NCBI RefSeq assembly: GCF_055900595.2
Contig: NZ_CM148325.1
Direction: 5' to 3' (one strand)
DNA length: 64,000 nt
Shown here: positions 1-64,000 of the stretch, piece by piece
Layout: each line of letters opens with the position of its first letter
Position numbering within the stretch: position 1 is the first letter of the stretch
The notes under the pieces: model-generated
The model's database searches: none
What the model was told of the DNA's origin: nothing
Seen by the model: the letters and a program-made list of their open reading frames with translations, nothing else
Position numbers and translations under genes: made by a program

Positions 1-1
1 C

Positions 2-1291
2 GTACTGCTGCCGGACGAACTGCCGCTGGAAGAAAAAGCAGTGACACAACTGCTTGATTTTGCAGATGTGAAGCTACCAGACCACCCAGGTTATGTGCGC
101 CAGACGTGCGCGACGCCAGATTTTCATCCCGGCAATGGCGTCCCCGTTGGCGCGGTGGTGGCCTCAACGCCGGATTTAGTCATTCCCGCCGCCATCGGCA
201 CCGATATTTCTTGTGGCATGCGGCTGCTGACGACCGGATTAACACTTGAGCAAGCCGAAGCGCATAAAGACGTCATCGCTCAGCGGTTAACGCAAGTGCT
301 ACTGCAAAATGAGCGCGATGTTCCGTTATCCGCACAGGCGTTCACCGCGCTTTTTGATGGCGGACCGGCAGATTGCATGTCGGCCTTGCCATCAGCAGGT
401 CTCTGGACACGTACAAATATCCCCCGGATGACGCAAGAGATTGACCGCTGCATTGGGCTTAAAGAGCATAACAGTCATTCGCGTTATGCCCCACCCGCCC
501 TGCTGGCAACGGACCGCGCATTACTCCGCGATCCTTGTCTTGGTACGCCGGGTTCAGGTAATCATTTTATTGAACTTCAGGTCGTTGATAACGTGGTTGA
601 TCGCCATGTGGCCTGGCAACAAGGGCTGAAAACAGGCGATATTGTGGTGATGATCCACAGTGGATCACGAGATGTTGGCTTTTACGTCGGAAGACGCTGG
701 ATGGATCGCGCCCGTGCTGAATGGCCCACCGGACATAAACATCCACAAAGCGGGTTATATGGTCTGGCAGGCGGACTGGCGGAGGAATATCTACAAGCGA
801 TAGGAATGGCGGCGCGTTACGCGTGGTTAAATCGCGTGACAATTGCCGAAATGGTGCGCGTATGTCTTGCCAATCTCTTTCATCAGGACAATTCGCATCT
901 GGTGGTGGATGTGCCACATAACATCATCCTTCGCGAGCATGAAATGAATATTCATCGCAAAGGCGCAACACCGGCACGAGTGGGCAATCTGGCGTTAATC
1001 CCCGGTTCAATGGGCGATTATTCGTGGCTTGCGGTTGGTTGCGGCAACCCGGAGTGGCTGTGGTCATGCAGTCACGGAGCAGGACGCAGCCAGCGTCGGC
1101 AGGCCATGCGCTCACGCGCGACTGAAGAGTCAACGCTGCCGTGGCAATGCGTCACATTGCGCGAAGAACGACGTCTTGAAGAAGCGCCAGCGGCTTATAA
1201 AGATATTGGTCCGGTTATCGAAGCTCAACAAGAAGCCGGATTAATTCAGCCAGCGGTCAGATTTCGACCGTGGTTAACGTTTAAAGCATAA
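2..1291 (+). CDS. RtcB-family RNA ligase paralog, 5'-truncated by the window edge
   Basis: Reading frame is open from position 2; motifs GSGNHFIE, HSGSRD, PGSMGDYS and CSHGAGR match the RtcB catalytic core; alignment to E. coli RtcB begins around residue 40, so the N-terminus lies upstream of the window. Confidence 0.85.
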   Translation, partial: VLLPDELPLEEKAVTQLLDFADVKLPDHPGYVRQTCATPDFHPGNGVPVGAVVASTPDLVIPAAIGTDISCGMRLLTTGLTLEQAEAHKDVIAQRLTQVLLQNERDVPLSAQAFTALFDGGPADCMSALPSAGLWTRTNIPRMTQEIDRCIGLKEHNSHSRYAPPALLATDRALLRDPCLGTPGSGNHFIELQVVDNVVDRHVAWQQGLKTGDIVVMIHSGSRDVGFYVGRRWMDRARAEWPTGHKHPQSGLYGLAGGLAEEYLQAIGMAARYAWLNRVTIAEMVRVCLANLFHQDNSHLVVDVPHNIILREHEMNIHRKGATPARVGNLALIPGSMGDYSWLAVGCGNPEWLWSCSHGAGRSQRRQAMRSRATEESTLPWQCVTLREERRLEEAPAAYKDIGPVIEAQQEAGLIQPAVRFRPWLTFKA

Positions 1292-1313
1292 AAAAGGCCA
1301 TCATACGATGGCC
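1291..1313 (-). terminator. intrinsic terminator of sucD/SdhX
   Basis: Minus-strand hairpin GGCCATC-GUAU-GAUGGCC followed by a U-run (plus-strand A-run 1291-1295). Confidence 0.8.
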
Positions 1314-1388
1314 AACCATGTCGAAACCGACAGCCCTTCGCCATTCCTGTAGAGGGAAGCGGCGAGGGCTATTTCTTATTACAGATAT
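1292..1388 (-). ncRNA. sdhX: SdhX (RybD) sRNA from the sucD 3'UTR
   Basis: Lies between the sucD stop and the terminator, where this 3'UTR-derived sRNA is known to map; not verified by alignment. Confidence 0.5.
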
Positions 1389-2258
1389 TTATTTCAGAAC
1401 AGTTTTCAGTGCTTCACCGATATCCGCCAGGCTGCGAACGGTTTTCACGCCTGCGGCTTCCAGAGCAGCGAATTTCTCATCCGCAGTCCCTTTCCCACCG
1501 GCAATGATGGCACCCGCGTGGCCCATACGTTTGCCTTTCGGCGCAGTTACACCAGCGATGTAACCTACAACTGGCTTGGTAACGTGCTCTTTGATGTACG
1601 CAGCCGCTTCTTCTTCAGCGCTACCGCCGATCTCACCGATCATCACGATCGCTTCGGTCTGCGGATCTTTTTCGAACATTTCGAGGATGTCGATAAAGTT
1701 AGAGCCAGGGATCGGGTCGCCGCCGATACCAACACAGGTCGACTGACCGAAACCGTAATCCGTGGTCTGTTTAACCGCTTCATAGGTCAGTGTACCGGAA
1801 CGGGAAACGATACCCACTTTACCCGGTTTGTGAATGTGACCAGGCTGGATGCCGATTTTACATTCACCCGGAGTGATAACGCCCGGGCAGTTCGGGCCGA
1901 TCATACGAACGCCTGCTTCATCCAGTTTCACTTTCACGGTCAGCATATCCAGCGTCGGGATGCCTTCAGTGATGGTGATAATCAGTTTGATGCCTGCGTC
2001 GATGGCTTCCAGAATGGAGTCTTTGCAGAACGGTGCTGGTACGTAGATAACAGAAGCGGTAGCGCCGGTGGCAGCAACGGCTTCACGCACGGTGTTGAAC
2101 ACCGGCAGACCGAGGTGGGTAGTACCGCCTTTACCAGGGGTTACGCCGCCAACCATTTTAGTGCCGTATGCAATGGCCTGTTCAGAGTGGAAAGTCCCCT
2201 GGCTACCAGTAAAGCCCTGGCAGATAACCTTGGTGTTTTTATCAATTAAAATGGACAT
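1389..2258 (-). CDS. sucD: succinyl-CoA synthetase alpha subunit
   Basis: 289 aa, [27 protein letters not shown]..., CoA-binding and ATP-citrate lyase/succinyl-CoA ligase motifs. Confidence 0.97.
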
Positions 2259-3424
2259 TATTTCCCCTCCACTGCGGCAACAACCTGCTGAGCTGCATCC
2301 GTCAGACCTTTTGCTGCAATAATATTCAGGCCGCTGTCAGCCAGTTTCTTCGCGCCGAGTTCGGCGTTGTTACCTTCCAGACGTACCACGACCGGTACGT
2401 TAACACCCACTTCCGCTACCGCGCCGATAATACCGTCAGCGATCAGGTCGCAACGAACGATACCACCGAAGATGTTAACCAGAACGGCTTTCACTTTGTC
2501 GTCAGAGAGGATGATTTTGAACGCTTCGGTTACACGTTCTTTGGTTGCGCCACCGCCAACGTCCAGGAAGTTAGCTGGTTCGCCGCCGTGCAGTTTAACG
2601 ATGTCCATCGTACCCATCGCCAGACCTGCGCCGTTAACCATACAACCGATGTTACCATCCAGCGCAACGTAGTTCAGTTCCCACTGTGCAGCCTGTGCTT
2701 CACGTGGATCTTCCTGCGACTGGTCACGCATTTCGCGCAGATCAGGCTGGCGGAACAGTGCGTTGCCATCAGCGCCCAGTTTACCGTCGAGGCAGATCAG
2801 ATCGCCCTGTTTGGTAATAACCAACGGGTTAATTTCGATAAGAGCAAGGTCGCGCTCAAGGAAAATGGTCGCCAGACCCATGAAAATTTTGGTGAACTGT
2901 TGAACCAGTTTACCTTCCAGACCCAGTTTGAACGCCAGCTCACGACCCTGATACGGCATCGGGCCAGTCAGCGGATCAAGCGCAACTTTGTGGATCAGGT
3001 GCGGAGTTTCTTCCGCCACTTTTTCGATTTCCACGCCGCCTTCAGTGGAGGCCATAAAGACCACGCGACGGGAACTACGGTCTACAACGGCACCAAGATA
3101 CAGCTCTTTAGCGATATCGGTCGCTGCTTCAACCAGAATCTGGTTAACCGGTTGGCCATTAGCATCTGTTTGATACGTTACCAGACGCTTGCCCAGCCAG
3201 TTTTCTGCAAAAGCACGGATGTCTTCTTTGCTGTTTACAACTTTCACACCGCCCGCTTTACCGCGGCCACCAGCGTGAACCTGACATTTCACTACCCACG
3301 GACCGGCACCGATTTTTGAAGCGGCTTCTTCTGCTTCGCGCGGAGTAGTACAGGCATAACCCACCGGTGCTGGTAAGCCATAGCGGGCAAACAGTTGTTT
3401 TGCCTGATATTCATGTAAGTTCAT
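2258..3424 (-). CDS. sucC: succinyl-CoA synthetase beta subunit
   Basis: 388 aa, [18 protein letters not shown]..., ATP-grasp; stop overlaps sucD start (TAATG). Confidence 0.97.
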
Positions 3425-3510
3425 GTGTTCTGTCCATCCTTCAGTAATCGTTATCTTTTAAACCGTAGACCGAATATTTCGTATCGCTTCCGGGTATTGT
3501 CGGTCACCCG

Positions 3511-3678
3511 TAGGCCTGATAAGACGCGCAAGCGTCGCATCAGGCATCGCTTGTCGGATGCGGCGCGAGCGCCTTATCCGACCTACATTGATGGTCCCCG
3601 TAGGCCTGATAAGACGCGTCAGCGTCGCATCAGGCTTCAATTGCCGGAGAAAGCGATAATGCCTCATCCGGTCTACAG
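3511..3678. repeat. REP/BIME cluster, about four REP palindromes
   Basis: Repeated GTAGGCCTGATAAGACGCG...CGTCGCATCAGGC and GCCGGATGCGGCG...CGCCTTATCCGACCTAC units in the sucB-sucC intergenic region. Confidence 0.8.
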
Positions 3679-3698
3679 TGCAGGTGAAACTTAAACTA

Positions 3699-4916
3699 CT
3701 ACACGTCCAGCAGCAGACGCGTCGGATCTTCCAGCAACTCTTTGATCGTTACCAGGAAGCCCACGGACTCGCGACCATCGATCAGACGGTGATCGTAGGA
3801 CAGCGCCAGGTACATCATCGGCAGGATCTCAACCTGACCATTCACTGCCATCGGACGATCTTTGATAGCGTGCATACCCAGAATTGCGCTCTGCGGCGGG
3901 TTGATGATAGGCGTAGACATCAGGGAACCGAACACACCACCGTTGGTGATGGTAAAGTTACCACCGGTCAGATCTTCAACCGTCAGCTTGCCGTCACGGC
4001 CTTTAACTGCCAGCTCTTTAATTTTCTTCTCGATGTCTGCCATGCCGAGGGTATCGACATCACGCAGAACCGGCGTCACCAGGCCGCGCGGCGTAGATAC
4101 CGCCATGCTGACGTCGAAATAGTTGTGGTAAACCACATCATCGCCGTCGATAGAAGCATTCACTTCCGGGTAACGTTTCAGGGCTTCAACCACCGCTTTC
4201 ACGTAGAAGGACATAAAGCCCAGACGGATGCCGTGACGTTTTTCAAACGCTTCACCATACTGCTTACGCAGATCCATAATCGGCTTCATGTTGACTTCGT
4301 TGAACGTGGTCAGCATGGCGGTGGAGTTTTTCGCTTCCAGCAGACGCTCTGCCACACGCTTACGCAGGCGAGTCATCGGAACACGTTTTTCGCTACGTGC
4401 AGCCAGAGCCGGTTGCGCCGCCGTAGTAGCTGCTGCCGGTGCAGACTCTTTCGCCGGGGCTTTCGCCAGATGTTTTTCCACATCTTCACGGGTCAGACGA
4501 CCACCTACACCGGTGCCTTTAATGGCGCTGGCATCAAGATTGTGTTCAGCCAAAAGGCGACGGATCGCCGGGCTTAAGGCATCGTTGTTTTGCTCTTCCA
4601 GAGACGCCTGTTGGCGTTGTGCCGGAGTTGACGCTTTCTCTTCAGCTTTAGCGCTGGTTTCTTTACCGGCGCTGTTGCCTTCACGCAGGCGACCAAGGAT
4701 CTGACGAGACGTTACGGTTGTACCTTCATCTTCCAGAACCGCATCCAGAATGCCGTCTGCTGATGCCGGTACTTCCAGTACCACTTTGTCAGTTTCGATT
4801 TCTACCAGCACTTCATCACGTACGACTGCGTCGCCGGGTTTTTTATGCCAGGTTGCGACGGTGGCATCGGCTACGGATTCAGGCAGGTCAGGGACCAGAA
4901 TATCTACGCTACTCAT
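3699..4916 (-). CDS. sucB: dihydrolipoyllysine-residue succinyltransferase (2-oxoglutarate dehydrogenase E2)
   Basis: 405 aa, lipoyl domain with [11 protein letters not shown], Ala/Pro linker, catalytic C-terminal domain. Confidence 0.97.
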
Positions 4917-4930
4917 TGTGTATCCTTTAT

Positions 4931-7732
4931 TTATTCGACGTTCAGCGCGTCATTAACCAGATCTTGTTGCTGTTTCTGGTGAACGGACATATACCCTACC
5001 GCCGGAGAGGCGGAGGCCGGGCGGCCTGCATAACGCAGAGAAGCCCCAAACGGAATCACTTCACGGAAATGATGCTGGCTGCAGTACCATGCGCCCTGGT
5101 TGAGCGGCTCTTCCTGGCACCAGACAAAATCCTTGACGTGAGCAAACTGCTGCAACACTTCCTGCATCGCTTTATGCGGGAACGGGTAGAGTTGCTCGAT
5201 ACGCACAATGGCGACATCGTGTTGATTGTTCTTACGGCGTTGTTCCAGCAGGTCGTAATAAACCTTACCAGAACACATCACTACGCGCTTCACACCCTTA
5301 GGATCAAGCTCGTCGATTTCACCAATGGCAGGCAGGAAGGTGCCGTTCGCCAGTTCTTCGAGGCTGGAAACCGCCAGCGGATGACGCAGCAGGGATTTCG
5401 GCGACATCACCACCAGCGGACGACGCATCCCGCGCAGCGCCTGACGACGCAGCATGTGGTAAACCTGTGCCGGGGTAGACGGTACGCACACCTGCATGTT
5501 TTGTTCAGCACAAAGTTGCAGATAACGTTCCAGACGCGCGGAGGAGTGCTCCGGCCCCTGCCCTTCGTAACCGTGCGGCAGCAACATCACCAGGCCACAC
5601 ATCCGACCCCATTTCTGTTCGCCAGAGGAGATGAACTGGTCGATAACCACCTGCGCACCGTTAGCGAAGTCACCAAACTGCGCTTCCCAGATAGTCAGCG
5701 TGCGCGGCTCTGCGGTGGCATAACCGTATTCAAACGCCAGCACTGCTTCTTCAGACAGTACGGAGTCCCAGACGCGGAACGCGCCCTGACCATTATGGAT
5801 ATGTTGCAGCGGCGTGTAAGTAGAACCGTTGGACTGGTTGTGGATCACCGCATGACGATGGAAGAAGGTACCGCGACCGGAGTCTTCACCCGACAGGCGG
5901 ACCGGAATGCCTTCATCAACCAACGTGGCGTAAGCGAGGTTTTCCGCGCCGCCCCAGTCGAACAGTTTCTCACCGGCAGCCATTGCCTGGCGATCGCCAT
6001 AAATCTTGGCAACGCGAGACTGCATTTCAACCGCTTCCGGCACCGTACTGATACGTTTAGCCAGTTCCTGCAGGCGCTTCATCTCAACTTTGTTCGGGTA
6101 CTCTTCGTCCCATTCGTGGTTGAGGTACGGCGACCAGGTGAAAGAGTGCATGTTCATCGGACGCCACTCTGCTACCACGCAATCGCCAGCATCCAGCGCA
6201 TCGCGATACAGGTTAACCATCTCAGTGGCATCTTCCAGCGTCGCGACCTTTTCCTGCTCCAGCTTGTCAGCGTAGATTTTGCGCGGCGTCGGATGTTTTT
6301 TGATTTTCTGATACATCAGCGGCTGAGTTGCACTCGGCTCGTCGGCTTCGTTGTGGCCGTGACGGCGGTAGCACACCAGGTCGATGAAGACATCACGTTT
6401 AAAGGTGTTACGGAAATCGAGCGCCAGACGGGTCACAAAGGCAACGGCTTCCGGATCATCCGCATTAACGTGGAAAATCGGTGCCTGTACCATCTTGCCG
6501 ATATCAGTACAGTACGGCGTAGAACGGGCATCCAGCGGGTTAGAGGTGGTGAAGCCAACCTGGTTGTTGATAACGATACGTACCGTACCGCCAACTTCAT
6601 AACCACGCGCTTTCGACATGTTCAGAGTTTCCTGAACCACGCCCTGCCCGGTCACTGCGGCATCACCGTGGATGGTGATTGGCAGCACTTTGTTGCTGCT
6701 CGGCTCATCGAGTCTGTCCAGACGGGCGCGAACAGAACCGATAACTACCGGGCTTACAATCTCAAGGTGAGACGGGTTAAACGCCAGCGCCAGGTGAACC
6801 AGGCCGCCATCGGTCTGGAAGTCAGACGAGAAGCCCATGTGGTATTTCACGTCGCCCGTGCCGAGGTGTTCTTTATGTTTACCGGCAAATTCGTCGAACA
6901 AGTCTTGCGGTTTTTTACCCAGCACGTTAACCAGCACGTTCAGACGACCACGGTGCGCCATCCCGAGAACCACTTCACGGGTGCCGCTATTGCCAGCATG
7001 GCGGATCATCTCTTTAAGCATCGGGATTAACGCGTCACCGCCTTCCAGCGAGAAGCGTTTTGCGCCAGGGAATTTTGCGCCGAGGTAACGTTCGAGGCCT
7101 TCAGCGGCGGTCAGTTCGCTTAAGAAGCGTTTTTTCTCTTCGCTATTGAAAGTCGCGCGACCAGACTCGATACGCTGTTGGATCCAGCGTTTTTCTTCGG
7201 TGCTGGTAATGTGCATGTACTCGGCACCAATCGGGCCGCAGTAGGTTTGCTTGAGGGCTTCCAGCAGCTCGCCGAGTTTCATGGTTTCTTTGCCGCTGGC
7301 AAATGAACCGACGTTGAAGGTCTCCTGGAAGTCTGCTTCGGTCAGATCGTGGAAAGACGGATCCAGATCGGCCACTTTATCTTGCTGCCACAGTCCCAGC
7401 GGATCGAGATTCGCATGCTGGTGACCGCGGAAGCGGTATGCGTTAATGAGCTGCAGGACTTTAACCTGCTTCACATTGGTGTCAGGGTCGGAGATCGTTG
7501 AAGAGTAACGTGAAGCGTCTTTCGCCAGGCGGCGGAAATATTCACGCGTTTGAGAGTGGAATTGATCCGGTTTGACTCCCGTACCAGGTAACTGCTGGAA
7601 CGTCGAACGCCAGTTAGCGTCAACCGAGTCAGGATCGGTTAAGAAGTCTTCATAGAGCTGTTCTATCCAGCTCTGGTTTGCGCCAGAGAGGTAAGAAGAG
7701 TCCAACCAGGCTTTCAAAGCGCTGTTCTGCAT
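4931..7732 (-). CDS. sucA: 2-oxoglutarate dehydrogenase E1 component
   Basis: 933 aa, [30 protein letters not shown]... Confidence 0.97.
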
Positions 7733-7891
7733 CGTGATCCCTTAAGCATCTTTTTTATGCTTACTTCGCCGTGGATACTACCACGCACAGTGATGTGCGT
7801 GCCGGGGTTCACTTGCGAGCTCTTGTCTACGTAGTGGCTCGCGAAGGAACCTTTAAAAACTGTCTTAGTGTCAGGGGCAGTTTTTAAAGAT

Positions 7892-8077
7892 TTCCTGCAT
7901 TTCTTTTGTAGGCCGGATAACGCATTCACGCCGCATCCGGCGCTGTTTGCCTGATGCGACGCTTGCGCGTCTTATCAGGCCTACGATTCCTGCATTTCTT
8001 TTGTAGGCCGGATAACGCATTCACGCCGCATCCGGCACTGTTTGCCTGATGCGACGCTTGCGCGTCTTATCAGGCCT
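7892..8077. repeat. tandem direct duplication of a ~95 bp BIME/REP unit
   Basis: Unit TTCCTGCATTTCTTTTGTAGGCCGGATAACGCATTCACGCCGCATCCGGC(G/A)CTGTTTGCCTGATGCGACGCTTGCGCGTCTTATCAGGCCT occurs twice head to tail with one mismatch. Confidence 0.85.
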
Positions 8078-8081
8078 GGGT

Positions 8082-8798
8082 TTACGCATTACGCTGCAAC
8101 AACATCGACTTGATATGGCCGATGGCGCGCGTCGGGTTCAGCCCCTTCGGACATACACTGACGCAGTTCATGATGCTGTGACAGCGGAATACGCTGAATG
8201 CATCGCTCAAACCGTCGAGGCGGCTGTCAGTCTCGGTATCACGGCTATCGATCAGGAAACGATATGCCGCTAACAAGCCTGCCGGGCCGATAAACTTATC
8301 GGGATTCCACCAGAAAGACGGACAAGAGGTTGAACAACATGCGCAGAGAATACATTCATACAGCCCGTCGAGTTTTTCGCGCTGCTCTGGCATCTGTAAA
8401 TGCTCGCGAGCTGGCGGATTTTGTCCATTATTCAACAGGTAAGGCTTAATTTTCTCATATTGCGCATAGAATTGTCCCATGTCTACCACCAAATCGCGGA
8501 TCACCGGTAAACCTGGCAGCGGGCGAATCACAATCTTCTTGCCCGGCTGGTTGAGTGCCGAAATCGGGGTAATACAGGCCAGACCATTCTTACCGTTCAT
8601 GTTCAGACCGTCGGAACCGCACACACCTTCACGGCAGGAACGACGGAACGACAGGCTGGGATCTTTCTCTTTCAACTGGATAAGCGCATCCAGCAGCATC
8701 ATGTCGCGACCTTCTTCCGCTTCCAGGGTGTAATCCTGCATACGCGGAGCATCATCAACATCCGGGTTATAGCGATAAATTGAAAACTCGAGTCTCAT
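8082..8798 (-). CDS. sdhB: succinate dehydrogenase iron-sulfur subunit
   Basis: 238 aa, MRLEFSIYRYNPDVDD..., Cys clusters for 2Fe-2S, 4Fe-4S and 3Fe-4S. Confidence 0.97.
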   Translation of the reverse strand: MRLEFSIYRYNPDVDDAPRMQDYTLEAEEGRDMMLLDALIQLKEKDPSLSFRRSCREGVCGSDGLNMNGKNGLACITPISALNQPGKKIVIRPLPGLPVIRDLVVDMGQFYAQYEKIKPYLLNNGQNPPAREHLQMPEQREKLDGLYECILCACCSTSCPSFWWNPDKFIGPAGLLAAYRFLIDSRDTETDSRLDGLSDAFSVFRCHSIMNCVSVCPKGLNPTRAIGHIKSMLLQRNA

Positions 8799-8813
8799 TT
8801 TCCTGTCTCCGCA

Positions 8814-10580
8814 TTAGTAAGTACGAATCTTCGGCGGGAATGCCGGGCGCAGTTTCGGTTCCATGTTGACGCTTCGGCGCGTCATGGATTCCGACTCTGG
8901 CAGATACAGGGAGTGGCACAGCCAGTTTTCATCATCACGATCCGGGAAGTCGAAGCGGCTATGCGCGCCACGGCTTTCGGTACGGAAGTTGGCAGAAACA
9001 GCCGTTGCATACGCCGTTTCCATCAGGTTATCCAGTTCCAGGCATTCAACGCGCTGGGTGTTGAACTCGCTGGAAGTGTCATCCAGACGGGCATTTTTCA
9101 AACGCTCACGGATCACTTTCAACTGCTCAAGCCCTTTTGCCATCGCATCACCTTCACGGAAGACCGAGAAGTTATGCTGCATACATTCTTGCAGTGCTTT
9201 ACGAATCGCCACCGGATCTTCACCATTACGGTTGTTGTTCCAGCGATTCAGGCGATCCAGAGACGCTTCAACATCAGACTCGCTGGCATCGCGCAGTGCG
9301 CCCTGCTCGGCAATAGACTCTTGCAGATGCAGGCCCGCTGCGCGACCAAAGACCACCAGGTCCAGCAGCGAGTTACCGCCAAGACGGTTAGCGCCGTGTA
9401 CCGAAACACAAGCGATTTCACCTACCGCGAACAGCCCCGGAACAACCACATCTTCGCCTTTCTCGTTCACCGTCAGCGCCTGACCGGTCACTTTGGTCGG
9501 AATACCGCCCATCATGTAGTGACAGGTTGGGATAACCGGAATCGGCTCTTTCACCGGATCGACGTGTGCGAAGGTACGGGAGAGTTCAAGGATACCCGGC
9601 AGACGGGATTCGAGAACTTCTTTACCCAGGTGGTCGAGTTTCAGTTTTGCATGTGGCCCCCACGGACCATCACAGCCGCGACCTTCACGGATTTCGATCA
9701 TGATGGAACGCGCCACCACGTCACGGCCCGCCAGGTCTTTGGCGTTCGGCGCATAACGCTCCATAAAGCGTTCGCCATGTTTGTTCAGCAGGTAACCGCC
9801 TTCACCACGGCAACCTTCGGTGACCAGTACGCCCGCACCTGCTATACCGGTCGGGTGGAACTGCCACATTTCCATATCCTGCACAGGTACACCTGCACGG
9901 ATAGCCATACCGACGCCGTCGCCGGTGTTAATGTGCGCGTTGGTGGTGGACTGATAAATACGCCCTGCCCCGCCGGTTGCCAGCACAGTCGCACGGGCTT
10001 TGAAGTAAACCACTTCACCGGTTTCGATGCACAGTGCGGTACAACCAACTACCGCGCCATCCTGGTTCTTCACCAGATCCAGCGCATACCACTCGGAGAA
10101 AATGGTGGTGTGGTTTTTCAGGTTCTGCTGATAAAGCGTGTGCAACAGTGCGTGACCGGTACGGTCAGCTGCCGCCGCAGTACGTGCCGCTTGCTCGCCA
10201 CCGAAGTTTTTCGACTGGCCGCCAAACGGACGTTGATAGATACGACCATCATCAAGACGCGAGAACGGTAGCCCCATGTGTTCCAGTTCCAGAATCGCTT
10301 CCGGCCCGGTTTTACACATATATTCAATCGCGTCCTGGTCACCGATATAGTCCGACCCTTTTACGGTGTCGTACATATGCCATTCCCAGTTATCTTCATG
10401 GGTATTACCCAGCGCAACGGTAATGCCGCCTTGCGCAGAAACGGTATGGGAACGGGTCGGGAAGACTTTGGAGAGCAGCGCACAGGTTTGGCCGCTCTGG
10501 GAAATTTGCAGCGCCGCGCGCATACCTGCGCCACCGGCACCAATCACAACTGCATCAAATTCTCTGACTGGCAATTTCAT
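8814..10580 (-). CDS. sdhA: succinate dehydrogenase flavoprotein subunit
   Basis: Start placed at [19 protein letters not shown] (FAD-binding GxGxxG), four codons inside the longest ORF; 588 aa. Confidence 0.96.
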
Positions 10581-10927
10581 CACACACCCCACACCACAAC
10601 GAATCCATAAATCACGTAAACCACCAGTGCAACGACAATCACCAGTTGCAGCATCAGGCGCAAGGCCAGCGGTTTAACGTAGTCGGTCAACACCTGCCAC
10701 ATGCCGATCCAGGCATGGATCAAGATAGAAAACAGCGCCAGCAGGGTGAACACTTTGGTGAACGCAGAGGCGAAGAAACCAATCCAGACTTCATATGTCA
10801 GCTCGCCACTGGTAGCGAAAAAACCGACCATATAAATGATGTAAAGCGTCAGGACGATAGCGGTAGCGCGAACGAGGATGAAATCATGTACGCCATTGCG
10901 TCCTAATGCGGAGGCGTTGCTTACCAT
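10580..10927 (-). CDS. sdhD: succinate dehydrogenase membrane anchor subunit
   Basis: 115 aa hydrophobic protein; stop overlaps sdhA start (ATGA). Confidence 0.95.
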
Positions 10928-11310
10928 ACGAGGACTCCTGCGAGAAGTGAAAGCACGACAGTAATAACAAAGGAGATTTTGGCGGAGCGTTTACCCGCTT
11001 CGAATGTTTCTTCCAGATAGCCAAAATCCATCATCATGTGGCGAATACCTACGACGACGTGATACGCCAGAGCGGTAAGGATGCCCCACATGATAAATTT
11101 GACGAAGAAGCTGCCCATAATCGCGGAAGCTTGCTCGAAACCTTCAGGGGAAGAGAGGCTGGTACCCAGAAGCCACAGCAGGATGCCCACTGCAACAAAG
11201 GTGATCACACCGGAAACGCGATGGAGAATGGACGCTATCGCCGTGACGGGGAACCGGATGGTCTGTAGGTCCAGATTAACAGGTCTTTGTTTTTTCACAT
11301 TTCTTATCAT
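10921..11310 (-). CDS. sdhC: succinate dehydrogenase cytochrome b556 subunit
   Basis: Start placed at [15 protein letters not shown] (129 aa), five codons inside the longest ORF. Confidence 0.93.
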
Positions 11311-12018
11311 GAATAACGCCCACATGCTGTTCTTATTATTCCCTGGGGACTACGGGCACAGAGGTTAACTTTCTGTTACCTGGAGACGTCGGGATTTCCT
11401 TCCTCCGGTCTGCTTGCGGGTCAGACAGCGTCCTTTCTATAACTGCGCGTCATGCAAAACACTGCTTCCAGATGCGAAAACGACACGTTACAACGCTGGG
11501 TGGCTCGGGATTGCAGGGTGTTCCGGAGACCTGGCGGCAGTATAGGCCGTTCACAAAATCATTACAATTAACCTACATATAGTTTGTCGGGTTTTATCCC
11601 GAACAGTGATCTGGGTCACGATAACAACATTTATTTAATTTTTAATCATCTAATTTGACAATCATTCAACAAAGTTGTTACAAACATCACTAGGAAAAGC
11701 ATATAATGCGTAAAAGTTATGAAGTCAGTATTTCACCTAAGATTAACTTATGTAACAGTGTGGAAGTATTGACCAATTCATTCGGGACAGTTATTAGTGG
11801 TAGACAAGTTTAATAATTCGGATTGCTAAGTACTTGATTCGCCATTTATTCGTCATCAATGGATCCTTTACCTGCAAGCGCCCAGAGCTCTGTACCCAGG
11901 TTTTCCCCTCTTTCACAGAGCGGCGAGCCAAATAACAAACGGGTAAAGCCAGGTTGATGTGCGAAGGCAAATTTAAGTTCCGGCAGTCTTACGCAATAAG
12001 GCGCTAAGGAGACCTTAA
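11311..12018. promoter_or_regulatory. divergent gltA / sdhCDAB promoter and leader region
   Basis: 708 bp AT-rich interval between divergent sdhC and gltA; this is the known position of the gltA and sdhC promoters and the long sdhC leader; individual sites not mapped here. Confidence 0.6.
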
Positions 12019-13302
12019 ATGGCTGATACAAAAGCAAAACTCACCCTCAACGGGGATACAGCTGTTGAACTGGATGTGCTGAAAGGCACGCTGGGTCAAG
12101 ACGTTATTGATATCCGTACTCTCGGTTCAAAAGGTGTGTTCACCTTTGACCCAGGCTTCACTTCAACCGCATCCTGCGAATCTAAAATTACTTTTATTGA
12201 TGGTGATGAAGGTATTTTGCTGCACCGCGGTTTCCCGATCGATCAGCTGGCGACCGATTCTAACTACCTGGAAGTTTGTTACATCCTGCTGAATGGTGAA
12301 AAACCAACTCAGGAACAGTATGACGAATTTAAAACGACGGTGACCCGTCATACCATGATCCACGAGCAGATTACCCGTCTGTTCCATGCTTTCCGTCGCG
12401 ACTCGCATCCAATGGCAGTCATGTGTGGTATTACCGGCGCGCTGGCGGCGTTCTATCACGACTCGCTGGATGTTAACAATCCTCGTCATCGTGAAATTGC
12501 CGCGTTCCGCCTGCTGTCAAAAATGCCGACCATGGCCGCGATGTGTTACAAGTATTCCATTGGTCAGCCATTCGTTTACCCGCGCAACGATCTCTCCTAT
12601 GCCGGTAACTTCCTGAATATGATGTTCTCCACGCCGTGCGAACCGTATGAAGTTAATCCGATTCTGGAACGTGCTATGGACCGTATTCTGATCCTGCACG
12701 CTGACCATGAACAGAACGCCTCTACCTCCACCGTGCGTACCGCTGGCTCTTCGGGGGCGAACCCGTTTGCCTGTATCGCAGCAGGTATTGCTTCACTGTG
12801 GGGACCTGCGCACGGTGGTGCTAACGAAGCAGCGCTGAAAATGCTGGAAGAAATCAGCTCCGTTAAACACATTCCGGAATTTGTTCGTCGTGCGAAAGAC
12901 AAGAATGACTCTTTCCGCCTGATGGGCTTCGGTCACCGCGTGTACAAAAACTACGACCCGCGCGCCACCGTCATGCGTGAAACCTGCCACGAAGTCCTGA
13001 AAGAGCTGGGCACGAAGGATGACCTGCTGGAAGTAGCTATGGAGCTGGAAAATATCGCGCTGAACGACCCGTACTTTATTGAGAAAAAACTGTACCCTAA
13101 CGTCGATTTCTACTCTGGTATCATCCTGAAAGCGATGGGTATTCCGTCTTCCATGTTCACCGTCATATTCGCTATGGCACGTACAGTTGGCTGGATCGCC
13201 CACTGGAGCGAAATGCACAGTGATGGCATGAAGATTGCCCGTCCACGTCAGCTGTATACCGGCTATGAAAAACGCGATTTTAAAAGCGACATCAAACGTT
13301 AA
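12019..13302 (+). CDS. gltA: citrate synthase
   Basis: 427 aa, [36 protein letters not shown]... Confidence 0.98.
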
Positions 13303-13331
13303 CTGCTGATTCCTAAGCTGTAAATTCTGTT

Positions 13332-13362
13332 AACCCGCCTTTAAAAGGCGGGTTAATTTTTA
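13332..13362 (+). terminator. gltA intrinsic terminator
   Basis: Hairpin AACCCGCCT-TTAAA-AGGCGGGTT followed by a T-run. Confidence 0.85.
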
Positions 13363-13694
13363 TCTACCTGAACACAAAAAAATGTAAAAATAAAATTAAT
13401 TAACCGGCTGACATTAATATTGCAAAATAATAGAATTGTTCATTTTATCGGCAAAATAATAAATTTTAATTAAGGTATCTGCTTTTAGTTACATTTATAA
13501 CCTCATGAAAATGAGGTATATCTCTCTCATTCCCCCCGATAACATTCATTAAATTATTAATTCATCACATCAATTAGTTAACCTTGCATTTAATATAATT
13601 AATAATATTTTTAAGTAAAACTAAAAACATTCGACAATCAAATAAGATATTCTGATATCGCTATACTTTTTCTATTTCTGTAAAGGACTCAGTT

Positions 13695-14261
13695 ATGTTT
13701 AAAGGACAAAAAACATTGGCCGCATTGGCCGTATCTCTGTTATTCACTGCACCGGTTTATGCAGCTGATGAAGGTTCTGGTGAAATTCACTTTAAAGGTG
13801 AGGTTATAGAAGCACCATGTGAAATACATCATGATGATATTGATAAAGAAATTGAGCTAGGTCAGGTGACCACCAGCCACATTAATCAGTCTCATCACAG
13901 CGATGCGGTTGCTGTCGACCTGCGTTTAATCAACTGCGACCTGGAAAACTCTAATAACGGTTCCGGTGGCAAGATTTCCAAAGTTGCGGTCACCTTCGAT
14001 AGCTCAGCGAAAACCACTGGCGCAGATCCGATACTCAACAATACCAGCACTGGCGAAGCCACCGGTGTCGGCGTGCGTTTAATGAATAAGGATCAAAGCA
14101 ATATCATTTTAGGCACTGCTTCTCCGGATATCGACCTCGCACCAACGTCCAGTGAACAAACACTGAACTTCTTTGCCTGGATGGAACAAATTGATCAAGC
14201 GACACCAGTAACGGCAGGGGCTGTTACAGCGAATGCAACCTACGTACTGGATTATAAATAA
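13695..14261 (+). CDS. ybgD: fimbrial major subunit-like protein
   Basis: 188 aa, signal peptide MFKGQKTLAALAVSLLFTAPVYA, fimbrial subunit fold; RBS AAAGGA upstream. Confidence 0.9.
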   Translation: MFKGQKTLAALAVSLLFTAPVYAADEGSGEIHFKGEVIEAPCEIHHDDIDKEIELGQVTTSHINQSHHSDAVAVDLRLINCDLENSNNGSGGKISKVAVTFDSSAKTTGADPILNNTSTGEATGVGVRLMNKDQSNIILGTASPDIDLAPTSSEQTLNFFAWMEQIDQATPVTAGAVTANATYVLDYK

Positions 14262-14310
14262 GCGTTATTGGGCGGCATCACTGCCGCCTTTCTTAAAATA
14301 TTTATCTGGT

Positions 14311-16770
14311 ATGGACACCGTGAATATTTATCGACTCTCTTTTGTATCCTGCCTGGTCATGGCGATGCCTTCCGCCATGGCGGTTGAATTCAACCTGAAT
14401 GTCCTCGACAAATCGATGCGTGAGCGCATTGATATTTCATTATTAAAGGAAAAAGGTGTCATTGCTCCCGGTGAATATTTTGTCAGCATTGCGGTAAATA
14501 ATAACCAAATCAGTAATGGGCAAAAAATTAACTGGCAAAAAAAGGGTGACAATACCATTCCGTGCATCAATGATTTATTGGTCGATAAATTTGGCTTAAA
14601 ACCTGAAGTCCGTCAGTCGTTACCCCTGATTAATCAGTGCGTCAATTTTAGCACCCGACCAGAAATGCTCTTCAATTTTGATCAGGCCAGTCAGCAACTG
14701 AATATCACCATCCCACAGGCCTGGCTGGCGTGGCACTCAGATAACTGGACTCCACCCTCCACATGGAAAGAAGGTGTCCCCGGTGTCCTGATGGATTACA
14801 ACTTGTTTGCCAGCAGCTACCGCCCACAGGATGGCAGCAGCAGCACTAATCTTAACGCCTACGGAACAGCCGGAATTAACGCGGGGGCATGGCGCTTACG
14901 CAGTGACTATCAGTTGAATCAAAATGATGGCGATGATAACCATGAGCAGTCAGGCGAAATATCACGTACCTATCTTTTTCGCCCGCTACCGCAATTAGGT
15001 TCAAAATTAACCCTCGGCGAAACGGATTTTAGTTCCAATATTTTCGACGGTTTTTCTTATACCGGCGCGGCACTGGCGAGTGACGACCGGATGTTACCGT
15101 GGGAACTGCGCGGCTACGCTCCACAAATTAGCGGTATTGCACAAACCAATGCCACGGTGACGATCAGTCAATCAGGCCGCGTCATCTACCAGAAAAAAGT
15201 CCCGCCAGGCCCGTTTATCATTGATGATCTGAATCAGTCCGTCCAGGGGACGCTGGATGTCAAAGTGACGGAAGAAGATGGTCGGGTGAACAATTTCCAG
15301 GTTTCGGCAGCATCGACGCCTTTCCTTACGCGCCAGGGGCAGGTTCGTTATAAACTGGCCGCGGGTCAGCCACGGCCCTCCATGTCTCATCAAACTGAAA
15401 ATGAAACCTTTTTTAGCAATGAAGTTTCCTGGGGGATGCTGTCAAATACCTCGCTGTACGGCGGCCTGCTGATTTCGGGTGATGACTACCATTCTGCCGC
15501 AATGGGTATCGGGCAAAATATGCTGTGGCTTGGCGCGCTATCGTTTGATGTCACCTGGGCCAGTAGCCATTTTGATACCGAGCAGGACGAGCGGGGATTA
15601 AGCTACCGCTTTAATTACAGCAAACAAGTGGATGCCACTAACAGCACGATTTCGCTCGCCGCTTATCGCTTCTCAGATCGTCATTTTCACAGCTACGCCA
15701 ACTATCTGGATCACAAATACAACGACAACGATGCGCAGGACGAAAAACAGACGATCAGCTTATCCGTGGGGCAACCGATTACCCCACTGAACCTCAATCT
15801 GTACGCCAACCTGCTGCATCAAACCTGGTGGAATGCAGACGCCTCCACGACCGCCAACATTACGGCGGGTTTTAATGTTGATATTGGTAACTGGAGAGAT
15901 ATCTCGATCTCGACGTCATTCAATACAACCCATTACGAAGATAAAGATCGCGACAACCAGATTTACCTGTCGATTTCGCTTCCCTTCGGTAACGGTGGTC
16001 GGGTCGGTTATGACATGCAAAACAGTAGCCACAGCACCACACACCGCATGTCGTGGAACGATACGCTGGATGAACGAAATAGCTGGGGGATGTCTGCTGG
16101 ACTACAATCCGACCGTCCGGACAATGGAGTCCAGGTGAGCGGTAACTATCAGCACCTGAGTTCAGCGGGTGAGTGGGATCTTTCTGGTACTTATGCTGCC
16201 AATGACTACAGTTCTGTTAGCAGCAGCTGGAGTGGTTCTTTCACGGCGACGCAATATGGTGCAGCCGTCCATCGCCGCAGCTCCACCAATGAACCACGCC
16301 TGATGGTCAGCACCGATGGCGTGGCAGATATTCCGGTTCAGGGCAATCTCGACTACACCAACCATTTTGGCATTGCAGTGGTACCGCTGGTTTCCAGTTA
16401 TCAACCTTCCACCGTGGCCGTGAACATGAACGACTTACCCGACGGCGTGACGGTGACAGAAAACGTCATCAAAGAAACGTGGATTGAAGGCGCAATAGGT
16501 TACAAATCACTGGCATCCCGTTCCGGTAAAGACATTAACGTCATCATTCGCAACGCCAGCGGTCAGTTCCCTCCCCTCGGTGCAGATATCCGTCAGGATG
16601 GCAGCAGCATTAGCGTGGGGATGGTTGGCGAGGAAGGACACGCCTGGTTAAGCGGAGTCGCTGAGAATCAAAAGTTTACCGTGGTCTGGGGTGATAGTCA
16701 GCGTTGCTCGCTCCATCTTCCTGAACATATGGAAGACACCGCAAATCGCCTGATTTTACCTTGTCATTAA
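14311..16770 (+). CDS. ybgQ: fimbrial outer-membrane usher
   Basis: About 819 aa; start placed at MDTVNIYRLSFVSCLVMAMPSAMA signal peptide; exact start uncertain. Confidence 0.88.
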   Translation: MDTVNIYRLSFVSCLVMAMPSAMAVEFNLNVLDKSMRERIDISLLKEKGVIAPGEYFVSIAVNNNQISNGQKINWQKKGDNTIPCINDLLVDKFGLKPEVRQSLPLINQCVNFSTRPEMLFNFDQASQQLNITIPQAWLAWHSDNWTPPSTWKEGVPGVLMDYNLFASSYRPQDGSSSTNLNAYGTAGINAGAWRLRSDYQLNQNDGDDNHEQSGEISRTYLFRPLPQLGSKLTLGETDFSSNIFDGFSYTGAALASDDRMLPWELRGYAPQISGIAQTNATVTISQSGRVIYQKKVPPGPFIIDDLNQSVQGTLDVKVTEEDGRVNNFQVSAASTPFLTRQGQVRYKLAAGQPRPSMSHQTENETFFSNEVSWGMLSNTSLYGGLLISGDDYHSAAMGIGQNMLWLGALSFDVTWASSHFDTEQDERGLSYRFNYSKQVDATNSTISLAAYRFSDRHFHSYANYLDHKYNDNDAQDEKQTISLSVGQPITPLNLNLYANLLHQTWWNADASTTANITAGFNVDIGNWRDISISTSFNTTHYEDKDRDNQIYLSISLPFGNGGRVGYDMQNSSHSTTHRMSWNDTLDERNSWGMSAGLQSDRPDNGVQVSGNYQHLSSAGEWDLSGTYAANDYSSVSSSWSGSFTATQYGAAVHRRSSTNEPRLMVSTDGVADIPVQGNLDYTNHFGIAVVPLVSSYQPSTVAVNMNDLPDGVTVTENVIKETWIEGAIGYKSLASRSGKDINVIIRNASGQFPPLGADIRQDGSSISVGMVGEEGHAWLSGVAENQKFTVVWGDSQRCSLHLPEHMEDTANRLILPCH

Positions 16771-16784
16771 TTAAGGAAATGAAA

Positions 16785-17516
16785 ATGACATTTATGAAAG
16801 GACTTCCCCTTTTGTTGTTGGTTACCAGTCTGTGTAGCCACGCTGCACTACAACCCGACCGCACTCGCATTGTGTTTAACGCTAATGATAAAGCTACCAG
16901 TCTGCGAGTAGATAATCGTAGCGATAAACTCCCCTACCTCGCTTATTCCTGGCTCGAAAATGAAAAAGGGGAGAAAAGCGACGATCTTCTGGTCGCCCTG
17001 CCACCGATACAACGTCTGGAACCGAAAGCAACAACGCAGGTGCGGATAGTCAAGCAAGCCTCGACCGCGAAATTACCGGGCGATCGCGAAACGCTATTTT
17101 TCTACAATATGCGTGAAATTCCTCCCGCCCCGGAAAAAAACAGCGACCATGCCGTTCTGCAAGTCGCCATCCAGAGCCGTATCAAGGTGTTCTGGCGACC
17201 GTCTGCATTACGCAAGAAAGCAGGAGAAAAGGTCGAACTGCAGTTACAGGTCAGCCAGCAGGGCAATCAGCTTAGCTTAAAAAACCCTACTGGCTATTAT
17301 CTGACCATCGCGTATCTTGGGCGAAATGAGCAAAGCGTTCTCCCGGGCTTCAAAACTGTGATGATTGCGCCTTTTAGTACAGTAAGCACAACCACTGGAA
17401 ATTATAGTGGCAGCCAGTTTTATCTCGGTTATATGGATGATTATGGCGCATTACGCATGACAACGCTCAACTGTAACGGGCAATGCCGTTTACAGGCGGT
17501 GGAGGCGAAGAAATGA
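16785..17516 (+). CDS. ybgP: fimbrial periplasmic chaperone
   Basis: About 243 aa, signal peptide [20 protein letters not shown], PapD-like; start chosen for AAGGA spacing, uncertain by a few codons. Confidence 0.88.
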
Positions 17517-18574
17517 GTGCTGGCAAGGGATTGTTGCTCATCATCTATTTGTTATTTCTACCGTTAAAATCTGCGCTTGCCCTGAACTGTTACTTTGGTT
17601 CATCCGGTGGTTCGGTAGAAAAATCGGAATCTATTCAACCATTTGCTGTACCAGGGAATGCCAAACCCGGCGATAAGATCTGGGAGTCTGACGATATTAA
17701 AATTCCCGTCTATTGTGACAACAATACCAACGGCAACTTTGAGAGCGAGCATGTCTACGCCTGGGTAAACCCGTACCCGGGAATTCAGGATCGCTATTAT
17801 CAACTCGGCGTAACTTACAATGGTGTTGATTATGATGCTAACCAGGGAAAAAGCCGCATCGACACTAACCAGTGCATCGACAGCAAAAACATTAATATTT
17901 ATACCCCTGAGCAGATCATCGCGATGGGATGGCAGAACAAAATTTGCTCTGGTGATCCCAATAATATTCATATGTCGCGTACGTTTCTCGCTCGCATGCG
18001 GTTATACGTCAAGATACGAGAGATACCGCCGCATGATTATCAAAGCACGCTCAGCGATTACATTGTGGTGCAATTTGATGGCGAAGGAAGCGTTAATGAG
18101 GACCCTACCGCCCAAAACCTGAAATATCATATTACCGGTCTGGAAAACATTCGGGTATTGGATTGCAGCGTCAATTTTTCTATTACCCCAGCCAACCAGG
18201 TCATTGATTTTGGTAAATTTAATGTACTGGATATCCGGCGACACAACATGACAAAAACATTCGGTATTAAAACGACAAAATCACAAAACGATCAATGTAC
18301 CGACGGATTCAAAGTCAGCTCTTCGTTTTATACCGAAGAAACATTGATTGAAGAGGATAAAGCACTGCTGATTGGCAATGGTCTGAAGCTACGTTTACTG
18401 GATGAAAACGCCTCGCCCTATACCTTCAACAAATACAGCGAATATGCCGACTTCACCAGTGACATGCTGATCTACGAAAAAACCTATACGGCTGAACTTT
18501 CGTCTATTCCCGGCACTCCCATTGAGGCTGGCTCCTTCGATACCGTGGTGCTTTTTAAGATTAACTATAACTAA
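17513..18574 (+). CDS. ybgO: fimbrial adhesin-like protein
   Basis: 353 aa from [23 protein letters not shown]; overlaps ybgP stop. Confidence 0.85.
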
Positions 18575-18583
18575 TTTCCCATG

Positions 18584-18615
18584 ATGCCCTTTGCAACCGA
18601 AAGGGCATCTCTTTC
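18584..18615 (+). terminator. putative terminator of the ybgDQPO operon
   Basis: Hairpin ATGCCCTTT-GCAACCG-AAAGGGCAT followed by a T-rich stretch. Confidence 0.55.
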
Positions 18616-18724
18616 AGAAAATTGCTGATTTTCCCCTTTTCCTTGATTGCTGTTATTTTTTCCTGGCCCGGCTTTCTTTATGCTGTATCGATACACCAAA
18701 GAGAAAATAATGAGGAAGCGAAGG

Positions 18725-19771
18725 ATGCCAGTTTTGCAGTGGGGAATGTTATGTGTGCTCTCACTTCTCCTTTCTATTGGCTTCCTCGGATTACATCTCC
18801 CGGCGGCGCTATTACTTGGGCCGATGCTCGCCGGGATCATCTTCAGTATGCGCGGGGTTACCCTGCAACTCCCCCGCTCCGCTTTTCTCGCCGCGCAGGC
18901 CATTCTTGGCTGCATGATTGCGCAAAACCTGACCGGTTCGATCCTGACCACGCTAGCGGTGAACTGGCCGATTGTGTTAGCTATTTTACTGGTGACGTTA
19001 CTTTCCAGCGCCATCGTGGGTTGGTTATTGGTGCGCTATAGCTCACTGCCTGGAAATACCGGTGCCTGGGGTTCTTCGCCAGGCGGCGCGGCTGCGATGG
19101 TTGCTATGGCACAGGATTACGGCGCAGATATTCGTCTGGTGGCGTTTATGCAATACCTACGAGTGCTGTTCGTCGCGGGGGCGGCGGTACTGGTTACGCG
19201 GATGATGTTGGGTGATAACGCTGAAGCGGTTAACCAGCAGATCGTCTGGTTCCCGCCAGTGAGCATTAATCTCCTGCTTACGATTTTGCTCGCGGTCGTT
19301 GCCGGTACGGCGGGATGCTTGCTACGTCTTCCTTCCGGCACGATGCTCATCCCGATGCTGGCGGGCGCAGTGCTCCAGTCTGGTCAGCTCATCACCATCG
19401 AACTACCAGAATGGCTGCTGGCGATGGCGTATATGGCAATTGGCTGGCGGATTGGTCTTGGTTTCGATAAGCAAATCTTACTGCGGGCATTGCGCCCGCT
19501 GCCACAAATCTTGCTGTCGATTTTTACTCTGCTGGCTATTTGTGCAGGTATGGCGTGGGGACTGACCCGGTTTATGCATATTGATTTTATGACTGCCTAC
19601 CTCGCCACCAGTCCCGGCGGGCTTGATACCGTGGCGGTCATCGCCGCAGGGAGCAATGCCGATATGGCGCTTATTATGGCGATGCAAACCCTACGCCTGT
19701 TCAGTATTTTGCTGACGGGGCCAGCCATTGCGCGGTTTATTTCAACCTATGCGCCGAAGCGGTCGGCCTAG
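18725..19771 (+). CDS. abrB: AbrB-family membrane protein (putative regulator/transporter)
   Basis: 348 aa from [17 protein letters not shown], polytopic membrane protein; last 4 nt overlap the convergent nei stop. Confidence 0.85.
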
Positions 19772-20559
19772 TGCTGGCAGCCTGGACACCAGTAAAACGG
19801 GCGCGAGGACAACGTGGTTTTCTCAATGATGCTGCCACAACGTTCGCACGGTTCGCCATCACGATGAAAAACCTTAAAGCGAAACAGCGCCCCATGATGT
19901 TTATTCTCATCCACCTGCCCCCGCGTAGCGTAAGAAAGTCGAGGAATCTCCAGTAACGCGTGTGCGAGTGCATCCAGTTGCGCCGCATTGAGATCTTTCG
20001 CTTTATGATTGCCGGTTAACCCCACCTGCCAGAGGATCTCCACCCGCAAATAATTGCCAAGCCCAGCCAGAAACGCCTGATCGAGTAGTAATCCAGCAAA
20101 CTGACGGTTACGAAAGCGCGGCGACAATAACCGTTCTTTCGCCACCTCCGGCGTCAGATTCGGGTCGAGTACATCGGGGCCAACGCGTTGTAAAAACGGA
20201 TGCGTGGTCAGTTGTTTCGGGGTCAACATCTCAATATCCGAGGCGCTATAAAGCAGAATGGTTTTGTCAGCCGTTTGCAGTTTTACCCGCAATACTCGCG
20301 TGGTCTGCGGCTCTTCGCCGGTATCAACCACGCGCCAGACGCCGTAAAGCTGATTATGGCTGTAGAGCGTTAACCCGTTGGAAAAATGAGTTAACAACGC
20401 CTTACCTCGCGTTTCCACATGGGTAACGTGTTGACCGATAAGTTGTGATTGATAAGGTTTTAACTGCGGGAAGGCAAACCAGACATCAGTTAGAGGTTTA
20501 CCTTTGATCGCCGCCTCCAGGTTATCCGCTGCACGGCGGATCTCCGGGCCTTCAGGCAT
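19768..20559 (-). CDS. nei: endonuclease VIII (DNA glycosylase/AP lyase)
   Basis: 263 aa, N-terminal MPEGPEI catalytic Pro2 motif, C-terminal zinc finger [26 protein letters not shown]. Confidence 0.96.
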
Positions 20560-20594
20560 GGTGATATCCTTTTTTCATTCTTTATTAAGCGGGG

Positions 20595-21329
20595 CTATGC
20601 TGCGACAACAATCCCCTTTTCGGCAAATGTAGAGCGTAGTCGGCGGGCGAACGCCAGTGCGTGTTCTCCATCGCCATGCAGGCAGACCGTTTGCGCCGTG
20701 ACCGTTGCCCATTCGCCGTTGATACTTTTGACTCTGCCGTGTTGCACCATCTCCAGCGTCTGCGCCAGCGCCTGTTCTTCGTCTTCAATCAGCGCGCCTG
20801 GCTGGCTTCGCGGCACCAGCGAGCCGTCAGCCTTGTAACCGCGATCGGCAAACACTTCCTCGCGCGTTGTCAGGCCATATTGCTTGCCTGCACGAATCAG
20901 CTCGCTTCCCGCCAGCCCGACGAGAATCAATGCCGGATCGCAAGCGTATACCGCTCTGGCGATGGCGTCTGCCAGTTGTGCCTCTTTCGCCGCCTGGTTA
21001 TACAACATGCCGTGCGGTTTGACATGACGCATTACGCCGCCTTGAGCACGGGCAATCGTTGCCAGCGCGCCAATTTGATACAGCGTCTGGGCGTAAACGG
21101 TTTCTGGCGGCAGCTGCATGGCGCTGCGACCAAAATTTTCCCTGTCGGGAAAACTCGGGTGAGCGCCAATCGCAACACCATTTTTTATTGCTTCACGCAC
21201 GCAAGCCTGCATGGTTTGCGCATCGCCAGCATGAAATCCACAGGCAATATTGGCAGAGGAAACCAGCGTTAATAGCTCTGCGTCGCTGACACAGCCTTCG
21301 CCCAGATCGGCGTTCAGGTCAATTTTCAT
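20595..21329 (-). CDS. pxpA: 5-oxoprolinase subunit A (LamB/YcsF family)
   Basis: 244 aa, [12 protein letters not shown]... Confidence 0.93.
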
Positions 21330-22251
21330 TGTGCAGCCGCCACGCTAATTGTTCGAAATAACGTTGCTGATCTTGCCGTGCTTTCAGTGCCTCTTCCAGT
21401 GAACACTGGACAAAATGAATCGGCTGACCGAGCGGAATTTGCGCCAGATGGTACATATCAGCCTCAATGATACAGGCAATACGCGGATAACCACCGGTGG
21501 TCTGTGCGTCGTTCATCAATACAATCGGCTGGCCGTTATGCGGCACCTGCACCACGCCCGGCAACAAACCATGAGATAACAGTTCGCGATCGGTGGTGCG
21601 TTTTAAAATTTGCCCCTGTAAGCGATAACCCATACGGTTACTTTGCGGGCTAAGTTGCCACGGCGAACGCCAGAATGCATCCTGCGAGGCACGATCGAAC
21701 TCATGATATTCTGGCCCTGGCAAGGCGCGAATGCGGTTGCCCCACAGCAGCTGTTTAACGCCCTGCGCTTCCATAAAATCACGCTTCGCTTTGCCCATCG
21801 GGAGACGGTCACCATCCTTCAGTAAACGGCCTTCTAACCCGCCAATCCCCACTTTAAGATCGGTACTGCATGACCCCATAACCGACGGAACATCAAATCC
21901 GCCCGCAACCGCCAGATAACTGCGCATCCCATGCTGCGGGCGTTTAAGGGTTAAACGCTGGCCTGCTTTCATCGGCAAGCGCCAGCCGGTCCAGACAGCA
22001 TTATCATCCAGCCGCGCTTCGCAACCTGCACCGGTCAGGGCAAACCAACCATCAGTTTCGAACTCTACCGTTAACTGACCGAGCGTTATCTCCAGCGCGG
22101 GGGCATTGGCGTCATTACCCACCAGCAGGTTAGCAATGCGTAACGCAGGCATATCCAGTGCGCCGCAGTGGCTGATACCCGACTGGCGAAAACCGTGACG
22201 ACCGCCATCCTGCACAGTGGTATACATGCCCGCACGAATAATCTTCAGCAT
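21319..22251 (-). CDS. pxpC: 5-oxoprolinase subunit C (KipA-like)
   Basis: 310 aa; overlaps pxpA start and pxpB stop. Confidence 0.92.
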
Positions 22252-22901
22252 ACTCCCTCCTTCTGCGGTACAAAGCGCACGCTGTCTCCCGGACGTAATA
22301 AGATGGGTTCGTCACGCGCCGGATCAAACAGGCTGAGTGAGGTATGACCAATCAACTGCCAGCCGCCCGGCGTTGCCAGCGGATAAACACCGGTCTGCGG
22401 CCCGCCGATCCCGACAGAACCTGCCGGAACGAGCAAGCGCGGCTCAGCGCGCCGTGGCGTGTGTAGTTGTTCCGGCAAACTCCCGAGATACGGGAAGCCC
22501 GGTTGAAAACCTAAAAACCAGACCACGTATTCCACAGAGGAGTGCAATTCAACAACCTGTTTTTCGCTCAATCCACAATGCGCCGCGACCACCGCCAAAT
22601 CCGGTCCGCCTGCACCACCGTAAACCACCGGAATTTCAATAAAACGAGACTCCGGCTCCAGCGCCTCACTCTCCTCCCACCAGCGTTGCAAACGCTCTAT
22701 GGCATCCAGCGCCAGCGACTCAGGATTACGTAAAATCACCGTGATATTGTTCATGCCGGGAATGGCTTCAACCACATTCGGCATATCCACCAGACGCTGC
22801 GCCAGTCGCCAGATCCGTTTCTGGCTAGCCAGCGTCACCGGCGGTTCCAGCTCCAGCACTACCGCCGTTTCACCTATCAGATAACAACGCGCTCGTTGCA
22901 C
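22245..22901 (-). CDS. pxpB: 5-oxoprolinase subunit B (KipI-like)
   Basis: 218 aa. Confidence 0.92.
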
Positions 22902-22923
22902 TTTCGATCCCTCTGATTATTCG

Positions 22924-23667
22924 TTATGCAGGATTAGGAATATCAATAAAGGTCACATCAAGATCGGTATTTTCATTCAGCCACTCACTCAATGCGCGAA
23001 TACCACCGCGTTCGGTGGCATGGTGACCCGCAGCATAAAAATGCAATCCCTGCTCGCGGGCTGAATGAATGGTCTGTTCAGAAACTTCGCCAGTAATAAA
23101 AGCATCCACGCCAAAACGCGCGGCGCTATCGATAAAACTTTGCCCGCCGCCCGTGCACCAGGCAACGCGCTGAATCACCTCAGGTCCGGTATCGCCACAC
23201 CATAACGGCTTACGTCCCAGACGCGCTTCAATCCAGGAAGCCAATTCCAGTCCCGGCACAGGCATAGTCAGTTCGCCCCACGGCACTAACGGCTCAATTT
23301 CACCCAAGACCGTAATCCCAAGTAACGCCGCCAGCTGTGCGTTATTGCCCAGCTCCGGATGCGCGTCCAACGGCAGATGCCAGCCATACAGGTTGATATC
23401 ATTCGCCAACAATGTTTTTAAGCGGTTACGCTTCATACCGCGAATTACTGGCGATTCCCCTTTCCAGAAATAACCATGATGCACAATGACCGCATCCGCG
23501 CCCAGACGCACCGCTTCATCGAGCAAAGCCTGGCTGGCGGTGACACCGGTAACAATTTTTTGCACCGTCTCTTTGCCTTCCACCTGCAAACCATTCGGCG
23601 CGTAATCACTAATCGCCGCGCTGTTCAGTTTTTCGTTAATCAGTTGTTCCAGTTCGGTGTTTTTCAT
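22924..23667 (-). CDS. ybgI: Nif3-family metal-binding protein
   Basis: 247 aa, MKNTELEQLINEKLNSAAISDYAPNGLQVEG... Confidence 0.93.
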   Translation of the reverse strand: MKNTELEQLINEKLNSAAISDYAPNGLQVEGKETVQKIVTGVTASQALLDEAVRLGADAVIVHHGYFWKGESPVIRGMKRNRLKTLLANDINLYGWHLPLDAHPELGNNAQLAALLGITVLGEIEPLVPWGELTMPVPGLELASWIEARLGRKPLWCGDTGPEVIQRVAWCTGGGQSFIDSAARFGVDAFITGEVSEQTIHSAREQGLHFYAAGHHATERGGIRALSEWLNENTDLDVTFIDIPNPA

Positions 23668-23754
23668 CTTCGCGCCTTCCGTATTCTGATAGCTACACCG
23701 TTAACATAGCGTTACCTCGCCTGTTCGTCGATAGCCAATCTTTTGACATATTAA

Positions 23755-25419
<1,665 letters not shown>

Positions 25420-25431
25420 CAGGCCAGCACC

Positions 25432-25567
25432 GATGCCTGATAAGACGCTTAATGCGTCTTATCAGGCCTGGATGTCCCTGCAATATATTGAATTTGCACT
25501 ATTTGCCAGGCCGGAGAAGGCGTTCACGCAGTATCCGGCATCCGGGCAAGATTGCCTGACGCGTCTG
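25432..25567. repeat. REP/BIME cluster
   Basis: GCCTGATAAGACGC...GCGTCTTATCAGGCC and GGCCGGAGAAGGCGTTCACGC...CCGGCATCCGG palindromes between dtpD and phr. Confidence 0.75.
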
Positions 25568-26986
25568 TTATTTCCCCTTCCTCGCCGCCTCATACGCTGC
25601 CAACGTTCGTACTCTCGCTTCTTTGTGATCGACTATCGGTTGCGGATAATCCAGCGTCACACCTGATTTATCTGCCCACTTCCACGGTTCATGCACCGCT
25701 TTCCCTGGTACATCGCGCAACTCTGGTAGCCACCGGCGGATAAACTCACCTTCGTGGTCAAATTTCTCGCCCTGAGTTGTCGGATTGAAAATACGGAAAT
25801 ACGGTGCAGCATCGGTTCCAGTAGAAGCCGCCCATTGCCAGCCACCGTTATTGGCTGCCAAATCACCATCAATCAGTTGCGACATGAAATATCGCTCGCC
25901 TTCCCGCCAGTCGATCAGCAAATCTTTCACCAGAAAACTGGCAGTAATCATCCGCAGGCGATTATGCATCCAGCCAGTGCTGTTAAGCTGACGCATGGCC
26001 GCATCAACAATCGGGTATCCCGTTTTGCCTTCCTGCCAGGCCTTTAAATGCGCGGGATTACTTTGCCACTGTACGCGATCGGTCCAGGCAATAAAGGGGC
26101 GATGCTTACACAGTGACGGGTGATACGTCATCAAATGACGGTAGAACTCGCGCCAGATCAGCTCATTAAGCCAGACGCTACCAGCCCCGCCATCCAGCGC
26201 TTGCGGCTGTTCCGCCAACAGGCGATGCAGACACTGGCGAGGCGATAACCTACCCGTTGCAAGGCTTGCAGACAAACGGCTGGTGCCTTCCACTGCCGGA
26301 AAATCACGCTGCTGATCGTACTGACTCGCACCGTTCTGGCAAAACTGGCGTAATTGCGCAATCGCCGCTTTTTCTTCCACCGGGAAATGCGCGGTATCGA
26401 AAGACTGACGAGGGTAATTCAGCGTAATAGATGGCGCGGGATCTAATGATCCGCTACTCCGAACTTTTGGCGCAGCGACGCACTCCGGCATCCCTTCCCG
26501 CAGCCGTTTCAGCCAGGCATTCTTAAAAGGCGTAAAGACTTTGTACATCTCATGATTGCCAGTCATCACCGCCCCCGGCGGCAGGATCACGCTGTCATCG
26601 AACCCTTCACACACCACGTTACTCAGCGCTCTTTCAACTTCCACATCCCGCGCCCGCTCATTCACCTCATACTGATAGTTATAAAACAGATGGGTAACAC
26701 GATTTTCCGCGCACACCTGTTTAACTATTTCGACGCTGGCGGCAAAGTCATCCACTTCATGAAACAGCAAAGGAATACCTTTTTCCGCCAGCGCGTTTTG
26801 CAGCGCATTAAGTTGTGTATTGATAAGTTCAGCCTGACGCGGCGACACATTATGCGCCGCCCACTGGCGTGGTGTAGCGATATACAACGCCAGCACGCGT
26901 GCAGACGAATTGCGGCAGGCGGCAGCAAGCGCGAGATTGTCGTGCAGACGTAAATCCTGGCGAAACCAGACCAGATGGGTAGTCAT
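25568..26986 (-). CDS. phr: deoxyribodipyrimidine photolyase
   Basis: 472 aa, MTTHLVWFRQDLRLHDN..., FAD-binding C-terminal domain. Confidence 0.97.
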   Translation of the reverse strand: MTTHLVWFRQDLRLHDNLALAAACRNSSARVLALYIATPRQWAAHNVSPRQAELINTQLNALQNALAEKGIPLLFHEVDDFAASVEIVKQVCAENRVTHLFYNYQYEVNERARDVEVERALSNVVCEGFDDSVILPPGAVMTGNHEMYKVFTPFKNAWLKRLREGMPECVAAPKVRSSGSLDPAPSITLNYPRQSFDTAHFPVEEKAAIAQLRQFCQNGASQYDQQRDFPAVEGTSRLSASLATGRLSPRQCLHRLLAEQPQALDGGAGSVWLNELIWREFYRHLMTYHPSLCKHRPFIAWTDRVQWQSNPAHLKAWQEGKTGYPIVDAAMRQLNSTGWMHNRLRMITASFLVKDLLIDWREGERYFMSQLIDGDLAANNGGWQWAASTGTDAAPYFRIFNPTTQGEKFDHEGEFIRRWLPELRDVPGKAVHEPWKWADKSGVTLDYPQPIVDHKEARVRTLAAYEAARKGK

Positions 26987-27492
26987 AAAACTCCTGCATG
27001 GCGCAAGTTAATCACCCGCGGCCAAAGTTCGAAATAACGCTGCCCTGAAAGCCAGGCGTCAGGATAAAGCGCCATATAGTGTTTGATACGCATCAGCGGC
27101 GCAAGAAGCGGTTGCTCGCCACGGCGATAACTGTCGATAAGCGACGCCAGCTGCTGGCGTTCTGTGGAATCAATATGTGGGCGAAAATATCCCTGAACGT
27201 GCATCAAAACGTTAGTATGATCACGCCGGTTGGCAGGGTGAGAAAGCAAAACAATTACGCGTTGACGGTACTGGTTGTAATAGTCATCCAGATTTTGCCA
27301 CTGGTGAATATCAGCCACAAACGGGCCAAGTTTGCGGTATTCCGGCTGGGAATGAGCCAGAAAGACGAGTTTATAGCGGCTGTGATAATCGTTGAGCGCC
27401 CCGCGCGTTAGCCCATGTTCTTTCAGTCGATGTAACTCATGAAGGGCGAAGATACGGATTAGGGTGCTTTCATCAAATCGTTGCTGATTCAT
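26983..27492 (-). CDS. ybgA: DUF1722-family protein
   Basis: 169 aa; overlaps phr start; SD AGGAG lies inside an inverted repeat. Confidence 0.9.
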   Translation of the reverse strand: MNQQRFDESTLIRIFALHELHRLKEHGLTRGALNDYHSRYKLVFLAHSQPEYRKLGPFVADIHQWQNLDDYYNQYRQRVIVLLSHPANRRDHTNVLMHVQGYFRPHIDSTERQQLASLIDSYRRGEQPLLAPLMRIKHYMALYPDAWLSGQRYFELWPRVINLRHAGVL

Positions 27493-27576
27493 TACTGCTC
27501 CTGAACGGTTTACAGGAGTAAGTGTAGACGGCAGTATTGAAAAAACGAAACGAATAAATGAATTCGGTAAAGAAAT

Positions 27577-27984
27577 TCAATTATTCATAATAAAGTTCAT
27601 AGTAGCGATAAATAGTTTCTTTTCTTCATCACTCATGGCAGCAACGTTTAACATGTTGTCATCAAAATTATTGATGTTATTTTTTAATTTCAGTAACTGC
27701 AAAGGAGAAAAATAGTCACTCCCGATGAGATTACTCAATACCAGCAATAGCTCCCCATCATATAAATAGCCCACCATAAGATTAATCTCTATCATCTCAA
27801 TTGCTTTTTGTACAGCAAGCGCCGGTAAGATATTCTGACGAAGCATTTTGGCAATATCATTTTCATCCAGTTCATCGGGTGTTTTATCTAATAAAGAATT
27901 ATACCAGTTTATTAAACCACTTTTGAAAGCGAACGAATCATATTGCAGGTGATAAATCTGTTTTAGGGTTTCTTTATTTTTCAA
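27577..27984 (-). CDS. hypothetical protein, AT-rich accessory ORF (possible immunity protein)
   Basis: 135 aa ORF with no TM segments, very AT-rich codon usage unlike neighbouring core genes; function not recognised. Confidence 0.5.
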   Translation of the reverse strand: MKNKETLKQIYHLQYDSFAFKSGLINWYNSLLDKTPDELDENDIAKMLRQNILPALAVQKAIEMIEINLMVGYLYDGELLLVLSNLIGSDYFSPLQLLKLKNNINNFDDNMLNVAAMSDEEKKLFIATMNFIMNN

Positions 27985-28026
27985 TTTATAGTGCCTTTAT
28001 TTGCTATAATTTTTTCTGAAATAACA

Positions 28027-28494
28027 TCAGCGAGTTTGCTCAGGTGCAGGGATGACCGAAATTGTCATGTATTTTTTCAGTCTGGCTTCTCGTTTCACAC
28101 CTTTCGGATCTGAACCAAAAGGAAGCGTCAAGCATGGTGAGTCAACGGTTTGGATTGTCCAGAGAGAATCACCAATGAATCTGAAATTGATGCTATCCGC
28201 TGTAACGGATAATCCCTCAAAACTTCCCGTCGCATACTCATTACCCAAACGTACGGTCTCTTTAACTCCATCGTTAACATCGATAAGGACAATTGTCAGT
28301 GATTCCTCAAAAATAACGTCATCCGTCAGAAAAAGGATATAACGCTGGTCATTAACCTGAATTGCCGCTTCCAGTATTTGCCCTGGTACAATAATACCTG
28401 TGTTATTGCCATTGAGCACAACGTCAGACTGAGCCTGAGATAAATCAGTCGCTTTGTGAACCTTGACCAACGATATCGAATTAACCTGTTGCAT
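28027..28494 (-). CDS. hypothetical protein, accessory ORF
   Basis: 155 aa from MQQVNSISLVKV; the 31 extra N-terminal codons in the longest ORF are the shadow of an upstream glycine-rich frame; start lies 2 nt after the stop of that small ORF (TGAttATG). Confidence 0.5.
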   Translation of the reverse strand: MQQVNSISLVKVHKATDLSQAQSDVVLNGNNTGIIVPGQILEAAIQVNDQRYILFLTDDVIFEESLTIVLIDVNDGVKETVRLGNEYATGSFEGLSVTADSINFRFIGDSLWTIQTVDSPCLTLPFGSDPKGVKREARLKKYMTISVIPAPEQTR

Positions 28495-28496
28495 AA

Positions 28497-28637
28497 TCAA
28501 TTCCACAAGCGCCCCATTTCCCATGCGGCAAGTGCACCGCCGACAAAGCCGCCAATAAGTACGCAAACAGGTGCTCCTGGACCACACATCAATCCGGTCA
28601 ACGCACCGCCTGCGACAGCACCGGCAATAATATTCAT
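28497..28637 (-). CDS. small glycine-zipper hydrophobic peptide (46 aa); possible C-terminal remnant of a disrupted gene
   Basis: MNIIAGAVAGGALTGLMCGPGAPVCVLIGGFVGGALAAWEMGRLWN with GGN-rich codons; no clear SD; in frame with the upstream 85-aa ORF across two stop codons. Confidence 0.3.
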   Translation of the reverse strand: MNIIAGAVAGGALTGLMCGPGAPVCVLIGGFVGGALAAWEMGRLWN

Positions 28638-28820
28638 CCGGGTACGACTGCCAGTGGTTTTAACAGATTTACGCTCACCGTTACGTATCCTGCCACCACT
28701 CAGGTTGCAGACGCGGCAGTCACAGCCTTGACGGTGTTGAAACTAAAGTTCAGGTGATAGTCTGATGTTCATAGTTTGAGCATTATCCCCTGACAGAATA
28801 AAATCAAGCAGTGTCAATGA

Positions 28821-29078
28821 TCACGTGTATATATCATTTAAAGCATTATCAAGCCAATCTTCCATGTTTTTAATTTTAGCCCGCGCATATAAATCATTCA
28901 TAACATCCTCATAACTCTGCCCATCATTGACCATACAATTAGCTGTATGAGGCAGAACATGTATAAAATCAGACAATATAAAACAAGCCTTTGAATTTCC
29001 AGAGTTAGCTGCAATTCTGATATCAATCAATCCTCTGGCAATCAATTTAAGAATAACATCTTGCATTTTAATTTCCAT
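28821..29078 (-). CDS. hypothetical protein, AT-rich accessory ORF
   Basis: 85 aa ORF (MEIKMQDVILKLIARGLIDIRIAANSG...); weak SD; same reading frame as the glycine-zipper segment downstream. Confidence 0.4.
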   Translation of the reverse strand: MEIKMQDVILKLIARGLIDIRIAANSGNSKACFILSDFIHVLPHTANCMVNDGQSYEDVMNDLYARAKIKNMEDWLDNALNDIYT

Positions 29079-29160
29079 ATCATCCAGTTAAATTTCAGTA
29101 GTAAATCGTCTATCAAAAAAAGATGAAATTAACATTCATAAATTTATTACAATATGAAAA

Positions 29161-29514
29161 TCAAAAATATACATCATCAGCTTCTTCCGAAAACTCCATG
29201 GCTCCTAAGGCACCTAAATCAATACTAAATATAGTATCACTTTCCTTAGCACTCCCAACATAGATAAAATAGCCTAAATCTCCGTCTTGACCTATCAAAA
29301 AATAGTCAGGTTCCACTTGTTGAATATCATATGTTTCATTTCTTTCAATAAGATCAGAATAGTTATATAAATATAATGTTTCGTGCTTCTTATTAGTTAT
29401 TTCATAGGTCTCACTATCTTTAATTTCTTCTATCAAAAAATGTTTATACACTGGAGGAAACTTGATTGACATGTCAAATTCAATTTTATTTATATATTCT
29501 ATAATTTTATTCAT
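29161..29514 (-). CDS. SUKH (SMI1/KNR4)-like immunity-type protein
   Basis: 117 aa with FPPVYKHFL near the N-terminus and YFLIGQDGDLGYFIY near the C-terminus, resembling SUKH family signatures; AT-rich; no HMM run. Confidence 0.55.
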   Translation of the reverse strand: MNKIIEYINKIEFDMSIKFPPVYKHFLIEEIKDSETYEITNKKHETLYLYNYSDLIERNETYDIQQVEPDYFLIGQDGDLGYFIYVGSAKESDTIFSIDLGALGAMEFSEEADDVYF

Positions 29515-29798
29515 GTTAAGAATACATGAAAGATTATTTATTGATTATCTTGATGAATATATCTTCACTTTTTATTTTCATTTACTCATCGCGGAAATAC
29601 ACATTGCCTTGTAGACAAGCGCTAATAATACGTTATGAACCTGACTTCCGCCAGACAATCAATCTATGAATTCATTACGCCGTAGTGTTTTAGAAAGACA
29701 CTTTCTGACCAGATGGTGAACCATATACTACATCGCGCATTATAAAAAAACCGCCAGCGTTTCCACTAGCGGTTTTCAATGTTTTCAAAACTCAGCAA

Positions 29799-30005
29799 TC
29801 AGTAAAAATCACCGGTTGCCTTTTCGGCCTGATCCATCCACACCGGTTTATCGCTGGTTTTCGACCAGACGCGATGCAGATAGCTGTAAAAGCGGGCGCG
29901 GTCTTTCCAGAAAAGCATGAAAGGCAGCGCCAGAACGCCCGCTGCAACCGCATAAGTACGGCGTAAAAAGATAAGCCATGCAGGATATTCTCTGTAGAGT
30001 TCCAT
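29799..30005 (-). CDS. ybfA: DUF2517 small protein
   Basis: 68 aa, [49 protein letters not shown]... Confidence 0.88.
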
Positions 30006-30214
30006 ACTTTTCTCCCCCTTTTGTATCTACCCGGTGAATGGCACCGGAAAAATGAATTTGTTTATCTGATGAAAATAGTACCGCCTTTTGTGTAATTTTA
30101 CTACTCATCCGACCACTTATTTTTGCTTATTGATGGTTTATTTACATTCACACTGTAATTAAGTTACACAAAAGTTAAATTAATACTAACCATCAGTTAA
30201 ATCATGGCTTTTGC

Positions 30215-30244
30215 CATTTTTATACTTTTTTTACATCCCGCCCG
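30215..30244 (+). promoter_or_regulatory. KdpE operator upstream of kdpFABC
   Basis: CATTTTTATACTTTTTTTACATCCCGCCCG, the T-rich direct-repeat element, about 75-100 bp upstream of the kdpF start, where the KdpE site is known to lie. Confidence 0.55.
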
Positions 30245-30317
30245 AAGATTTTTGCGAAATCTTTGCAGCCAGAATTCTACCCTTCCGGTATCACTTTTAG
30301 GCCACTGGAGGTGCACT

Positions 30318-30407
30318 GTGAGTGCAGGCGTGATAGCCGGCGTGTTGCTGGTGTTTTTATTACTGGGTTATCTGGTTTATGCCCTGATCAATGCGGAGGC
30401 GTTCTGA
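30318..30407 (+). CDS. kdpF: K+-transporting ATPase small subunit
   Basis: 29 aa (M)[31 protein letters not shown] start with GGAGG RBS. Confidence 0.85.
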
Positions 30408-32080
30408 TGGCTGCGCAAGGGTTCTTACTGATTGCCACGTTTTTACTGGTGTTAATGGTGCTGGCGCGCCCTTTGGGCAGTGGGCTGGCGCGGCTGATTA
30501 ATGACATACCTCTTCCCGGTACAGCGGGCGTTGAACGTATACTCTTTCGTTTACCTGGCGTCTCTGACAGTGAGATGAACTGGAAGCAGTATCTCTGTGC
30601 CATTCTCGGCCTGAACATGCTGGGGCTGGCGGTGCTGTTTTTTATGTTGCTCGGTCAGCACTATCTGCCGCTTAATCCACAGCAGTTGCCAGGGCTGTCG
30701 TGGGATCTGGCGCTGAATACCGCCGTCAGCTTTGTCACGAATACCAACTGGCAATCTTACAGCGGTGAAACCACGTTGAGCTATTTCAGCCAGATGGCGG
30801 GCTTAACGGTGCAAAACTTTCTTTCTGCCGCCAGCGGGATTGCGGTGATTTTTGCCCTCATTCGTGCATTTACCCGCCAGAGCATGAGCACACTCGGGAA
30901 TGCCTGGATCGATCTGCTACGCATCACGTTATGGGTGCTAGTCCCTGTGGCGTTGTTGATCGCACTGTTTTTTATTCAACAAGGTGCGCTGCAAAACTTT
31001 CTGCCCTATCAGGCGGTGAATACCGTTGAAGGAGCGCAACAGCTGTTACCCATGGGGCCTGTAGCTTCTCAGGAAGCGATCAAGATGCTCGGTACTAACG
31101 GCGGTGGCTTCTTTAATGCCAACTCGTCGCATCCGTTTGAAAACCCAACCGCACTGACCAACTTCGTGCAGATGCTGGCGATCTTCTTGATCCCAACAGC
31201 GCTGTGCTTTGCCTTTGGTGAAGTGGCAGGCGATCGCCGCCAGGGGCGCATGTTGCTGTGGGCGATGTCAGTGATTTTTGTCATCTGCGTAGGCGTGGTG
31301 ATGTGGGCAGAAGTTCAGGGTAATCCTCATCTGCTGGCGCTGGGTGCGGACAGCAGCATCAATATGGAAGGTAAAGAGAGTCGTTTCGGCGTGCTGGTCA
31401 GTAGCCTGTTTGCGGTCGTGACTACGGCGGCTTCCTGTGGCGCGGTGATTGCGATGCATGATTCGTTTACCGCTCTCGGTGGCATGGTGCCGATGTGGCT
31501 GATGCAAATTGGTGAAGTGGTATTCGGCGGTGTCGGTTCTGGTCTTTACGGCATGATGCTGTTTGTTCTGCTGGCGGTGTTTATTGCCGGGCTGATGATT
31601 GGTCGTACACCGGAATATCTGGGTAAAAAAATCGACGTACGTGAGATGAAACTGACTGCACTGGCGATTCTGGTCACCCCGACGCTGGTGCTGATGGGCG
31701 CGGCGCTGGCAATGATGACCGATGCCGGACGTAGCGCCATGCTCAACCCTGGCCCGCATGGTTTTAGCGAAGTGCTGTACGCCGTGTCATCCGCCGCTAA
31801 CAACAACGGCAGCGCCTTTGCCGGATTAAGCGCCAACTCCCCGTTCTGGAACTGTTTACTTGCGTTCTGCATGTTTGTCGGTCGCTTCGGGGTGATTATC
31901 CCGGTGATGGCAATTGCCGGTTCGCTGGTGAGTAAAAAGAGCCAACCCGCCAGCTCCGGCACGCTGCCAACGCACGGCCCGCTGTTTGTTGGCCTGTTAA
32001 TCGGCACCGTGTTGCTGGTTGGCGCACTGACCTTTATCCCTGCCCTGGCGCTTGGTCCGGTGGCGGAATATCTCTCCTGA
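30407..32080 (+). CDS. kdpA: K+-transporting ATPase subunit A
   Basis: 557 aa from [28 protein letters not shown]; ATG overlaps the kdpF stop. Confidence 0.96.
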
Positions 32081-32102
32081 TGATATTGAGTGAGCACTGA
32101 AT

Positions 32103-34151
32103 ATGAGTCGTAAACAACTGGCGCTATTCGAACCAACACTTGTCGTTCAGGCGCTGAAAGAAGCGGTGAAAAAATTAAACCCGCAGGCGCAATGGCGCAA
32201 TCCGGTGATGTTTATCGTCTGGATCGGCAGTCTGTTAACCACCTTTATTAGCATTGCAATGGCAAGCGGCGCGATGCCTGGCAATGCGCTGTTTAGCGCG
32301 GCAATTAGCGCATGGCTGTGGGTCACCGTACTGTTCGCTAATTTCGCCGAGGCGCTGGCTGAAGGCCGCAGTAAAGCGCAGGCCAACAGTCTGAAAGGTG
32401 TAAAAAAAACCGCCTTTGCCCGCAAACTGCGTGAGCCGAAATATGGCGCTGCGACAGACAAAGTTCCTGCCGATCAACTGCGTAAAGGCGATATTGTGCT
32501 GGTTGAAGCGGGCGATATTATCCCCTGCGATGGCGAAGTTATTGAAGGTGGTGCATCGGTCGATGAAAGCGCCATCACTGGGGAATCGGCACCGGTGATC
32601 CGTGAATCCGGCGGCGATTTTGCCTCCGTCACCGGCGGCACGCGTATTCTTTCTGACTGGCTGGTGATTGAGTGCAGCGTTAACCCCGGTGAGACATTTC
32701 TGGATCGGATGATCGCGATGGTGGAAGGCGCACAGCGACGCAAAACGCCGAACGAGATTGCCCTGACCATCCTGCTGATTGCCCTGACTATCGTCTTTTT
32801 ACTGGCAACCGCCACGCTGTGGCCGTTTTCCGCGTGGGGCGGTAATGCAGTCAGTGTAACGGTACTGGTGGCGCTGCTGGTCTGTCTGATTCCAACCACC
32901 ATCGGCGGCCTGTTGTCAGCGATCGGCGTCGCCGGAATGAGTCGGATGCTGGGCGCGAATGTGATTGCCACCAGCGGACGCGCCGTTGAAGCGGCGGGTG
33001 ACGTTGACGTTCTGTTGCTGGATAAAACTGGCACCATCACCCTCGGTAACCGTCAGGCATCAGAGTTTATCCCCGCGCAGGGCGTAGAGGAAAAAACGCT
33101 GGCCGACGCAGCACAACTGGCTTCGCTGGCCGACGAAACGCCGGAAGGCCGCAGTATTGTGATCCTCGCCAAGCAGCGTTTTAACCTGCGCGAGCGCGAT
33201 GTGCAGTCGCTTCACGCCACTTTTGTACCGTTTACTGCGCAAAGTCGAATGAGCGGGATCAATATCGACAACCGTATGATCCGTAAAGGTTCTGTCGATG
33301 CCATTCGCCGCCATATTGAAGCTAACGGTGGTCACTTCCCTGCCGATGTCGATCAAAAAGTCGATCAGGTTGCGCGTCAGGGGGCCACGCCTCTGGTAGT
33401 GGTGGAAGGTTCCCGCGTGCTGGGCGTTATTGCGCTGAAAGATATCGTCAAAGGCGGCATTAAAGAGCGCTTCGCCCAGCTGCGCCAAATGGGCATAAAA
33501 ACGGTGATGATTACTGGCGATAACCGTCTGACTGCCGCCGCCATTGCCGCGGAAGCGGGCGTCGATGATTTTCTCGCTGAAGCGACACCGGAGGCCAAGC
33601 TGGCGTTAATTCGTCAGTATCAGGCGGAAGGCCGTTTGGTGGCGATGACCGGCGACGGCACCAACGATGCTCCGGCGCTGGCGCAGGCCGATGTCGCGGT
33701 GGCGATGAACTCCGGCACTCAGGCGGCGAAAGAAGCGGGCAATATGGTGGATCTCGACTCTAACCCGACCAAGTTGATCGAGGTGGTGCATATTGGCAAA
33801 CAGATGCTGATGACCCGTGGCTCGCTGACCACCTTCAGCATTGCCAACGATGTGGCGAAATACTTCGCCATTATTCCGGCGGCGTTCGCGGCAACGTATC
33901 CGCAGTTAAATGCGCTGAACATCATGCGCCTGCATTCGCCCGACTCCGCCATTCTCAGTGCGGTCATTTTCAACGCCTTGATTATCGTCTTTTTGATTCC
34001 CCTGGCGTTAAAAGGCGTGAGTTATAAACCGCTTACCGCTTCTGCCATGTTGCGCCGTAACTTATGGATTTACGGTCTGGGTGGGCTGCTGGTGCCGTTT
34101 ATTGGTATCAAAGTCATTGATTTACTGCTGACCGTTTGCGGTCTGGTGTGA
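32103..34151 (+). CDS. kdpB: K+-transporting ATPase subunit B (P-type ATPase)
   Basis: 682 aa, DKTGTIT phosphorylation motif, [12 protein letters not shown]. Confidence 0.97.
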
Positions 34152-34159
34152 GGTTTACC

Positions 34160-34732
34160 ATGCGTGGATTACGTCCGGCATTATCAACATTTCTCTTTTT
34201 GTTACTGATTACTGGCGGTGTTTACCCGCTGCTGACCACCGCGCTGGGGCAATGGTGGTTTCCCTGGCAGGCCAATGGTTCGTTGATTCGCGAAGGTGAT
34301 ACGGTGCGCGGCTCGGCATTAATCGGGCAGAATTTTACCGGCAACGGCTATTTTCATGGTCGCCCGTCGGCAACGGCAGAAATGCCCTATAATCCACAGG
34401 CTTCTGGCGGGAGCAATCTGGCGGTCAGTAACCCTGAGCTGGATAAACAAATCGCTGCACGCGTTGCCGTATTACGGGCTGCTAACCCGGATGCCAGCAC
34501 GAACGTTCCGGTTGAACTGGTGACGGCGTCGGCAAGCGGGCTGGACAATAATATTACCCCGCAAGCGGCGGTCTGGCAGATTCCTCGCGTGGCGAAAGCG
34601 CGTAATCTCAGCGTTGAACAGCTCACGCAGCTGATCGCAAAATACAGCCAACAACCGCTGGTGAAATATATCGGCCAGCCGGTCGTCAACATTGTCGAAC
34701 TCAATCTGGCGCTGGATAAGCTTGATGAATAA
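34160..34732 (+). CDS. kdpC: K+-transporting ATPase subunit C
   Basis: 190 aa from [27 protein letters not shown]. Confidence 0.93.
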
Positions 34733-37409
34733 CGAACCCTTACGTCCCGACCCCGATCGTCTGCTGGAACAAACTGCCGCGCCGCATCGGGGGAAGCTGA
34801 AAGTTTTTTTCGGTGCCTGTGCAGGCGTCGGGAAGACCTGGGCGATGCTGGCAGAAGCCCAACGACTGCGGGCGCAAGGGCTGGATATTGTGGTTGGCGT
34901 GGTTGAAACTCACGGACGGAAAGATACCGCCGCAATGCTGGAAGGGCTGGCTGTTCTGCCGCTAAAACGCCAGGCGTACCGTGGGCGGCATATCAGCGAG
35001 TTTGATCTCGATGCCGCCCTCGCCCGCCGTCCGGCGCTGATCTTAATGGACGAACTGGCGCACAGTAATGCGCCAGGTTCTCGTCATCCTAAACGCTGGC
35101 AGGACATTGAAGAGCTGCTGGAAGCAGGCATTGATGTTTTCACTACCGTCAACGTTCAGCATCTGGAAAGTCTGAATGATGTGGTCAGTGGCGTCACCGG
35201 AATTCAGGTGCGGGAAACCGTGCCCGATCCCTTTTTTGATGCTGCCGACGACGTAGTGCTGGTGGACTTGCCCCCGGACGATCTGCGTCAACGGCTGAAA
35301 GAAGGCAAAGTCTATATTGCCGGGCAGGCGGAGCGCGCCATTGAACATTTTTTCCGCAAAGGCAATCTGATCGCCCTGCGCGAACTGGCACTGCGCCGTA
35401 CTGCCGATCGCGTAGATGAGCAAATGCGCGCCTGGCGGGGGCATCCTGGCGAAGAGAAAGTCTGGCACACGCGCGACGCGATCCTTTTATGCATCGGGCA
35501 TAACATCGGTAGTGAGAAACTGGTCCGCGCGGCGGCGCGGCTGGCGTCACGGCTGGGTAGCGTCTGGCACGCGGTGTATGTTGAAACCCCTGCCCTGCAT
35601 CGCTTACCGGAGAAAAAACGTCGGGCAATTCTCAGCGCCTTACGTCTGGCGCAGGAGCTGGGCGCGGAGACAGCAACACTTTCTGATCCGGCGGAAGAAA
35701 AAGCCGTAGTGCGTTATGCCCGTGAACATAATCTCGGCAAGATTATTCTCGGTCGCCCGGCCTCACGCCGCTGGTGGCGTCGGGAAACTTTTGCTGACCG
35801 ACTGGCGCGCATCGCCCCCGATCTCGATCAGGTGCTGGTCGCGCTTGATGAACCACCCGCCCGCACGATTAACAACGCGCCGGATAGCCGCTCTTTTAAA
35901 GACAAGTGGCGGGTACAAATTCAGGGATGCGTGGTTGCCGCCGCGTTATGCGCCGTTATCACCTTAATTGCCATGCAATGGCTGATGGCGTTTGATGCCG
36001 CCAACCTGGTGATGCTGTATCTGCTTGGCGTGGTGGTAGTGGCACTGTTTTATGGACGCTGGCCTTCGGTGCTTGCTACCGTCATTAATGTGGTGAGTTT
36101 CGATCTCTTTTTTATCGCCCCACGCGGCACGCTCGCCGTCTCTGATGTGCAGTATCTGCTGACTTTCGCGGTGATGTTAACCGTCGGGCTGGTGATCGGG
36201 AATCTTACTGCTGGCGTACGTTATCAGGCGCGGGTAGCCCGTTACCGCGAGCAACGCACACGACACTTATATGAAATGTCGAAAGCTCTGGCTGTGGGCC
36301 GCAGTCCGCAGGACATCGCCGCCACCAGCGAACAATTTATTGCTTCTACATTTCATGCCCGCAGCCAGGTGTTGTTGCCCGATGACAAAGGTAAATTACA
36401 GCCGTTAACACATCCGCAAGGAATGACGCCGTGGGAAGATGCCATCGCGCAGTGGAGTTTTGATAAAGGCCTGCCTGCGGGCGCGGGCACCGACACGTTA
36501 CCCGGTGTGCCATACCAGATTTTGCCGTTAAAAAGCGGCGAGAAAACCTACGGACTGGTGGTGGTGGAACCGGGGAATCTGCGCCAGTTGATGATCCCGG
36601 AACAGCAACGCCTGCTGGAGACGTTTACGTTGTTAGTCGCCAATGCCCTGGAACGCCTGACGCTGACCGCCAGCGAAGAACAGGCGCGGATGGCAAGCGA
36701 ACGTGAACAGATCCGCAACGCCCTGCTGGCGGCGCTTTCGCACGATTTACGCACGCCGCTTACGGTGCTGTTCGGTCAGGCAGAAATCTTAACGCTCGAT
36801 CTGGCAAGCGAAGGATCGCCCCACGCCCACCAGGCCAGCGAGATTCGTCAGCATGTGCTGAACACGACCCGACTGGTGAATAATCTACTGGATATGGCGC
36901 GAATTCAGTCCGGCGGCTTTAATTTGAAGAAAGAGTGGTTAACGCTGGAAGAAGTGGTCGGCAGCGCGCTGCAAATGCTGGAACCGGGTTTATCGTCGCC
37001 CATCAATCTTTCTCTGCCAGAACCGCTGACCTTAATCCACGTTGACGGGCCACTCTTTGAACGGGTGCTGATTAATCTGCTGGAGAACGCGGTGAAATAC
37101 GCGGGTGCACAGGCCGAAATTGGTATCGATGCCCACGTTGAGGGCGAAAATCTACAACTGGATGTCTGGGATAACGGCCCCGGTCTTCCGCCAGGCCAGG
37201 AGCAGACGATATTCGATAAGTTTGCCCGCGGGAATAAAGAGTCGGCGGTGCCGGGCGTCGGGCTTGGGCTGGCAATTTGTCGGGCGATTGTGGATGTACA
37301 CGGCGGCACCATTACCGCGTTCAACCGACCGGAAGGTGGTGCCTGTTTTCGTGTTACACTTCCCCAGCAAACTGCCCCTGAACTTGAAGAATTTCATGAG
37401 GATATGTGA
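34725..37409 (+). CDS. kdpD: sensor histidine kinase KdpD
   Basis: 894 aa from [14 protein letters not shown]; KdpD N-terminal domain, four TM helices, HisKA (SHDLRTPL) and HATPase domains; overlaps kdpC by 8 nt. Confidence 0.96.
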
Positions 37410-38083
37410 CAAACGTTCTGATTGTTGAAGATGAACAGGCTATTCGTCGCTTTCTGCGCACGGCGCTGGAGGGTGACGGTATGCGCGTTTTTGAAGCCGA
37501 AACGCTGCAACGGGGGCTGCTGGAAGCGGCAACTCGTAAGCCAGATTTGATTATTCTCGATCTCGGCCTGCCAGACGGTGATGGGATTGAGTTTATCCGC
37601 GACCTGCGCCAGTGGAGCGCGGTGCCGGTGATTGTGCTTTCCGCACGTAGCGAAGAGAGCGACAAAATCGCCGCGCTGGATGCTGGAGCGGATGATTACC
37701 TGAGTAAGCCGTTTGGCATTGGTGAATTGCAGGCCCGTCTGCGCGTTGCTTTACGCCGCCACTCTGCTACCACCGCGCCCGATCCGCGGGTGAAATTTTC
37801 TGATGTTACCGTCGATTTAGCCGCCCGCGTGATTCACCGCAGTGAGGAAGAGGTGCATCTCACCCCGATTGAATTCCGCCTGCTGGCGGTGCTGCTCAAC
37901 AATGCCGGAAAAGTGCTCACCCAGCGCCAGTTACTCATTCAGGTGTGGGGACCAAACGCGGTCGAACACAGCCATTATTTGCGTATTTATATGGGGCATC
38001 TGCGACAAAAACTGGAGCAAGATCCCGCCCGCCCTCGCCATTTTATTACTGAAACCGGTATTGGGTATCGGTTTATGCCATGA
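37406..38083 (+). CDS. kdpE: response regulator KdpE (OmpR family)
   Basis: 225 aa, receiver domain with IILDLGLPDGDG and winged-helix C-terminus; GTG start overlaps the kdpD stop. Confidence 0.95.
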   Translation: MTNVLIVEDEQAIRRFLRTALEGDGMRVFEAETLQRGLLEAATRKPDLIILDLGLPDGDGIEFIRDLRQWSAVPVIVLSARSEESDKIAALDAGADDYLSKPFGIGELQARLRVALRRHSATTAPDPRVKFSDVTVDLAARVIHRSEEEVHLTPIEFRLLAVLLNNAGKVLTQRQLLIQVWGPNAVEHSHYLRIYMGHLRQKLEQDPARPRHFITETGIGYRFMP

Positions 38084-38357
38084 ATTATTATTCAATAAAT
38101 ACGCTTAACTAATTATTAATTTATTATTAAACCTGCCCCGAAAATTATTATTTGGCAGGTTTAATTTCTTAATGAAAATATAACCTACGAAATTGCAACA
38201 TTTAAACAACAAAACAGCATCTAATATGGCGCTATTCATAATTAACGATTTATTATTTGGGGTGTGATCGTTTTTTGTTGATCTTCTTCACAGTTTATAG
38301 CCTTTTCATGGATAGAATAACTCTACCTTCAACTGACACAGCAAAAGGTAAAGGTAA

Positions 38358-38462
38358 ATGGAAAATAATAACCGCTTAATGCCTCATATAAGGCGGACAA
38401 CCCATATCATGAAGTTTGCCCATCGTAATAGTTTTGACTTTCATTTCTTTAATGCCCGTTAG
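38358..38462 (+). CDS. speFL: speF leader arrest peptide (ornithine sensor)
   Basis: 34-codon ORF MENNNRLMPHIRRTTHIMKFAHRNSFDFHFFNAR about 310 bp upstream of speF, closely matching the known SpeFL peptide. Confidence 0.8.
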   Translation: MENNNRLMPHIRRTTHIMKFAHRNSFDFHFFNAR

Positions 38463-38772
38463 TCTTCTGACTAAAGGGCACCCCAGCGTACAGGTCTCCC
38501 TGACTTTAAGCATTACAGGTTAATACCTGTATCCCTCGGTGCTCATATACTGCTAACCCTTTTAAACTCTAAATAATTCAAGTCGCAGCACTAGCAACTT
38601 GAAGTATGACGAGTATAGCCAGTTACCGGGCTGGTCTGGGTTATTGCATCTGCAAAAAGCAAACTACTGATTTATTTATCAGCGGTGGAGTTTTGCTTTT
38701 TTTCCGGCGTGATCGATTTCTCCTCTGAGAAATTGAGGACCTGCTATTACCTGAAATAAAGAGATGAACAAA

Positions 38773-40971
38773 ATGTCAGAATTAAAAATTGCCGTTAGTC
38801 GTTCTTGCCCGGATTGTTTTTCCACTCATCGTGCATGCGTGAATATTGACGAAAGTAATTATATTGACGTTGCCGCCATTATTTTATCAGTCAATGATGT
38901 TGAACGTGGAAAACTCGATGAAATAGACGCTACTGGCTATGGCATTCCTGTTTTTATTGCAACGGAAAATGAAGAACGTGTACCAGCAGAATATCTGCCA
39001 CGTATTACTGGTGTCTTCGAGCATTGTGAATCACGGAAAGAATTTTACGGACGTCAGTTAGAAACCGCTGCCAGCCATTATGAAACGCAGTTGCGCCCGC
39101 CCTTCTTCCGCGCACTGGTCGATTATGTCAATCAGGGCAATAGCGCTTTTGACTGCCCGGGTCATCAGGGGGGTGAGTTTTTCCGTCGCCATCCGGCAGG
39201 CAATCAGTTCGTGGAATATTTTGGTGAAATGCTCTTCCGCTCCGACTTGTGTAATGCCGACGTAGCAATGGGCGATCTACTGATTCATGAAGGTGCGCCA
39301 TGCATTGCACAGCAACATGCGGCTAAAGTGTTTAATGCCGATAAAACGTACTTTGTTTTAAACGGCACCTCCTCTTCCAACAAAGTGGTTTTAAACGCCC
39401 TGCTAACACCGGGTGATCTGGTGCTGTTTGACCGCAATAACCATAAGTCTAACCACCACGGGGCCTTGCTACAGGCTGGTGCAACACCGGTTTATCTGGA
39501 AACAGCACGTAACCCGTATGGTTTTATCGGTGGTATTGATGCGCACTGCTTCGAAGAAAGTTATCTGCGTGAACTGATTAGAGAAGTTGCACCGCAACGG
39601 GCAAAAGAGGCGCGTCCGTTCCGCCTCGCTGTGATTCAGTTAGGCACCTACGACGGTACTATTTATAACGCCCGCCAGGTGGTGGATAAAATCGGTCATC
39701 TGTGTGACTACATCCTGTTTGACTCAGCATGGGTCGGCTATGAACAGTTTATTCCGATGATGGCGGACTGTTCGCCGCTGCTACTGGAGCTTAATGAGAA
39801 CGATCCGGGTATTCTGGTTACGCAATCTGTACATAAGCAGCAGGCTGGTTTTTCTCAGACTTCACAAATTCATAAAAAAGACAGCCATATCAAAGGGCAA
39901 CAGCGTTATGTCCCGCACAAACGCATGAACAACGCCTTTATGATGCACGCCTCCACCAGCCCGTTCTATCCGCTGTTTGCCGCACTGGATATTAACGCCA
40001 AAATGCATGAAGGTGTCAGCGGTCGTAATATGTGGATGGATTGTGTGGTTAACGGTATTAATGCCCGCAAATTGATCCTCGATAACTGTCAGCACATTCG
40101 TCCGTTCGTTCCTGAACTGGTGGATGGTAAACCCTGGCAATCGTATGAAACAGCGCAAATTGCGGTTGATCTGCGCTTCTTTAAATTTGTACCCGGTGAG
40201 CACTGGCATTCTTTTGAAGGTTACGCAGAGAACCAATACTTTGTCGATCCGTGCAAACTGTTGCTGACAACTCCTGGCATTGATGCACGTAACGGCGAAT
40301 ATGAAGCATTCGGTGTACCCGCGACGATTCTTGCTAACTTCCTGCGCGAAAATGGCGTAGTGCCGGAAAAATGCGATCTTAACTCCATCCTCTTCCTGCT
40401 GACTCCGGCAGAAGATATGGCCAAACTGCAGCAACTTGTTGCCCTGCTGGTACGCTTCGAAAAACTACTGGAAGCTGATGCGCCTCTGGCGGAAGTATTG
40501 CCTTCCATCTACAAACAGCATGAAGAGCGCTACGCCGGTTATACCCTGCGTCAGTTGTGCCAGGAAATGCATGATTTGTATGCCCGTCACAACGTGAAAC
40601 AACTGCAAAAAGAGATGTTCCGTAAGGAACACTTCCCACGCGTCAGCATGAATCCACAGGAAGCCAACTATGCCTACTTACGCGGTGAAGTGGAATTGGT
40701 TCGTCTGCCGGATGCAGAAGGCCGTATCGCAGCCGAAGGTGCGCTTCCTTATCCTCCGGGTGTGCTGTGTGTTGTTCCGGGTGAAATCTGGGGTGGTGCT
40801 GTTCTGCATTACTTCAGCGCTCTGGAAGAAGGGATCAACCTGCTGCCAGGTTTTGCACCGGAGCTGCAGGGTGTCTATATCGAAGAACATGATGGTCGTA
40901 AGCAAGTTTGGTGCTATGTCATCAAGCCTCGTGATGCGCAAAGCACCCTGTTGAAAGGGGAAAAATTATGA
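38773..40971 (+). CDS. speF: inducible ornithine decarboxylase
   Basis: 732 aa from MSELKIAVS; Orn/Lys/Arg decarboxylase major domain. Confidence 0.96.
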   Translation: MSELKIAVSRSCPDCFSTHRACVNIDESNYIDVAAIILSVNDVERGKLDEIDATGYGIPVFIATENEERVPAEYLPRITGVFEHCESRKEFYGRQLETAASHYETQLRPPFFRALVDYVNQGNSAFDCPGHQGGEFFRRHPAGNQFVEYFGEMLFRSDLCNADVAMGDLLIHEGAPCIAQQHAAKVFNADKTYFVLNGTSSSNKVVLNALLTPGDLVLFDRNNHKSNHHGALLQAGATPVYLETARNPYGFIGGIDAHCFEESYLRELIREVAPQRAKEARPFRLAVIQLGTYDGTIYNARQVVDKIGHLCDYILFDSAWVGYEQFIPMMADCSPLLLELNENDPGILVTQSVHKQQAGFSQTSQIHKKDSHIKGQQRYVPHKRMNNAFMMHASTSPFYPLFAALDINAKMHEGVSGRNMWMDCVVNGINARKLILDNCQHIRPFVPELVDGKPWQSYETAQIAVDLRFFKFVPGEHWHSFEGYAENQYFVDPCKLLLTTPGIDARNGEYEAFGVPATILANFLRENGVVPEKCDLNSILFLLTPAEDMAKLQQLVALLVRFEKLLEADAPLAEVLPSIYKQHEERYAGYTLRQLCQEMHDLYARHNVKQLQKEMFRKEHFPRVSMNPQEANYAYLRGEVELVRLPDAEGRIAAEGALPYPPGVLCVVPGEIWGGAVLHYFSALEEGINLLPGFAPELQGVYIEEHDGRKQVWCYVIKPRDAQSTLLKGEKL

Positions 40972-42287
40972 GTCAGGCTAAATCGAACAAAATGGGCGTC
41001 GTTCAGTTAACCATACTGACGATGGTCAACATGATGGGCTCCGGCATCATCATGCTGCCGACAAAGCTTGCCGAAGTTGGGACAATCTCAATAATCTCCT
41101 GGTTGGTGACAGCCGTAGGCTCAATGGCGCTGGCATGGGCATTCGCAAAATGCGGTATGTTCAGCCGTAAATCAGGCGGTATGGGCGGTTATGCCGAGTA
41201 TGCTTTCGGTAAATCCGGTAACTTTATGGCGAACTATACCTACGGCGTCTCGCTGCTGATTGCTAACGTGGCGATTGCTATTTCGGCAGTTGGTTACGGC
41301 ACCGAACTGCTCGGCGCGAGTTTGTCACCAGTGCAGATTGGTCTGGCAACCATCGGAGTGCTGTGGATTTGTACCGTGGCTAACTTTGGTGGTGCGCGCA
41401 TTACCGGGCAAATCAGTAGCATTACCGTGTGGGGGGTCATTATTCCGGTGGTAGGCCTGTGCGTTATCGGCTGGTTCTGGTTTAGCCCGACACTTTACGT
41501 TGATTCCTGGAATCCGCATCATGCACCGTTCTTCAGTGCGGTAGGTTCTTCCATCGCCATGACGCTGTGGGCTTTTCTTGGTCTGGAGTCTGCGTGTGCG
41601 AATACTGATGTAGTGGAAAACCCGGAACGTAATGTGCCAATCGCGGTACTCGGCGGTACGTTAGGTGCGGCGGTGATTTATATCGTCTCCACCAACGTGA
41701 TTGCCGGGATTGTGCCCAATATGGAGCTGGCAAATTCAACGGCACCATTTGGTCTGGCCTTCGCGCAAATGTTCACACCGGAAGTGGGTAAAGTCATTAT
41801 GGCGCTGATGGTGATGTCCTGCTGCGGTTCACTGCTTGGCTGGCAGTTCACCATTGCCCAGGTGTTTAAATCTTCATCTGATGAAGGCTACTTCCCTAAA
41901 ATTTTCTCCCGTGTAACCAAAGTGGATGCACCGGTTCAGGGGATGTTGACCATTGTGATTATTCAGAGTGGATTGGCACTGATGACCATTAGCCCGTCAC
42001 TGAACAGCCAGTTCAACGTGCTGGTTAACCTGGCCGTGGTGACCAATATCATCCCATATATTCTGTCGATGGCGGCATTAGTCATTATTCAGAAGGTCGC
42101 CAATGTGCCACCATCAAAAGCGAAAGTAGCAAACTTTGTTGCCTTTGTTGGTGCGATGTACAGTTTCTATGCGCTGTACTCATCCGGGGAAGAAGCCATG
42201 CTGTACGGTTCCATCGTGACTTTCCTTGGTTGGACACTGTATGGTCTGGTATCACCACGCTTTGAACTGAAAAACAAACACGGTTAA
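40968..42287 (+). CDS. potE: putrescine:ornithine antiporter (APC family)
   Basis: 439 aa, 12 TM; overlaps the speF stop. Confidence 0.96.
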   Translation: MSQAKSNKMGVVQLTILTMVNMMGSGIIMLPTKLAEVGTISIISWLVTAVGSMALAWAFAKCGMFSRKSGGMGGYAEYAFGKSGNFMANYTYGVSLLIANVAIAISAVGYGTELLGASLSPVQIGLATIGVLWICTVANFGGARITGQISSITVWGVIIPVVGLCVIGWFWFSPTLYVDSWNPHHAPFFSAVGSSIAMTLWAFLGLESACANTDVVENPERNVPIAVLGGTLGAAVIYIVSTNVIAGIVPNMELANSTAPFGLAFAQMFTPEVGKVIMALMVMSCCGSLLGWQFTIAQVFKSSSDEGYFPKIFSRVTKVDAPVQGMLTIVIIQSGLALMTISPSLNSQFNVLVNLAVVTNIIPYILSMAALVIIQKVANVPPSKAKVANFVAFVGAMYSFYALYSSGEEAMLYGSIVTFLGWTLYGLVSPRFELKNKHG

Positions 42288-42306
42288 AAAAAGCGAAATA
42301 AATATC

Positions 42307-42330
42307 CTCCGGCATAGCCGGAGGTTTTTC
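42307..42330 (+). terminator. potE intrinsic terminator
   Basis: Hairpin CCTCCGGC-ATA-GCCGGAGG followed by TTTTT. Confidence 0.85.
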
Positions 42331-42332
42331 AA

Positions 42333-43040
42333 ATGCGCCTGTAAGGCTCTGTTACCAGCCGCGCCCTAACAGGCGCATACGATCTGACATTTGCATTCAA
42401 CTTCGTTACTTACGGCCCGTAAACGGGCTGCCCGGATATGGAATCGATAACTGCTCCCCCATTTTATCCTCTTCAAGCTGGTGCTTTATGTAGTCCTGTA
42501 TCTTCGCCGTGTTCTTACCCACCGTATCGACATAGTACCCTCGGCACCAGAACTCCCTGTTTCTGTATTTGAATTTCAAATCCCCAAACTGCTCGTAAAG
42601 CATCAGACTGCTTTTCCCTTTCAGATATCCCATAAAGCCGGATACGCTCATTTTGGGTGGGATTTCCACAAGCATATGGATATGATCTGCGCAGCACTCT
42701 GCTTCCAGAATCCGTACGCTTTTCCACTCACACAGCTTTCTCAAAATACTGCCTATCGCCCTACGCTTCTCTCCGTAAAACGCCAGTCTTCGGTATTTCG
42801 GCGCAAAAACTATGTGATATTTACAGTTCCAGCGGGTGTGCGCTAAGCTCTTTTCGTCCCCCATTGGGACCCCCTTTTGATTTCTTGTTTGACACTTGCA
42901 GTTGCCAGACCGCAAGGTGTTTTAACAAATCAAAAGGGGTTTTAATAACTGGCTCAAAGCTGAAAGCTTTCCGGAACCCCCAGCCTAGCTGGGGGTTTTC
43001 TGTGCACAAAAAAAGGGCGATTGAATGATCGCCCTTTCTG
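42333..43040 (-). mobile_element. IS200-like insertion sequence (IS200/IS605 family); boundaries approximate
   Basis: Contains a 152-aa Y1 HUH transposase gene; structured ends without long terminal inverted repeats (GC hairpin AGGGCGAT...ATCGCCCT with a U-run near one end, perfect 10-bp inverted repeat ATGCGCCTGT/ACAGGCGCAT near the other); inferred length about 708 bp. Confidence 0.65.
42406..42864 (-). CDS. tnpA: IS200-type transposase TnpA (Y1 HUH)
   Basis: 152 aa from MGDEKSLAHTRWNCKYHIVFAPKYRR...ADHIHMLVEIPPKMSVS; HUH motif HIHMLV and a conserved Tyr region. Confidence 0.88.
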   Translation of the reverse strand: MGDEKSLAHTRWNCKYHIVFAPKYRRLAFYGEKRRAIGSILRKLCEWKSVRILEAECCADHIHMLVEIPPKMSVSGFMGYLKGKSSLMLYEQFGDLKFKYRNREFWCRGYYVDTVGKNTAKIQDYIKHQLEEDKMGEQLSIPYPGSPFTGRK

Positions 43041-43078
43041 TTTGTTGACAAAGAGTTCGTTATTTATGCCGCATCCGG

Positions 43079-43221
43079 CAGGTGTAGGATCCAAACGCGG
43101 TCGAACACAGCAACTATTTGCGTAATTATATGAGGCATTTGCGACAAAAACTGGAACAGGATCACGTCCGCCCCGCCATTTCATTACTGAAACCGGTATT
43201 GGGTATCGGTTTATGCTTTGA
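43079..43221 (+). pseudogene. degenerate duplicate of the kdpE 3' end
   Basis: About 140 bp at roughly 85-90% identity to kdpE 37950-38083, with several substitutions and a 1-nt indel that breaks the frame. Confidence 0.7.
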
Positions 43222-43344
43222 AAAAAGTGGCAATGTATGGATAAAGTCATTTTTTATTCAAATATAAGGAACTTAATATTTAAAAAATGTCCCATACAAT
43301 GCCTCATCATAAATGACACCGTAGCACACAAGGAGCAAGTAGCG

Positions 43345-43995
43345 ATGCGTGAAGTGAGTCAGTTAGTAAATACTGAAGATTCAGCCTGGACAATAATCCA
43401 GAATTGGTTAAAAGAAGCCACAAACCATGCCGAACTCTTACCGGTTAATAAAGATTTAGCCGAAACCGCACTTTATCAATTACAGGTTACAACAAAATCA
43501 CCGATGGGTGCGCTTGTCTATGGCTCCGGAGGTCTGCTGATTGATAACGGTTGGTTACGCATATCAGGCTCTGGTCACCCCCGGTTACCACGAGATCCAG
43601 CAAGTTGGACACAACGCCCTGAATTCGCAAGCGTGCGGGCTTTACCCATCGCCGATGATGTCGCAGGGGGAATTTTTGCTCTTAATGGTGGCGATCTTGG
43701 GGAAGATACTGGCTGCGTTTATTATTTTGCGCCAGATACGCTGAATTGGGAAAGTCTGGAGGTTGGATATTCTGAGTTTCTTCAGTGGGCATTATCCGGT
43801 GATTTAGATACCTTCTATGAAAATGTACGCTGGCCGCAATGGCAAGAAGACGTAATAAAATTATCGGCAACGGAAGCCTTCACTTTCTACCCTTTCTTAT
43901 GGGTACAAAGTGAAGAAGCAAGAACAAGAAAAGTTATTTCGCTTACTGAACTCTGGGAAATGCAGTATCAAATGAAAGAAACAATCACGCAATAA
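43345..43995 (+). CDS. conserved hypothetical protein (positionally the ybfG locus)
   Basis: 216 aa from MREVSQLVNTEDSAWTIIQNWLKEATNH, with a strong AAGGAG SD 9 nt upstream; the longer ORF from 43237 lacks an RBS; family not verified. Confidence 0.6.
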   Translation: MREVSQLVNTEDSAWTIIQNWLKEATNHAELLPVNKDLAETALYQLQVTTKSPMGALVYGSGGLLIDNGWLRISGSGHPRLPRDPASWTQRPEFASVRALPIADDVAGGIFALNGGDLGEDTGCVYYFAPDTLNWESLEVGYSEFLQWALSGDLDTFYENVRWPQWQEDVIKLSATEAFTFYPFLWVQSEEARTRKVISLTELWEMQYQMKETITQ

Positions 43996-44035
43996 GACAT
44001 GTTCAGGTCCGGGTTTCATTCCCGGACTCGCTATT

Positions 44036-44530
44036 TTAATGTGTGTTTATCGCTTTCAATTCTTGCTGGCAATTTTCTGACTGACAGCGTCGCAACTCAA
44101 TAATCCCGACATGCATCATCGAGCCAAAAAATCCGCTTTCGCTGACATAATCCTCATTAACTATCGGTCGAGTGCCGGGCTTACCCTGGCAAATCCCCAT
44201 AAAAAATGAGGTGTAGCATTGCCATTCAGGATTTAAACCGGTCTTTTCTTGTGCTGACATATCATGAAGATAAGTAAGTTCTTTTTCGTTCCCGCCTGAC
44301 AACTGCCAGCGGCGGGTATTATCAGGTAAGTTATCGCCACGGCAATTTGTCTTACACCGGGAAGGCGCAATATTTACCGCAATGCTACCCGTTAATCCTC
44401 TGGTTTTATCTTTAGGGGTCAGTAACCAGTCACCAGCTAATGATGATTGTTCAGGTTGGGCGCATGCTGTCAGCAGTAGTGTGGCGGTAATTAATGCCAC
44501 TCTGACGACCAGACTCCTTTTGGTCTTCAT
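44036..44530 (-). CDS. ybfP: lipoprotein YbfP
   Basis: 164 aa from MKTKRSLVVRVALITATLLLTAC, with lipobox LLTAC. Confidence 0.8.
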   Translation of the reverse strand: MKTKRSLVVRVALITATLLLTACAQPEQSSLAGDWLLTPKDKTRGLTGSIAVNIAPSRCKTNCRGDNLPDNTRRWQLSGGNEKELTYLHDMSAQEKTGLNPEWQCYTSFFMGICQGKPGTRPIVNEDYVSESGFFGSMMHVGIIELRRCQSENCQQELKAINTH

Positions 44531-44581
44531 TTTGAATTCCCTTGAGCTATTCAGTTTGTTGGCAAAGTACTCGTTGTTCAT

Positions 44582-44679
44582 GCCGGATGCGGCGTGAACG
44601 CCTTATCCGTCCTACAAAATAGTGCAAATTCAATATATTGCACCATCCTCGTAGGCCTGATGAACGTAGCGTATCAGGC
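44582..44679. repeat. REP/BIME pair
   Basis: GCCGGATGCGGCGTGAACGCCTTATCCGTCCTAC and GTAGGCCTGATGAACGTAGCGTATCAGGC. Confidence 0.75.
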
Positions 44680-44689
44680 TATCATAAGT

Positions 44690-44719
44690 AAAAAGGGCGA
44701 TCTTCCGACCGCCCTTTTT
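44690..44719. terminator. bidirectional intrinsic terminator downstream of pgm
   Basis: Hairpin GGGCG-ATCTTCCGAC-CGCCC flanked by an A-run and a T-run. Confidence 0.7.
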
Positions 44720-44733
44720 CTTATTTAATGTGT

Positions 44734-46374
44734 TTACGCGTTTTTCAGAACTTCGCTAACAATCTCAACCGCTTCTTTCTCGATCTGCTTGCGATGTTCT
44801 TCACCGAGGAAGCTTTCGCAGTAGATTTTGTATGCGTCTTCCGTGCCTGACGGACGCGCGGCGAACCAGCCGTTGTCAGTCATCACTTTCAGACCGCCAA
44901 TAGAAGCACCGTTGCCCGGTGCCGCCGTCAGGCGCGCGGTGATCGGGTCACCTGCCAGGGTGCTGGCGCTCACCATTTCCGGAGACAGCTTAGACAGCGC
45001 CGCTTTTTGTGCGGAAGTCGCAGCTGCCTGCAAACGGTTGTAGCTCGGCGCACCAAAGCGTTTTGCCAGTTCGTTGTAGTGTTCCTGCGGGTTCTTACCG
45101 GTAACAGCAGTGATTTCCGCCGCCAGCAGACACATAATGATACCGTCTTTATCGGTGGACCACGGCGTGCCGTCGAAACGCAGAAAGGAAGCCCCTGCGC
45201 TCTCTTCGCCGCCAAAGCCGAAGCTGCCGTCGAACAGACCATCCACAAACCATTTGAAACCTACCGGTACTTCTACCAGCTTACGGCCCAAATCGTTGAC
45301 CACGCGGTCGATCATCGCAGAAGAAACCAGCGTTTTACCGACAGCAACATCTTTGCCCCACTGCGGACGATGCTGGAACAGGTAGTTGATCGCCACTGCC
45401 AGGTAATGGTTAGGATTCATCAAACCTGCCGGAGTGACGATACCGTGACGGTCATAATCCGGGTCGTTAGCAAATGCCAGATCGAACTTATCACGCAGTG
45501 CCAGCAGGCCCGCCATTGCACACTCGGAGGAACAGTCCATACGGATCGCGCCGTCTTTATCGAGGTGCATAAAGCGGAAGGTTTGATCGACCTGATCGTT
45601 AACGATGGTCAGGTTAAGGTTGTAATACTCGCCAATACGCTTCCAGTATTCGATACCGGAACCGCCCAGCGGATCAACGCCCAGCGTCAGGCCCGCTTTC
45701 TGAATCGCCGCCATATCAACGATATCGGCCAGACCTTCCACAAACGGCTGCACCAGATCCTGCTCTTTCACATGACCGGATGCCATCGCTTCGTCGAGGG
45801 AGATACGCTTCACACCTTTCAGGCCATCGGCCATCAGTGCGTTGGCCCTGTCTTCCACCACTTTGGTGACGTTGGTATCAGCCGGGCCACCATTTGGCGG
45901 ATTGTACTTGATACCACCATCTTCTGGCGGGTTATGGGACGGTGTAATCACGATACCGTCTGCCAGCGGGCCACCTTTTTTATTGTGAACCAGGATGGCA
46001 TTGGAAACGGCAGGCGTCGGAGTGAAGCCATTGTTTTCCTGCACAATAACATCTACGCCGTTCGCTGCCAGCACTTCCAGTACGGAAATGAACGCAGGCT
46101 CGGACAGGGCGTGAGTATCTTTACCCACATAGCAAGGGCCAGTGATGCCGTTTTTCGCACGTTCTTCAGCAATTGCCTGAGCGATCGCCAGAATATGCGG
46201 CTCGTTAAAGCTATGGCGCGCTGCACTGCCACGGTGACCGGAAGTACCGAATTTCACCGCGTGCTCCGCATTCCCTGCTTCTGGTTTCAGTACATAGTAT
46301 TGCGCCGTCAGTTGGGCGACGTTAATCAAATCACTCTGTTGTGCAGGTTGGCCTGCACGATTGTGGATTGCCAT
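44734..46374 (-). CDS. pgm: phosphoglucomutase
   Basis: 546 aa from [22 protein letters not shown]; active-site TPSHNP. Confidence 0.96.
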
Positions 46375-46399
46375 TGCTTTGTCCTTTGTCTGCAACGTT

Positions 46400-46945
46400 T
46401 TAGATAGTTCCGCAAACCTTCTCAATCAATTCCGCCGGGAATTGCATCGACTGCATGATGTGTTCGATCATGCTGCATTTACGGCCGGTGTTGGTGTTGG
46501 TGATCACCCAATACGGCGTGCCTGGCACATGTTTCGGCTTGGTCTGATTACCATTTTTCAGCAGCGTTTGTTCATCTGCCGCAAAGTAAACGCGTGTACG
46601 ACCGTGCAACGATTCCGTGGCCTCGGCAAACGCCTGGGCGTCAAGAGAATATAGTGTAGACAACAGCAGCATGAAGCGATTGACCGCTCGCTTTTGCTCT
46701 GCGTATTCATCCGAAAGCAAAAGTTCACGCATTGCGCGAACCTTGTCTTTAATCGTTTTGACCGGCTTCGCTTCGACGATAGCAGGTGACGCAACGCGAA
46801 CCTCTTTCGTCACCGGAGCAGCAGGCTGTGATGCGGCGGAAAATTTCAACATACGCCGTAAAATGTCGGATGCGCTCTCGCCGATATGCTTAGTGTGGCT
46901 GGCAATATAGCTGTAGAGTTCATCATCAACTTCAATCGTTTTCAT
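46400..46945 (-). CDS. seqA: replication-initiation negative regulator SeqA
   Basis: 181 aa from [35 protein letters not shown]. Confidence 0.95.
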
Positions 46946-47129
46946 CTTAATCCAGTGCAGTGTCTTAGCTGAATACAAGTCGCCAGGAGTATATGAATAA
47001 ATCCCGGCAGCGGATAGCGTCAAGCCTGGCTTGCAGAAAAACTCGGATTAAACCTTATTTGTTGCAGCCCTGTGGCACAATGGTCAACATAATACCCTAA
47101 CCCGACAACGCGAAAAAAAGAACTTTGCC

Positions 47130-47894
47130 ATGAAATTGAATATCCGCGCGCAAACTGCACAAAACCAGCACAATAATTCTCCCATCGTTCTTGTCCATGG
47201 TCTGTTTGGCAGCCTCGACAACCTTGGCGTACTGGCTCGCGATCTGGTAAACGATCACAATATCATCCAGGTTGATATGCGTAACCACGGTCTTTCCCCG
47301 AGAGATCCGGTGATGAGTTACCCGGAGATGGCCCAGGATCTTGTTGACACTCTGGATGCACAGCAGATCGATAAGGCAACATTTATTGGACACTCAATGG
47401 GCGGTAAAGCGGTGATGGCACTGACTGCACTGGCCCCCGATCGCATCGATAAACTGGTGGCGATTGATATTGCGCCGGTCGACTATCACGTACGCCGTCA
47501 TGATGAGATTTTCGCGGCCATCAACGCAGTCAGTGAATCAGACGCACAAACACGCCAGCAAGCAGCGGCAATAATGCGCCAGCATCTTAATGAAGAAGGG
47601 GTGATTCAGTTTCTGTTGAAATCTTTTGTTGACGGGGAGTGGCGCTTTAACGTGCCGGTATTGTGGGATCAGTATCCGCATATTGTGGGTTGGGAGAAAA
47701 TCCCGGCATGGGATCACCCTGCCCTGTTTATCCCTGGTGGCAATTCTCCGTATGTTAGCGAGCAGTATCGTGATGATTTACTGACACAATTTCCACAGGC
47801 ACGAGCGCATGTGATTGCTGGCGCGGGTCACTGGGTCCATGCTGAAAAACCGGATGCGGTATTACGCGCTATCCGTCGCTATCTCAATGATTAA
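47130..47894 (+). CDS. ybfF: alpha/beta-hydrolase esterase YbfF
   Basis: 254 aa with GHSMGG nucleophile elbow. Confidence 0.93.
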   Translation: MKLNIRAQTAQNQHNNSPIVLVHGLFGSLDNLGVLARDLVNDHNIIQVDMRNHGLSPRDPVMSYPEMAQDLVDTLDAQQIDKATFIGHSMGGKAVMALTALAPDRIDKLVAIDIAPVDYHVRRHDEIFAAINAVSESDAQTRQQAAAIMRQHLNEEGVIQFLLKSFVDGEWRFNVPVLWDQYPHIVGWEKIPAWDHPALFIPGGNSPYVSEQYRDDLLTQFPQARAHVIAGAGHWVHAEKPDAVLRAIRRYLND

Positions 47895-48033
47895 CGTAAC
47901 TGATTAAAAACCCAGCGTCCGCGTCGCTTTCCGCGCGTGGGCGTTGGCGTGACTCATCGCGCTGATGTATTATGGCGCGCTATCCATCCGGGCAGGCGCC
48001 TGGCTGATTGTTTCCCCCGAAGTCACCAAGATC

Positions 48034-48327
48034 ATGGCCAAAGAACAAACGGACCGTACGACATTAGATCTGTTCGCGCACGAGCGTCGACCGGGACGAC
48101 CGAAAACTAATCCGCTTTCGCGCGATGAACAGCTGCGTATTAATAAACGCAACCAGCTAAAACGCGACAAAGTACGTGGCCTTAAGCGTGTCGAACTGAA
48201 GCTGAACGCGGAAGCTGTCGAGGCACTGAACGAGCTGGCAGAATCGCGCAATATGAGCCGTAGCGAACTGATCGAAGAGATGTTAATGCAGCAACTGGCG
48301 GCGCTGCGTAGTCAGGGCATCGTTTAA
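48034..48327 (+). CDS. ybfE: small protein YbfE
   Basis: 97 aa from [38 protein letters not shown]. Confidence 0.85.
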
Positions 48328-48466
48328 ATTTCCACTTTCATGTAGCACAGTGTGCAGTCCTGCTCGTTTGCTGATTCCGCAAGACTGCCTGTTCTGCTAT
48401 GATTGCCTTTATCCGTGGGCAATTTTCCACCCCCATTTCAATAAGTTTCAAGAGGTTATTTCACTC

Positions 48467-48997
48467 ATGGCTATCACTGGCATCTTTTTCGGCAGCGACA
48501 CCGGTAATACCGAAAATATCGCAAAAATGATTCAAAAACAGCTTGGTAAAGACGTTGCCGATGTCCATGACATTGCAAAAAGCAGCAAAGAAGATCTGGA
48601 AGCATATGACATTCTGCTGCTGGGCATCCCAACCTGGTATTACGGCGAAGCGCAGTGTGACTGGGATGACTTCTTCCCGACTCTCGAAGAGATTGATTTC
48701 AATGGCAAACTGGTTGCGCTGTTTGGTTGTGGCGACCAGGAAGATTACGCTGAATACTTCTGTGACGCATTGGGCACCATCCGCGACATCATTGAACCGC
48801 GCGGTGCAACCATCGTTGGTCACTGGCCAACTGCGGGCTACCATTTCGAAGCATCAAAAGGTCTGGCAGATGACGACCACTTTGTCGGTCTGGCTATCGA
48901 CGAAGACCGTCAGCCGGAACTGACCGCTGAACGTGTAGAAAAATGGGTTAAACAGATTTCTGAAGAATTGCATCTCGACGAAATTCTCAATGCCTGA
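48467..48997 (+). CDS. fldA: flavodoxin 1
   Basis: 176 aa from [23 protein letters not shown]; FMN-binding flavodoxin signature. Confidence 0.96.
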
Positions 48998-49202
48998 TGT
49001 GATGCGGCGTAGACTCATGTCTACGCCGTATTAATAGATAATGCCAATCAAAATAATTGCTACAAATTTGTAACTTTTGCTGTTGTACCTGTACAATGTC
49101 CCGGTGTTCAAGTGGCCTTGCCGTTGTAAATGTAAGCTGTGCCACGTTTTTATTAACAATATTTGCCAGGGACTTGTGGTTTTCATTTAGGCGTGGCAAT
49201 TC

Positions 49203-49221
49203 TATAATGATACGCATTATC
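49203..49221. promoter_or_regulatory. Fur box (fur autoregulation)
   Basis: TATAATGATACGCATTATC matches 16 of 19 positions of the GATAATGATAATCATTATC consensus; overlaps the uof start codon. Confidence 0.65.
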
Positions 49222-49293
49222 TCAAGAGCAAATTCTGTCACTTCTCCTAATGAAGTGAACCGCTTAGTAACAGGACAGATTCCGCATGACTGA
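49207..49293 (+). CDS. uof: upstream ORF of fur (translationally coupled leader peptide)
   Basis: 28 codons MIRIISRANSVTSPNEVNRLVTGQIPHD; stop overlaps the fur ATG region. Confidence 0.75.
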   Translation: MIRIISRANSVTSPNEVNRLVTGQIPHD

Positions 49294-49732
49294 TAACAAT
49301 ACCGCCCTAAAGAAAGCTGGCCTGAAAGTAACGCTTCCTCGTTTAAAAATCCTGGAAGTTCTTCAGGAGCCGGACAACCATCACGTCAGTGCGGAAGATT
49401 TATACAAACGTCTGATCGATATGGGTGAAGAAATTGGTCTGGCTACGGTATATCGCGTACTGAACCAGTTTGACGACGCTGGTATCGTCACCCGCCACAA
49501 TTTTGAAGGCGGTAAATCCGTATTTGAACTGACACAGCAACATCACCACGATCACCTGATCTGCCTCGACTGCGGCAAGGTTATCGAATTTAGTGATGAT
49601 TCCATCGAAGCGCGTCAGCGTGAAATTGCCGCAAAACATGGCATTCGCCTGACTAACCACAGTCTCTATCTTTACGGTCACTGTGCCGAAGGCGATTGCC
49701 GCGAAGATGAGCACGCGCACGAAGGCAAATAA
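49286..49732 (+). CDS. fur: ferric uptake regulator
   Basis: 148 aa, MTDNNTALKKAGLKVTLPRLKILEVLQEP..., metal-binding HHHDH and CxxC motifs. Confidence 0.98.
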   Translation: MTDNNTALKKAGLKVTLPRLKILEVLQEPDNHHVSAEDLYKRLIDMGEEIGLATVYRVLNQFDDAGIVTRHNFEGGKSVFELTQQHHHDHLICLDCGKVIEFSDDSIEARQREIAAKHGIRLTNHSLYLYGHCAEGDCREDEHAHEGK

Positions 49733-49750
49733 GCCAGTCTGAACGAGAAA

Positions 49751-49778
49751 AGCCAACCTGCGGGTTGGCTTTTTTATG
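49751..49778 (+). terminator. fur intrinsic terminator
   Basis: Hairpin AGCCAACC-TGCG-GGTTGGCT followed by TTTTTT. Confidence 0.9.
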
Positions 49779-49815
49779 CAAGGGAAATAAGAAAAGCGAG
49801 AGTTACAGCTCTCAC

Positions 49816-50142
49816 TTATTTGTTATTACTGCGAATTTCCTGCCAGACTTTATCACAATCGGCTTTCACTGCCTGATCATTACCGGTTTGCGTTGCCTGA
49901 ATGCACTGCTGATAATCCAGCACACGGACACTTTCCTGCTCGGCAAACTGCTGATGTTGTTTCTCTTTCTTCAGCACGTTTAACACGCTCTGGCAGGCTT
50001 CAATTTTTTCTGGCGAACCTTGCGCGGTGTTGATACAGGCGCTGTAAGCTTCTTTCAGACGGCTGTCTTCCTGTGGCGCGGTGGATTGTGCACAAGCCAC
50101 CAGCCCCGATGCCATCATGGCGATGAGAATCAGTTTTTTCAT
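49816..50142 (-). CDS. chiQ: lipoprotein ChiQ (YbfN)
   Basis: 108 aa with lipobox LVAC (MKKLILIAMMASGLVACAQ). Confidence 0.88.
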   Translation of the reverse strand: MKKLILIAMMASGLVACAQSTAPQEDSRLKEAYSACINTAQGSPEKIEACQSVLNVLKKEKQHQQFAEQESVRVLDYQQCIQATQTGNDQAVKADCDKVWQEIRSNNK

Positions 50143-50191
50143 TGCAAATTCCTCAAACGTGCGGCAGGCACAAAACCTGCCGCGTCGGGCA

Positions 50192-51598
50192 TCAGAAGAT
50201 GGTGAATGGTGCGATTACCATAAATTTCACGTCACGCTCATCCTGGAAGATGTTGCCGTAACCACCGCCCCAGCTTGGGATGTCGGAGTGGTTGTCGTAT
50301 TCGGTAAAGTGCAGTTTGAACATCGTGCCTTTGGCGCGACCGTCCTGAATGGTGTAGACCGCATCCAGGCTGTATGCAGACTCTTCAATAGTCCGGTTCT
50401 TGTCGTAGTACGCATCCGGATTGCTCTGCCAGGTAGCGGGTTTAGCATCCCATGCGTAAACGTAGGAAGCGCCGATGGCGAAGCCTGGAAGATTCCAGTT
50501 TTTCAGGTCATACATCGCACCGAAGAAGACCGCTTTTTCGCCGTTGGCGTTGAAGTCAGAACGGTTATCCCACCAGATATCCAGGCGACCGTTCGAGGAA
50601 GCATAGGTTGGAGTCATACGTTGCAGGAAGTATCCCTGCTGACCGTCGGCTTTAACCCAGGTGCCTTCCAGACGCAAATCCACTACGTCAGCCGCCCGGT
50701 AACCAAAGGTCAACGCTTGCAGCCAGGCAGTGCCGTCGTAAAGGTCGTTGACGCTGCGATCGTCAACTTTATCGCGCGTACCGTAGAACTGGTAGCTGGT
50801 GGTTAACGGGCTACCGGCGATATCAAATTTATAGCTGGCTTTGGCAAAATACTGATCAATATACCCTTCTGCCTGACCAAATGCCGCTTCCAGTACGAAG
50901 TTATTTTTGAAGTCGTACTTCGCCCCAAGGGAGTGTAGATAATCAACTTTGGTGGTTTTATCGTTCTGATAAAACTCATCCATTTCCAGATGCCACGGCG
51001 CTTTATATTCGTTGGTCCACATGTAGGAGAAACTCAACGCACCAGCATCGCCGTAATCAAAATTCGCCCCCGCTTCCGCCCCCTGATAAGTACCCGGCAT
51101 AAAACTCCAGTGCGGCGCTAACAGCGTCTGACCGGTTGGCTGAATATAACCTGCCCGCGCCCACACCGGACCGTATTTAAATTTGGCCGCTGCTTTATAC
51201 AGGCTTATACCGCTTTTATCGCCGGACCAGTCTTCGTCATAGGCTTTATTGCTTTTTGAAAACGCGATTTCGTTCGGGTGAGAACTGTCGCCGTTTTCCG
51301 CCATTTCAATCGCCGTAAACGCCGCAATATCAAGGCCGAACATATCAGCAGCATAACCAGACTGAAAATCGAGGTTGGCATTCCAGGTGGAGTGAGAAAG
51401 GTTGGTTTTGTATTTGTCGCCGTCGGTAACGTCTTTACGGTCGCGTTCACGCTGCCAGTAATAGATACCGCCGGTTAAGGTTGAATCGTCGATGAATCCT
51501 TCGGCGCGAGCCTCCGGCATTGCCATAAAGCTCGACATTGCTGTAACACCGGCGATAGCCAGCGCCAGCGTACTACGTTTGCCACTAAACGTACGCAT
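50192..51598 (-). CDS. chiP: chitoporin (OprD-family outer-membrane porin)
   Basis: 468 aa with signal peptide and C-terminal aromatic residue. Confidence 0.94.
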
Positions 51599-51953
51599 GG
51601 GTTAATCCTCTTTGACGTATAAATTGCTGCACCAAAGGTGAACAGCGAAAAAAAATAAAAATTAAAAAAGTAGCGTTGAGAAAAGTCTCGCTGACTACAG
51701 GAACAGACTATTTTTCGCGACGCGAATTATCAATCTCTTTCTGTAACCAGAATGTAAGAACATGAGCAACCGCACATATTTTGATGATTTTTGTTACAAG
51801 GCTTAAGTTTGCAGTTGAAAGGCTTGCAGAAGAATAAAAGCGTGAATTTCCAGCAAGATGAAAGCGGTTACATTTTATTTAATTATGATTTGTAATTTTA
51901 AATTTGCTTTATGAATAAATTATGAAGCGGAATTAATTCGCGAAGAAAAGCAG

Positions 51954-51980
51954 AAAAAAAACGCCGCGGAGCGCGGCGTT
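51954..51980 (-). terminator. intrinsic terminator downstream of glnS
   Basis: Hairpin ACGCCGCG-GAG-CGCGGCGT with a U-run on the minus strand (plus-strand A-run 51954-51960). Confidence 0.7.
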
Positions 51981-52001
51981 TGGGTTTGTTTGCTATTTCT
52001 T

Positions 52002-52168
52002 GCCGGATGCGGCGTGAACGCCTTATCCGGCCTACAAAAGCACGCAAATTCAATATATGGCAGAGATCATGTAGGCCTGATAAGCGTAGCGCATCAGGCA
52101 ATTTAGCGTTTGAAACTGTTTCTATGTTTCTTGCCGGATGTGGCGTAAATGCCTCACCCGGCCTGGTA
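52002..52168. repeat. REP/BIME cluster, about three REPs
   Basis: GCCGGATGCGGCGTGAACGCCTTATCCGGCCTAC, GTAGGCCTGATAAGCGTAGCGCATCAGGC and GCCGGATGTGGCGTAAATGCCTCACCCGGCC. Confidence 0.8.
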
Positions 52169-52178
52169 GAACTTAAAA

Positions 52179-53843
52179 CTACTCGCCTACTTTCGCCCAG
52201 GTATCACGCAGCCCAACGGTGCGGTTAAATACCGGTTTTTCCGCCGTAGAATGGCGGCTGTCGAGGCAGAAGTAACCCTCACGCTCAAACTGGAATGCTT
52301 TGCCCGCTACCGCGCCTTTCAGCGACGGTTCAGCAAAGCCCTGTTTGATCACCAACGATTCCGGGTTAATCACCGACAGGAAATCATCCGCAGCACCTGG
52401 GTTCGGCACGCTGAACAGACGATCGTACAGGCGGATTTCAACCGGCAGCGCATGTGCCGCGCTCACCCAGTGAATAACGCCTTTCACTTTACGACCATCT
52501 GCCGGATCTTTGCTTAAGGTGTCGGCGTCATAAGTACAGAAGATGGTGGTGATATTGCCTTCGGCATCTTTCTCCACGCGTTCCGCTTTAATCACGTAAG
52601 CATTACGCAGACGCACTTCTTTACCCAGCACCAGACGTTTGTACTGCTTGTTAGCTTCTTCGCGGAAATCGGCGCGATCGATCCAAATCTCACCGCTGAA
52701 TGGCACCTGACGGCTGCCCATTTCAGGTTTGTTCGGATGGTTCGGCATAGTGACCATTTCGCCTTCGCCCTGATAGTTTTCGATAACCAGTTTCACCGGA
52801 TCGATAACCGCCATTGCGCGCGGAGCATTTTCATTGAGATCTTCACGGATGCAGGATTCCAGCGACGCCATCTCAATGGTGTTGTCCTGCTTGGTCACGC
52901 CAATGCGTTTGCAGAACTCACGAATAGAAGCCGCCGTGTAACCACGACGACGCAGACCGGAAATGGTCGGCATACGTGGATCATCCCAGCCTTCAACGTG
53001 CTTGTCGGTCACCAGCAGGTTCAGCTTACGCTTGGACATCACGGTGTATTCCAGATTCAGGCGCGAGAATTCGTACTGGCGCGGATGAACAGGAATGGTG
53101 ATGTTGTCCAGTACCCAGTCATACAGACGACGGTTATCCTGGAACTCCAGCGTACACAGAGAGTGTGTAATACCTTCCAGCGCATCGCTGATGCAGTGGG
53201 TGAAGTCGTACATCGGGTAGATGCACCACTTGTTACCGGTCTGGTGGTGTTCAGCAAACTTAATGCGGTACAGCACCGGATCGCGCATCACGATAAACGG
53301 CGAAGCCATGTCGATTTTCGCGCGCAGGCAGGCTTTACCTTCTTCAAAACCGCCGGTACGCATTTTCTCGAACAGCGCCAGGTTCTCTTCAACGCTGCGG
53401 TCGCGGTACGGGCTGTTTTTACCCGGCTGCGTCAGGGTGCCGCGGTATTCGCGGATCTGTTCCGGTGTCAGTTCATCAACGTACGCCAGGCCTTTATTGA
53501 TCAGTTCGATCGCATAGGCGTGGAGCTGATCAAAATAATCGGAGGAGTAACGGACGTTACCAGACCAGTGAAAACCTAACCACTCAACGTCGTTTTTGAT
53601 CGACTCAACGTACTCGATATCTTCTTTTACCGGGTTAGTGTCGTCGAAACGCAGGTTGCACTGGCCTTTATAGTCCTGGGCGATCCCGAAGTTCAGGCAG
53701 ATAGATTTCGCATGGCCAATATGCAGATAGCCATTCGGCTCCGGCGGGAAACGGGTGTGTACTGTGGTGTGCTTACCACTGGCCAGATCTTCATCGATGA
53801 TCTGACGGATAAAGTTAGTCGGGCGGGCTTCTGCCTCACTCAT
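52179..53843 (-). CDS. glnS: glutaminyl-tRNA synthetase
   Basis: 554 aa, class I HIGH motif (HIGHAKS) and KMSKS-like VMSKR. Confidence 0.98.
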
Positions 53844-54045
53844 CGTGGATTCCTCAAAGCGTAAACAACGTATAACGGCGTATGATCTTATAAGCGGGAC
53901 AGGCTGACAACTGTTAGTTAGTGAAAATCGAAAATCTCACTGAGATTATGGGGATGATTGATGAAAAAAAAAGCGGCAGAGAAGATCTCCACCGCTTGTC
54001 ATTGTTGGATGCGACGCTCATGCGTCGCATCAGGCATAAAGAAGA

Positions 54046-55992
54046 TTACTTTTTGATTTCATACAGCGGCGTTTGACCCGCCACAACATGACCCTGAGCT
54101 TTAATGATAAGGCCGCTGAAATCGTCGATATTGCTGCAAACCACCGGGCTAATCATCGAACGGGCGTTAGCGTTCAGGTAATCCAGATCCATTTCCAGAA
54201 TCGGTTGCCCTGCGCTTACTTGCGCCCCCTCTTCCACCAGACGTTTAAAGCCTTTGCCTTCCAGCGCTACGGTGTCGATACCCATATGGACGACAATCTC
54301 AGCGCCTTTTTCGGTTTCCAGGCAGAACGCGTGATTGGTGTTGAAGATTTTCACGATTGTCCCTGCGGCTGGCGATACGACGATTTTATCCGTCGGTTTC
54401 ACCGCCACACCGTCACCCACCGCTTTGCTGGCAAATGCTTCGTCAGGAACCTGATCCAGCGCCACAACATCACCGGTAATCGGCGATACCAGCTCCGCGA
54501 CAGACACCGCGTTTGGTACGGCCTGCGGTTTTGCTACAGGCACGGTAGTTGCAGGCGCAGTTTCAGCAGAGGCGGCTGCTACCGGACCACGGGCAACGAC
54601 TTTCTTCATTGCATCGCCAATGGATTCCGCTTTCGCGCCAACAATCACCTGAATAGTCTGTTTGTTCAGTTTTACCACCCCAGAAGCACCCAGACGTTTA
54701 CACATCGCATCGTTGACGCGAGCTGAGTCAGCCACCGTCAGGCGCAGACGAGTAATACAGGCGTCAATGGCTTTCAGGTTGTCAGTGCCGCCAACCGCAG
54801 CAATATAGTTGGTCGCCAGTTGATTGAGACCTTCTTCAGTGTTGCTGTTGGCTTCTTCAGTAACGATCTCGTCTTCTTTATCTTCGCGACCCGGCGTTTT
54901 CAGATTGAACATGCGGATAACCACACTGAACACCACGAAGTAGATAGCGAAGAACACAACCCCCATCACCAGCAGCATCCAGACGTTCTGGCTGGCGGCC
55001 GGCAGGTTATACATCAACGCGTAGTCGATAGCCCCCGCAGAGAAGGAGAAGCCAGCATGGATACCCAGCAGCGTTGCCACAAACAGGCTGATACCCGTCA
55101 GCAGTGCGTGCAGGAGGTACAGCAGCGGTGCAAGGAACATGAACAGGAATTCCAGCGGCTCAGTCACACCGGTCAGGAACGCAGTAACAGCAACAGAAAG
55201 CAGCATACCGCCAACCATCGGACGACGCTCTTTCGGTGCTGCGAAGTACATCGCCAGCGCCGCGCCCGGCAGACCGAACATCATAATCGGGAAGAAGCCG
55301 GACATGAACATCCCCGCGGTGCCGTCACCGGCATAGAAGCGGTTAATGTCGCCGTGGAAAACCGTACCCGCCGCGTTGGTGAATTCACCAATCTGGAACC
55401 AGGCGATGGTGTTCAGCACCTGATGCAGACCGGTTGGGATCAGCAGACGGTTGATGAAACCAAAGATACCGGAACCCAGCGCGCCCGCAGAAACGATCCA
55501 TTCGCCGCCTGCATGGATAGCGTGCTGTACCGGTGGCCAGACGTAACCAAAAATGGCCGCCAGCACCAGGCAGAAGAAGCCGGTGGCGATCGGCACAAAA
55601 CGTTTGCCGCCGAAGAAGCTCAGGAAGTCCGGCAGTTTAATATCGGACCAACGGTTATAGGCAGCACCACCGACCAGACCGGTAATGATACCCGCCAGTA
55701 CACCCATGTTAATTTCTGGGTTGATGGTCACCATCGCTTTGGTTAACACAAAGTAACCGACCGCACCCGCCAGCGCCGCCGCACCTGCGCTGTCTTTCGA
55801 CCAGCTGGATGCCACACCGATGGCGAAGATTAATGCGAGGTTATCAAAAATCGCACCGCCCGCTTGGGCAATAAACGCAACGTTAAGTAAATCTGGCTGA
55901 CCGAATCGCAGCAACAGCGCCGCCACCGGCAGCACCGCGATAGGGAGCTGTAACGCCCTACCGAGTCGCTGGAAAAAACCTAAAATATTCAT
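54046..55992 (-). CDS. nagE: PTS N-acetylglucosamine-specific EIICBA component
   Basis: 648 aa with EIIC membrane domain, EIIB Cys motif and EIIA domain. Confidence 0.97.
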   Translation of the reverse strand: MNILGFFQRLGRALQLPIAVLPVAALLLRFGQPDLLNVAFIAQAGGAIFDNLALIFAIGVASSWSKDSAGAAALAGAVGYFVLTKAMVTINPEINMGVLAGIITGLVGGAAYNRWSDIKLPDFLSFFGGKRFVPIATGFFCLVLAAIFGYVWPPVQHAIHAGGEWIVSAGALGSGIFGFINRLLIPTGLHQVLNTIAWFQIGEFTNAAGTVFHGDINRFYAGDGTAGMFMSGFFPIMMFGLPGAALAMYFAAPKERRPMVGGMLLSVAVTAFLTGVTEPLEFLFMFLAPLLYLLHALLTGISLFVATLLGIHAGFSFSAGAIDYALMYNLPAASQNVWMLLVMGVVFFAIYFVVFSVVIRMFNLKTPGREDKEDEIVTEEANSNTEEGLNQLATNYIAAVGGTDNLKAIDACITRLRLTVADSARVNDAMCKRLGASGVVKLNKQTIQVIVGAKAESIGDAMKKVVARGPVAAASAETAPATTVPVAKPQAVPNAVSVAELVSPITGDVVALDQVPDEAFASKAVGDGVAVKPTDKIVVSPAAGTIVKIFNTNHAFCLETEKGAEIVVHMGIDTVALEGKGFKRLVEEGAQVSAGQPILEMDLDYLNANARSMISPVVCSNIDDFSGLIIKAQGHVVAGQTPLYEIKK

Positions 55993-56324
55993 CTTATTCC
56001 CCCTACGAGAACCCTATTTGGCTCGTTTAAAGCCGTATTTTTATTTTGCTGCAAATTGTACTGCCGATGTTCTGTAATCAGATTGTTAGATCATCTGCTA
56101 CAGAGTGTGTGAAAATTTAATTCGTATCGCAAATTAAACGCGTGTCTTTTGTGAGTTTTGTCACCAAATATCGTTATCATCACTCCCTTTTACTGGCTAA
56201 ACCAGAAAACTTATTTTATCATTCAAAAAATCAGGTCGGATTGACGCCTGTCTGCGCAAATCCAGGTTACGCTTAAAGATGCCTAATCCGCCAACGGCTT
56301 ACATTTTACTTACTGAGGTGAATA
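55993..56324. promoter_or_regulatory. divergent nagE / nagBACD control region
   Basis: 332 bp between divergent nagE and nagB, the known position of the NagC operators and CRP site; individual sites not mapped here. Confidence 0.55.
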
Positions 56325-57125
56325 ATGAGACTGATCCCCCTGACTACCGCTGAACAGGTCGGCAAATGGGCTGCTCGCCATATCGTCAATCGTATCAATG
56401 CGTTCAAACCGACTGCCGATCGTCCGTTTGTTCTGGGCCTGCCGACTGGCGGCACGCCGATGACCACCTATAAAGCGTTAGTCGAAATGCATAAAGCAGG
56501 CCAGGTCAGCTTTAAGCACGTTGTCACCTTCAACATGGACGAATATGTCGGTCTGCCGAAAGAGCATCCGGAAAGCTACTACAGCTTTATGCACCGTAAC
56601 TTCTTCGATCACGTTGATATTCCAGCAGAAAACATCAACCTTCTCAACGGCAACGCCCCGGATATCGACGCCGAGTGCCGCCAGTATGAAGAAAAAATCC
56701 GTTCTTACGGAAAAATTCATCTGTTTATGGGCGGTGTAGGTAACGACGGTCATATTGCATTTAACGAACCGGCGTCTTCTCTGGCTTCTCGTACTCGTAT
56801 CAAAACCCTGACTCATGACACTCGCGTCGCGAACTCTCGTTTCTTTGATAACGATGTCAATCAGGTGCCAAAATATGCCCTGACTGTCGGTGTTGGTACA
56901 TTGTTGGATGCCGAAGAAGTGATGATTCTGGTGCTGGGCAGCCAGAAAGCACTGGCGCTGCAAGCCGCAGTTGAAGGTTGCGTGAACCACATGTGGACCA
57001 TCAGCTGTCTGCAACTGCATCCGAAAGCCATCATGGTGTGCGATGAACCTTCCACCATGGAGCTGAAAGTTAAGACTTTAAGATATTTCAATGAATTAGA
57101 AGCAGAAAATATCAAAGGTCTGTAA
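56325..57125 (+). CDS. nagB: glucosamine-6-phosphate deaminase
   Basis: 266 aa, [27 protein letters not shown]... Confidence 0.97.
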
Positions 57126-57143
57126 TTATTATCCCTGCCCTGA

Positions 57144-58334
<1,191 letters not shown>

Positions 58335-58342
58335 GAGAAAGT

Positions 58343-59563
58343 ATGACACCAGGCGGACAAGCTCAGATAGGTAATGTTGATCTCGTAAAACAGCTTAACA
58401 GCGCGGCGGTTTATCGCCTGATTGACCAGTACGGGCCAATCTCGCGGATTCAGATTGCCGAGCAAAGCCAGCTTGCCCCCGCCAGCGTAACAAAAATTAC
58501 GCGTCAGCTTATCGAACGCGGGCTGATTAAAGAAGTTGATCAGCAGGCCTCCACCGGGGGCCGCCGCGCTATCTCTATCGTCACCGAAACCCGCAATTTC
58601 CACGCAATCGGCGTACGGCTTGGTCGTCACGACGCCACCATCACCCTGTTTGATCTCAGCAGCAAAGTGCTGGCAGAAGAACATTACCCGCTGCCAGAAC
58701 GTACCCAGCAGACGCTGGAACATGCCCTGCTGAATGCCATTGCTCAGTTTATTGATAGCTACCAGCGCAAACTGCGCGAGCTGATCGCCATTTCCGTGAT
58801 CCTGCCAGGGCTTGTTGACCCGGACAGCGGCAAAATTCATTACATGCCGCATATTCAGGTGGAAAACTGGGGACTGGTAGAAGCACTGGAAGAACGTTTT
58901 AAAGTGACCTGTTTTGTCGGCCACGATATCCGCAGTCTGGCACTGGCAGAGCACTACTTCGGTGCAAGCCAGGATTGCGAAGACTCCATTCTGGTGCGTG
59001 TGCATCGCGGAACCGGGGCAGGGATTATCTCTAACGGGCGCATTTTTATCGGGCGCAACGGCAACGTCGGTGAAATTGGTCATATTCAGGTCGAACCGTT
59101 GGGTGAACGCTGCCACTGCGGCAACTTTGGCTGCCTGGAAACTATCGCCGCCAACGCTGCCATTGAACAACGGGTGTTGAATCTGTTAAAGCAGGGCTAC
59201 CAGAGCCGTGTGCCACTGGACGACTGCACCATCAAAACTATCTGCAAAGCCGCGAATAAAGGCGACGGTCTGGCGTCGGAAGTGATTGAATATGTTGGTC
59301 GTCATCTGGGTAAAACCATCGCCATTGCTATCAACTTATTTAATCCGCAAAAAATTGTTATTGCCGGTGAAATCACCGAAGCCGATAAAGTGCTGCTCCC
59401 TGCTATTGAAAGCTGCATTAATACCCAGGCATTGAAGGCATTTCGCACCAATCTGCCCGTGGTACGTTCTGAGCTGGATCACCGCTCGGCAATCGGCGCT
59501 TTTGCGCTGGTAAAACGCGCCATGCTCAACGGTATTTTGCTCCAGCATTTGCTGGAAAATTAA
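58343..59563 (+). CDS. nagC: ROK-family transcriptional regulator NagC
   Basis: 406 aa, N-terminal HTH and ROK domain with CxCGxxGC zinc motif (CHCGNFGC). Confidence 0.97.
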   Translation: MTPGGQAQIGNVDLVKQLNSAAVYRLIDQYGPISRIQIAEQSQLAPASVTKITRQLIERGLIKEVDQQASTGGRRAISIVTETRNFHAIGVRLGRHDATITLFDLSSKVLAEEHYPLPERTQQTLEHALLNAIAQFIDSYQRKLRELIAISVILPGLVDPDSGKIHYMPHIQVENWGLVEALEERFKVTCFVGHDIRSLALAEHYFGASQDCEDSILVRVHRGTGAGIISNGRIFIGRNGNVGEIGHIQVEPLGERCHCGNFGCLETIAANAAIEQRVLNLLKQGYQSRVPLDDCTIKTICKAANKGDGLASEVIEYVGRHLGKTIAIAINLFNPQKIVIAGEITEADKVLLPAIESCINTQALKAFRTNLPVVRSELDHRSAIGAFALVKRAMLNGILLQHLLEN

Positions 59564-59610
59564 TGTGCTTTTATAGTGGCGCTTATTGTTGTCAATATTC
59601 TGGGTAGTCC

Positions 59611-60363
59611 ATGACCATTAAAAATGTAATTTGCGATATCGACGGCGTGCTAATGCACGATAACGTCGCCGTACCGGGTGCAGCGGAATTTTTGCACGGG
59701 ATTATGGATAAAGGCCTGCCGCTGGTGTTGCTGACCAACTATCCTTCGCAGACCGGGCAAGATCTGGCGAACCGCTTTGCCACTGCGGGTGTCGATGTGC
59801 CGGACAGCGTGTTTTATACCTCCGCGATGGCGACCGCCGATTTCCTGCGTCGCCAGGAAGGCAAGAAAGCGTATGTGGTGGGCGAAGGCGCACTGATTCA
59901 TGAACTGTACAAAGCCGGTTTCACTATTACCGATGTGAACCCTGATTTTGTGATTGTTGGCGAAACGCGTTCCTACAACTGGGACATGATGCATAAAGCA
60001 GCCTATTTCGTCGCTAACGGTGCACGCTTTATCGCCACCAACCCGGACACCCACGGGCGCGGTTTTTATCCGGCCTGTGGCGCGCTATGCGCGGGGATCG
60101 AAAAAATCTCCGGACGTAAACCGTTCTATGTTGGTAAGCCGAGTCCGTGGATCATCCGCGCAGCATTAAACAAAATGCAGGCGCATTCGGAAGAAACGGT
60201 GATTGTCGGCGATAACTTGCGCACCGACATTCTGGCGGGCTTCCAGGCCGGTCTGGAGACGATTCTGGTGCTTTCTGGTGTTTCATCGCTCGACGATATC
60301 GACAGTATGCCGTTCCGCCCAAGCTGGATTTACCCGTCAGTCGCTGAAATCGACGTTATCTGA
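59611..60363 (+). CDS. nagD: HAD-family UMP phosphatase
   Basis: 250 aa with DxDG motif (ICDIDGVL). Confidence 0.96.
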   Translation: MTIKNVICDIDGVLMHDNVAVPGAAEFLHGIMDKGLPLVLLTNYPSQTGQDLANRFATAGVDVPDSVFYTSAMATADFLRRQEGKKAYVVGEGALIHELYKAGFTITDVNPDFVIVGETRSYNWDMMHKAAYFVANGARFIATNPDTHGRGFYPACGALCAGIEKISGRKPFYVGKPSPWIIRAALNKMQAHSEETVIVGDNLRTDILAGFQAGLETILVLSGVSSLDDIDSMPFRPSWIYPSVAEIDVI

Positions 60364-60414
60364 ATACCACCCACGTCTGCGGACGTGGTTGGCTCTGATG
60401 ACAAACGCCAAACT

Positions 60415-60513
60415 GCCTGATGCGCTACGCTTATCAGGCCTACGCAGCTCCTGCAATATATTGAATTTTCATGCTTTTGTAGGCAGGATAAGGCGTTCAC
60501 GCCGCATCCGGCA
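60415..60513. repeat. REP/BIME pair
   Basis: GCCTGATGCGCTACGCTTATCAGGCCTAC and GTAGGCAGGATAAGGCGTTCACGCCGCATCCGGCA. Confidence 0.75.
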
Positions 60514-60759
60514 TGAACAAATCGCACTTTGTCAGCAATTTGGCCCCCGTAAAATATAACCATTTAATAAAACCCGCTAAAAATTATCGATTCATCAATA
60601 AATACATCCTCACACCAGACCTTTTTTCACCAATCGACAATCACCATTACGTTTTTTATTTTCCCCCTGCCAAATCGCTTGCGCATAGTGCTGCTTTGCG
60701 GCATTTTTTTAAACAAGCAAACACAACAAGCAACAAATACCAGGTTAACGGAGAAGGTT

Positions 60760-62424
60760 ATGTGTTCAATTTTTGGCGTATTCGATATCAAAACAGACGC
60801 AGTTGAGCTGCGTAAGAAAGCACTCGAGCTGTCACGCTTGATGCGTCATCGTGGCCCGGACTGGTCCGGTATTTATGCCAGCGATAACGCCATTCTCGCC
60901 CACGAACGTCTGTCCATTGTTGACGTTAACGCGGGGGCGCAACCTCTCTACAACCAACAAAAAACTCATGTGCTGGCAGTAAACGGTGAAATCTACAACC
61001 ACCAGGCATTGCGCGCTGAATATGGCGATCGTTACCAGTTCCAGACCGGGTCTGACTGTGAAGTGATCCTCGCGCTGTATCAGGAAAAAGGGCCGGAATT
61101 TCTCGACGATTTGCAGGGCATGTTCGCTTTTGCCCTGTACGACAGCGAAAAAGATGCGTATCTGATTGGTCGCGACCATCTGGGGATCATCCCGCTATAT
61201 ATGGGCTATGACGAACACGGTCAGCTGTATGTGGCCTCAGAAATGAAAGCTCTCGTGCCAGTATGCCGCACGATTAAAGAGTTCCCGGCGGGGAGCTATT
61301 TATGGAGTCAGGACGGCGAAATCCGTTCTTATTATCACCGCGACTGGTTCGACTACGATGCGGTGAAAGATAACGTGACCGACAAAAACGAGCTGCGTCA
61401 GGCACTGGAAGATTCCGTTAAAAGCCATCTGATGTCTGATGTGCCTTACGGTGTGCTGCTTTCTGGTGGTCTGGATTCCTCAATTATTTCCGCGATCACC
61501 AAGAAATACGCCGCCCGTCGCGTGGAAGATCAGGAACGCTCTGAAGCCTGGTGGCCGCAGCTGCACTCCTTTGCTGTAGGTCTGCCGGGTTCACCGGATC
61601 TGAAGGCAGCCCAGGAAGTGGCAAACCATTTGGGCACTGTGCATCATGAAATTCACTTCACTGTACAGGAAGGTCTGGACGCCATCCGCGACGTGATTTA
61701 CCACATTGAAACCTATGATGTGACGACTATCCGCGCTTCAACACCGATGTATTTAATGTCGCGTAAGATCAAAGCGATGGGCATTAAAATGGTGCTGTCC
61801 GGTGAAGGTTCTGATGAAGTGTTTGGCGGTTATCTCTACTTCCACAAAGCGCCGAACGCTAAAGAACTGCATGAAGAGACGGTGCGCAAACTGCTGGCCC
61901 TGCATATGTATGACTGCGCGCGCGCCAACAAAGCGATGTCCGCCTGGGGCGTGGAAGCGCGCGTTCCGTTCCTCGACAAGAAATTCCTCGACGTGGCAAT
62001 GCGTATTAACCCCCAGGATAAAATGTGCGGTAACGGCAAGATGGAAAAACACATCCTGCGTGAATGTTTTGAGTCGTACCTGCCTGCAAGTGTGGCCTGG
62101 CGGCAGAAAGAGCAGTTTTCCGATGGCGTCGGTTACAGTTGGATAGACACTCTGAAAGAAGTGGCGGCGCAGCAGGTTTCTGATCAACAACTGGAAACTG
62201 CCCGTTTCCGCTTCCCGTACAACACGCCGACCTCAAAAGAAGCGTATCTGTACCGGGAGATCTTTGAAGAACTGTTCCCGCTACCGAGCGCCGCTGAGTG
62301 TGTACCGGGCGGCCCGTCCGTCGCGTGTTCTTCCGCTAAAGCGATTGAATGGGATGAGGCGTTCAAGAAAATGGACGATCCGTCTGGTCGTGCGGTTGGC
62401 GTTCACCAGTCGGCCTATAAGTAA
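60760..62424 (+). CDS. asnB: asparagine synthetase B (glutamine-hydrolysing)
   Basis: 554 aa from MCSIFGVFDI (N-terminal Cys nucleophile) with SGGLDSS PP-loop. Confidence 0.97.
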   Translation: MCSIFGVFDIKTDAVELRKKALELSRLMRHRGPDWSGIYASDNAILAHERLSIVDVNAGAQPLYNQQKTHVLAVNGEIYNHQALRAEYGDRYQFQTGSDCEVILALYQEKGPEFLDDLQGMFAFALYDSEKDAYLIGRDHLGIIPLYMGYDEHGQLYVASEMKALVPVCRTIKEFPAGSYLWSQDGEIRSYYHRDWFDYDAVKDNVTDKNELRQALEDSVKSHLMSDVPYGVLLSGGLDSSIISAITKKYAARRVEDQERSEAWWPQLHSFAVGLPGSPDLKAAQEVANHLGTVHHEIHFTVQEGLDAIRDVIYHIETYDVTTIRASTPMYLMSRKIKAMGIKMVLSGEGSDEVFGGYLYFHKAPNAKELHEETVRKLLALHMYDCARANKAMSAWGVEARVPFLDKKFLDVAMRINPQDKMCGNGKMEKHILRECFESYLPASVAWRQKEQFSDGVGYSWIDTLKEVAAQQVSDQQLETARFRFPYNTPTSKEAYLYREIFEELFPLPSAAECVPGGPSVACSSAKAIEWDEAFKKMDDPSGRAVGVHQSAYK

Positions 62425-62437
62425 GAAAGGCGGTACT

Positions 62438-62462
62438 GCCCCGGAGAAATCCGGGGCTGTTT
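62438..62462 (+). terminator. putative terminator downstream of asnB
   Basis: Hairpin GCCCCGGA-GAAA-TCCGGGGC with a weak T-run. Confidence 0.6.
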
Positions 62463-62465
62463 CAG

Positions 62466-62903
62466 TTATTGAGCTGCTTGTTGATTCTGATATGCAGTAA
62501 GGAAATGTTCCGGGTTTGCCACATCACTGTTTGACAACTCATCACTGTAGGCCACCGACCAGGTCGCCTGCTCATCCGGAATATGCAGGCTGCCATTCCC
62601 CTCTTTCAGGCGTAATAACTCAAAAGATTTGCCCTTAATTACGGCGGTATAGGATTTTTCACCTTCCTGTAATGCTTTCACTTTACAGCGAAAAATCTGG
62701 CCATCGATGTCATTATCAACATGCGATACCTGAATGAGGGCTTCATTAGAGGCTTTCGGCCCTATCCGCATCATCCACACCACAGCGCCTTCCTGCCCAC
62801 GATAGCCAAAAACATATTTACCGATTTCCGGTTTGACCGTATCGGCAAACGCAGATTGCATAAGTAATAACGCACCCATCAGCGCCGTCATAAAACGCAG
62901 CAT
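62466..62903 (-). CDS. hypothetical secreted protein
   Basis: 145 aa; Sec signal peptide MLRFMTALMGALLLMQSAFA cleaved before DTV; SD GAGGG 6 nt upstream of the ATG. Confidence 0.65.
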   Translation of the reverse strand: MLRFMTALMGALLLMQSAFADTVKPEIGKYVFGYRGQEGAVVWMMRIGPKASNEALIQVSHVDNDIDGQIFRCKVKALQEGEKSYTAVIKGKSFELLRLKEGNGSLHIPDEQATWSVAYSDELSNSDVANPEHFLTAYQNQQAAQ

Positions 62904-63166
62904 AGTATTCCCTCAATAAATCGCCTGAAGTGGTAGCAGAGATGCAGGCGTAGCGATCCCTGCCCTGTCCTGTTGCAACGGGTCAGTATTTCATAGATTA
63001 ATTTCCTACCACTATTGTTGAATTCCGAATTTCATCCTGTATGACAAAAGAATGGCTGTAGGGTGGGGAAAAAACACAAAGTAAACAATAATTGACGAAT
63101 ATAGCGCCACGCTGTTCGCAACCTAACCAAACAGTCACTTTCGAGCAATTTTCCTTGAAAAAGAGG

Positions 63167-63195
63167 TTGACGCTGCAAGGCTCTATACGCATAAT
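63167..63195 (+). promoter_or_regulatory. putative sigma70 promoter of the metT tRNA operon with GC-rich discriminator
   Basis: TTGACG, 17 nt spacer, CATAAT, then GCGCCCCGC (stringent-type discriminator), about 40 bp upstream of the first tRNA. Confidence 0.55.
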
Positions 63196-63235
63196 GCGCC
63201 CCGCAACGCCGATAAGGTATCGCGAAAAAAAAGAT

Positions 63236-63312
63236 GGCTACGTAGCTCAGTTGGTTAGAGCACATCACTCATAATGATGGGGTCACAGGTTCGAATCCCG
63301 TCGTAGCCACCA
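63236..63312 (+). tRNA. metT: tRNA-Met (elongator, CAU)
   Basis: 77 nt GGCTACGTAGCTCAG...GTAGCCACCA with anticodon CAT. Confidence 0.95.
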
Positions 63313-63322
63313 TCTTTTTTTT

Positions 63323-63407
63323 GCGGGAGTGGCGAAATTGGTAGACGCACCAGATTTAGGTTCTGGCGCCGCAAGGTGTGCGAGTTCAAGTCTCGCCTCC
63401 CGCACCA
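63323..63407 (+). tRNA. leuW: tRNA-Leu (UAG)
   Basis: 85 nt GCGGGAGTGGCGAAATTGGTAGACGC...CCCGCACCA with long variable arm. Confidence 0.95.
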
Positions 63408-63430
63408 TTCACCAGAAAGCGTTGTACGGA

Positions 63431-63505
63431 TGGGGTATCGCCAAGCGGTAAGGCACCGGTTTTTGATACCGGCATTCCCTGGTTCGAATCCAGGTACCCC
63501 AGCCA
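63431..63505 (+). tRNA. glnU: tRNA-Gln (UUG)
   Basis: 75 nt TGGGGTATCGCCAAGCGGTAAGGCACCGGTTTTTGATACCGG...CCCCAGCCA. Confidence 0.95.
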
Positions 63506-63539
63506 TCTTCTTCGAGTAAGCGGTTCACCGCCCGGTTAT

Positions 63540-63614
63540 TGGGGTATCGCCAAGCGGTAAGGCACCGGTTTTTGATACCGGCATTCCCTGGTTCGAATCC
63601 AGGTACCCCAGCCA
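63540..63614 (+). tRNA. glnW: tRNA-Gln (UUG)
   Basis: Identical copy of the preceding tRNA-Gln (UUG). Confidence 0.95.
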
Positions 63615-63629
63615 TCGAAGAAACAATCT

Positions 63630-63706
63630 GGCTACGTAGCTCAGTTGGTTAGAGCACATCACTCATAATGATGGGGTCACAGGTTCGAATCCCGTCGTAG
63701 CCACCA
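63630..63706 (+). tRNA. metU: tRNA-Met (elongator, CAU)
   Basis: Second copy of the elongator tRNA-Met. Confidence 0.95.
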
Positions 63707-63754
63707 AATTCTGAATGTGTCGAATACGTTCGGCAAATTCACAAACCAATTTGT

Positions 63755-63829
63755 TGGGGTATCGCCAAGCGGTAAGGCACCGGATTCTGATTCCGGCATT
63801 CCGAGGTTCGAATCCTCGTACCCCAGCCA
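63755..63829 (+). tRNA. glnV: tRNA-Gln (CUG)
   Basis: 75 nt with anticodon loop GGATTCTGATTCC. Confidence 0.95.
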
Positions 63830-63866
63830 ATTTATTCAAGACGCTTACCTTGTAAGTGCACCCAGT

Positions 63867-63941
63867 TGGGGTATCGCCAAGCGGTAAGGCACCGGATTCT
63901 GATTCCGGCATTCCGAGGTTCGAATCCTCGTACCCCAGCCA
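63867..63941 (+). tRNA. glnX: tRNA-Gln (CUG)
   Basis: Second copy of tRNA-Gln (CUG). Confidence 0.95.
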
Positions 63942-63950
63942 CATTAAAAA

Positions 63951-63973
63951 AGCTCGCTTCGGCGAGCTTTTTG
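63951..63973 (+). terminator. intrinsic terminator of the tRNA operon
   Basis: Hairpin AGCTCGC-TTCG-GCGAGCT followed by TTTTT. Confidence 0.9.
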
Positions 63974-64000
63974 CTTTTCTGCGTATATTCAATGTCGAAT

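Follow-up and report, generated by a model that had tools for sequence, protein, structure and literature searches.

SdhX of the sucD 3'UTR and its contact with a convergent RtcB-family gene in Escherichia coli

The sucD gene at the end of the sdhCDAB-sucABCD operon converges, in the E. coli DNA analysed here, with an RtcB-family gene, and a terminator hairpin lies in the short gap between the two genes. This arrangement raises the question whether the sucD 3'UTR in this gap is the small RNA SdhX with all of its functional parts, and whether its terminator also serves the convergent gene, with antisense overlap upon readthrough from either side. The window is the whole stretch of 64,000 nucleotides of contig NZ_CM148325.1 (assembly GCF_055900595.2), and all positions given below refer to it unless another record is named. 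Six E. coli genomes, Z0117EC0005 among them, match the window with 100% identity over 20 kb. Only nine of the 5444 records matching its first 20 kb (1-20000) have an identity of at least 99%, six of them of 100%, and the window therefore represents a relatively uncommon E. coli lineage.

Identity and extent of SdhX

The positions 1292-1388 represent the exact gap between sucD on the minus strand and the RtcB-family open reading frame on the plus strand, and the minus-strand reading of this gap is AUAUCUGUAAUAAGAAAUAGCCCUCGCCGCUUCCCUCUACAGGAAUGGCGAAGGGCUGUCGGUUUCGACAUGGUUGGCCAUCGUAUGAUGGCCUUUUUU. The sucD gene, which encodes the alpha subunit of succinyl-CoA synthetase and provides the parental mRNA, is located at 1389-2258 (minus strand) according to the open reading frame list and the annotation of an identical genome. 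Its stop codon TAA is the complement of 1389-1391. SdhX starts at 1388 on the same strand, at the end of the operon, for which the record of the identical genome gives the order sdhA-sdhB-sucA-sucB-sucC-sucD.

When the 101 nt that follow the sucD stop codon are aligned with the annotated sdhX gene of K-12 (b4764), 100 of the 101 positions are identical. In the MG1655 record, this gene is annotated as an ncRNA at 765050-765150 of NC_000913, directly after sucD. This identity indicates that the two sequences are homologous and rules out a chance resemblance. The sole mismatch is at position 100 (window 1289), which is A in the window and G in K-12, and is located after the U6 tract. A very strong 3' end has been detected by Term-seq in K-12 at 765148(+) (Adams et al. 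2021, PMC7815308, Supplementary file 1). According to the sequence printed in that paper, 765148 is U99, the last U of the U6 tract, and corresponds to window 1290. The mismatch at position 100 therefore falls outside mature SdhX, and SdhX occupies 1388-1290 and overlaps the RtcB stop codon on the opposite strand by 2 nt. Thus, the long form of SdhX (1290-1388, minus strand) is 99 nt long and comprises the entire sucD 3'UTR, beginning with the nucleotide that follows the stop codon and ending with the final U of the U6 tract. The end of sdhX as annotated in K-12, with a length of 101 nt, maps to window 1288 on the same strand. The interval 1292-1388, assigned to SdhX in the preliminary description, is exact for the intergenic gap, but slightly too short on its left side for the RNA, which reaches 1290.

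It is nearly certain that the region 1388-1290 on the minus strand is SdhX (RybD), the known E. coli sRNA derived from the sucD 3'UTR, and that it would function as it does in K-12. The proposal of the preliminary description that the sucD 3'UTR is retained and represents SdhX is confirmed by the alignment with K-12, which shows a conserved seed and no rearrangement of the 3'UTR. Nothing in the sequence speaks against this identity. The 101-nt sequence folds with a free energy of -41.3 kcal/mol (z = -4.67). No promoter-like site is detected before SdhX: the sole match in 900-1900 fits 9 of 12 positions, is located deep inside sucD and agrees with the chance expectation. The absence of a promoter before SdhX agrees with its origin by processing. 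The SdhX copy in the window is the standard E. coli allele of a characterised sRNA, and its identification is correct but ordinary, because it is already known.

Rfam 15 gives no SdhX family match, either at the gathering threshold over the whole window or at E <= 10 over 1150-1550. The only match at the locus in the latter search is a weak isrD-like one to the generic terminator (E = 0.6). We read the missing match as the absence of the family from the library, and hence as uninformative rather than as counter-evidence. At other loci in the window, Rfam detects three REP-type elements (naRNA4, 72-79 bits) at 3513-3583 (minus strand), 7911-7981 (plus strand) and 8006-8076 (plus strand), which are located between sucB and sucC and between sdhB and sucA in the operon of SdhX. 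It also detects a full-length match to the Hfq-binding sRNA STnc490 at 42874-42997 (minus strand, 146 bits), two ES036 matches at 44616-44658 (plus strand) and 60436-60478 (minus strand), and a cluster of seven tRNA genes at 63236-63938 (plus strand).

Functional parts of SdhX and their conservation

The seed of SdhX is UUCGACAUGGU at 1315-1325 on the minus strand, with the core CGACAU at 1323-1318, and is complementary to the ackA start region CCAUGUCGA. The seed with this core has been defined just before the terminator by Miyakoshi et al. (2019, PMC6393394), who reported that the 38-nt processed form, SdhX2, is functional, that SdhX is generated from the operon mRNA in an RNase E-dependent manner and depends on Hfq, and that it represses ackA and, in E. 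coli, also fdoG through G62 and katG through the region around C34. The region of the window that matches SdhX2, GUUUCGACAUGGUUGGCCAUCGUAUGAUGGCCUUUUUU at 1290-1327 (minus strand), consists of the seed and the terminator and is identical to that of K-12; its 5' end in E. coli is placed by the 38-nt length. When these 38 nt are folded, the terminator hairpin is formed and the seed is unpaired, as a free 5' arm. G62, which is necessary for fdoG repression according to the published G62C mutation, is window 1327, and C34 is window 1355; both are present, as judged from the identity with K-12. The 5' stem-loop of the long form is located at 1332-1370 (minus strand) according to the fold, and its loop CUUCCCUCUAC includes C34 and represents the E. 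coli-specific katG-pairing site (PMC6393394). This stem-loop is also identical to that of K-12.

The terminator hairpin, GGCCAUC-GUAU-GAUGGCC at 1296-1313 (minus strand), is detected both by the terminator scan and by folding, and its presence was correctly recognised in the preliminary description. It has a 7-bp stem with five GC pairs and a 4-nt loop. The isolated hairpin has a free energy of -12.7 kcal/mol, and none of 200 shuffled sequences folds as well. It is followed by the U6 tract, UUUUUU at 1290-1295 (minus strand), which is identified from the sequence and the mapped K-12 3' end as the 3' tail used in termination and for the binding of Hfq, and the complement of which provides the last two bases (1290-1291) of the RtcB stop codon. 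This hairpin is the Rho-independent terminator of the sdhCDAB-sucABCD operon and SdhX.

By analogy with the published system, SdhX would have no promoter of its own and would be transcribed as the last approximately 100 nt of the sdhCDAB-sucABCD mRNA, ending at the intrinsic terminator. RNase E would then release it in the long form and in the short form of 38 nt, to which Hfq would bind through the terminator and the U-tail. The single-stranded seed would pair with the start-codon region of ackA, such that acetate kinase is repressed, while in E. coli G62 would add to fdoG repression and the C34 loop would repress katG. SdhX would thereby couple the expression of the TCA-cycle operon to acetate and oxidative metabolism. 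The identity, position, seed and terminator of SdhX in the window and the species-wide conservation of SdhX and its ackA site are established here, and the processing, Hfq dependence and targets are those reported in PMC6393394 and are expected to apply to this copy as well.

A query of 104 nt, made up of the stop codon of sucD together with SdhX, is found at a coverage of at least 80% in 5424 of 5426 complete E. coli genomes, and with an identity of at least 99% in 4296 of them. Six E. coli variants were aligned, including K-12, GMM076, M16807, 100416 and FDAARGOS_944. Five of them have an unchanged seed, and the sixth carries IS1 in the seed. In FDAARGOS_944 (NZ_CP065613.1, locus L006, 1576-2384), IS1 is located inside sdhX right after GACAUGG. 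It parts the seed from the terminator, indicating that this is a natural disruption of sdhX. Strain 100416 (NZ_CM128593.1, locus L007) has a natural G62A variant at SdhX position 62.

In 5420 of 5424 E. coli genomes, the ackA start region does not differ from that of K-12, UUCCAUGUCGAGU. The seed core pairs with this site in duplexfold, in which only the core seed pairing was considered, because the program ignores intramolecular structure and over-extends the SdhX-ackA duplex. The ackA site is almost certainly present in the genome analysed here as well, because the K-12 site is near-universal and pairs with the seed; ackA, katG and fdoG are all located outside the window.

The convergent RtcB-family gene and the replacement junction

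The neighbour on the plus strand is represented by the 3' 1291 nt (1-1291) of a gene of 1422 nt (473 aa), the first 131 nt of which are outside the window. The translation is in frame from base 2 of the window to the stop codon TAA at 1289-1291. The complete gene is present in NZ_CP098223 (locus L002, 9160-10581), which is 100% identical to the window, and is annotated there as a 473-aa 'RtcB family protein'. Its residues 71-472 match the RtcB domain PF01139 of Pfam (E = 5.7e-95). The protein is 30% identical to K-12 RtcB, and its sequences GTDISCGM, GSGNHF, HSGSR and SCSHGAGR align with the K-12 RtcB motifs GxDIxCGM, GNHF, HSGSR and SxSHGAGR respectively. Its top matches among solved structures are RtcB of T. 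thermophilus and P. horikoshii. This domain, with predicted metal-binding and His-GMP motifs, assigns the neighbour to the RtcB family of RNA ligases. The scores for the NCBIfam subfamilies are below the cut-offs, both for the equivalog PRK09588 (206.8 bits versus 407) and for the PrfH-associated TIGR03073 (169.3 versus 271.8), and none of rtcA, rtcR and prfH is located near the gene at the locus of the identical genome. A role in a defence system was considered and dropped, because there is no PADLOC match.

In the identical genome, the RtcB-family gene is the first gene of an island of approximately 15.7 kb, which is located between sdhX and cydA in place of mngR-mngA-mngB. It is followed by genes for a LysR-type regulator, cobO, class I fumarase, a dicarboxylate symporter, DUF4387, AtuA, methylaspartate ammonia-lyase and methylaspartate mutase (glmE/L/S), and by two hypothetical genes. 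The RtcB paralogue thus stands alone beside a LysR regulator and a glutamate/methylaspartate fermentation cluster.

The alignments place the boundary of the conserved backbone at 1284-1289. Homology to K-12, which is of the mngR type, extends 6 nt beyond the U-tract, to 1284, so that the replacement leaves SdhX untouched. Position 1289 is T on the plus strand and gives the RtcB stop codon TAA, where K-12 has CAA on that strand. Thus, the A/G change at SdhX position 100 creates the RtcB stop codon, and the final two codons and the stop codon of RtcB are located in sequence common to the K-12 backbone. Two nucleotides of the RtcB stop codon belong to the complement of the U-tract, and the mngR stop codon of K-12 is 5 nt past an identical U-tract. 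The tail-to-tail contact of RtcB and SdhX is equivalent to that of sdhX and mngR in K-12 and is normal for this locus.

The 5426 genomes were assigned to junction types by BLAST coverage classes, and the counts are therefore approximate. The mngR type is represented by 3883 genomes, the methylaspartate-island type by 834, and the Nissle/M16807 type, with a TPR pseudogene downstream as in Nissle 1917, by 547. The island type that keeps RtcB at the junction, defined by a match extending at least about 80 nt into RtcB, is found in 156 of the 834 island-type genomes; because this match reaches only to about window 1210, the number refers to RtcB sequence at the junction, not to an intact gene. These results support the classification of the neighbour as an accessory RtcB-family gene. 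The RtcB-less form of the island was considered as a clean deletion of RtcB. This was rejected, because just the last 44 nt of RtcB are left, followed by unrelated sequence as far as the LysR gene, indicating replacement. At every junction aligned, the break is no more than a few nt away from the U-tract, and SdhX has remained intact. The DNA just past the SdhX terminator (1284-1295) is a hot spot of replacement with at least three alternative contents, at which SdhX is constant. SdhX serves as a fixed anchor and illustrates how tightly an sRNA derived from a 3'UTR is preserved at a recombination hot spot.

Termination, readthrough and comparison with known systems

The hairpin at 1296-1313 folds equally well on the plus strand (-13.0 kcal/mol). 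However, the stem is followed on this strand by AACCAUGUCG/AACCAUGUCGAA/AACCAUGU, which contains no U-tract, whereas it is followed by UUUUUU on the minus strand. The terminator scan detects terminator-like sites only on the minus strand at this locus and none on the plus strand. A U-tract after the hairpin on both strands, as expected for a bidirectional terminator, is therefore not found. These results indicate that the hairpin is an intrinsic terminator for one direction only, which is just in contact with the RtcB stop codon, and the statement in the preliminary description that it is shared with the RtcB gene is not supported as worded. RtcB transcripts that reach this hairpin would probably run on into sequence antisense to SdhX. 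A candidate terminator of RtcB is located at 1332-1381 on the plus strand. It consists of the complement of the 5' stem-loop of SdhX (1332-1370, about -24 kcal/mol) followed by UAUUUCUUAUU, which might stop these transcripts. The simple scan missed this candidate because its stem is bulged and long. The same sequence also faces mngR in K-12. An open reading frame of 81 aa at 1318-1563 on the plus strand, antisense to sucD and SdhX, was treated as a chance one.

Transcription in the opposite direction probably crosses the junction. In K-12, a region of Rho termination has been detected at 765604(+), antisense to mngR, with a Rho score of 2.86 (p = 2.3e-5), for which the 800-nt upstream window takes in sucD and SdhX itself. 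The downstream reads of this region increase from 21 to 95 in the presence of bicyclomycin. These data suggest that some transcription of the sdh-suc operon passes the SdhX terminator in K-12 and continues for about 450 nt in the convergent gene before Rho terminates it, and readthrough from sdh-suc probably occurs. The RNA antisense to RtcB contains more C than G in two stretches, about 200-300 and 500-700 nt downstream of SdhX. These stretches are compatible with Rho loading, for which an excess of C over G is only a heuristic. Because K-12 has both the contact with mngR and the Rho region, antisense overlap is general at this locus and was not brought by RtcB. Thus, the antisense overlap upon readthrough that the preliminary description expected is probable in K-12, but nothing about it is specific to the RtcB neighbour.

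Several other explanations of the junction have to be weighed against an ordinary SdhX with a one-directional terminator. RtcB transcripts may pass the SdhX hairpin and end either at 1332-1370 plus UAUUUCUUAUU or farther downstream through the action of Rho. In that case, the RtcB mRNA would contain a perfect complement of SdhX of about 90 nt, which could titrate SdhX or trigger its cleavage by RNase III, and RtcB could be expressed less strongly as a result of collisions with transcription of sdh-suc. The second hairpin is favourable for such an end, because it has a free energy of about -24 kcal/mol on the plus strand and is followed by six U in 8 nt; its sequence is present in K-12, facing mngR, and the K-12 data suggest that the junction is crossed by transcription in the opposite direction. 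However, among the 3' ends in the K-12 Term-seq tables, none on the minus strand is labelled mngR or sucD, although expression of mngR is probably low in the media used, and the long and bulged stem is atypical of efficient intrinsic terminators. In addition, the operon of SdhX is very highly expressed, and a weakly expressed convergent mRNA would therefore titrate little SdhX. The supplements of the TERMITe Term-seq study do not mention mngR, sucD or sdhX, and a literature search gave no paper on both SdhX and mngR. We consider this course of RtcB transcription possible but rather unlikely.

It is improbable that the hairpin at 1296-1313 is truly bidirectional and ends both the sucD/SdhX and the RtcB transcripts at one stem-loop. 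In favour of a shared terminator, 4 nt separate the stem from the RtcB stop codon, which overlaps the A/U tract, the hairpin is equally stable on the plus strand, and bidirectional terminators between convergent genes are reported to be common in E. coli. On the plus strand, however, the stem runs into AACCAUGUCGAA instead of a U-tract, the sites detected by the scan are on the minus strand only, and an upstream A-tract without a downstream U-tract does not fit the consensus of intrinsic terminators.

There is only a slight chance that the plus-strand hairpin at 1332-1370 with its U-rich tail is the real terminator of the convergent gene, RtcB in the window and mngR in K-12, and that the mRNA, ending in an SdhX antisense of about 90 nt, is a sponge or an RNase III partner of SdhX. 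If this were true, an exchange of the cassette (mngR, RtcB island or Nissle type) would change the signal that decreases SdhX and relieves the repression of ackA. The locus offers a convenient natural setting in which to test whether sRNAs derived from 3'UTRs are modulated by their convergent neighbours. Finally, it is scarcely credible that the region is a mere operon terminator in this genome and that the trans activity of SdhX has been lost through its context, for example by neighbour-driven destabilisation, because all functional determinants are identical to those of K-12, the lone change is beyond the mapped 3' end, and the same SdhX is found unchanged beside at least three different neighbours in E. 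coli, which argues for its insulation from the context.

An ordinary SdhX with a one-directional terminator can be compared with several known systems. It resembles bidirectional intrinsic terminators in that a single hairpin, flanked by an A-tract and, on the opposite side, by a T-tract, is located between convergent stop codons, but differs from them in its asymmetry, with a U-tract after the stem on the minus strand only. K-12 SdhX (b4764) likewise directly follows the sucD stop codon, contains the seed, G62, C34 with the katG loop, the terminator and U6, and is met by a convergent gene that ends within a few nt of the U-tract. It differs in having G at position 100 and in its neighbour, because the mngR stop codon is 5 nt off, whereas RtcB overlaps by 2 nt. 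Salmonella SdhX (SdhX1, 87 nt; SdhX2, 38 nt) is likewise derived from the 3'UTR, processed by RNase E and Hfq-dependent, and targets ackA with the same core seed CGACAU. The katG-pairing region is missing from it, and U takes the place of G62 (PMC6393394), whereas the window has the E. coli version of both. CpxQ, NarS, the GlnZ/SucA-regulating sRNA and MalH follow the same logic of biogenesis, with an operon terminator, an upstream seed and RNase E cleavage, but originate from other parental operons and act on other targets, and are analogues, not homologues, of SdhX.

Follow-up and report, generated by a model that had tools for sequence, protein, structure and literature searches.

A two-unit BIME-2 array in the transcribed sdhCDAB-sucABCD spacer of Escherichia coli: turnover inside an old array and a likely role as an RNA 3' barrier and attenuator

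We analyzed a stretch of 64,000 nucleotides from contig NZ_CM148325.1 (NCBI RefSeq assembly GCF_055900595.2), hereafter called the window, in which sdhB and sucA both lie on the minus strand according to the open reading frame (ORF) list and the RefSeq annotation of an identical locus, NZ_CP098223.1. The two genes are separated by a spacer of 349 nt (7733-8081) that contains a tandem repeat. In the order of the mRNA, the sdhB stop codon (8084-8082) is followed by one copy at 8077-7987, by a second at 7986-7892, and then by sucA. The features of the locus, in the same order, are as follows.

8082-8798, minus strand: sdhB coding sequence, with the stop codon TAA at 8084-8082 (ORF list and NZ_CP098223.1 annotation)
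8044-8077, minus strand: sdhB-proximal Z2-type REP, which matches its pattern exactly
8037-8043, minus strand: short linker that separates the Z2 and inverted Y REPs of the proximal unit and reads AAACAGT on the mRNA; it includes the mismatch (A at 8037)
8003-8036, minus strand: inverted Y-type REP of the proximal unit (exact Y match; hairpin of -17.5 kcal/mol)
7983-8002, minus strand: inter-unit linker, AAAAGAAATGCAGGAATCGT on the mRNA, defined by unit-by-unit comparison of alleles
7949-7982, minus strand: Z2-type REP of the sucA-proximal unit, with the canonical GTAG (exact Z2 match)
7942-7948, minus strand: corresponding short linker in the distal unit (AAACAGC in the mRNA sense), with G at 7942
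7908-7941, minus strand: inverted Y-type REP of the distal unit (exact Y match)
7892-7907, minus strand: terminal linker (AAAAGAAATGCAGGAA in the mRNA sense), where the array runs into a conserved downstream module
7848-7892, minus strand: AU-rich inverted repeat with 15-nt arms (AAATCTTTAAAAACTG ... CAGTTTTTAAAGGTT), directly downstream of the array
7733-7847, minus strand: rest of the sucA leader, with two further hairpins and the ribosome-binding region
4931-7732, minus strand: sucA coding sequence (ORF list and annotation)

Tandem Repeats Finder detected one array at 7892-8077, with a period of 95, 2.0 copies, 98% matches, no indels, and a score of 365. A gap-free repeat search returned two 91-nt copies, 7892-7982 and 7987-8077, which are 99% identical and start 95 nt apart, and the two copies are therefore contiguous and arranged head to tail. 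The sole mismatch within them is G at 7942 versus A at 8037 (GGCGCTG versus GGCACTG). The 4 nt completing the period, ACGA at 7983-7986 versus GGGT at 8078-8081, differ at three of four positions, since the second copy borders on the sdhB flank. Thus, both programs confirm the near-perfect 95-bp tandem pair with a single difference that a first-pass annotation of this DNA had reported, and the contiguity and the small number of differences on which that report depended were borne out by the self-repeat search. The REP motifs together with the locus-specific linker had no match in 100 dinucleotide-preserving shuffles of the window and are therefore not products of chance; the linker motif was found nowhere else in the window.

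BIME-2 arrays, with near-identical tandem units and copy numbers that vary among strains, have been described since the 1990s. In the Gilson/Bachellier REP classification, as it is summarized by Ton-Hoang et al. 2012 (PMC3333891), BIME-2 combines z2 and y with a short linker in tandem copies, which are well conserved at each locus but variable in number by strain. In the window, the unit on the mRNA consists of a Z2 REP (AGGCCTGATAAGACGCGCAAGCGTCGCATCAGGC), a 7-nt linker, an inverted Y REP (GCCGGATGCGGCGTGAATGCGTTATCCGGCCTAC), and a linker of 16 to 20 nt (AAAAGAAATGCAGGAA...). Two exact Y and two exact Z2 REPs alternate in inverted orientation within a 349-nt extragenic spacer, and the 7-nt linkers inside the units are too short for the IHF site of the long L linker that defines BIME-1. 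The REPs are imperfect palindromes; three of the four carry GTAG/CTAC, and the sdhB-proximal Z2 REP has CCAG in place of the usual 5' GTAG, as seen by allele comparison. Among strains, the number of tandem units varies from 0 to 4, and the units are still alike, adjacent ones differing at 0 to 5 of 89 positions. Besides, the first Z2 REP of the array is interrupted by IS1397 in strains SK0832 and BH100N; IS1397 is cited in PMC3333891 as inserting specifically into the palindromic units of BIMEs. The units also align to REPs of the same types elsewhere in the window (Y at 44582, 52002, and 60479; Z2 at 3512 and 3602). Pattern matches and gene coordinates therefore agree with the first-pass identification of a REP/BIME unit placed between the sdhB stop and sucA, and the array is an ordinary two-unit E. 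coli BIME-2, a familiar hypervariable noncoding repeat and not a new feature.

The same operon holds a second BIME-2 array of about two units, in the sucB-sucC spacer (window 3425-3698). It includes Z2 REPs at 3512-3545 and 3602-3635 and a match to the Rfam family naRNA4 at 3513-3583 on the minus strand (78.8 bits), and on the mRNA its Y REP comes before Z2, the reverse of the sdhB-sucA array. Elsewhere in the window, Rfam ES036/CssrF matches at 44616-44658 (plus strand) and 60436-60478 (minus strand) adjoin the Y-type REPs at 44582-44615 and 60479-60512, and this "sRNA" family therefore also looks REP-derived. An STnc490 match lies at 42874-42997 (minus strand, 146 bits), and a cluster of seven tRNA genes lies at 63236-63938 (plus strand). 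At the sdhB-sucA locus itself, the feature table of NC_000913.3 (MG1655) lists the two coding sequences alone and no repeat feature. Small ORFs of 22 to 74 amino acids that run over the repeat on both strands were dismissed as by-products of palindromic repeats.

The two edges of the array behave differently. On the sdhB side, the proximal Z2 REP is predicted to form a hairpin of -20.5 kcal/mol (z-score, -5.45), with 6 unpaired nt between the TAA and the first pair. The tetranucleotide of the first REP is CCAG in the window, GTAG in K-12 (L003) and ST131 (L004), and CAAG in the goat strain L009, and the junction of the array with the sdhB stop is itself polymorphic (window 8078-8081). On the sucA side, the AU-rich inverted repeat at 7848-7892, which lies outside the repeat proper and folds at -17.4 kcal/mol (z-score, -5.2), marks a constant limit of the variable module in every allele and genus that we compared. 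Its arms are conserved in E. albertii, Salmonella, Citrobacter, Kluyvera, Phytobacter, and Kosakonia, and its loop carries an insert of about 60 to about 130 nt in several such genera; it is a candidate for a long-range stem, for example, an RNase III site. The leader beyond it (7733-7847) is identical in 0-unit, K-12-type, and two-unit alleles of the same downstream type. Across downstream types, a leader hairpin at about 7795-7830 occurs in two nonhomologous forms: CGCGAGC...GCTCGCA in the window and K-12 and also in C. sedlakii and Phytobacter, and GCGGACGC...GTCCGC in ST131, CFT073, and E. albertii and also in Salmonella and Kluyvera. This dimorphism is either trans-specific or the result of import by recombination.

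We surveyed the locus in 5,426 complete E. coli genomes using the spacer plus 100 nt of each gene as the query, and found it in 5,425 of them, in several lengths. Spacer lengths were sampled with a flank-only query in 59 informative rows spaced evenly down the ranking, allele classes were counted with strict E-value limits, and representative alleles were read individually. The three- and four-unit alleles with B2-type downstream sequence (328 genomes) were absent at E < 1e-150, although a local BLAST gave E = 0, and were counted by a separate search. The class sizes were consistent with coverage counts of the whole-spacer search and with the flank-only sample. Spacers of 199/200, 254, 300, 311, 349, 361, 444/445, 455, and 550 nt correspond to 0, 1, K-12-type, 2, 3, and 4 units, in the following classes.

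No REP, with a 7-bp GC hairpin (GCCGGGG AAAT CCCCGGC): 199/200 nt; 19 of the 59 sampled rows, about 32%; for example, L006 and L013
One unit: 254 nt; strain 2020CK-00188 (L036), from outside the 59-row sample
K-12 type, in which one Z2-Y unit precedes another kind of linker and a shorter third REP: 300 or 311 nt; about 41%; K-12 and O157:H7
Two units: 349 or 361 nt; 1,060 genomes
Three or four units, B2-type downstream: 455 or 550 nt; 328 genomes, with three units in about 60% of the sampled rows
Three units, K-12-type downstream: 444/445 nt; 5 genomes (L009 and L040 to L043)
IS1397 in the first Z2 REP: 2 genomes, SK0832 and BH100N

CFT073 has four units in a 550-nt spacer, and Nissle 1917 and ATCC 25922 show the same match pattern of at least four units. 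By identity to the 551-nt query, the two-unit genomes comprise 8 that are identical, 291 at 95 to 99%, and 753 at 90 to 95%. Sampled members of the 95-to-99% group include E. coli 042, which is 98.9% identical to the window query, and sampled members of the 90-to-95% group, such as ST131, have a variant downstream segment. In the two disrupted alleles, IS1397 sits in the loop of the first Z2 REP (L012, 1577-2925, in SK0832; L039, 3068-4416, in BH100N) and parts the operon halves, sdhB and sucA, by about 1.4 kb. The copy-number variation among E. coli genomes that the first-pass annotation had proposed to look for thus does exist, and the possibility it had raised against itself, that all E. 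coli share the same two copies, does not hold, since the site has 0 to 4 units and the window pair is found in 8 of 5,426 genomes. The census represents a natural allelic series (0, 1, about 1.5, 2, 3, and 4 units and IS1397-disrupted) in an operon of central metabolism. It is ready material for asking how REP dose relates to mRNA 3'-end protection, attenuation, and RNase III processing.

For the site in other bacteria, a scan with a sucA-start pattern gave 22 loci, none of them from E. coli, Shigella, or E. fergusonii and several too short upstream; the outgroup comparison therefore draws on E. albertii, two subspecies of Salmonella, and some dozen further genera. After the sdhB stop, Salmonella enterica subspecies arizonae and diarizonae and Citrobacter sedlakii have a small GC hairpin (GCCGGGGAA..TTCCCCGG), followed by a conserved GCAGGAAATCT(C/T)TAAAAACTG, as in the REP-free E. 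coli allele. Because REP-free E. coli matches the Salmonella and Citrobacter state, a simple GC hairpin without REP is probably the ancestral state of the site. C. amalonaticus, Intestinirhabdus, Pseudenterobacter, and another Enterobacteriaceae genome have REP pairs of their own there, and Kluyvera, Phytobacter, and Kosakonia have other GC-rich palindromes. Thus, a stable stem-loop right after sdhB is the constant feature, a GC-rich palindrome of some kind being present in every genus compared, and its identity is interchangeable. An interchangeable palindrome at a fixed spot is the best sequence-based argument that the element acts via RNA structure.

The first-pass annotation had called the duplication recent. 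This stands for the window pair, which is restricted to one clone of eight genomes, but not for the array: E. albertii carries four units at the same site, adjoining the same downstream sequence, and 1,388 of the 5,426 E. coli genomes carry two or more, so the array is ancient, and the window pair is not the first doubling of a single-copy sequence. The E. albertii units share variants of their own (AGAG and AAGGAATG), a signature that indicates concerted evolution. In ordinary two-unit alleles of E. coli, the units differ at 3 to 5 of 89 compared positions; more generally, adjacent units show 0 or 1 difference in expanded parts of arrays and 3 to 5 where an internal unit meets a terminal one. 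Diagnostic bases usually set the unit next to sucA (CAAACAGCG, GAATGCC, and GCAGG) apart from internal units (CAACCAGTG, GAACGCC, and GCAGA), and the marks are mixed in a small number of alleles, namely L037 and two three-unit mosaics, L040 and L041. The single mismatch of the window pair (7942/8037) is the T/C site in CAG(T/C)GCC that splits internal from terminal units in most alleles compared, and it is therefore no random new mutation.

In the window allele, both units are of the terminal (sucA-proximal) type, both have the extra change GAATGCG, and the linker between them contains GCAGGAATC, a hybrid between GCAGAAATC of the internal linker and GCAGGAAATC of the terminal one, which we take as the mark of the duplication junction. 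The eight carriers of this exact allele are also the only genomes at least 99% (in fact, 100.0%) identical to the window over the adjacent 24.9 kb; the next-closest genome over that distance, 2020CK-00188 (L036), is 98.3% identical and has one unit. The single unit of L036 combines internal-type bases with the terminal linker and looks like a fusion product of a two-unit array. Since the near-identical pair belongs to one clone and its units are homogeneous, the homogeneity reflects recent turnover. Related forms occur in the goat isolate L009, in which the two units of the window are preceded by an ordinary internal-type unit, and in the three-unit mosaics L040 and L041, which have the same hybrid linker. 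In the simplest history, the terminal unit would have been duplicated by unequal exchange in the linkers, giving a three-unit array from which the first unit was later lost; the three-unit intermediate may have been resolved by unequal recombination, by replication slippage between the 95-bp repeats, or by TnpA-REP. The window pair is thus best read as the outcome of recent gain and loss of units within an old array. Over the alleles as a whole, the number of units has changed again and again, and the units of one array stay similar. Adjacent units of BIME-2 arrays are normally near-identical, and the window allele stands out only in having two terminal-type units and in being confined to a single clone.

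On the RNA, the spacer is predicted to fold at -147 kcal/mol, with a z-score of -7.65 against shuffles. Folded by themselves, the units reach -43.1 and -46.6 kcal/mol as a long hairpin versus -38 kcal/mol as two hairpins, so that the long form is slightly more favorable on the mRNA strand in the predicted fold; for both forms, the energies are alike across all alleles compared. In the region 7600-8200, a scan of either strand found no intrinsic-terminator signature with a T-run, the hairpins being followed by AAAAG or ACAAAAG, and a simple scan of the same region found no sigma-70-like promoter on either strand. The internal suc promoter in the spacer is known from the literature only: for K-12 sdhCDAB-sucABCD, an internal terminator with partial readthrough (PMC4161252) and a secondary promoter (PMC4161252, PMC6393394) are described, and a GlnZ pairing site and the suc promoter are placed within the spacer (PMC9731577, PMC6393394).

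Published work on related arrays offers a model for what such hairpins may do. In REP325, the upstream yjdM mRNA was stabilized, transcription of the downstream yjdN was reduced about 8- to 10-fold, partly via Rho, and a ladder of hairpin-ended RNAs was produced (bioRxiv 10.64898/2026.03.23.713779). The same preprint describes REP effects as context dependent, terminal REPs not being generally tied to longer mRNA half-lives. RNase III cuts the K-12 spacer at three sites, as Cunningham and Guest 1998 are cited in PMC9731577, and an RNase III-dependent RNA-seq signal is listed at NC_000913.3 position 758515 (PMC5371410), which by our own indexing is nucleotide 110 of the K-12 spacer, inside the third REP. 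Furthermore, a REP separated from a stop codon by less than 16 nt can reduce how well the gene before it is translated, according to Liang et al. 2015 as summarized in PMC12306157, and the first REP stem in the window starts 6 nt past the sdhB stop, within that distance.

By this analogy, we favor a role of the array as a 3' barrier for sdh combined with partial attenuation or processing before sucA. Each unit on the mRNA would fold as two hairpins or as one interrupted duplex of about 28 bp, beginning 6 nt past the stop. Judging from REP325 and the published operon data, the hairpins would block 3'-to-5' exonucleases and so stabilize the sdhCDAB segment, and they would cause a partial, partly Rho-dependent attenuation of readthrough into sucABCD. 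In addition, they could offer a duplex substrate to RNase III and might delay the release of ribosomes at the stop codon of sdhB, and the number of units would tune these barrier, attenuation, and processing effects modestly. RNase III substrates are about two helical turns of duplex RNA, and their cutting is lost in an rnc mutant; the predicted long hairpin has 28 pairs broken by internal loops, and the cleavage data are those for the K-12 allele. The window allele lacks the K-12 third REP that holds the RNase III-dependent signal, and this counts against the functional analogy. Results on sdh-suc processing in K-12 therefore need not hold in other lineages, whose spacers differ where cleavage was mapped. 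Accordingly, of the first-pass suggestion that copy number could affect sdh 3'-end stability and suc readthrough or processing, the general part agrees with published BIME-2 and operon work, and its extension to this allele is by analogy. Taken together, we regard it as probable that the locus holds a two-unit BIME-2 in the transcribed sdhCDAB-sucABCD spacer, that it reflects turnover in an old array, and that it would act as an RNA 3' barrier and attenuator. As a discovery this is small, since the kind of element is known and the K-12 sdhB-sucA REPs lie within a well-studied region.

The alternative that survives best is that the array is a selfish or neutral repeat, REP doublets (REPIN-like) having been spread and multiplied by the REP-associated tyrosine transposase or by slippage and being put up with wherever a hairpin does no harm, and copy number being a matter of drift. 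The extreme allelic diversity, including complete absence, fits this well, as do the mosaic units, which are consistent with frequent recombination, and the use of the array as an IS1397 target; moreover, TnpA-REP can cut and join BIMEs in vitro, and models of their amplification have been published (PMC3333891). Because many strains, about a third of E. coli, have no REP here, the element is dispensable, and the number of units may for the same reason be selectively neutral. However, a stable palindrome always occupies the position across genera, which suggests a requirement for a stem-loop, and the experimentally dissected BIME-2 array, REP325, strongly affects its neighboring genes. We hold drift without consequence to be a possible explanation, tentatively and short of an even chance; it is compatible with our favored explanation on origin and differs from it only on consequence.

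Somewhat less credible, and in our view unlikely, is that the array works chiefly as DNA, BIME-2 repeats being sites that DNA gyrase binds and cleaves and that insulate against the positive supercoils induced by transcription. Two units behind the strongly transcribed sdh genes would then recruit gyrase, with the number of units setting the strength of the site. The element does satisfy the sequence definition of BIME-2, and gyrase cleavage and topological insulation are cited for the family in PMC3333891 and in the reference list of PMC12306157. The sequence itself does not separate a DNA role from an RNA role, but the unrelated hairpins and palindromes that fill the site in other genera suit a generic RNA stem-loop better, and a third of E. 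coli lack the element here.

A bolder reading is that unit number works as a heritable and reversible rheostat for the expression of succinate dehydrogenase relative to 2-oxoglutarate dehydrogenase/succinyl-CoA synthetase, with lineages fixed at different settings that selection, not drift, maintains. We think this quite improbable. If it were true, K-12, O157, and many commensals would be set at 0 or about 1.5 units, ST131 at 2, and CFT073, Nissle 1917, and ATCC 25922 at 4, and the window clone, with its two terminal-type units, would represent a freshly reset state.

It is very improbable that the units encode an naRNA4-type nucleoid-associated noncoding RNA that condenses the chromosome with HU. 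Both units do exceed the Rfam gathering threshold of 59.5 for naRNA4 (RF02564), with 73.2 and 72.0 bits, but they do so on the plus strand, which runs antisense to the operon, and on the minus strand, that of the mRNA, the scores are 41.5 and 39.7 bits, below the threshold; we reject this reading because the above-threshold matches lie on the nontranscribed strand. The Rfam model, built on one unit of the BIME-2 array REP325, recognizes any Y-Z2 unit, as its third match, in the sucB-sucC spacer, illustrates, and a 2026 preprint found REP325/naRNA4 to be without measurable nucleoid compaction (bioRxiv 10.64898/2026.03.23.713779). Finally, tandem repeats can be misassembled, but the chance that the duplication is an assembly or sequencing artefact is negligible and we exclude it, given a 551-bp stretch with the repeat that is 100% identical in 8 independently assembled complete genomes and two-unit arrays in more than 1,000 further genomes.

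Compared with known systems, the array shares with the BIME-2 family its REP types, alternating inversion, a short inner and a locus-specific outer linker, variable tandem units, extragenic position, and use as an IS1397 target. It differs from the family in nothing essential, the window allele being set apart by CCAG in its first REP and by having both units of the sucA-end type. Like the REPIN doublets mobilized by RAYT (TnpA-REP), its unit is an inverted REP pair able to fold as a long hairpin, whereas the doublets in the window are amplified in tandem at one site and REPINs are dispersed. The malE-malF REP was reportedly described as an mRNA stabilizer by Newbury and colleagues (Newbury et al., 1987). 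With that stabilizer and with the translation-coupled REPs of Liang et al. 2015, the array has in common a stable REP hairpin at the 3' end of the upstream cistron. REP325 (yjdM-yjdN; 12 hairpins in 6 units) is likewise a BIME-2 in an operon, right after the upstream stop, and is recognized by the same Rfam model; however, it has six units versus two in the window and is Y-first on its RNA, whereas the sdh-suc mRNA presents Z2 and then inverted Y, scoring only about 40 bits. The K-12 sdhB-sucA spacer (300 nt) occupies the same locus, begins with the same Z2-Y unit type, and has an identical 150-nt downstream leader, but it contains a single Z2-Y unit, another kind of linker, and a shorter third REP where the window has two full 95-bp units.

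What the first reader, a model, noticed from the sequence alone, without database searches (positions are those of the whole stretch)
13363..13694. Strongly AT-rich region with a perfect palindrome upstream of the cryptic ybgDQPO fimbrial operon
About 330 bp of very AT-rich DNA precede ybgD, as expected for an H-NS-silenced chaperone-usher operon. It contains the perfect palindrome ACCTCAT-GAAA-ATGAGGT (13501-13517), a candidate operator or recombinase/regulator site.
Basis: seen in the sequence. Interest (0 to 1): 0.2.

Follow-up and report, generated by a model that had tools for sequence, protein, structure and literature searches.

The report
AT-rich silenced ybg promoter; chance palindrome
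The AT-rich stretch is the already documented H-NS-bound control region of the cryptic E. coli ybg fimbrial operon, and the small palindrome in it is a chance feature of one rare allele, so the finding is ordinary.

Summary
Window 13363-13694 is 24.4% G+C, against 50.8% for the window, and is its lowest-GC stretch.

The region lies between the gltA terminator and ybgD, the first gene of an intact fimbrial subunit/usher/chaperone/subunit operon. Published work on the K-12 orthologue lists this spacer as an H-NS-bound "promoter island" and predicts a sigma-70 promoter in it.

The palindrome does not hold up as a regulatory site:
- 54% of composition-matched shuffles of the region contain an equal or better one, and the window holds 99.
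- The window carries a rare allele of this spacer, found in 18 of 5,426 complete E. coli genomes. All 18 keep the palindrome.
- The three other allele classes, K-12 included, have only 1-4 of 7 arm pairs and no hairpin.
- It sits in the most variable 200 bp of the locus, outside the conserved blocks.
- The exact 18-mer occurs in no enterobacterial species representative, and Rfam has no match.
- No recombinase gene, inversion variant, GATC site or conserved ORF accompanies it.

Interest is low.

The parts
13330..13361 (+). gltA intrinsic terminator (13-bp stem TTAACCCGCCTTT/AAAGGCGGGTTAA plus T5). It lies just upstream of the finding and sets its left border.
   Evidence: I1; terminator-like site, 13 pairs. 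The stem sequence differs between alleles but stays a hairpin.
13363..13694 (+). AT-rich (24.4% G+C) regulatory spacer upstream of ybgD. It is probably H-NS-bound and rich in promoter-like sites ('promoter island').
   Evidence: composition; 7 promoter-like sites against 3.1 +/- 1.6 in shuffles. PMC3661553 Table 1 and PMC3946193 for the K-12 orthologue.
13369..13396 (+). Distal sigma-70 promoter-like site TGAACA-16-TAAAAT. It corresponds to the TAAACA-16-TAAAAT promoter predicted for ybgD in K-12, and it overlaps conserved block 13376-13396.
   Evidence: PMC3946193; alignment. Consensus match plus in-vitro holoenzyme binding in K-12; no transcription start site has been mapped.
13408..13436 (+). 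Best-scoring promoter-like site, CTGACA-17-TAGAAT (10 of 12). It is allele-specific: the -35 is not kept in K-12.
   Evidence: alignment.
13500..13517 (.). The perfect palindrome ACCTCAT-GAAA-ATGAGGT. It is allele-specific and at chance level, and is probably non-functional.
13603..13628 (+). Block conserved across all allele classes (TAATATTTTTAAGTAAAACTAAAAAC). Candidate proximal core promoter or regulator site.
   Evidence: 10/13 and 10/12 invariant columns inside an otherwise 54-66% identical spacer. Its function is inferred.
13679..13697 (+). Conserved ribosome-binding region (AAGGA at 13683-13687, 7-nt spacer) and the ybgD start codon at 13695.
   Evidence: 37 of 41 columns invariant over 13679-13719.
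13695..18574 (+). The ybgD-ybgQ-ybgP-ybgO operon, all four reading frames intact: major fimbrial subunit, usher, chaperone and a 353-aa putative subunit/adhesin.
   Evidence: ORFs; RefSeq annotation of a strain whose spacer is 100% identical; Pfam Fimbrial, Usher/PapC_N/PapC_C and PapD_N/PapD_C; YbgO matches Fimbrial only weakly, 21.4 bits against a cut-off of 25.6.

Best explanation
Window 13363-13694 is the transcriptional control region of the cryptic ybgDQPO chaperone-usher fimbrial operon of E. coli, here in a rare allelic form. It works as a xenogeneic-type, AT-rich silenced promoter region. RNA polymerase can bind several overlapping promoter-like sites, including the conserved distal TGAACA-16-TAAAAT and a conserved proximal block at 13603-13628. 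H-NS polymerises over the low-GC DNA and keeps output low under laboratory conditions. The palindrome at 13500-13517 is a by-product of sequence drift in the least constrained central part of this spacer. It has no sequence-specific role. At most it forms a small allele-specific hairpin (-9.6 kcal/mol) in a long 5' leader, if transcription starts upstream of it. Shown: the composition, the gene context, the allele distribution, the lack of conservation and the chance-level statistics. Taken from the literature on the K-12 allele: H-NS binding, holoenzyme binding and the cryptic status of the operon. Inferred: that the same applies to this allele.
For: Composition: 24.4% G+C, the lowest in the window.

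Context: gltA terminator, then the spacer, then an intact fimbrial subunit/usher/chaperone/subunit operon.

K-12 orthologue: an H-NS-bound promoter island in all ChIP studies compiled in PMC3661553 Table 1. Genomic SELEX found an RpoD holoenzyme site with the TAAACA-16-TAAAAT promoter and an H-NS flag (PMC3946193).

Promoter-like sites are enriched: 7 against 3.1 +/- 1.6.

Low G+C (24-30%) and length (328-332 bp) are kept in four allele classes that are only 54-66% identical in the centre.

The palindrome:
- 54% of shuffles of the region have an equal or better one.
- It is present in only 18 of 5,426 E. coli genomes.
- Arm pairing is 7/7 in the window allele but 4, 1, 4 and 4 of 7 in the others, and only 7 of its 18 columns are invariant.
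- The hairpin is predicted only in the window allele.
- It lies outside the conserved blocks.
- The exact 18-mer is found in 12 species-representative genomes, all from unrelated phyla and none enterobacterial.
- Rfam has no match at it.
- There is no second copy in the window even with 2 mismatches.
Against: No H-NS or RNA polymerase binding data, and no transcription start site, exist for this allele; everything functional is transferred from K-12, which is only 72% identical over the spacer. The palindrome is invariant in all 18 carriers, including four that have a substitution or 1-base deletion within 25 nt of it. These genomes are at least 98.5% identical over the spacer, so this carries little weight. 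The isolated hairpin folds better than its shuffles (z = -3.6), as any perfect 7-bp inverted repeat must. Matches to the H-NS high-affinity motif TCGATAAATT are not notably enriched in the spacer (2 with two mismatches each).
Confidence: 0.85

Rival explanations
1. The palindrome is an operator for a dimeric transcription factor that regulates ybg expression specifically in strains with this allele.
For: It has perfect two-fold symmetry with 7-nt arms and a 4-nt spacer, and it lies about 180 nt upstream of ybgD. It is intact in all 18 carriers. The inner ATGAAAAT core is shared by three of the four allele classes.
Against: It is at chance level in this composition. The arms are not conserved in the other allele classes. 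There is no second copy in the 64-kb window even with 2 mismatches. No regulator gene is adjacent: gltA lies upstream and the operon is structural genes only. The exact site is absent from enterobacterial species representatives. From my own knowledge, it fits no E. coli consensus I could recall: FNR (TTGAT-N4-ATCAA) matches only 3 of 5 bases per half-site, and MqsA (ACCT-N2-4-AGGT) has the wrong spacing, since here it is N10.
Confidence: 0.05
2. The palindrome acts at the RNA level, as a stem-loop with a GAAA tetraloop in a long ybgD 5' leader transcribed from one of the upstream promoter-like sites. It would affect mRNA stability, pausing or translation.
For: Promoter-like sites lie at 13369-13396 and 13408-13436, upstream of it (PMC3946193). 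The hairpin is predicted at -9.6 kcal/mol and persists in the minimum-energy fold of the whole putative leader.
Against: The leader as a whole folds no better than shuffles (z = +0.53). No U-run follows on either strand, so it is not an intrinsic terminator. There is no hairpin at the equivalent position in K-12 or the 2013C-3277 allele (-0.8 and -1.3 kcal/mol, z about 0). Rfam has no match. It lies about 165 nt from the ribosome-binding site. No transcription start site is known.
Confidence: 0.06
3. The palindrome, or the AT-rich inverted repeats around it, is a site for a recombinase or a Dam/Lrp-type phase-variation switch, as in fim or pap.
For: Many fimbrial operons are phase-variable. 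AT-rich inverted repeats exist in the spacer, for example 13553-13562 with 13597-13606.
Against: No recombinase gene flanks the operon. All 18 carriers align collinearly over the whole 392-nt query as a single piece, so no inverted orientation is seen. There is no GATC site anywhere in 13303-13800, which excludes a pap-like Dam switch. The inverted repeats are low-complexity AT sequence.
Confidence: 0.01
4. The palindrome overlaps a small protein-coding ORF: + strand MKMRYISLIPPDNIH, or - strand, 27 aa, 13466-13549.
For: ORFs exist on both strands across it. On the - strand a GAGGT sits 5 nt before an ATG-TAA start-stop pair (seen in the sequence).
Against: No ORF is conserved in length, frame or sequence in any other allele class. 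There is no Shine-Dalgarno sequence before the + strand ATG. RefSeq K-12 annotates nothing in this spacer, although it does annotate the small proteins ybgU and ybgV in the neighbouring gltA-sdhC spacer.
Confidence: 0.02

Closest known systems
H-NS-bound 'promoter island' ybgD/gltA of E. coli K-12 (Panyukov & Ozoline 2013, PMC3661553), with the constitutive RpoD promoter predicted for ybgD (Shimada et al. 2014, PMC3946193)
   Same: It has the same genomic position between the gltA terminator and ybgD, the same length (about 330 bp) and the same low G+C. The conserved distal block contains the predicted -35/-10 pair, and promoter-like sites are over-represented.
   Different: The window carries a different allele, 72% identical over the spacer and 66% in its centre. 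That allele is rare, found in 18 of 5,426 genomes. The palindrome exists only in this allele. Binding of H-NS and RNA polymerase was not measured for it.
Upstream regions of other cryptic, H-NS-repressed chaperone-usher operons of E. coli (sfm, yad, yeh, yra, elf/ycb, fim), several of which are also listed as promoter islands in PMC3661553 Table 1
   Same: It is an AT-rich spacer in front of a fimbrial major-subunit gene. The operon is silent in laboratory culture and classed as core-associated (PMC3559732).
   Different: No dedicated regulator or recombinase is encoded at the ybg locus, unlike fimB/fimE at fim.
fimS invertible promoter element of type 1 fimbriae
   Same: It is an AT-rich fimbrial promoter region that contains inverted repeats.
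   Different: fimS is a 314-bp segment bounded by 9-bp inverted repeats and flipped by the adjacent recombinases FimB and FimE (established knowledge). Here there are no flanking recombinase genes and no orientation variants among carriers.

Membership tests
Regulatory region of a chaperone-usher fimbrial operon | It lies directly upstream of an operon that encodes a fimbrial subunit, an outer-membrane usher and a periplasmic PapD-like chaperone. | tested here: met
   Pfam: Fimbrial (E 2.4e-29), Usher (E 1.2e-187) with PapC_N and PapC_C, and PapD_N/PapD_C. RefSeq annotates ybgQ, ybgP and ybgO in a strain with a 100% identical spacer.
H-NS-silenced (xenogeneic-type) promoter region | G+C content is markedly below the genome average. 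| tested here: met
   24.4% against 50.8%, the lowest in the window. All allele classes are 24-30%.
H-NS-silenced (xenogeneic-type) promoter region | H-NS occupancy in vivo (ChIP), and derepression in an hns mutant. | not testable with these tools
   For the K-12 allele, the spacer is bound by H-NS in all the ChIP studies compiled in PMC3661553 Table 1, and PMC3946193 flags an H-NS SELEX site. There are no data for this allele. Derepression of ybg specifically was not found in the papers held.
H-NS-silenced (xenogeneic-type) promoter region | Presence of high-affinity nucleation motifs (TCGATAAATT-like). | tested here: inconclusive
   The spacer has two matches with 2 mismatches each (13442-13451 on the - strand, 13546-13555 on the + strand). 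An exact match lies at 14582-14591 inside ybgQ. The window total is 107 against 65 +/- 8 expected.
Promoter island (Ozoline group definition) | An unusually high density of promoter-like sites on both strands within about 300-1000 bp. | tested here: met
   7 sites (3 on the + strand, 4 on the - strand) against 3.1 +/- 1.6 in shuffles.
Transcription-factor operator (palindromic) | The symmetric arms are conserved in orthologous regions, or the site recurs at co-regulated promoters. | tested here: not met
   The other allele classes have 4, 1, 4 and 4 of 7 arm pairs. There is no other copy in the window. No enterobacterial hit was found among 100,044 species representatives.
Invertible-element or recombinase phase switch (fimS-like) | An adjacent site-specific recombinase gene, and both orientations observed in populations or genomes. 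| tested here: not met
   No recombinase is annotated at the locus. The carriers listed are collinear in a single aligned piece.
Dam/Lrp phase switch (pap-like) | Two GATC sites within Lrp-binding regions upstream of the promoter. | tested here: not met
   There is no GATC in 13303-13800.
Intrinsic terminator or known cis-regulatory RNA | A GC-rich stem followed by a U-run, or a match to an Rfam family. | tested here: not met
   The terminator scan did not call it on either strand. Rfam has no hit at 13500-13517 even at E<=10.

The most novel reading that the evidence does not exclude
The gltA-ybgD spacer is kept in E. coli as at least four anciently diverged regulatory alleles. Their length and AT content are preserved while the sequence is not. 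The rare window allele, with its private palindrome or hairpin and its private 10-of-12 promoter match at 13408-13436, would give the ybg fimbriae a different expression programme. This would be regulatory allele diversity under diversifying selection, parallel to the antigenic diversity of the YbgD subunit.
Probability: 0.07. Interest if true: 0.35.

Novelty: already known. Interest (0 to 1): 0.08.

Why it matters
It matters little. The AT-rich spacer is a textbook case of an H-NS-bound, cryptic fimbrial promoter region, and its K-12 counterpart is already catalogued. The palindrome adds nothing that survives testing. The only mildly useful outcome is a caution for sequence-only scanning: short perfect palindromes in 25% G+C DNA are expected by chance. 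A second outcome is the side observation that this spacer is one of the most polymorphic points of an otherwise 99% conserved neighbourhood.

Tried and rejected
1. Rfam scan of 13200-13800 at E<=10. The only hits were weak ones on the gltA terminator, with nothing at the palindrome.
2. Terminator reading. No T-run follows on either strand, and the scan did not call it.
3. Fold of the whole putative 5' leader, 13403-13710. It is no better than shuffles, z = +0.53.
4. Exact 18-mer in 100,044 species-representative genomes. It gave 12 hits, all in unrelated phyla (Bacillota, Bacteroidota, Chlamydiae, Cloacimonadota and others). About 4 are expected by chance on my own estimate for equal base frequencies, and more in AT-rich genomes. 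None was in Enterobacteriaceae.
5. H-NS high-affinity motif scan. It was uninformative for the spacer.
6. Small ORFs across the palindrome. None is conserved between alleles.
7. GATC/Dam switch. There are no GATC sites.
8. Invertible element. No recombinase gene and no inverted variants were found.
9. Recall-based comparison with the FNR and MqsA consensus sites. Neither fits; this rests on my own knowledge and was not tested with a tool.
10. An RpoE-dependent promoter for ybgD is mentioned in PMC7430671, citing EcoCyc. By eye I saw no convincing GGAACTT-N16-TCAAA-like site in this allele, and I did not test it formally.
11. Korea et al. 2010, the primary paper on cryptic K-12 fimbriae, is not held in the library.
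12. Orthologous spacers in other Escherichia species were not retrieved.

Full report
**Observation**

Reading the window shows gltA ending with TAA at 13300-13302. A strong intrinsic terminator follows: a 13-bp stem at 13330-13356 and a run of five T. Next comes a 332-nt spacer, and ybgD starts at 13695 behind a good ribosome-binding site (AAGGA at 13683-13687).

The spacer is 24.4% G+C against 50.8% for the window, and it is the lowest-GC stretch of the whole 64 kb.

The palindrome is real.

It is not statistically remarkable. Dinucleotide-preserving shuffles of the same 332 nt carry on average 1.04 perfect inverted repeats with 7-nt arms and a spacer of 0-10, and 54% of shuffles carry at least one. 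The window as a whole holds 99.

**Identity of the locus**

The spacer is 100% identical to that of several RefSeq E. coli chromosomes, for example strain Z0117EC0005. The annotation there reads sucA, sdhBADC, gltA, fimbrial protein, ybgQ, ybgP, ybgO, abrB.

Pfam confirms a fimbrial subunit, an usher with PapC N- and C-terminal domains, and a PapD-type chaperone. The fourth protein (353 aa) matches the Fimbrial family only weakly, at 21.4 bits against a cut-off of 25.6. All four reading frames are intact.

**An unexpected point: this is a rare allele**

Only 18 of 5,426 complete E. coli genomes carry this form of the spacer, at 98.5-100% identity. The other genomes with a match carry forms that are 66-76% identical.

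Alignment of representatives gives four classes:
- the window type;
- the K-12 type;
- the 2013C-3277 type;
- the H1827/12 and ATCC 8739 type.

In the centre of the spacer (13400-13600) these classes are 54-66% identical to one another. Most of gltA is 97-100% identical between the same strains, falling to about 89% over its last 100 bp.

Despite this divergence, every class keeps the length (328-332 bp) and a low G+C (24-30%). Three blocks are conserved across all classes:
- 13376-13396, in the distal part of the spacer;
- 13603-13628, in the proximal part;
- 13679-13719, which covers the ribosome-binding site and the start of ybgD.

**The palindrome is not conserved**

It lies in the most variable part of the spacer and outside the conserved blocks.

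| Allele | Sequence at the equivalent position | Watson-Crick arm pairs (of 7) |
|---|---|---|
| window | ACCTCATGAAAATGAGGT | 7 |
| K-12 | ACCCTATGAAAATGACGT | 4 |
| H1827/12 and ATCC 8739 | ACCCAATGAAAATTATGC | 4 |
| 2013C-3277 | AACCACCAAATATAGTGC | 1 |

Only 7 of the 18 columns are invariant.

As RNA, the window sequence forms a -9.6 kcal/mol hairpin. The K-12 and 2013C-3277 sequences do not, at -0.8 and -1.3 kcal/mol and no better than shuffles.

Within the 18 carriers the palindrome is always intact. The substitutions and one 1-base deletion that some carriers have nearby fall just outside it. These genomes are nearly identical over the spacer, so this says little.

The exact 18-mer occurs in 12 of 100,044 species-representative genomes. 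All 12 belong to unrelated phyla and none to Enterobacteriaceae. This count is of the order expected by chance on my own estimate.

No second copy exists in the window, even with two mismatches.

**Other readings of the palindrome**

- *Known RNA families.* Rfam gives nothing at the site.
- *Intrinsic terminator.* No U-run follows on either strand, and the terminator scan does not call it.
- *Structured leader.* The putative 5' leader as a whole folds no better than shuffles, z = +0.53.
- *Recombinase or phase switch.* No recombinase gene is at the locus. No carrier listed shows an inverted segment. No GATC site lies in 13303-13800. fim-like and pap-like switches are therefore not supported.
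- *Small ORFs.* ORFs cross the palindrome on both strands, but none is conserved in any other allele class. RefSeq K-12 annotates nothing in this spacer, although it annotates the small proteins ybgU and ybgV next door.

**What the region does**

The literature on the K-12 allele supplies the function.
- Panyukov and Ozoline list the 413-bp ybgD/gltA spacer among 78 "promoter islands". These are regions dense in promoter-like sites and low in transcript output. They mark this one as bound by H-NS in all the ChIP data sets they compiled (PMC3661553, Table 1).
- Shimada et al. found an RpoD holoenzyme binding site in the same spacer by genomic SELEX. They assigned it the promoter TAAACA-16-TAAAAT for ybgD and flagged an H-NS site in the spacer (PMC3946193).
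- Wurpel et al. class Ybg as a core-associated chaperone-usher fimbria found mainly in commensal and diarrhoeagenic strains. They note that cryptic fimbriae of commensal E. coli are repressed by H-NS (PMC3559732).
- BolA overproduction raises ybgD transcript levels (PMC4337573).

The Shimada promoter corresponds to TGAACA-16-TAAAAT at window 13369-13396. The consensus scan also picks that site, and it overlaps the first conserved block. The scan finds 7 promoter-like sites in 600 nt against 3.1 +/- 1.6 in shuffles.

The best-supported account is therefore an AT-rich spacer that binds RNA polymerase and is coated and silenced by H-NS. The palindrome is a by-product of drift in its least constrained part. 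H-NS binding to this allele is an inference from composition and from the K-12 data.

**Verdict**

The AT-rich region is real, correctly interpreted and already known. The palindrome is real as sequence but at chance level, allele-specific and unsupported as a regulatory site. Interest is low.

The one point that might deserve a note elsewhere is the deep multi-allelic polymorphism of this spacer and of ybgD inside a 99% conserved neighbourhood.

Noticed in passing
window 13200-18600, with loci L002-L005: The gltA-ybgD spacer and the ybg operon are a polymorphism hotspot. There are at least four deeply diverged spacer alleles within E. coli, 54-66% identical in the centre, while most of gltA is 97-100% identical. 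ybgD of the window is only 64-74% identical to K-12 ybgD over 13805-14205. Divergence begins in the last ~100 bp of gltA. The pattern is mosaic: 2013C-3277 and ATCC 8739 encode the same YbgD protein (WP_000472422.1) behind different spacer classes.
   Followed up: partly
window 13330-13361: The sequence of the gltA terminator stem differs between allele classes (TTAACCCGCC..., GGACCCGCC...) but remains a hairpin followed by a T-run in all of them.
   Followed up: partly
L006 (E. coli MS7163) 4000-4700: In this uropathogenic strain ybgD, ybgQ and ybgP are deleted and only a 3' remnant of ybgO is left next to gltA. Other genomes listed match only query positions 5-93, and about 1,160 genomes gave no match at all.
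   Followed up: partly
L010 (E. coli FDAARGOS_943) 787-1484: An IS1 element is inserted in the gltA-ybgD spacer, and ybgQ is a pseudogene with an internal stop. This is an example of decay of this cryptic operon.
   Followed up: no
window 14582-14591 (+), inside ybgQ: An exact match to the H-NS high-affinity motif TCGATAAATT, with a 1-mismatch match at 14325-14334, lies in a local G+C dip (40-42%) at the 5' end of the usher gene. It could be a downstream H-NS nucleation site.
   Followed up: no
window 27535-29968 and about 38040: These are the other lowest-GC stretches of the window (24-35%). By coordinate mapping to strain Z0117EC0005, the first lies in the ybfA / hypothetical proteins / orphan contact-dependent-inhibition immunity gene region, and the second in the speFL-kdpE spacer.
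   Followed up: no
window about 11700-11810 (gltA-sdhC spacer): A 108-nt ORF annotated 'hypothetical protein' in RefSeq strains corresponds to the K-12 small protein gene ybgU. K-12 also annotates an overlapping ybgV.
   Followed up: no
window 13369-13396 and 13603-13628: These two sequence blocks stay conserved across all spacer alleles although the sequence between them diverges by 35-45%. They are the best candidates for the functional promoter or regulator sites of ybgD.
   Followed up: partly

Follow-up and report, generated by a model that had tools for sequence, protein, structure and literature searches.

A probable mosaic island of orphan immunity genes at the ybfA-ybgA junction of Escherichia coli

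Orphan immunity arrays are well known. Orphan modules have been described downstream of rhs and cdiA (PMC3150448; PMC3967940), orphan immunity genes protect gut bacteria from T6SS (10.1101/2025.05.03.651265), and proteins of the SUKH-1 / SMI1-KNR4 type confer immunity to polymorphic toxins (PMC3113570; PMC3482391). Immunity to membrane-inserting toxins is usually provided by a membrane protein, for example the two-helix protein Sip6 (10.1101/676247). At the site considered here, between ybfA and ybgA, E. coli K-12 MG1655 carries the RhsC element, with the gene order rhsC-ybfB-ybfO-ybfC-ybfQ-ybfL-ybfD co-oriented with both flanking genes; a search of the literature on rhsC, ybfA and ybgA found nothing relevant to the cassette described below.

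We analyzed the same junction in a 64,000-nt stretch of DNA (the window), where it holds a short insert with five ORFs, here named A to E (Table 1). The locus is probably a mosaic orphan-immunity island, in which A, B, D and E each come from a different immunity family for contact-delivered polymorphic toxins and are accompanied by the stub of a toxin gene, T, cut by IS630 DNA. As in the described orphan and poly-immunity arrays, several small, AT-rich, co-oriented genes of different immunity families stand together with no functional cognate toxin, one of them lies beside a toxin-tip fragment, and the arrangement is modular, mosaic and strain-variable. In contrast to those arrays, the copy in the window is unattached to any rhs, cdiA or T6SS gene and stands on its own between housekeeping genes, its immunity types are tied to three delivery contexts (Rhs, PAAR-linked and CDI-type), and it has no recombinase or integrase but only the IS630 fragment. 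The island is therefore of a known kind and rare at ybfA-ybgA, and its designation in the preliminary description as something not yet described was overstated, given that E already carries the RefSeq name "contact-dependent growth inhibition system immunity protein" and that some, though not all, of the A orthologues are named SMI1/KNR4 there.

Table 1. Features of the ybfA-ybgA junction, in positions of the window
Feature	Coordinates	Strand	Description
ybgA	26983-27492	-	Flank, same strand as insert ORFs
Insert	27531-29744	-	2,214 bp, AT-rich
ORF E, 135 aa	27577-27984	-	CdiI_3-family immunity protein, TTG start
ORF D, 155 aa	28027-28494	-	Conserved downstream partner of T-family toxins; putative immunity protein
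ORF C, 46 aa	28497-28637	-	Chimeric ORF
IS630-family remnant	28627-28834	-	Matched by blastn to IS630-family elements of Pantoea and Serratia plasmids
ORF B, 85 aa	28821-29078	-	Putative Rhs immunity protein, family without a name
ORF A, 117 aa	29161-29514	-	Putative Rhs immunity protein, SUKH-1 / SMI1-KNR4 type
ybfA terminator hairpin	29745-29776	-	Conserved flank marking the insert boundary; common to K-12 and empty-site strains
ybfA	29799-30005	-	Flank, same strand as insert ORFs

The limits of the insert were set by blastn against K-12 and by alignment with empty sites. Homology to K-12 ends at 29745, just beyond the terminator hairpin of ybfA, and restarts at 27530, 38 bp short of ybgA; this indicates that 9,568 bp of K-12 are swapped for the insert. 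The insertion point has the ybfA terminator on one side and the leader of ybgA on the other, and in phylogroup-B2-type strains it is empty. Compared with the RhsC element, the insertion point is identical within a few bp and the orientation is identical, whereas sequence similarity is confined to the flanks (blastn) and the insert has neither the 9.6-kb length, nor the Rhs core, nor the H-repeat or ISAs1 genes of its K-12 counterpart. This agrees with the preliminary description, which had placed RhsC in K-12 where the present DNA has only about 2.3 kb: K-12 carries the rhsC-ybfD series here, not the arrangement of the window.

To place the insert among strains, 5,426 complete E. coli genomes were surveyed. 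RhsC occupies the junction in ~68% of genomes, ybfA and ybgA are nearly adjacent, that is, a clean empty site, in about 1,310 (~24%), and the immunity cassette is found in 170 (~3%). The five-ORF form of the window accounts for 13 genomes, and a three-ORF variant consisting of A-B-E alone for 157. The junction is thereby a three-state hot spot in E. coli (RhsC, empty, or immunity-only cassette), and the rarity that had been implied for an Rhs-less junction does not hold, since a missing RhsC is common and the rare thing is the cassette.

The ORF scan returned five minus-strand ORFs in the insert (117, 85, 46, 155 and 135 aa), in exact agreement with the sizes and the shared rhs-like orientation given earlier; of the four to five small ORFs then counted, four are intact genes (A, B, D and E), while C, as argued below, is not one. 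The base composition of the insert is foreign. Its GC content is 0.361 overall (A 0.285, B 0.326, E 0.324 and D 0.432), compared with 0.498, 0.536 and 0.552 for the core genes ybgA, phrB and kdpA, and GC3 is 0.22-0.40 compared with 0.51-0.56 in the flanks, so that the reported AT-richness relative to the core flanks is borne out by both measures. Judged by the values for D and for A, B and E, the portion comprising C and D is less AT-rich than the remaining insert. The weak ribosome-binding sites reported earlier were also found, no good Shine-Dalgarno match being present upstream of the ORF starts. The terminator of ybfA stands ahead of the cassette, and a promoter and terminator scan of the cassette gave a result no different from that of shuffled sequence.

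ORF A is the SUKH-like member singled out in the preliminary description. It matches Pfam SMI1_KNR4 (PF09346) over residues 6-96 of 117 at a borderline E=2e-4 (22.3 bits), with weaker Pfam matches to SUKH_5 and SUKH_6, and matches the sequence of PDB entry 3d5p (Smi1/Knr4) at E=2e-5; NCBIfam gave no match for A or for any of the other four ORFs. Relatives of A with 53-57% identity, from other Enterobacterales, lie 25-50 nt downstream either of genes for PAAR-Rhs proteins of 1,468-1,536 aa or of orphan Rhs-CT fragments. The full-length PAAR-Rhs genes stand directly 5′ of these relatives in Ewingella and Xenorhabdus (loci L032, L037, L039 and L043), the orphan fragments in eight other genera (L031, L033-L036, L038, L040, L045 and L049), and the toxin tip upstream is always the same one. 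This tip had no match in NCBIfam or among PDB sequences, and in complete E. coli genomes it was not found at the DNA level, only the conserved DPxGL region being matched. ORF A therefore resembles known SUKH-1 / SMI1-KNR4 proteins in its family match and in having relatives that directly follow Rhs toxin genes, and departs from them in that its match is borderline (22 bits) and that it has no adjoining toxin, as tblastn of Rhs proteins against positions 27000-30400 found no toxin remnant upstream of it.

ORF B is likewise connected to Rhs toxins through its relatives. It shares 57% amino acid identity with the 85-aa protein WP_000786991; in about 100 E. coli genomes, the gene for this protein begins 2 nt after a T6SS Hcp-VgrG-Rhs core gene. 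No match to B was found in Pfam, NCBIfam or PDB, nor to the Rhs toxin tip cognate to its relatives in NCBIfam. Mapping of the junction located the last two codons and the stop codon of B in the end of the inserted IS630 DNA, which has replaced the natural C-terminus.

The Rhs-linked families of A and B, the position at the exact RhsC insertion point in the same orientation, and the AT-richness, a typical trait of Rhs tips and the sequences following them, would fit an rhs locus that lost its core and toxin tips in situ and kept its immunity genes. This is a reading of origin, compatible with a defensive function, and we consider it rather unlikely. When three full-length Rhs proteins, including the tips cognate to the relatives of A and B, were used as tblastn queries against 27000-30400, neither an rhs core nor a DPxGL motif nor any remnant of a toxin tip was detected (all E>0.9), and blastn against the K-12 Rhs element matched the flanks only; the insert thus shares with Rhs elements a known site and orientation, but not a core ORF with YD repeats, a DPxGL motif or a tip. 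Moreover, rhs is present at the site in 0 of the 170 cassette genomes, A or E occurs in no rhsC-bearing genome, and in roughly a quarter of E. coli genomes (24%) the site is cleanly empty. At the same position, E. albertii carries T as a stand-alone gene and lacks rhs; E is of CDI type, and T/D is PAAR-linked or stand-alone. The proposal of an rhs locus that lost its core, made in the preliminary description, is therefore not supported, with no Rhs remnant found by tblastn and with E and T/D tied to non-Rhs toxins, and an origin by loss of the Rhs core is not shown.

ORF E matches Pfam CdiI_3 (PF18616) at E=2e-17 and aligns over residues 22-113, with ~30% identity and E=5.6e-6, to chain C of PDB entry 5J5V, the CdiI of E. 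coli NC101, which confers immunity to a CdiA-CT that acts as an EF-Tu-dependent tRNase. E thus shares the CdiI_3 family with this protein and aligns with the sequence of its solved structure; the relation is nevertheless distant, and E has no adjoining cdiA, cdiB or CdiA-CT fragment. A 54% identical relative of E (P0184) lies within a six-gene immunity array that follows a toxin with a Colicin_E5 domain. In the window, in the three-ORF variant and in E. albertii, the gene ahead of E is D or B and not a toxin tip, which indicates that E is an orphan copy.

The region between B and D was reshaped by the IS630 DNA, which is not a complete element but consists of ~130 bp of its left end and 80 bp from within the transposase gene, annotated by RefSeq as a partial IS630 transposase pseudogene. 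ORF C is composed of three IS-derived codons (MNI) followed by the last 43 codons of the T gene (28497-28629), with homology to T genes beginning at 28629; it is not a genuine gene, and in carrying the 3′ tip of T it agrees with the orphan toxin tip expected earlier. An intact, glycine-zipper toxin-like T of 240 aa is encoded in E. albertii (locus L022), where T-D-E are intact at ybfA-ybgA, and the window aligns with E. albertii at 97% from 28629 to 27000. The 810-bp block of IS630, truncated T and D (28020-28829) is missing from the three-ORF variant. The cassette is put together from modules also present in E. albertii.

The T domain is ~225 aa long and C-terminal in proteins of 230-530 aa (675 cluster representatives), ends in a hydrophobic glycine-zipper hairpin, and is fused in one protein (P0187) to a T6SS PAAR domain (NF033420, 143 bits at a cut-off of 124; PF05488). 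Full-length T had no match in Pfam, NCBIfam or PDB, and its weak matches in PHROGs, to membrane segments of phage tail proteins, are probably compositional. These results point to T as a putative toxin family that has no name, comprises at least 675 clusters of sequences and has D as a conserved partner; for neither T nor D was a homologue with a solved structure or a named function found. Taken by themselves, C and D could be read as a self-contained small bacteriocin-immunity or toxin-antitoxin pair, made up of a 46-aa glycine-zipper peptide and its neutraliser: only 2 nt separate the stop of C from the start of D, the 46-aa ORF is annotated in two RefSeq genomes, and Pfam Bacteriocin_IIc matches C at E=6e-4, on the glycine-rich segment only. 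A class II bacteriocin was rejected for C, the start codon of which lies in IS630 DNA and the remainder of which comes from the 3′ end of a gene encoding 240 aa, and the chimeric make-up of C largely refutes the pair as well. In addition, C has no double-glycine leader and no exporter, and the Bacteriocin_IIc match falls to E=7.4 on a full-length T-family protein reconstructed from locus L015, leaving the pair a highly improbable reading.

Genes for D-like proteins of 150-176 aa lie directly 3′ of T genes at many loci (L011-L015, L022, L026-L030, L054 and L055), and the four proteins aligned (L012, L022, L026 and L029) are homologous to D with 26-100% identity. Even with T decayed or absent, Enterobacter, Cronobacter and Kosakonia keep intact homologues of D. 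D itself is predicted to be soluble and all-beta, without signal peptide or membrane helix; it had no match in Pfam, NCBIfam or PDB sequence searches, and its predicted fold is unlike that of any named immunity family. We tentatively suggest, as a possibility, that D and the truncated T belong to a widespread, unnamed T6SS effector-immunity family, in which a soluble, partial-beta-propeller-like D would neutralise an all-helical T whose C-terminal glycine-zipper hairpin inserts into membranes, and in which E. coli and Cronobacter, their toxin gene decayed, would have retained D as an orphan shield.

By its C-terminal glycine-zipper helical hairpin, T resembles the membrane-depolarising glycine-zipper toxin of EsxX-ExiAB of S. 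aureus (PMC12744356), and likewise Ssp6-Sip6 (10.1101/676247) and Tse5 (PMC9637101). Ssp6 and Tse5 are T6SS pore-formers, and some T members are linked to a T6SS PAAR domain; ExiAB is a soluble neutraliser, and D is likewise a soluble partner, encoded directly downstream of T. On the other hand, T has no sequence match in Pfam, NCBIfam or PDB, and Sip6 is a membrane protein while D is predicted to be soluble although T looks membrane-inserting, which is awkward for an immunity function. The predicted soluble, all-beta D and the hydrophobic hairpin of T would also suit a cytoplasmic chaperone or pre-secretion neutraliser, needed by the producer only and functionless here; in the EsxX system, soluble ExiAB reportedly neutralises cytoplasmic toxin only and co-occurs with the toxin, the orphans being the membrane proteins ExiCD (PMC12744356). 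Such a producer-only helper would not be expected to persist without T, as D does in Cronobacter, or beside mere T stubs, as in Enterobacter and in the window. Further, D follows T, which is the usual position of an immunity gene, whereas Eag-type chaperones are usually encoded upstream of the toxin gene. We accordingly regard a chaperone role as distinctly unlikely and infer that D is an immunity protein. If this is true, T/D differs from the usual pattern, in which a membrane toxin is met by an immunity protein that itself lies in the membrane; within the locus, only the T/D family is moderately novel.

Taken as a whole, the locus has the make-up of an orphan-immunity island, with A, B, D and E intact, T reduced to 43 codons and no other toxin ORF. 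Judged from gene neighbourhoods, all four proteins have relatives encoded right after contact-dependent toxin genes (Rhs, PAAR-linked or CDI-type) and not confined to conserved housekeeping contexts; this toxin adjacency, with the family matches of A and E, bears out the immunity-type reading of the preliminary description. Having no intact toxin and no delivery domain, the locus cannot attack, and its role would be defence: neighbouring bacteria would inject toxin domains through CDI or, as Rhs or PAAR effectors, through T6SS, and each protein may neutralise a cognate domain by binding to it. T is cut off by the IS630 fragment, with only its 3′ stub left. PADLOC returned no match for A, B, D, E or T, which gives no support to anti-phage defence, and PHROGs returned none for A, B, D and E. 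As a rule, an immunity protein is highly specific for its toxin, and there is no cognate toxin gene nearby, the toxin-linked relatives being only 53-57% (A and B) or ~30% (E compared with the CdiI of NC101) identical.

Several features are also those expected of neutral debris, that is, unexpressed and functionless leftovers of horizontally acquired DNA that await deletion: T is truncated by the IS, the C-terminus of B is altered, E starts with TTG here and with ATG in the three-ORF variant, ribosome-binding sites are weak, no promoter signal is detectable, and only 3% of genomes carry the cassette. However, no reading frame of A, B, D or E is broken in any of the three arrangements that were inspected in detail (the five-ORF form, the three-ORF form and E. 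albertii), and dN/dS is 0.07 for A (compared with the three-ORF variant), 0.36 for B and 0.25-0.34 for E at a dS of about 0.15-0.24. The intact D homologues of Enterobacter, Cronobacter and Kosakonia, retained despite a decayed or absent T, point in the same direction, and we consider the debris reading unlikely. The four genes of the proposed orphan-immunity island are presumably expressed and may still be protective. If they are active, carriers could withstand competitors' toxins of the Rhs, PAAR and CDI types while being spared the cost of a weapon, which would bear on strain competition in the gut.

The blastn comparison with K-12 MG1655 placed one breakpoint of the insert between ybfA and ybgA at 29745, directly past the ybfA terminator hairpin, and the other at 27530, 38 bp before ybgA. 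In total, 2,214 bp in the window replace 9,568 bp of K-12, where rhsC-ybfB-ybfO-ybfC-ybfQ-ybfL-ybfD lie in the same orientation as ybfA and ybgA, and no similarity between the insert and the replaced K-12 DNA was found by blastn. This bears out the contrast drawn in the preliminary description between the RhsC element of K-12 and a short unrelated insert, and the sizes it gave for five minus-strand ORFs, here termed A to E, were exact. kdpFA is located beyond ybfA on the opposite strand. The AT-richness reported earlier was likewise found, with GC contents of 0.285 (A), 0.326 (B), 0.324 (E) and 0.432 (D) compared with 0.50-0.55 for the flanking genes, and GC3 values of 0.22-0.40 in the insert compared with 0.51-0.56 in the flanks.

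Coordinates of the insert ORFs and flanking genes in the window
Feature	Position	Strand	Description
phrB	25568-26986		flanking gene, ybgA side
ybgA	26983-27492		flank of insert
ORF E	27577-27984	minus	135 aa, TTG start
ORF D	28027-28494	minus	155 aa
ORF C	28497-28637	minus	46 aa
ORF B	28821-29078	minus	85 aa
ORF A	29161-29514	minus	117 aa
ybfA	29799-30005		flank of insert

Of the 5,426 complete E. coli genomes surveyed, 3,699 show a ybfA-rhsC junction of K-12 type, approximately 1,310 have ybfA and ybgA no more than 700 bp apart (the insert being absent in nine of ten sampled, e.g. Nissle 1917), and 170 carry the cassette, while approximately 245 fall in none of these classes; an ISAs1 transposase fragment was seen at the site in one sampled genome (H131). 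This indicates that an Rhs-less site is ordinary and the cassette rare. The window belongs to E. coli, and seven RefSeq genomes are 100% identical to it over 27300-30100. Of the 170 cassette genomes, 13 have the five-ORF form. The other 157 have a three-ORF form at about 92% identity, in which A and E accompany a B of 94 aa; it lacks an 810-bp block (28020-28829) found within E. coli only in the 13 five-ORF genomes. In one three-ORF locus (L002 4649-4887), 239 bp absent from the window lie between the ybfA flank and the upstream region of A.

ORF A, presumably the one previously described as SUKH-like, does match Pfam SMI1_KNR4 (SUKH-1), although weakly (E=2e-4), and a solved Smi1/Knr4 protein (E=2e-5). 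A scan of representative genomes found 23 A-related loci, and identity is 53-57% for 15 of these. Ewingella and three Xenorhabdus species encode the relative 25-50 nt 3′ of a 1,468-1,536-aa ORF having YD repeats, a PAAR string and a DPxGL motif, and in Yersinia, Winslowiella, Pantoea, Erwinia, Mangrovibacter, Photorhabdus and Flavobacterium it is preceded by an orphan fragment of an Rhs C-terminal toxin domain; the tip of the toxin or fragment immediately upstream ends in ...YKYFDGLR..N..NPFFDI. This position is canonical for an Rhs immunity gene. The cognate tip was not seen in E. coli in a DNA-level search. ORF B, for which no profile or structure match was found, shares 57% identity with WP_000786991, an 85-aa gene starting 2 nt after an Hcp-VgrG-linked Rhs core gene in a T6SS cluster of about 100 E. 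coli genomes. This core and the B-like gene are two genes 2 nt apart in strain E62 (L017 4473-9225) and are annotated as one 4,752-nt CDS in PapM-36-2 (L016 4474-9225), which could reflect either the loss of a stop codon or differing annotation. ORF E, already named CDI immunity protein in RefSeq, matches Pfam CdiI_3 (E=2e-17) and the CdiI chain of PDB 5J5V (E=5.6e-6), and one of six small genes arrayed behind a Colicin_E5-domain toxin encodes a 54%-identical relative. The start codon of E (27982-27984) is TTG in the window and E. albertii, and ATG in the three-ORF variant (L002).

The last codons of B are replaced by the end of an IS630-family element: 28834-28627 matches such elements of Pantoea and Serratia plasmids (the left end plus an 80-bp internal piece), and the match from 28629 downwards is to the 3′ end of T, a 240-aa glycine-zipper toxin-like gene intact in Escherichia albertii. 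Since the ATG of C (28637) lies inside IS-derived DNA, C joins three IS codons to the final 43 of T and is a relic. A bacteriocin gene was rejected on account of this chimeric structure; the Bacteriocin_IIc match spans only a glycine-rich stretch and is lost when the T-family protein reconstructed at full length from locus L015 is searched.

In E. albertii GCA_048983415.1 (L022 7812-11002), the ybfA-ybgA site carries a 147-aa ORF of unassigned family, T, D, E and then ybgA, an arrangement also present on 23 further contigs. The window gives a 97% alignment with it from 28629 to 27000; D is the same in amino-acid sequence and E is 96% identical. The 559 bp at 28016-28574, comprising all of D and the last 80 nt of T, are 100% identical to L022, whereas 10 of 408 positions differ in E and 29 of 510 in ybgA, a pattern which, at the sequence level, suggests a recent transfer of this segment between the two species.

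Full-length T had no match in Pfam, NCBIfam or PDB, while exhaustive phmmer searching yielded 675 cluster representatives, including 102 below 1e-30. The domain, about 225 aa, is usually C-terminal in proteins of 230-530 aa with varied N-termini; P0187, one such protein, bears a T6SS PAAR domain that passes the NCBIfam cut-off, and another is encoded near a Tox-HNH-EHHH toxin. Weak PHROG matches of the E. albertii protein (L022 8767-9486; E 1e-6 to 1e-2) to parts of phage tail-associated lysins, endolysins and tape-measure proteins probably reflect a shared glycine-zipper membrane-segment composition. In all loci examined, D-like genes of 150-176 aa lie directly 3′ of T genes, and those tested by alignment are homologous to D, down to 26-35% identity. 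Thus, T and D are a conserved effector-partner pair, unnamed in the libraries searched. Two diverged metagenomic T genes (L012 473-1237 and L015 410-1129; about 80% identical) each contain a single in-frame stop (…ITW*QAA… and …VIS*EKAA…), the two stops falling in neighbouring codons where W stands in E. albertii, and are thereby split into ORFs of 65-81 and 157-161 aa; the genes may have been inactivated independently, or a two-part organisation may be conserved.

The prediction for D is a soluble, all-beta protein (pLDDT 85) similar to a few propeller blades, and no likeness to named immunity families was found. We infer that T is toxic and D its neutraliser. EsxX-ExiAB offers a precedent for a soluble neutraliser of a glycine-zipper membrane toxin, but the soluble proteins there occur together with the toxin, and the orphans are membrane proteins (PMC12744356), which leaves room for a less likely reading of D as a producer-side helper of T. 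Against such a helper, D is intact in Cronobacter, where T is gone, and in Enterobacter, where T is down to stubs. In Cronobacter species (L008-L010 ~6000-6470), D stands alone in a conserved chromosomal context; in Enterobacter ludwigii (L005-L007 5702-6468), a T stub of only 78-98 aa precedes D beside smpB, a known integration hot spot.

That the insert is an rhs locus stripped of its core, as proposed, is not demonstrated. With three full-length Rhs proteins as queries, so that the tips cognate to the A and B relatives were covered, tblastn found no Rhs sequence in 27000-30400. None of the 170 cassette genomes has rhs at the site, and neither A nor E was found in rhsC-bearing E. coli genomes. 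Moreover, the modules stem from three delivery contexts, and E. albertii has T without any rhs. The RhsC, empty and cassette states share one insertion point, with the ybfA terminator on one side and the ybgA leader on the other. E with about 45 bp upstream follows B in one lineage and D in another. Together with the identical D segment of E. albertii, this fits a recombination hot spot that gathers toxin and immunity modules.

All three arrangements examined keep the ORFs intact, with dN/dS of 0.07 (A), 0.36 (B) and 0.25-0.34 (E) at dS 0.05-0.24, which argues against pure decay. The cassette lies after a terminator, its Shine-Dalgarno matches are poor, as anticipated earlier, a promoter scan was uninformative, and the toxin-linked relatives are only 53-57% identical to the window copies. 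The best-supported reading is that the locus is an orphan-immunity island, which we consider likely; that it is presently active is held with less confidence. Rhs, CDI and T6SS loci are well-documented sites of orphan immunity genes and toxin-tip relics (PMC3150448, PMC3967940, PMC3482391, PMC3113570, 10.1101/2025.05.03.651265), and the island in the window is of this kind. It is unusual in only three traits: it stands alone at the RhsC site, mixes modules of three delivery contexts, and includes D, the partner of an unnamed toxin family. Such an island could protect its host against the Rhs, PAAR and CDI-type toxins of competitors.

Follow-up and report, generated by a model that had tools for sequence, protein, structure and literature searches.

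The minus strand of the window (the whole stretch of DNA analysed here, 64,000 nucleotides from contig NZ_CM148325.1 of NCBI RefSeq assembly GCF_055900595.2) probably carries the stump of a toxin gene, fused to the scar of an IS630-family element and followed by an orphan immunity gene that sits within an array of other orphan immunity genes. The anatomy of the locus, its junctions, the family relationships of its parts and the strict synteny of toxin and partner are matters of direct observation. The full-length relative of the stump would act against bacteria as an effector that depolarises membranes or forms pores in them, and type VI secretion would deliver it in at least some cases. Taken together, the feature represents a toxin-immunity module that has decayed and bears an IS scar, that is, a case of ordinary genome decay. 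Its history at base level, comprising an IS630 insertion, internal deletions and a fusion at microhomology, supersedes the sequence-only reading of the same DNA, in which two nonsense mutations had inactivated a single gene. Additionally, three annotations are corrected, namely a chimeric ORF of 186 aa, a "hypothetical protein" of 46 aa, and an 85-aa ORF which is a truncated form of a 94-aa one. The analysis also flags a large, unstudied two-gene family, consisting of a glycine-zipper protein of ~240 aa and a beta-rich partner of ~155 aa. Several traits of this family are hallmarks of interbacterial toxin-immunity systems: one member is fused to PAAR, some variants are extended at the N-terminus, and both truncated copies and partners without a toxin occur. 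The features of the interval are listed below in the order in which they are read.

29161-29514, minus strand: 117-aa ORF of SMI1/KNR4 (SUKH-1) immunity type, first of the array after ybfA (Pfam SMI1_KNR4, E 2.1e-4)
28821-29078, minus strand: 85-aa ORF, a truncated 94-aa ORF (alignment with strain M7424)
28627-28831, minus strand: IS630-family scar (blastn to the IS630-family copy on pQE31, ISEc40 matches, PGAP)
28497-28637, minus strand: chimeric 46-aa ORF (codons 1-3, MNI, from the transposase; codons 4-46 from the toxin)
28497-28626, minus strand: 3' remnant of the toxin gene (last 43 codons and stop, residues 198-240 of a glycine-zipper protein of ~240 aa)
28027-28494, minus strand: 155-aa ORF, intact partner and presumed immunity gene of the glycine-zipper toxin (synteny in intact loci)
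27577-27984, minus strand: 135-aa CdiI_3 immunity gene, last before ybgA (Pfam CdiI_3, E 2e-17)

The interval from ybgA to ybfA (window 26983-30005) is identified by its gene families as an orphan immunity array of SUKH, CdiI_3 and the 155-aa gene. Immunity families are present without a cognate toxin gene, and the content of this conserved site varies among strains. No toxin-delivery gene was found between ybfA and ybgA, the largest ORF being that of 186 aa. The 117-aa ORF is labelled SMI1/KNR4 in one RefSeq record, and PGAP names the 135-aa ORF a "contact-dependent growth inhibition system immunity protein". In E. coli the interval occurs in at least three forms: empty (O145 RM9872), with a three-gene immunity array of SUKH, the 94-aa ORF and CdiI_3 (~250 genomes), and with the array plus an insertion of ~810 bp (13 genomes); the form with the insertion also occurs in E. 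fergusonii. For the 85/94-aa ORF, Pfam, NCBIfam, PADLOC and PHROG gave no match. It lies between two immunity genes, with 0-1 aa differences among ten copies. By alignment it is an independent gene and not the N-terminus of a toxin, and it probably represents a further orphan immunity gene whose family has yet to be described. A displaced Rhs tip was the first expectation, since the site is that of rhsC in K-12; a C-terminal tip of Rhs or CdiA was rejected, as no homologue is fused to either protein and the parent is a stand-alone protein of 240 aa.

Re-translation of the minus strand confirmed the reading frames, both stop codons and the TGAttATG junction that had been described from the letters. 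From 29078 to 28497, the strand reads as 85 codons, a TGA (28823-28821), 25 open codons (SLTLLDFILSGDNAQTMNIRLSPEL), a TAG (28745-28743), and 81 open codons ending in ...MNIIAGAVAGGALTGLMCGPGAPVCVLIGGFVGGALAAWEMGRLWN before a further TGA (28499-28497). The ATG of the 155-aa ORF (28494-28492) follows this last stop, that of the glycine-zipper frame, at a distance of 2 nt. The 186-aa ORF (28027-28587, GTG start) begins out of frame across the glycine-rich segment and is a chimera, as had been proposed; PGAP and all homologues begin at MQQVNS, which gives 155 aa and not 186. The TGA and the TAG are both kept in 9/9 other copies compared. The caution that the shared frame could be coincidence was well placed, as the 85-aa ORF, the linker and the glycine-zipper part have three different origins and their common frame is due to chance; a shared frame is expected in 1 of 3 cases, and 25 stop-free codons have a chance of ~0.3.

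The window from ~28019 to ~28831 is an insertion of ~810 bp that is richer in GC than its surroundings (0.42-0.55 in the inserted segment vs 0.25-0.35 in the flanks, with a jump at both edges), the glycine-rich segment and the DNA around it having 0.46-0.55. Its breakpoints were placed by alignment of the window with the insertion-free strain M7424, in which the first ORF is 94 aa long (ending in ...NDIELNQKNHSK and a stop) and the CdiI_3 gene comes directly after it. The insertion of the IS630-family element has replaced the last 10 codons of this ORF with YT and a stop, which leaves 85 aa. Since the inserted segment spans ~28019-28831, the TGA of the 85-aa ORF lies in inserted DNA, a few bases beyond the junction. 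The right edge of the insertion is not an IS end. The insertion (window 28000-28830) is present in 13 of 5,426 complete E. coli genomes and in E. fergusonii too, and the flanks without it were found in ~250 E. coli genomes. Ten copies from E. coli and E. fergusonii differ by 0-2 nt per 468 nt in the 155-aa ORF and by 2-7 per 132 nt in the toxin stump. When the window is compared with EC42405 and 2020CK-00188, 7 of ~11 differences in the 831-bp segment fall within ~60 bp of the toxin stump (GALTGLM vs GAMAGLV), and the adjoining 468-bp immunity ORF has 0-1 differences. This cluster looks like a small recombination patch or the effect of relaxed constraint.

The linker between the 85-aa ORF and the glycine-zipper part is, by homology, an IS630-family scar composed of a left end and an internal piece of the transposase gene. 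The left terminus of the element, TATACACGTGATCATTGA..., starts at 28831 and adjoins the TA target in AATGA-TA. In blastn, an IS630-family copy on the S. marcescens plasmid pQE31 matches the window in two places at 86% identity each: its left end and 5' region (905-991) align with window 28834-28748, and an internal part of its transposase gene (1498-1577) aligns with window 28706-28627 (LSGGRIRNGERKSVKTTGSRTRMNII). The homology to the left end extends at DNA level to ~28748 and, as a weak match at protein level, to ~28704; an internal deletion of ~450 bp separates this left part from the transposase fragment. Moreover, tblastn of the conceptual peptide retrieved IS630/ISEc40 transposases with up to 88% identity across 26 residues, and PGAP annotates 28584-28703 as an IS630 family transposase fragment. 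The view of this label as a mis-annotation was dropped, as tblastn and blastn show it to be correct. The IS ends escaped the inverted-repeat finder and were read by eye from the ISEc40 copy. The likeness to IS630 (ISEc40-like) elements thus consists in the left terminal sequence beside a TA target and the 86% nucleotide identity over two segments. The difference is that the window has a scar and not an element: ~200 of ~1,150 bp are left, with no right end and no intact transposase.

The IS630 fragment accounts for both stop codons. The TGA (28821-28823), the TAG (28743-28745) and also the ATG of the 46-aa ORF (28637-28635) are all held within the scar; the TGA belongs to the conserved IS terminal sequence CGTGATCATTGA, the TAG falls in the 5' region of the IS, and the ATG encodes the Met of the transposase motif ...TGSRTRMNIIGAL.... 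At 28627/28626 a TAT microhomology joins the IS fragment to the toxin, as is expected for an illegitimate deletion, and the Ile at the junction of the 46-aa ORF is compatible with both transposase and toxin. An intact Enterobacter copy matches the window at DNA level from exactly ...TATTGCCGG (window 28626) onward, and the peptide therefore equals residues 198-240 of the parent. The nearest database proteins of the 46-aa peptide are fragments of 74-141 aa, to which a profile adds proteins of ~240 aa.

Two explanations treat the glycine-zipper frame as a gene of the present locus. The proposal that the 85-aa ORF, the linker and the glycine-zipper tip formed one toxin gene of ~190 codons, killed by two nonsense mutations, drew on three stretches lying in one frame with only a TGA and a TAG between them, and is refuted by the mapping of the junctions. 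The 85-aa ORF and the glycine zipper flank opposite sides of an insertion junction at which the GC content shifts. The former is complete as 94 aa, without the glycine zipper, in ~250 genomes, and the N-terminal 197 residues of the intact 240-aa relatives are unlike it. Both stops sit in the IS630-family remnant and not in homologous coding sequence. Furthermore, no uninterrupted homologue across both parts was found in the 5,426 complete E. coli genomes or in protein databases, and the glycine-rich segment is the tail of an unrelated conserved gene, that of the 240-residue family. It is also very improbable that the 46-aa ORF is an independent, functional small membrane protein or a class II microcin-like peptide against which the 155-aa ORF provides immunity. 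In its favour, the ORF is open in 10/10 copies, is labelled as a hypothetical protein (CDS) in some RefSeq records, is hydrophobic (KD19 1.72) and translationally coupled to the next gene, and has a weak Pfam Bacteriocin_IIc match (E 5.8e-4), which is compositional and covers the Gly-rich region alone. However, it takes its start codon and first three residues from transposase codons at a deletion junction, no evident Shine-Dalgarno sequence precedes it, 46 stop-free codons are not significant in GC-rich DNA, and no other stretch of the locus varies as much. It is also without the first transmembrane helix and the entire N-terminal domain of the parent toxin. Class II microcins resemble it in being glycine-rich hydrophobic peptides of similar size, but they differ in having a leader, a PCAT/ABC exporter and a small membrane immunity protein, whereas the peptide here is a fragment of a 240-aa protein. 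The ORF starts MNII and has no double-glycine leader of the kind carried by 60-110-aa microcin precursors, and no PCAT/ABC exporter or accessory gene occurs among the neighbours (ybfA, SUKH, CdiI_3, ybgA, phrB). Of the two identities suggested earlier, that of a toxin tip was upheld, with residues 198-240 belonging to a glycine-zipper family, and that of a class II microcin was rejected.

The parent proteins of ~240 aa occur in Kosakonia, Enterobacter, Pantoea, Serratia, Pectobacterium, Pluralibacter, Cronobacter, and Pseudomonas, form 772 clusters at 50% identity, and are named "hypothetical" or "glycine zipper family protein" and nothing else. The AF2 model of the 240-aa toxin (pLDDT 89) is all-helical and combines a long bundle at the N-terminus with three hydrophobic helices, which are also long, and its AFDB relatives are all uncharacterised. 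Searches of the NCBIfam, PADLOC, PHROGs and Pfam libraries and of PDB sequences gave nothing meaningful for toxin or partner, and the literature, queried also by accession and locus tag, yielded no paper on the family and no solved structure. One of 32 N-terminally extended homologues scanned has a PAAR_motif (Pfam E 1.7e-17) N-terminal to the toxin domain, and other extended homologues carry PG_binding_1 or LysM. A 407-aa homologue with a novel N-terminal extension is encoded divergently from seven large genes, one of them for an AAA+ ATPase with AAA_lid_6 and the others without a Pfam match; this cluster may be an extracellular contractile injection system, providing a second delivery route for the toxin domain. 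Additionally, two distant toxin copies, one from Kosakonia sacchari and one from a metagenome contig, show a frameshift in one and the same linker region (...STPVG.A.A...K / G.TLNEL...), so that each forms two ORFs; in Kosakonia sacchari the shift lies at an A7 run. Close relatives are intact, and the split copies could be independent pseudogenisations or sequencing errors.

The coupling of the 155-aa ORF, likened earlier to that of toxin-immunity pairs, is a constant property of the family. A partner homologue of 150-162 aa follows 2-13 nt past the toxin stop in every intact locus examined, and these loci cover Kosakonia, Enterobacter, Pantoea, Pectobacterium, Pseudomonas, Cronobacter, and metagenomic sequences. 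The partner of the PAAR-fused toxin is 39% identical to the product of the 155-aa ORF (E 7e-26), and the 155-aa sequence is identical or nearly so across the E. coli and E. fergusonii copies. The protein has no TM segment and no signal peptide, and its AF2 model (pLDDT 85) is soluble and all-beta, resembling a few propeller blades. A promoter and terminator scan at the locus of the gene remained at noise level. Reduced forms of the module also occur elsewhere: Enterobacter ludwigii has a 5'-truncated toxin with an intact partner beside tmRNA, and Cronobacter malonaticus has the partner alone, the pair being found in a similar neighbourhood in C. dublinensis. The module is often located at the tmRNA (ssrA)/smpB site of island integration, right after tmRNA in Enterobacter ludwigii and ~1.4 kb past smpB in Pantoea agglomerans, and it persists there with or without an inserted island (CbtA/CbeA, restriction-modification, SACS-like ATPase).

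The idea of a toxin and its immunity protein holds because residues 198-240 match the toxin family, the downstream partner is constant, and a PAAR fusion exists. In that single case the toxin domain is fused to a trafficking domain; a homologue of the immunity gene lies immediately downstream, and is co-inherited, in every intact locus examined. From this arrangement, a contractile injection machine would deliver the toxin in at least some cases, and the 155-aa protein is presumably its immunity protein. No T6SS structural gene (hcp, vgrG, paar) was found near the Pantoea, Enterobacter, Pseudomonas, Cronobacter, and Kosakonia loci; at the Pectobacterium locus, a PAAR plus Pyocin_S/Ntox28 effector lies 2.5 kb off in the same island. 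Because no intact locus examined sits in a T6SS cluster, a different account of the pair is kept, although we consider it unlikely: the 240-aa and 155-aa proteins would form an intracellular toxin-antitoxin or abortive-infection module, in which the soluble partner restrains a membrane effector, and the E. coli copy would be a decayed one. The intact pairs are indeed stand-alone bicistrons, often in islands beside tmRNA/smpB and among defence genes (type I restriction-modification, BrxC, TerB, PIN, CbtA/CbeA), and the partner is predicted to be cytoplasmic and soluble. An intracellular module would, however, leave the PAAR fusion and the other N-terminal extensions, which are typical of polymorphic secreted toxins, to be explained, as well as the retention of partner-only copies in Cronobacter, E. 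coli, and E. fergusonii and the position of the present partner amid SUKH and CdiI_3 immunity genes. It also has no PADLOC match.

For the favoured explanation, a decayed effector-immunity module, the following course of events is proposed. Foreign, GC-richer DNA of ~810 bp would have entered at a TA dinucleotide in the 3' end of the 94-aa ORF, the left edge of the foreign segment being the left end of an IS630-family element. The element would have decayed to this left end and, across an internal deletion, ~80 bp of internal transposase sequence. A deletion at a microhomology would then have joined the scar to codon 198 of the 240-codon toxin gene, so that only the last helix-and-a-half of the membrane hairpin of the toxin is left. 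The remaining piece would be read from a transposase Met codon as the 46-aa ORF, and the partner gene (155 aa) is intact and keeps its native TGAttATG coupling. The stump is most likely a non-functional leftover, which at most would bring ribosomes to the coupled start of the immunity gene. The 155-aa soluble beta-protein may neutralise the toxin by binding it, and the orphan gene may have been kept in E. coli because it protects against toxin-bearing Enterobacter, Pantoea, and Kosakonia neighbours. Somewhat short of an even chance, and put forward tentatively, is the wider proposal that the all-beta protein is the first of a family, so far unrecognised, in which soluble immunity proteins of the cytoplasm sequester the hydrophobic hairpin of the toxin, with orphan copies in E. 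coli, E. fergusonii and Cronobacter being protective against toxin-bearing Enterobacterales. If this is true, the toxin must work from, or traverse, the cytoplasmic side of the membrane.

Among the closest known systems are two kinds of arrangement at Rhs, CDI and T6SS loci, namely orphan modules of toxin tip and immunity gene, and arrays of orphan immunity genes (Poole et al. 2011, PMC3150448; Pantoea T6SS1 islands, PMC9796082). As in these, a 5'-truncated toxin is followed by an intact immunity gene among SUKH and CdiI_3 genes at a strain-variable locus, the toxin being lost and the immunity retained. In contrast to the Rhs and CDI modules, the fragment in the window is no displaced Rhs/CdiA tip but comes from a stand-alone parent of 240 aa, and it was truncated through an IS630-family element and deletions rather than by tip displacement (conserved-core recombination). 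The family may also be set beside Ssp6/Tpe1, Tse4, Tse5-CT, and Pse2, with which it shares the form of small stand-alone or PAAR/Rhs-borne inner-membrane effectors with a downstream immunity gene, found at scattered, horizontally acquired loci. No Pfam or NCBIfam model joins the toxin family to these effectors, and they are set apart by their descriptions. Immunity to Ssp6, to Pse2 and to the CDI ionophores is provided by membrane proteins (PMC6889166, PMC9796082, PMC11630599); Sip6 and Psi2 carry TM helices (Ssp6/Tpe1, PMC6889166; Pse2, PMC9796082), whereas the 155-aa partner in the window is modelled as soluble and without a TM helix. Tse4 is now modelled as a beta-barrel (PMC11630599). As identities for the toxin, Ssp6, Tse4, and Pse2 were set aside, their immunity proteins being of a different type when compared by description. 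A soluble cytoplasmic immunity protein for a membrane pore-former would be unusual. A parallel is offered by EsxX of S. aureus, a glycine-zipper toxin that depolarises membranes and is neutralised by the soluble ExiAB (PMC12744356). EsxX is an LXG/T7SS toxin of Gram-positives with no sequence relationship to the family described here, and the orphan immunity genes of its system encode the membrane proteins ExiCD (PMC12744356), whereas the orphan in the window is the soluble partner. Both toxins have a C-terminal glycine zipper, and in both systems a co-encoded soluble cytoplasmic protein could sequester that zipper.

Follow-up and report, generated by a model that had tools for sequence, protein, structure and literature searches.

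A probable orphan SUKH (SMI1/KNR4) immunity gene in a toxin-free island at the RhsC slot of Escherichia coli

Introduction

What is encoded by a short, AT-rich reading frame which stands, in an Escherichia coli chromosome, where strain K-12 carries its RhsC element, and may it be of use to its carrier with no toxin gene beside it? The frame lies within a contiguous stretch of 64,000 nucleotides, referred to below as the window. A sequence-only reading had taken the product for a SUKH-like immunity protein, separated from its toxin and possibly protecting against Rhs or CDI toxins delivered by neighbouring bacteria, while RefSeq labels the same CDS, in genomes identical over window positions 27400-29850, as 'hypothetical protein' (WP_032302698.1). 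SUKH immunity, orphan immunity genes and polyimmunity loci have all been described already, so that the gain offered here is incremental: this 'hypothetical protein' receives a specific predicted function, namely immunity to Tox-SHH DNase effectors, and candidate attackers can be named.

Results and Discussion

The reading frame and its product

The frame is located on the minus strand and spans, from ATG to stop, exactly positions 29161-29514. Its product of 117 amino acids reads MNKIIEYINKIEFDMSIKFPPVYKHFLIEE...YFLIGQDGDLGYFIY...EADDVYF, with FPPVYKHFL forming residues 19-27 and YFLIGQDGDLGYFIY residues 71-85; both the extent of the frame and its two motifs had been given exactly by the sequence-only reading, to which the strand is now added. 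Compared to relatives of 120 amino acids the C-terminus is 3 residues short. Assuming the frame's own composition (29% G+C), a stop-free run of 117 codons would be expected by chance at about 8e-6 per frame start. The DNA around the frame has a G+C content of 26-30% while that of the flanking genes amounts to about 52%. The protein is acidic with a pI of 4.18, 25 aspartate and glutamate residues facing 9 lysine and arginine residues.

The insertion site

The gene order within the window, which represents E. coli chromosome, is dtpD (+), phrB (-), ybgA (-), island, ybfA (-) and kdpFABC (+). On one side the annotated ybfA gene (29799..30005, minus strand) constitutes a conserved flank whose terminator, a hairpin with a U-run visible in the sequence at about 29743-29779, ends at the border of the island. 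This flank is 98.3% identical to K-12 up to position 29745, just past the terminator, where the homology to K-12 ends. It restarts at position 27530, which is 38 bp before ybgA (26983..27492, minus strand, likewise annotated), the conserved flank on the island's other side. The K-12 interval between these two points comprises 9,568 bp with the order rhsC-ybfB-ybfO-ybfC-ybfQ-ybfL-ybfD, as compared to 2,214 bp in the window. The island replaces the K-12 RhsC element (9.6 kb) at the same breakpoints between ybfA and ybgA, and the earlier placement of the gene at the position of an Rhs element proved right in that RhsC lies, in K-12, between the breaks at 29745 and 27530. The island itself, to which no strand is assigned, extends from 27531 to 29744 and is delimited by these breakpoints as well as by its G+C content of 26-46% versus about 52% in the flanks. 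It is devoid of an Rhs core, and an Rhs core with YD repeats ending in PxxxxDPxGL plus a CT toxin is not encountered anywhere in the window.

Family membership and fold

When the window protein is searched alone, the Pfam model SMI1_KNR4 (SUKH-1, PF09346) matches it at a modest E=2.1e-4 (22.3 bits), and SUKH_6 and SUKH_5 match more weakly. A database search yielded 41 relatives from Escherichia, Cronobacter, Serratia, Photorhabdus, Xenorhabdus, Mangrovibacter, Tenacibaculum and Zobellia, many of which, including several alleles or orthologs in RefSeq, already carry the name SMI1/KNR4 (family protein). Within an alignment of 24 family members PF09346 is recognised at E<=1e-3 in 20, the best value being 1e-9. 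Pfam support is accordingly weak for the window protein alone and clear across its family. A profile built from the same 24-member alignment matches the sequence of PDB entry 3D5P with E=2.4e-10.

The 24-member alignment reveals seven invariant columns (P20, I74, D77, D79, L80, F83 and I84), all of which are kept by the window protein, and nine further positions conserved to at least 90% (Y23, F26, L27, Y71, F72, L73, G75, Q76 and G78). Two more conserved blocks are present, ERNETY (57-62) and DLGALG (99-104). The SUKH motifs hP..Y..Fh of the N-terminal helix and G.DG.L.hhh of the C-terminal strand are both found in the window protein; the segments FPPVYKHFL and YFLIGQDGDLGYFIY fall on invariant or at least 90% conserved columns and align to the 3D5P segments LPKQYKSFL and GMDGDIGYIL.

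A confident AlphaFold2 model built on the family alignment (pLDDT 85.2, pTM 0.78) shows the order helix-helix-strand-strand-helix-helix followed by three strands. The top match of this model in the PDB, as determined by Foldseek, is again 3D5P (E 5.8e-6, TM 0.67, rmsd 2.1 Å), followed by 2PAG, the core of yeast Knr4 and B. subtilis YobK. The 117-residue product is a single-domain SUKH-1 (SMI1/KNR4) protein with the alpha+beta SUKH fold. The SUKH-like character proposed by the sequence-only reading is hence confirmed by the Pfam models and the family profile, and the fold comparison which it had recommended leads to the same result.

Relatives of the gene adjacent to Tox-SHH toxins

In E. marmotae, Cronobacter and Photorhabdus a homolog which is 55-72% identical to the window protein starts about 20 bp after the stop codon of an Rhs gene, and the last ~100 residues of these Rhs proteins constitute a Tox-SHH domain (PF15652). 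The Rhs protein of E. marmotae and Cronobacter bears a PAAR motif, its gene being preceded by vgrG and a gene of the DcrB family; this vgrG/DcrB/PAAR-Rhs layout is a type VI secretion effector arrangement. In Tenacibaculum, a member of the Bacteroidota, the homolog follows a stand-alone Tox-SHH reading frame at a distance of 7 bp. In Serratia fonticola a Tox-SHH remnant of 95 amino acids precedes the homolog, which belongs to an orphan array following an Rhs gene.

We scanned the genomic context at 67 loci, one genome per species, by applying a toxin-domain HMM to the upstream region. At 13 of them a Tox-SHH-type reading frame ends 16-51 bp upstream of the homolog, and all but one of these 13 belong to the 16 closest relatives (at least 53% identity). 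The toxin is intact at nine (Ewingella, Winslowiella, Erwinia, Mangrovibacter, three Xenorhabdus, Photorhabdus and Flavobacterium) and frameshifted or truncated at the other four (Yersinia nurmii, X. mauleonii, Pantoea ananatis and P. namnaonensis), while upstream of the close relatives in Superficieibacter, Brenneria, a Pantoea MAG, X. bovienii and Commensalibacter the toxin-domain HMM finds no toxin. Since the toxin is intact at some loci, broken at others and absent from a third group, these loci form a series leading from toxin-immunity pairs to immunity genes left on their own; together with them, the locus in the window outlines a stepwise path of this kind. Taking all observations together, toxin adjacency is seen in Cronobacter, E. 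marmotae, Photorhabdus, Xenorhabdus, Ewingella, Winslowiella, Erwinia, Mangrovibacter, Tenacibaculum and Flavobacterium. The search for a toxin domain beside homologs in other genomes, suggested by the sequence-only reading, has thus placed them directly downstream of Tox-SHH in many genera.

The toxins next to the relatives retain the signature QSHHP...H. With a pI of 9.1-9.8 these toxins are basic; the immunity proteins, being acidic, carry the complementary charge. The window protein is 69-72% identical to the immunity proteins found in such a cognate context. In a table published in 2012, Tox-SHH is paired with Imm-SUKH (PMC3482391, in which polyimmunity loci are described as well), and for two Tox-SHH effectors, V2c with V3c (PMC10902643) and Txe4 with Txi4 (PMC9020831), DNase activity and neutralisation by the product of the downstream gene have been reported. 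As judged from gene neighbourhood and sequence, the partner of this SUKH subfamily is Tox-SHH, a basic His-Me/HNH DNase at the C-terminus of VgrG/EagR-associated PAAR-Rhs type VI effectors, and the Tox-SHH His-Me DNase domain is the predicted partner of the 117-residue protein itself. Of the toxin types which had been considered for it, nuclease holds in the form of the Tox-SHH DNase carried beside the relatives by type VI PAAR-Rhs effectors; deaminase and CDI toxin do not.

The SUKH superfamily contains members without any role in immunity (PMC3113570), and the gene might accordingly encode a housekeeping regulator or adaptor comparable to yeast Smi1/Knr4 or bacterial Syd, its position within the island being incidental. 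The more distant homologs from Campylobacter, oral Streptococcus, Lachnospiraceae and Treponema would fit such a role in that an iterated toxin-domain HMM detects no toxin upstream of them. This HMM converged on the close toxins only, and since it finds nothing upstream of the distant homologs no alternative partner toxin can be named for those. The closest relatives, however, are repeatedly and tightly coupled to one and the same toxin domain in two phyla, and the gene in the window is accessory (3% of E. coli), AT-rich and located beside a CdiI_3 immunity gene. We therefore attach next to no credence to a housekeeping function.

Orphan status

Using complete PAAR-Rhs-Tox-SHH proteins (1394 and 1534 amino acids) as queries, tblastn retrieves nothing from the 64-kb window at E<=0.01, and a search of the island with the same toxins under relaxed settings (word size 2, E<=10) yields chance-level matches only. 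The idea of a hidden toxin remnant upstream of the SUKH gene was rejected on account of these results. The 284 bp between the SUKH gene and ybfA show no similarity to Rhs or Tox-SHH. DNA similarity to the modules of E. marmotae and Cronobacter (about 76%) spans the SUKH gene from start codon to stop codon only; no flanking toxin DNA survives. In a cognate pair the toxin gene stands directly upstream of the immunity gene and in the same orientation; at the window locus there is no such gene. With the Rhs gene missing in its entirety and the toxin along with it, the SUKH gene is an orphan at this locus, in agreement with the sequence-only reading, which had noted the want of an adjacent toxin.

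The gene would not be an orphan at all if its genome encoded a cognate Tox-SHH or another toxin at some place beyond the 64-kb window, in which case it would provide ordinary self-immunity. The view taken here covers 64 kb, and many E. coli possess several Rhs loci, the median number of sites matching the Rhs core end being 3 per genome. We searched 5426 complete E. coli genomes at the DNA level, a genome-wide check with a sensitivity of about 65-70% identity, and among the matches listed none extends into the segment of the E. marmotae module that encodes Tox-SHH. Strain Z0117EC0005, whose DNA is the same as that of the window at positions 27400-29850, matches this module in the SUKH gene and an Rhs core-end segment only. 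Moreover, in every informative relative the toxin is located immediately upstream and never at a distance. A distant cognate toxin is consequently very improbable.

Further genes of the island and its distribution

All reading frames of the island are co-oriented with ybfA and ybgA. The SUKH gene is followed, 82 bp downstream, by an unclassified frame of 85 amino acids (28821..29078, minus strand), annotated as a CDS in RefSeq, for which neither Pfam nor NCBIfam gives a match and whose named homologs are all from E. coli or E. fergusonii; it is a possible candidate for a second orphan immunity gene. Next comes a truncated small frame (28497..28637, minus strand, by translation) with 46 amino acids from the first ATG and 82 open codons. 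Its hydrophobic tail resembles a glycine zipper, and the only homology it shows is with the last ~40 codons of a 98-residue frame of Enterobacter ludwigii; Pfam returns but a non-significant match for this Enterobacter glycine-zipper protein. RefSeq identifies positions 28584-28703 (120 bp) as a fragment of an IS630 transposase.

The stop codon of the small frame lies 2 nt ahead of the start of its partner, an unclassified protein of 155 amino acids (28027..28494, minus strand), which is all-beta according to an AlphaFold2 model with a pLDDT of 85.6. No Pfam family matches it, and its model has no significant fold match in the PDB, the best being to WD40-like sheets (E 0.035) and that to the immunity protein Tni2 reaching E 0.43. 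Its 124 homologs occur in Enterobacter, Cronobacter, Pseudescherichia and Kosakonia. At the DNA level, the pair formed by the small frame and the 155-residue frame is 84% identical to the pair of 98- and 155-residue frames beside smpB in Enterobacter ludwigii. It is carried by a block of about 810 bp (28020-28829) which is missing from the commoner E. coli variant of the island.

Closest to ybgA lies a gene (27577..27984, minus strand) for an immunity protein of 135 amino acids of the CdiI_3 family (PF18616, Pfam E=2e-17) which has no toxin adjacent to it and bears the RefSeq name 'contact-dependent growth inhibition system immunity protein'. In total, the SUKH gene thus clusters with an unrelated immunity gene (CdiI_3) and with two unclassified small frames and one truncated frame, while no intact toxin gene is present. 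NCBIfam assigns none of the five island reading frames to a family, even at E<=1. In its composition the island is a toxin-free heterogeneous polyimmunity locus as defined in PMC3482391.

Of 5426 complete E. coli genomes, 170 (3%) possess the SUKH gene, and for the CdiI_3 gene the count is likewise 170. All copies are chromosomal, and at every E. coli locus inspected both genes are present together in an island between ybfA and ybgA. The same arrangement is observed on all six contigs listed for a protein cluster which NCBI labels E. fergusonii. The equal counts of the two genes (170/5426) indicate that the island is carried as a unit. There is no recombinase or integrase in or beside it, the sole trace of a mobile element being the IS630 fragment. 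In the literature searched we found no paper describing the ybfA-ybgA immunity island of E. coli.

Maintenance and expression

Between the window allele and the commoner E. coli allele of the SUKH gene 13 synonymous and 5 non-synonymous differences are counted (dS 0.24, dN 0.018), corresponding to a dN/dS of 0.07. This reveals purifying selection between E. coli alleles. Part of the low ratio could date from divergence before the gene became an orphan, and the value is consistent with function while falling short of proof. Matches in 169 of the 170 genomes extend over 80% or more of the length of the SUKH gene; the exception which was sampled contains an IS5 insertion.

A scan for promoters and terminators detects no sigma-70-like site on the minus strand between 29515 and 29745; the sites it reports are no more numerous than in shuffled sequence and none of them is rightly placed. 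Directly upstream of the gene lies the ybfA terminator. The window allele is devoid of a Shine-Dalgarno sequence, the weak AGGT element of the commoner allele having been lost: the duplex with the anti-Shine-Dalgarno sequence has a ΔG of +0.9 kcal/mol as compared to -3.8 for the commoner allele and -8.9 for E. marmotae. Owing to this missing Shine-Dalgarno sequence, expression of the window allele is unproven. The AT-rich island may, in addition, be silenced.

These features raise the question of whether the gene is a silent relic, that is what remains of a former Rhs-CT/immunity module or orphan array, unexpressed, useless and kept as a neutral remnant. Apart from the lacking ribosome binding element and the lack of a promoter-like site behind the ybfA terminator, the clear series of toxin decay in other species, the IS5 copy inside the gene in one E. 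coli genome, the patchiness of the island (3% of genomes) and the debris within it, namely the IS630 fragment and the truncated small frame, point in this direction. Against neutrality stand the presence of at least 80% of its length in 169 of the 170 genomes, the retention of every invariant residue and the few non-synonymous exchanges (5 versus 13 synonymous; dN/dS 0.07); furthermore, an unconstrained frame of 354 nt at 29% G+C would soon gain stop codons, and orphan immunity genes devoid of a toxin do work elsewhere (PMC10539506, PMC12247911). In view of both sides we regard a silent relic as unlikely, albeit as the strongest of the competing explanations.

Proposed function

We consider it likely that the gene is an orphan immunity gene directed against Tox-SHH Rhs effectors of other Enterobacterales and located in a toxin-free immunity island at the RhsC slot. 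This assignment of the minus-strand gene at 29161..29514 draws on the Pfam match, the profile match to 3D5P, the AlphaFold2/Foldseek comparison, the adjacency of homologs to Tox-SHH, the dN/dS of 0.07 and the pI of 4.18. According to the mechanism which we envisage, a neighbouring enterobacterium armed with a type VI secretion system, for example E. marmotae or Cronobacter, would inject the toxin; the acidic cytoplasmic SUKH protein (pI 4.2) would bind the incoming basic Tox-SHH domain one-to-one and this binding would block its DNase activity. The carrier would thereby survive an attack which it cannot itself mount.

Binding, expression and cross-protection at about 70% identity to the cognate immunity proteins are what we infer. 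Immunity specificity can be narrow. Orphan SUKH immunity proteins with only ~30-46% identity to the cognate one still protect in Bacteroidales (PMC12247911), though, and an orphan Rhs immunity protein which is 88% identical protects Serratia (PMC10539506). Because divergent orphans protect there, cross-protection by the SUKH protein of the window is, by analogy, plausible.

More tentatively, and at a level of confidence that stays clearly below an even chance, the island as a whole may represent an enterobacterial counterpart of the acquired interbacterial defence arrays of Bacteroidales: compact, stable, toxin-free and recombinase-free, maintained by purifying selection in a minority of the lineages of E. 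coli and E. fergusonii, and rendering these resistant to Tox-SHH Rhs effectors, as well as other toxins, of further Enterobacterales such as E. marmotae and Cronobacter. If this were true, some E. coli would have swapped a weapon (RhsC) for a shield at one chromosomal site. The locus is a clean E. coli case in which an immunity-only island has taken the place of an Rhs locus. Provided that protection does take place, the island would also be a lineage marker of resistance to type VI attack in gut or environmental competition.

Comparison with known systems

The RhsC element of K-12 (rhsC-ybfB-ybfO-ybfC...) occupies the identical chromosomal site with the same breakpoints. In contrast to it, the window island possesses no Rhs core, no YD repeats and no CT toxin, and there is no sequence similarity between the two outside the flanks.

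With the Imm-SUKH proteins of polymorphic toxin systems (Zhang, Iyer & Aravind 2011/2012; PMC3113570, PMC3482391), the prototype of which is PDB entry 3D5P (BF1740), the window protein shares fold and motifs. Tox-SHH (HNH/EndoVII fold), listed as a partner class in these systems, is also the partner class of the relatives of the window gene, and in both the immunity gene is located directly 3' of the toxin domain. The window locus differs from them in that the toxin is wholly missing and in that the protein is short, comprising a single domain of 117 amino acids with a Pfam score of 22.3 bits.

The toxins adjacent to the relatives have their Pfam domain and the SHH...H signature in common with the effectors of Agrobacterium V2c-V3c (PMC10902643) and Pseudomonas plecoglossicida Txe4-Txi4 (PMC9020831) and with Tke4 of P. 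putida, in all of which delivery is by a PAAR-containing effector of the type VI secretion system and neutralisation by the downstream gene. The terms SUKH and Smi1 are never applied to V3c or Txi4 in PMC10902643 and PMC9020831.

With respect to orphan immunity genes, two further systems have to be considered, Serratia SMDB11_2280 (PMC10539506) and the SUKH orphans of the AID and rAID arrays of Bacteroidales (PMC12247911). The Serratia orphans are located behind an intact Rhs-RhsI pair whereas at the window locus the entire Rhs gene is gone. The rAID arrays are recombinase-associated mobile elements; the island contains no recombinase and is therefore not an element of the rAID type, and it occupies a fixed chromosomal slot in every genome examined. 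Like the window gene, the orphans of both systems are effector-free, arrayed and diverged from their cognates, and in both systems the orphans protect.

Allelic divergence of the island

Alignment of the AT-rich island (27531-29744) with its counterpart in E. coli Ecol_316 reveals that the two alleles share only 91-93% DNA identity, and between the two E. coli alleles the SUKH immunity gene (29161-29514, minus strand) shows a dS of 0.24. This divergence looks high for alleles of a single species and suggests either an old polymorphism or import from another Escherichia species, such as E. fergusonii.

A difference is found immediately 5' of the start codon of the SUKH gene (29515-29540, minus strand), where the window allele reads TTTCATGTATTCTTAACATG in place of the CTCAGGTATTCTTAACATG present in the commoner E. 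coli allele, so that the sole Shine-Dalgarno-like element is lost. The calculated free energy of the Shine-Dalgarno duplex amounts to +0.9 kcal/mol in the window allele, compared to -3.8 kcal/mol in the commoner one.

Gene content of the two variants

The variant of the window is represented by 13 genomes, which span the entire island interval, and the commoner variant by 157 genomes. Only the former possesses a block of about 810 bp (28020-28829) which comprises a 155-aa gene, a truncated small ORF and a 120-bp fragment of an IS630 transposase (28584-28703; RefSeq annotation). In the commoner variant, which lacks this block, the interval between the SUKH gene and ybfA is longer by about 240 bp.

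The truncated small ORF (28497-28637, minus strand) encodes a glycine-zipper-like hydrophobic tail (…IIAGAVAGGALTGLMCGPGAPVCVLIGGFVGGALAAWEMGRLWN), and the 155-aa all-beta ORF (28027-28494, minus strand) starts 2 nt past its stop codon. In Enterobacter ludwigii, an intact pair of 98 aa and 155 aa adjoins smpB. This gene order resembles that of a small membrane-toxin/immunity or bacteriocin-like module, but family and fold searches yielded no match.

Directly 3' of the SUKH gene lies an 85-aa ORF (28821-29078, minus strand) which may be another orphan immunity gene. It has no match in Pfam or NCBIfam, and all of its named homologs originate from E. coli and E. fergusonii. The island further contains an immunity gene of the CdiI_3 family (PF18616; 27577-27984, minus strand) with neither cdiA nor any other toxin gene nearby. 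Of 5426 E. coli genomes, 170 carry it, a count equal to that of the SUKH gene.

Relatives in other taxa

Distant members of the SUKH subfamily (42-48% identity) are kept in oral and gut taxa, namely Campylobacter (loci L060-L070), oral Streptococcus (L074-L089), Lachnospiraceae (L065-L082) and Treponema (L067). The region upstream of these genes is devoid of a toxin, and while some of the loci adjoin housekeeping genes, others are situated within immunity-like gene arrays.

On megaplasmids of Bacillus cereus and B. thuringiensis (database matches H128-H134), T7SS LXG toxins end in a Tox-SHH domain that shares 53% identity with the Rhs tip of E. marmotae, the C-terminal domain of a PAAR-Rhs type VI effector. 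Type VI and type VII delivery systems therefore carry one and the same toxin cassette.
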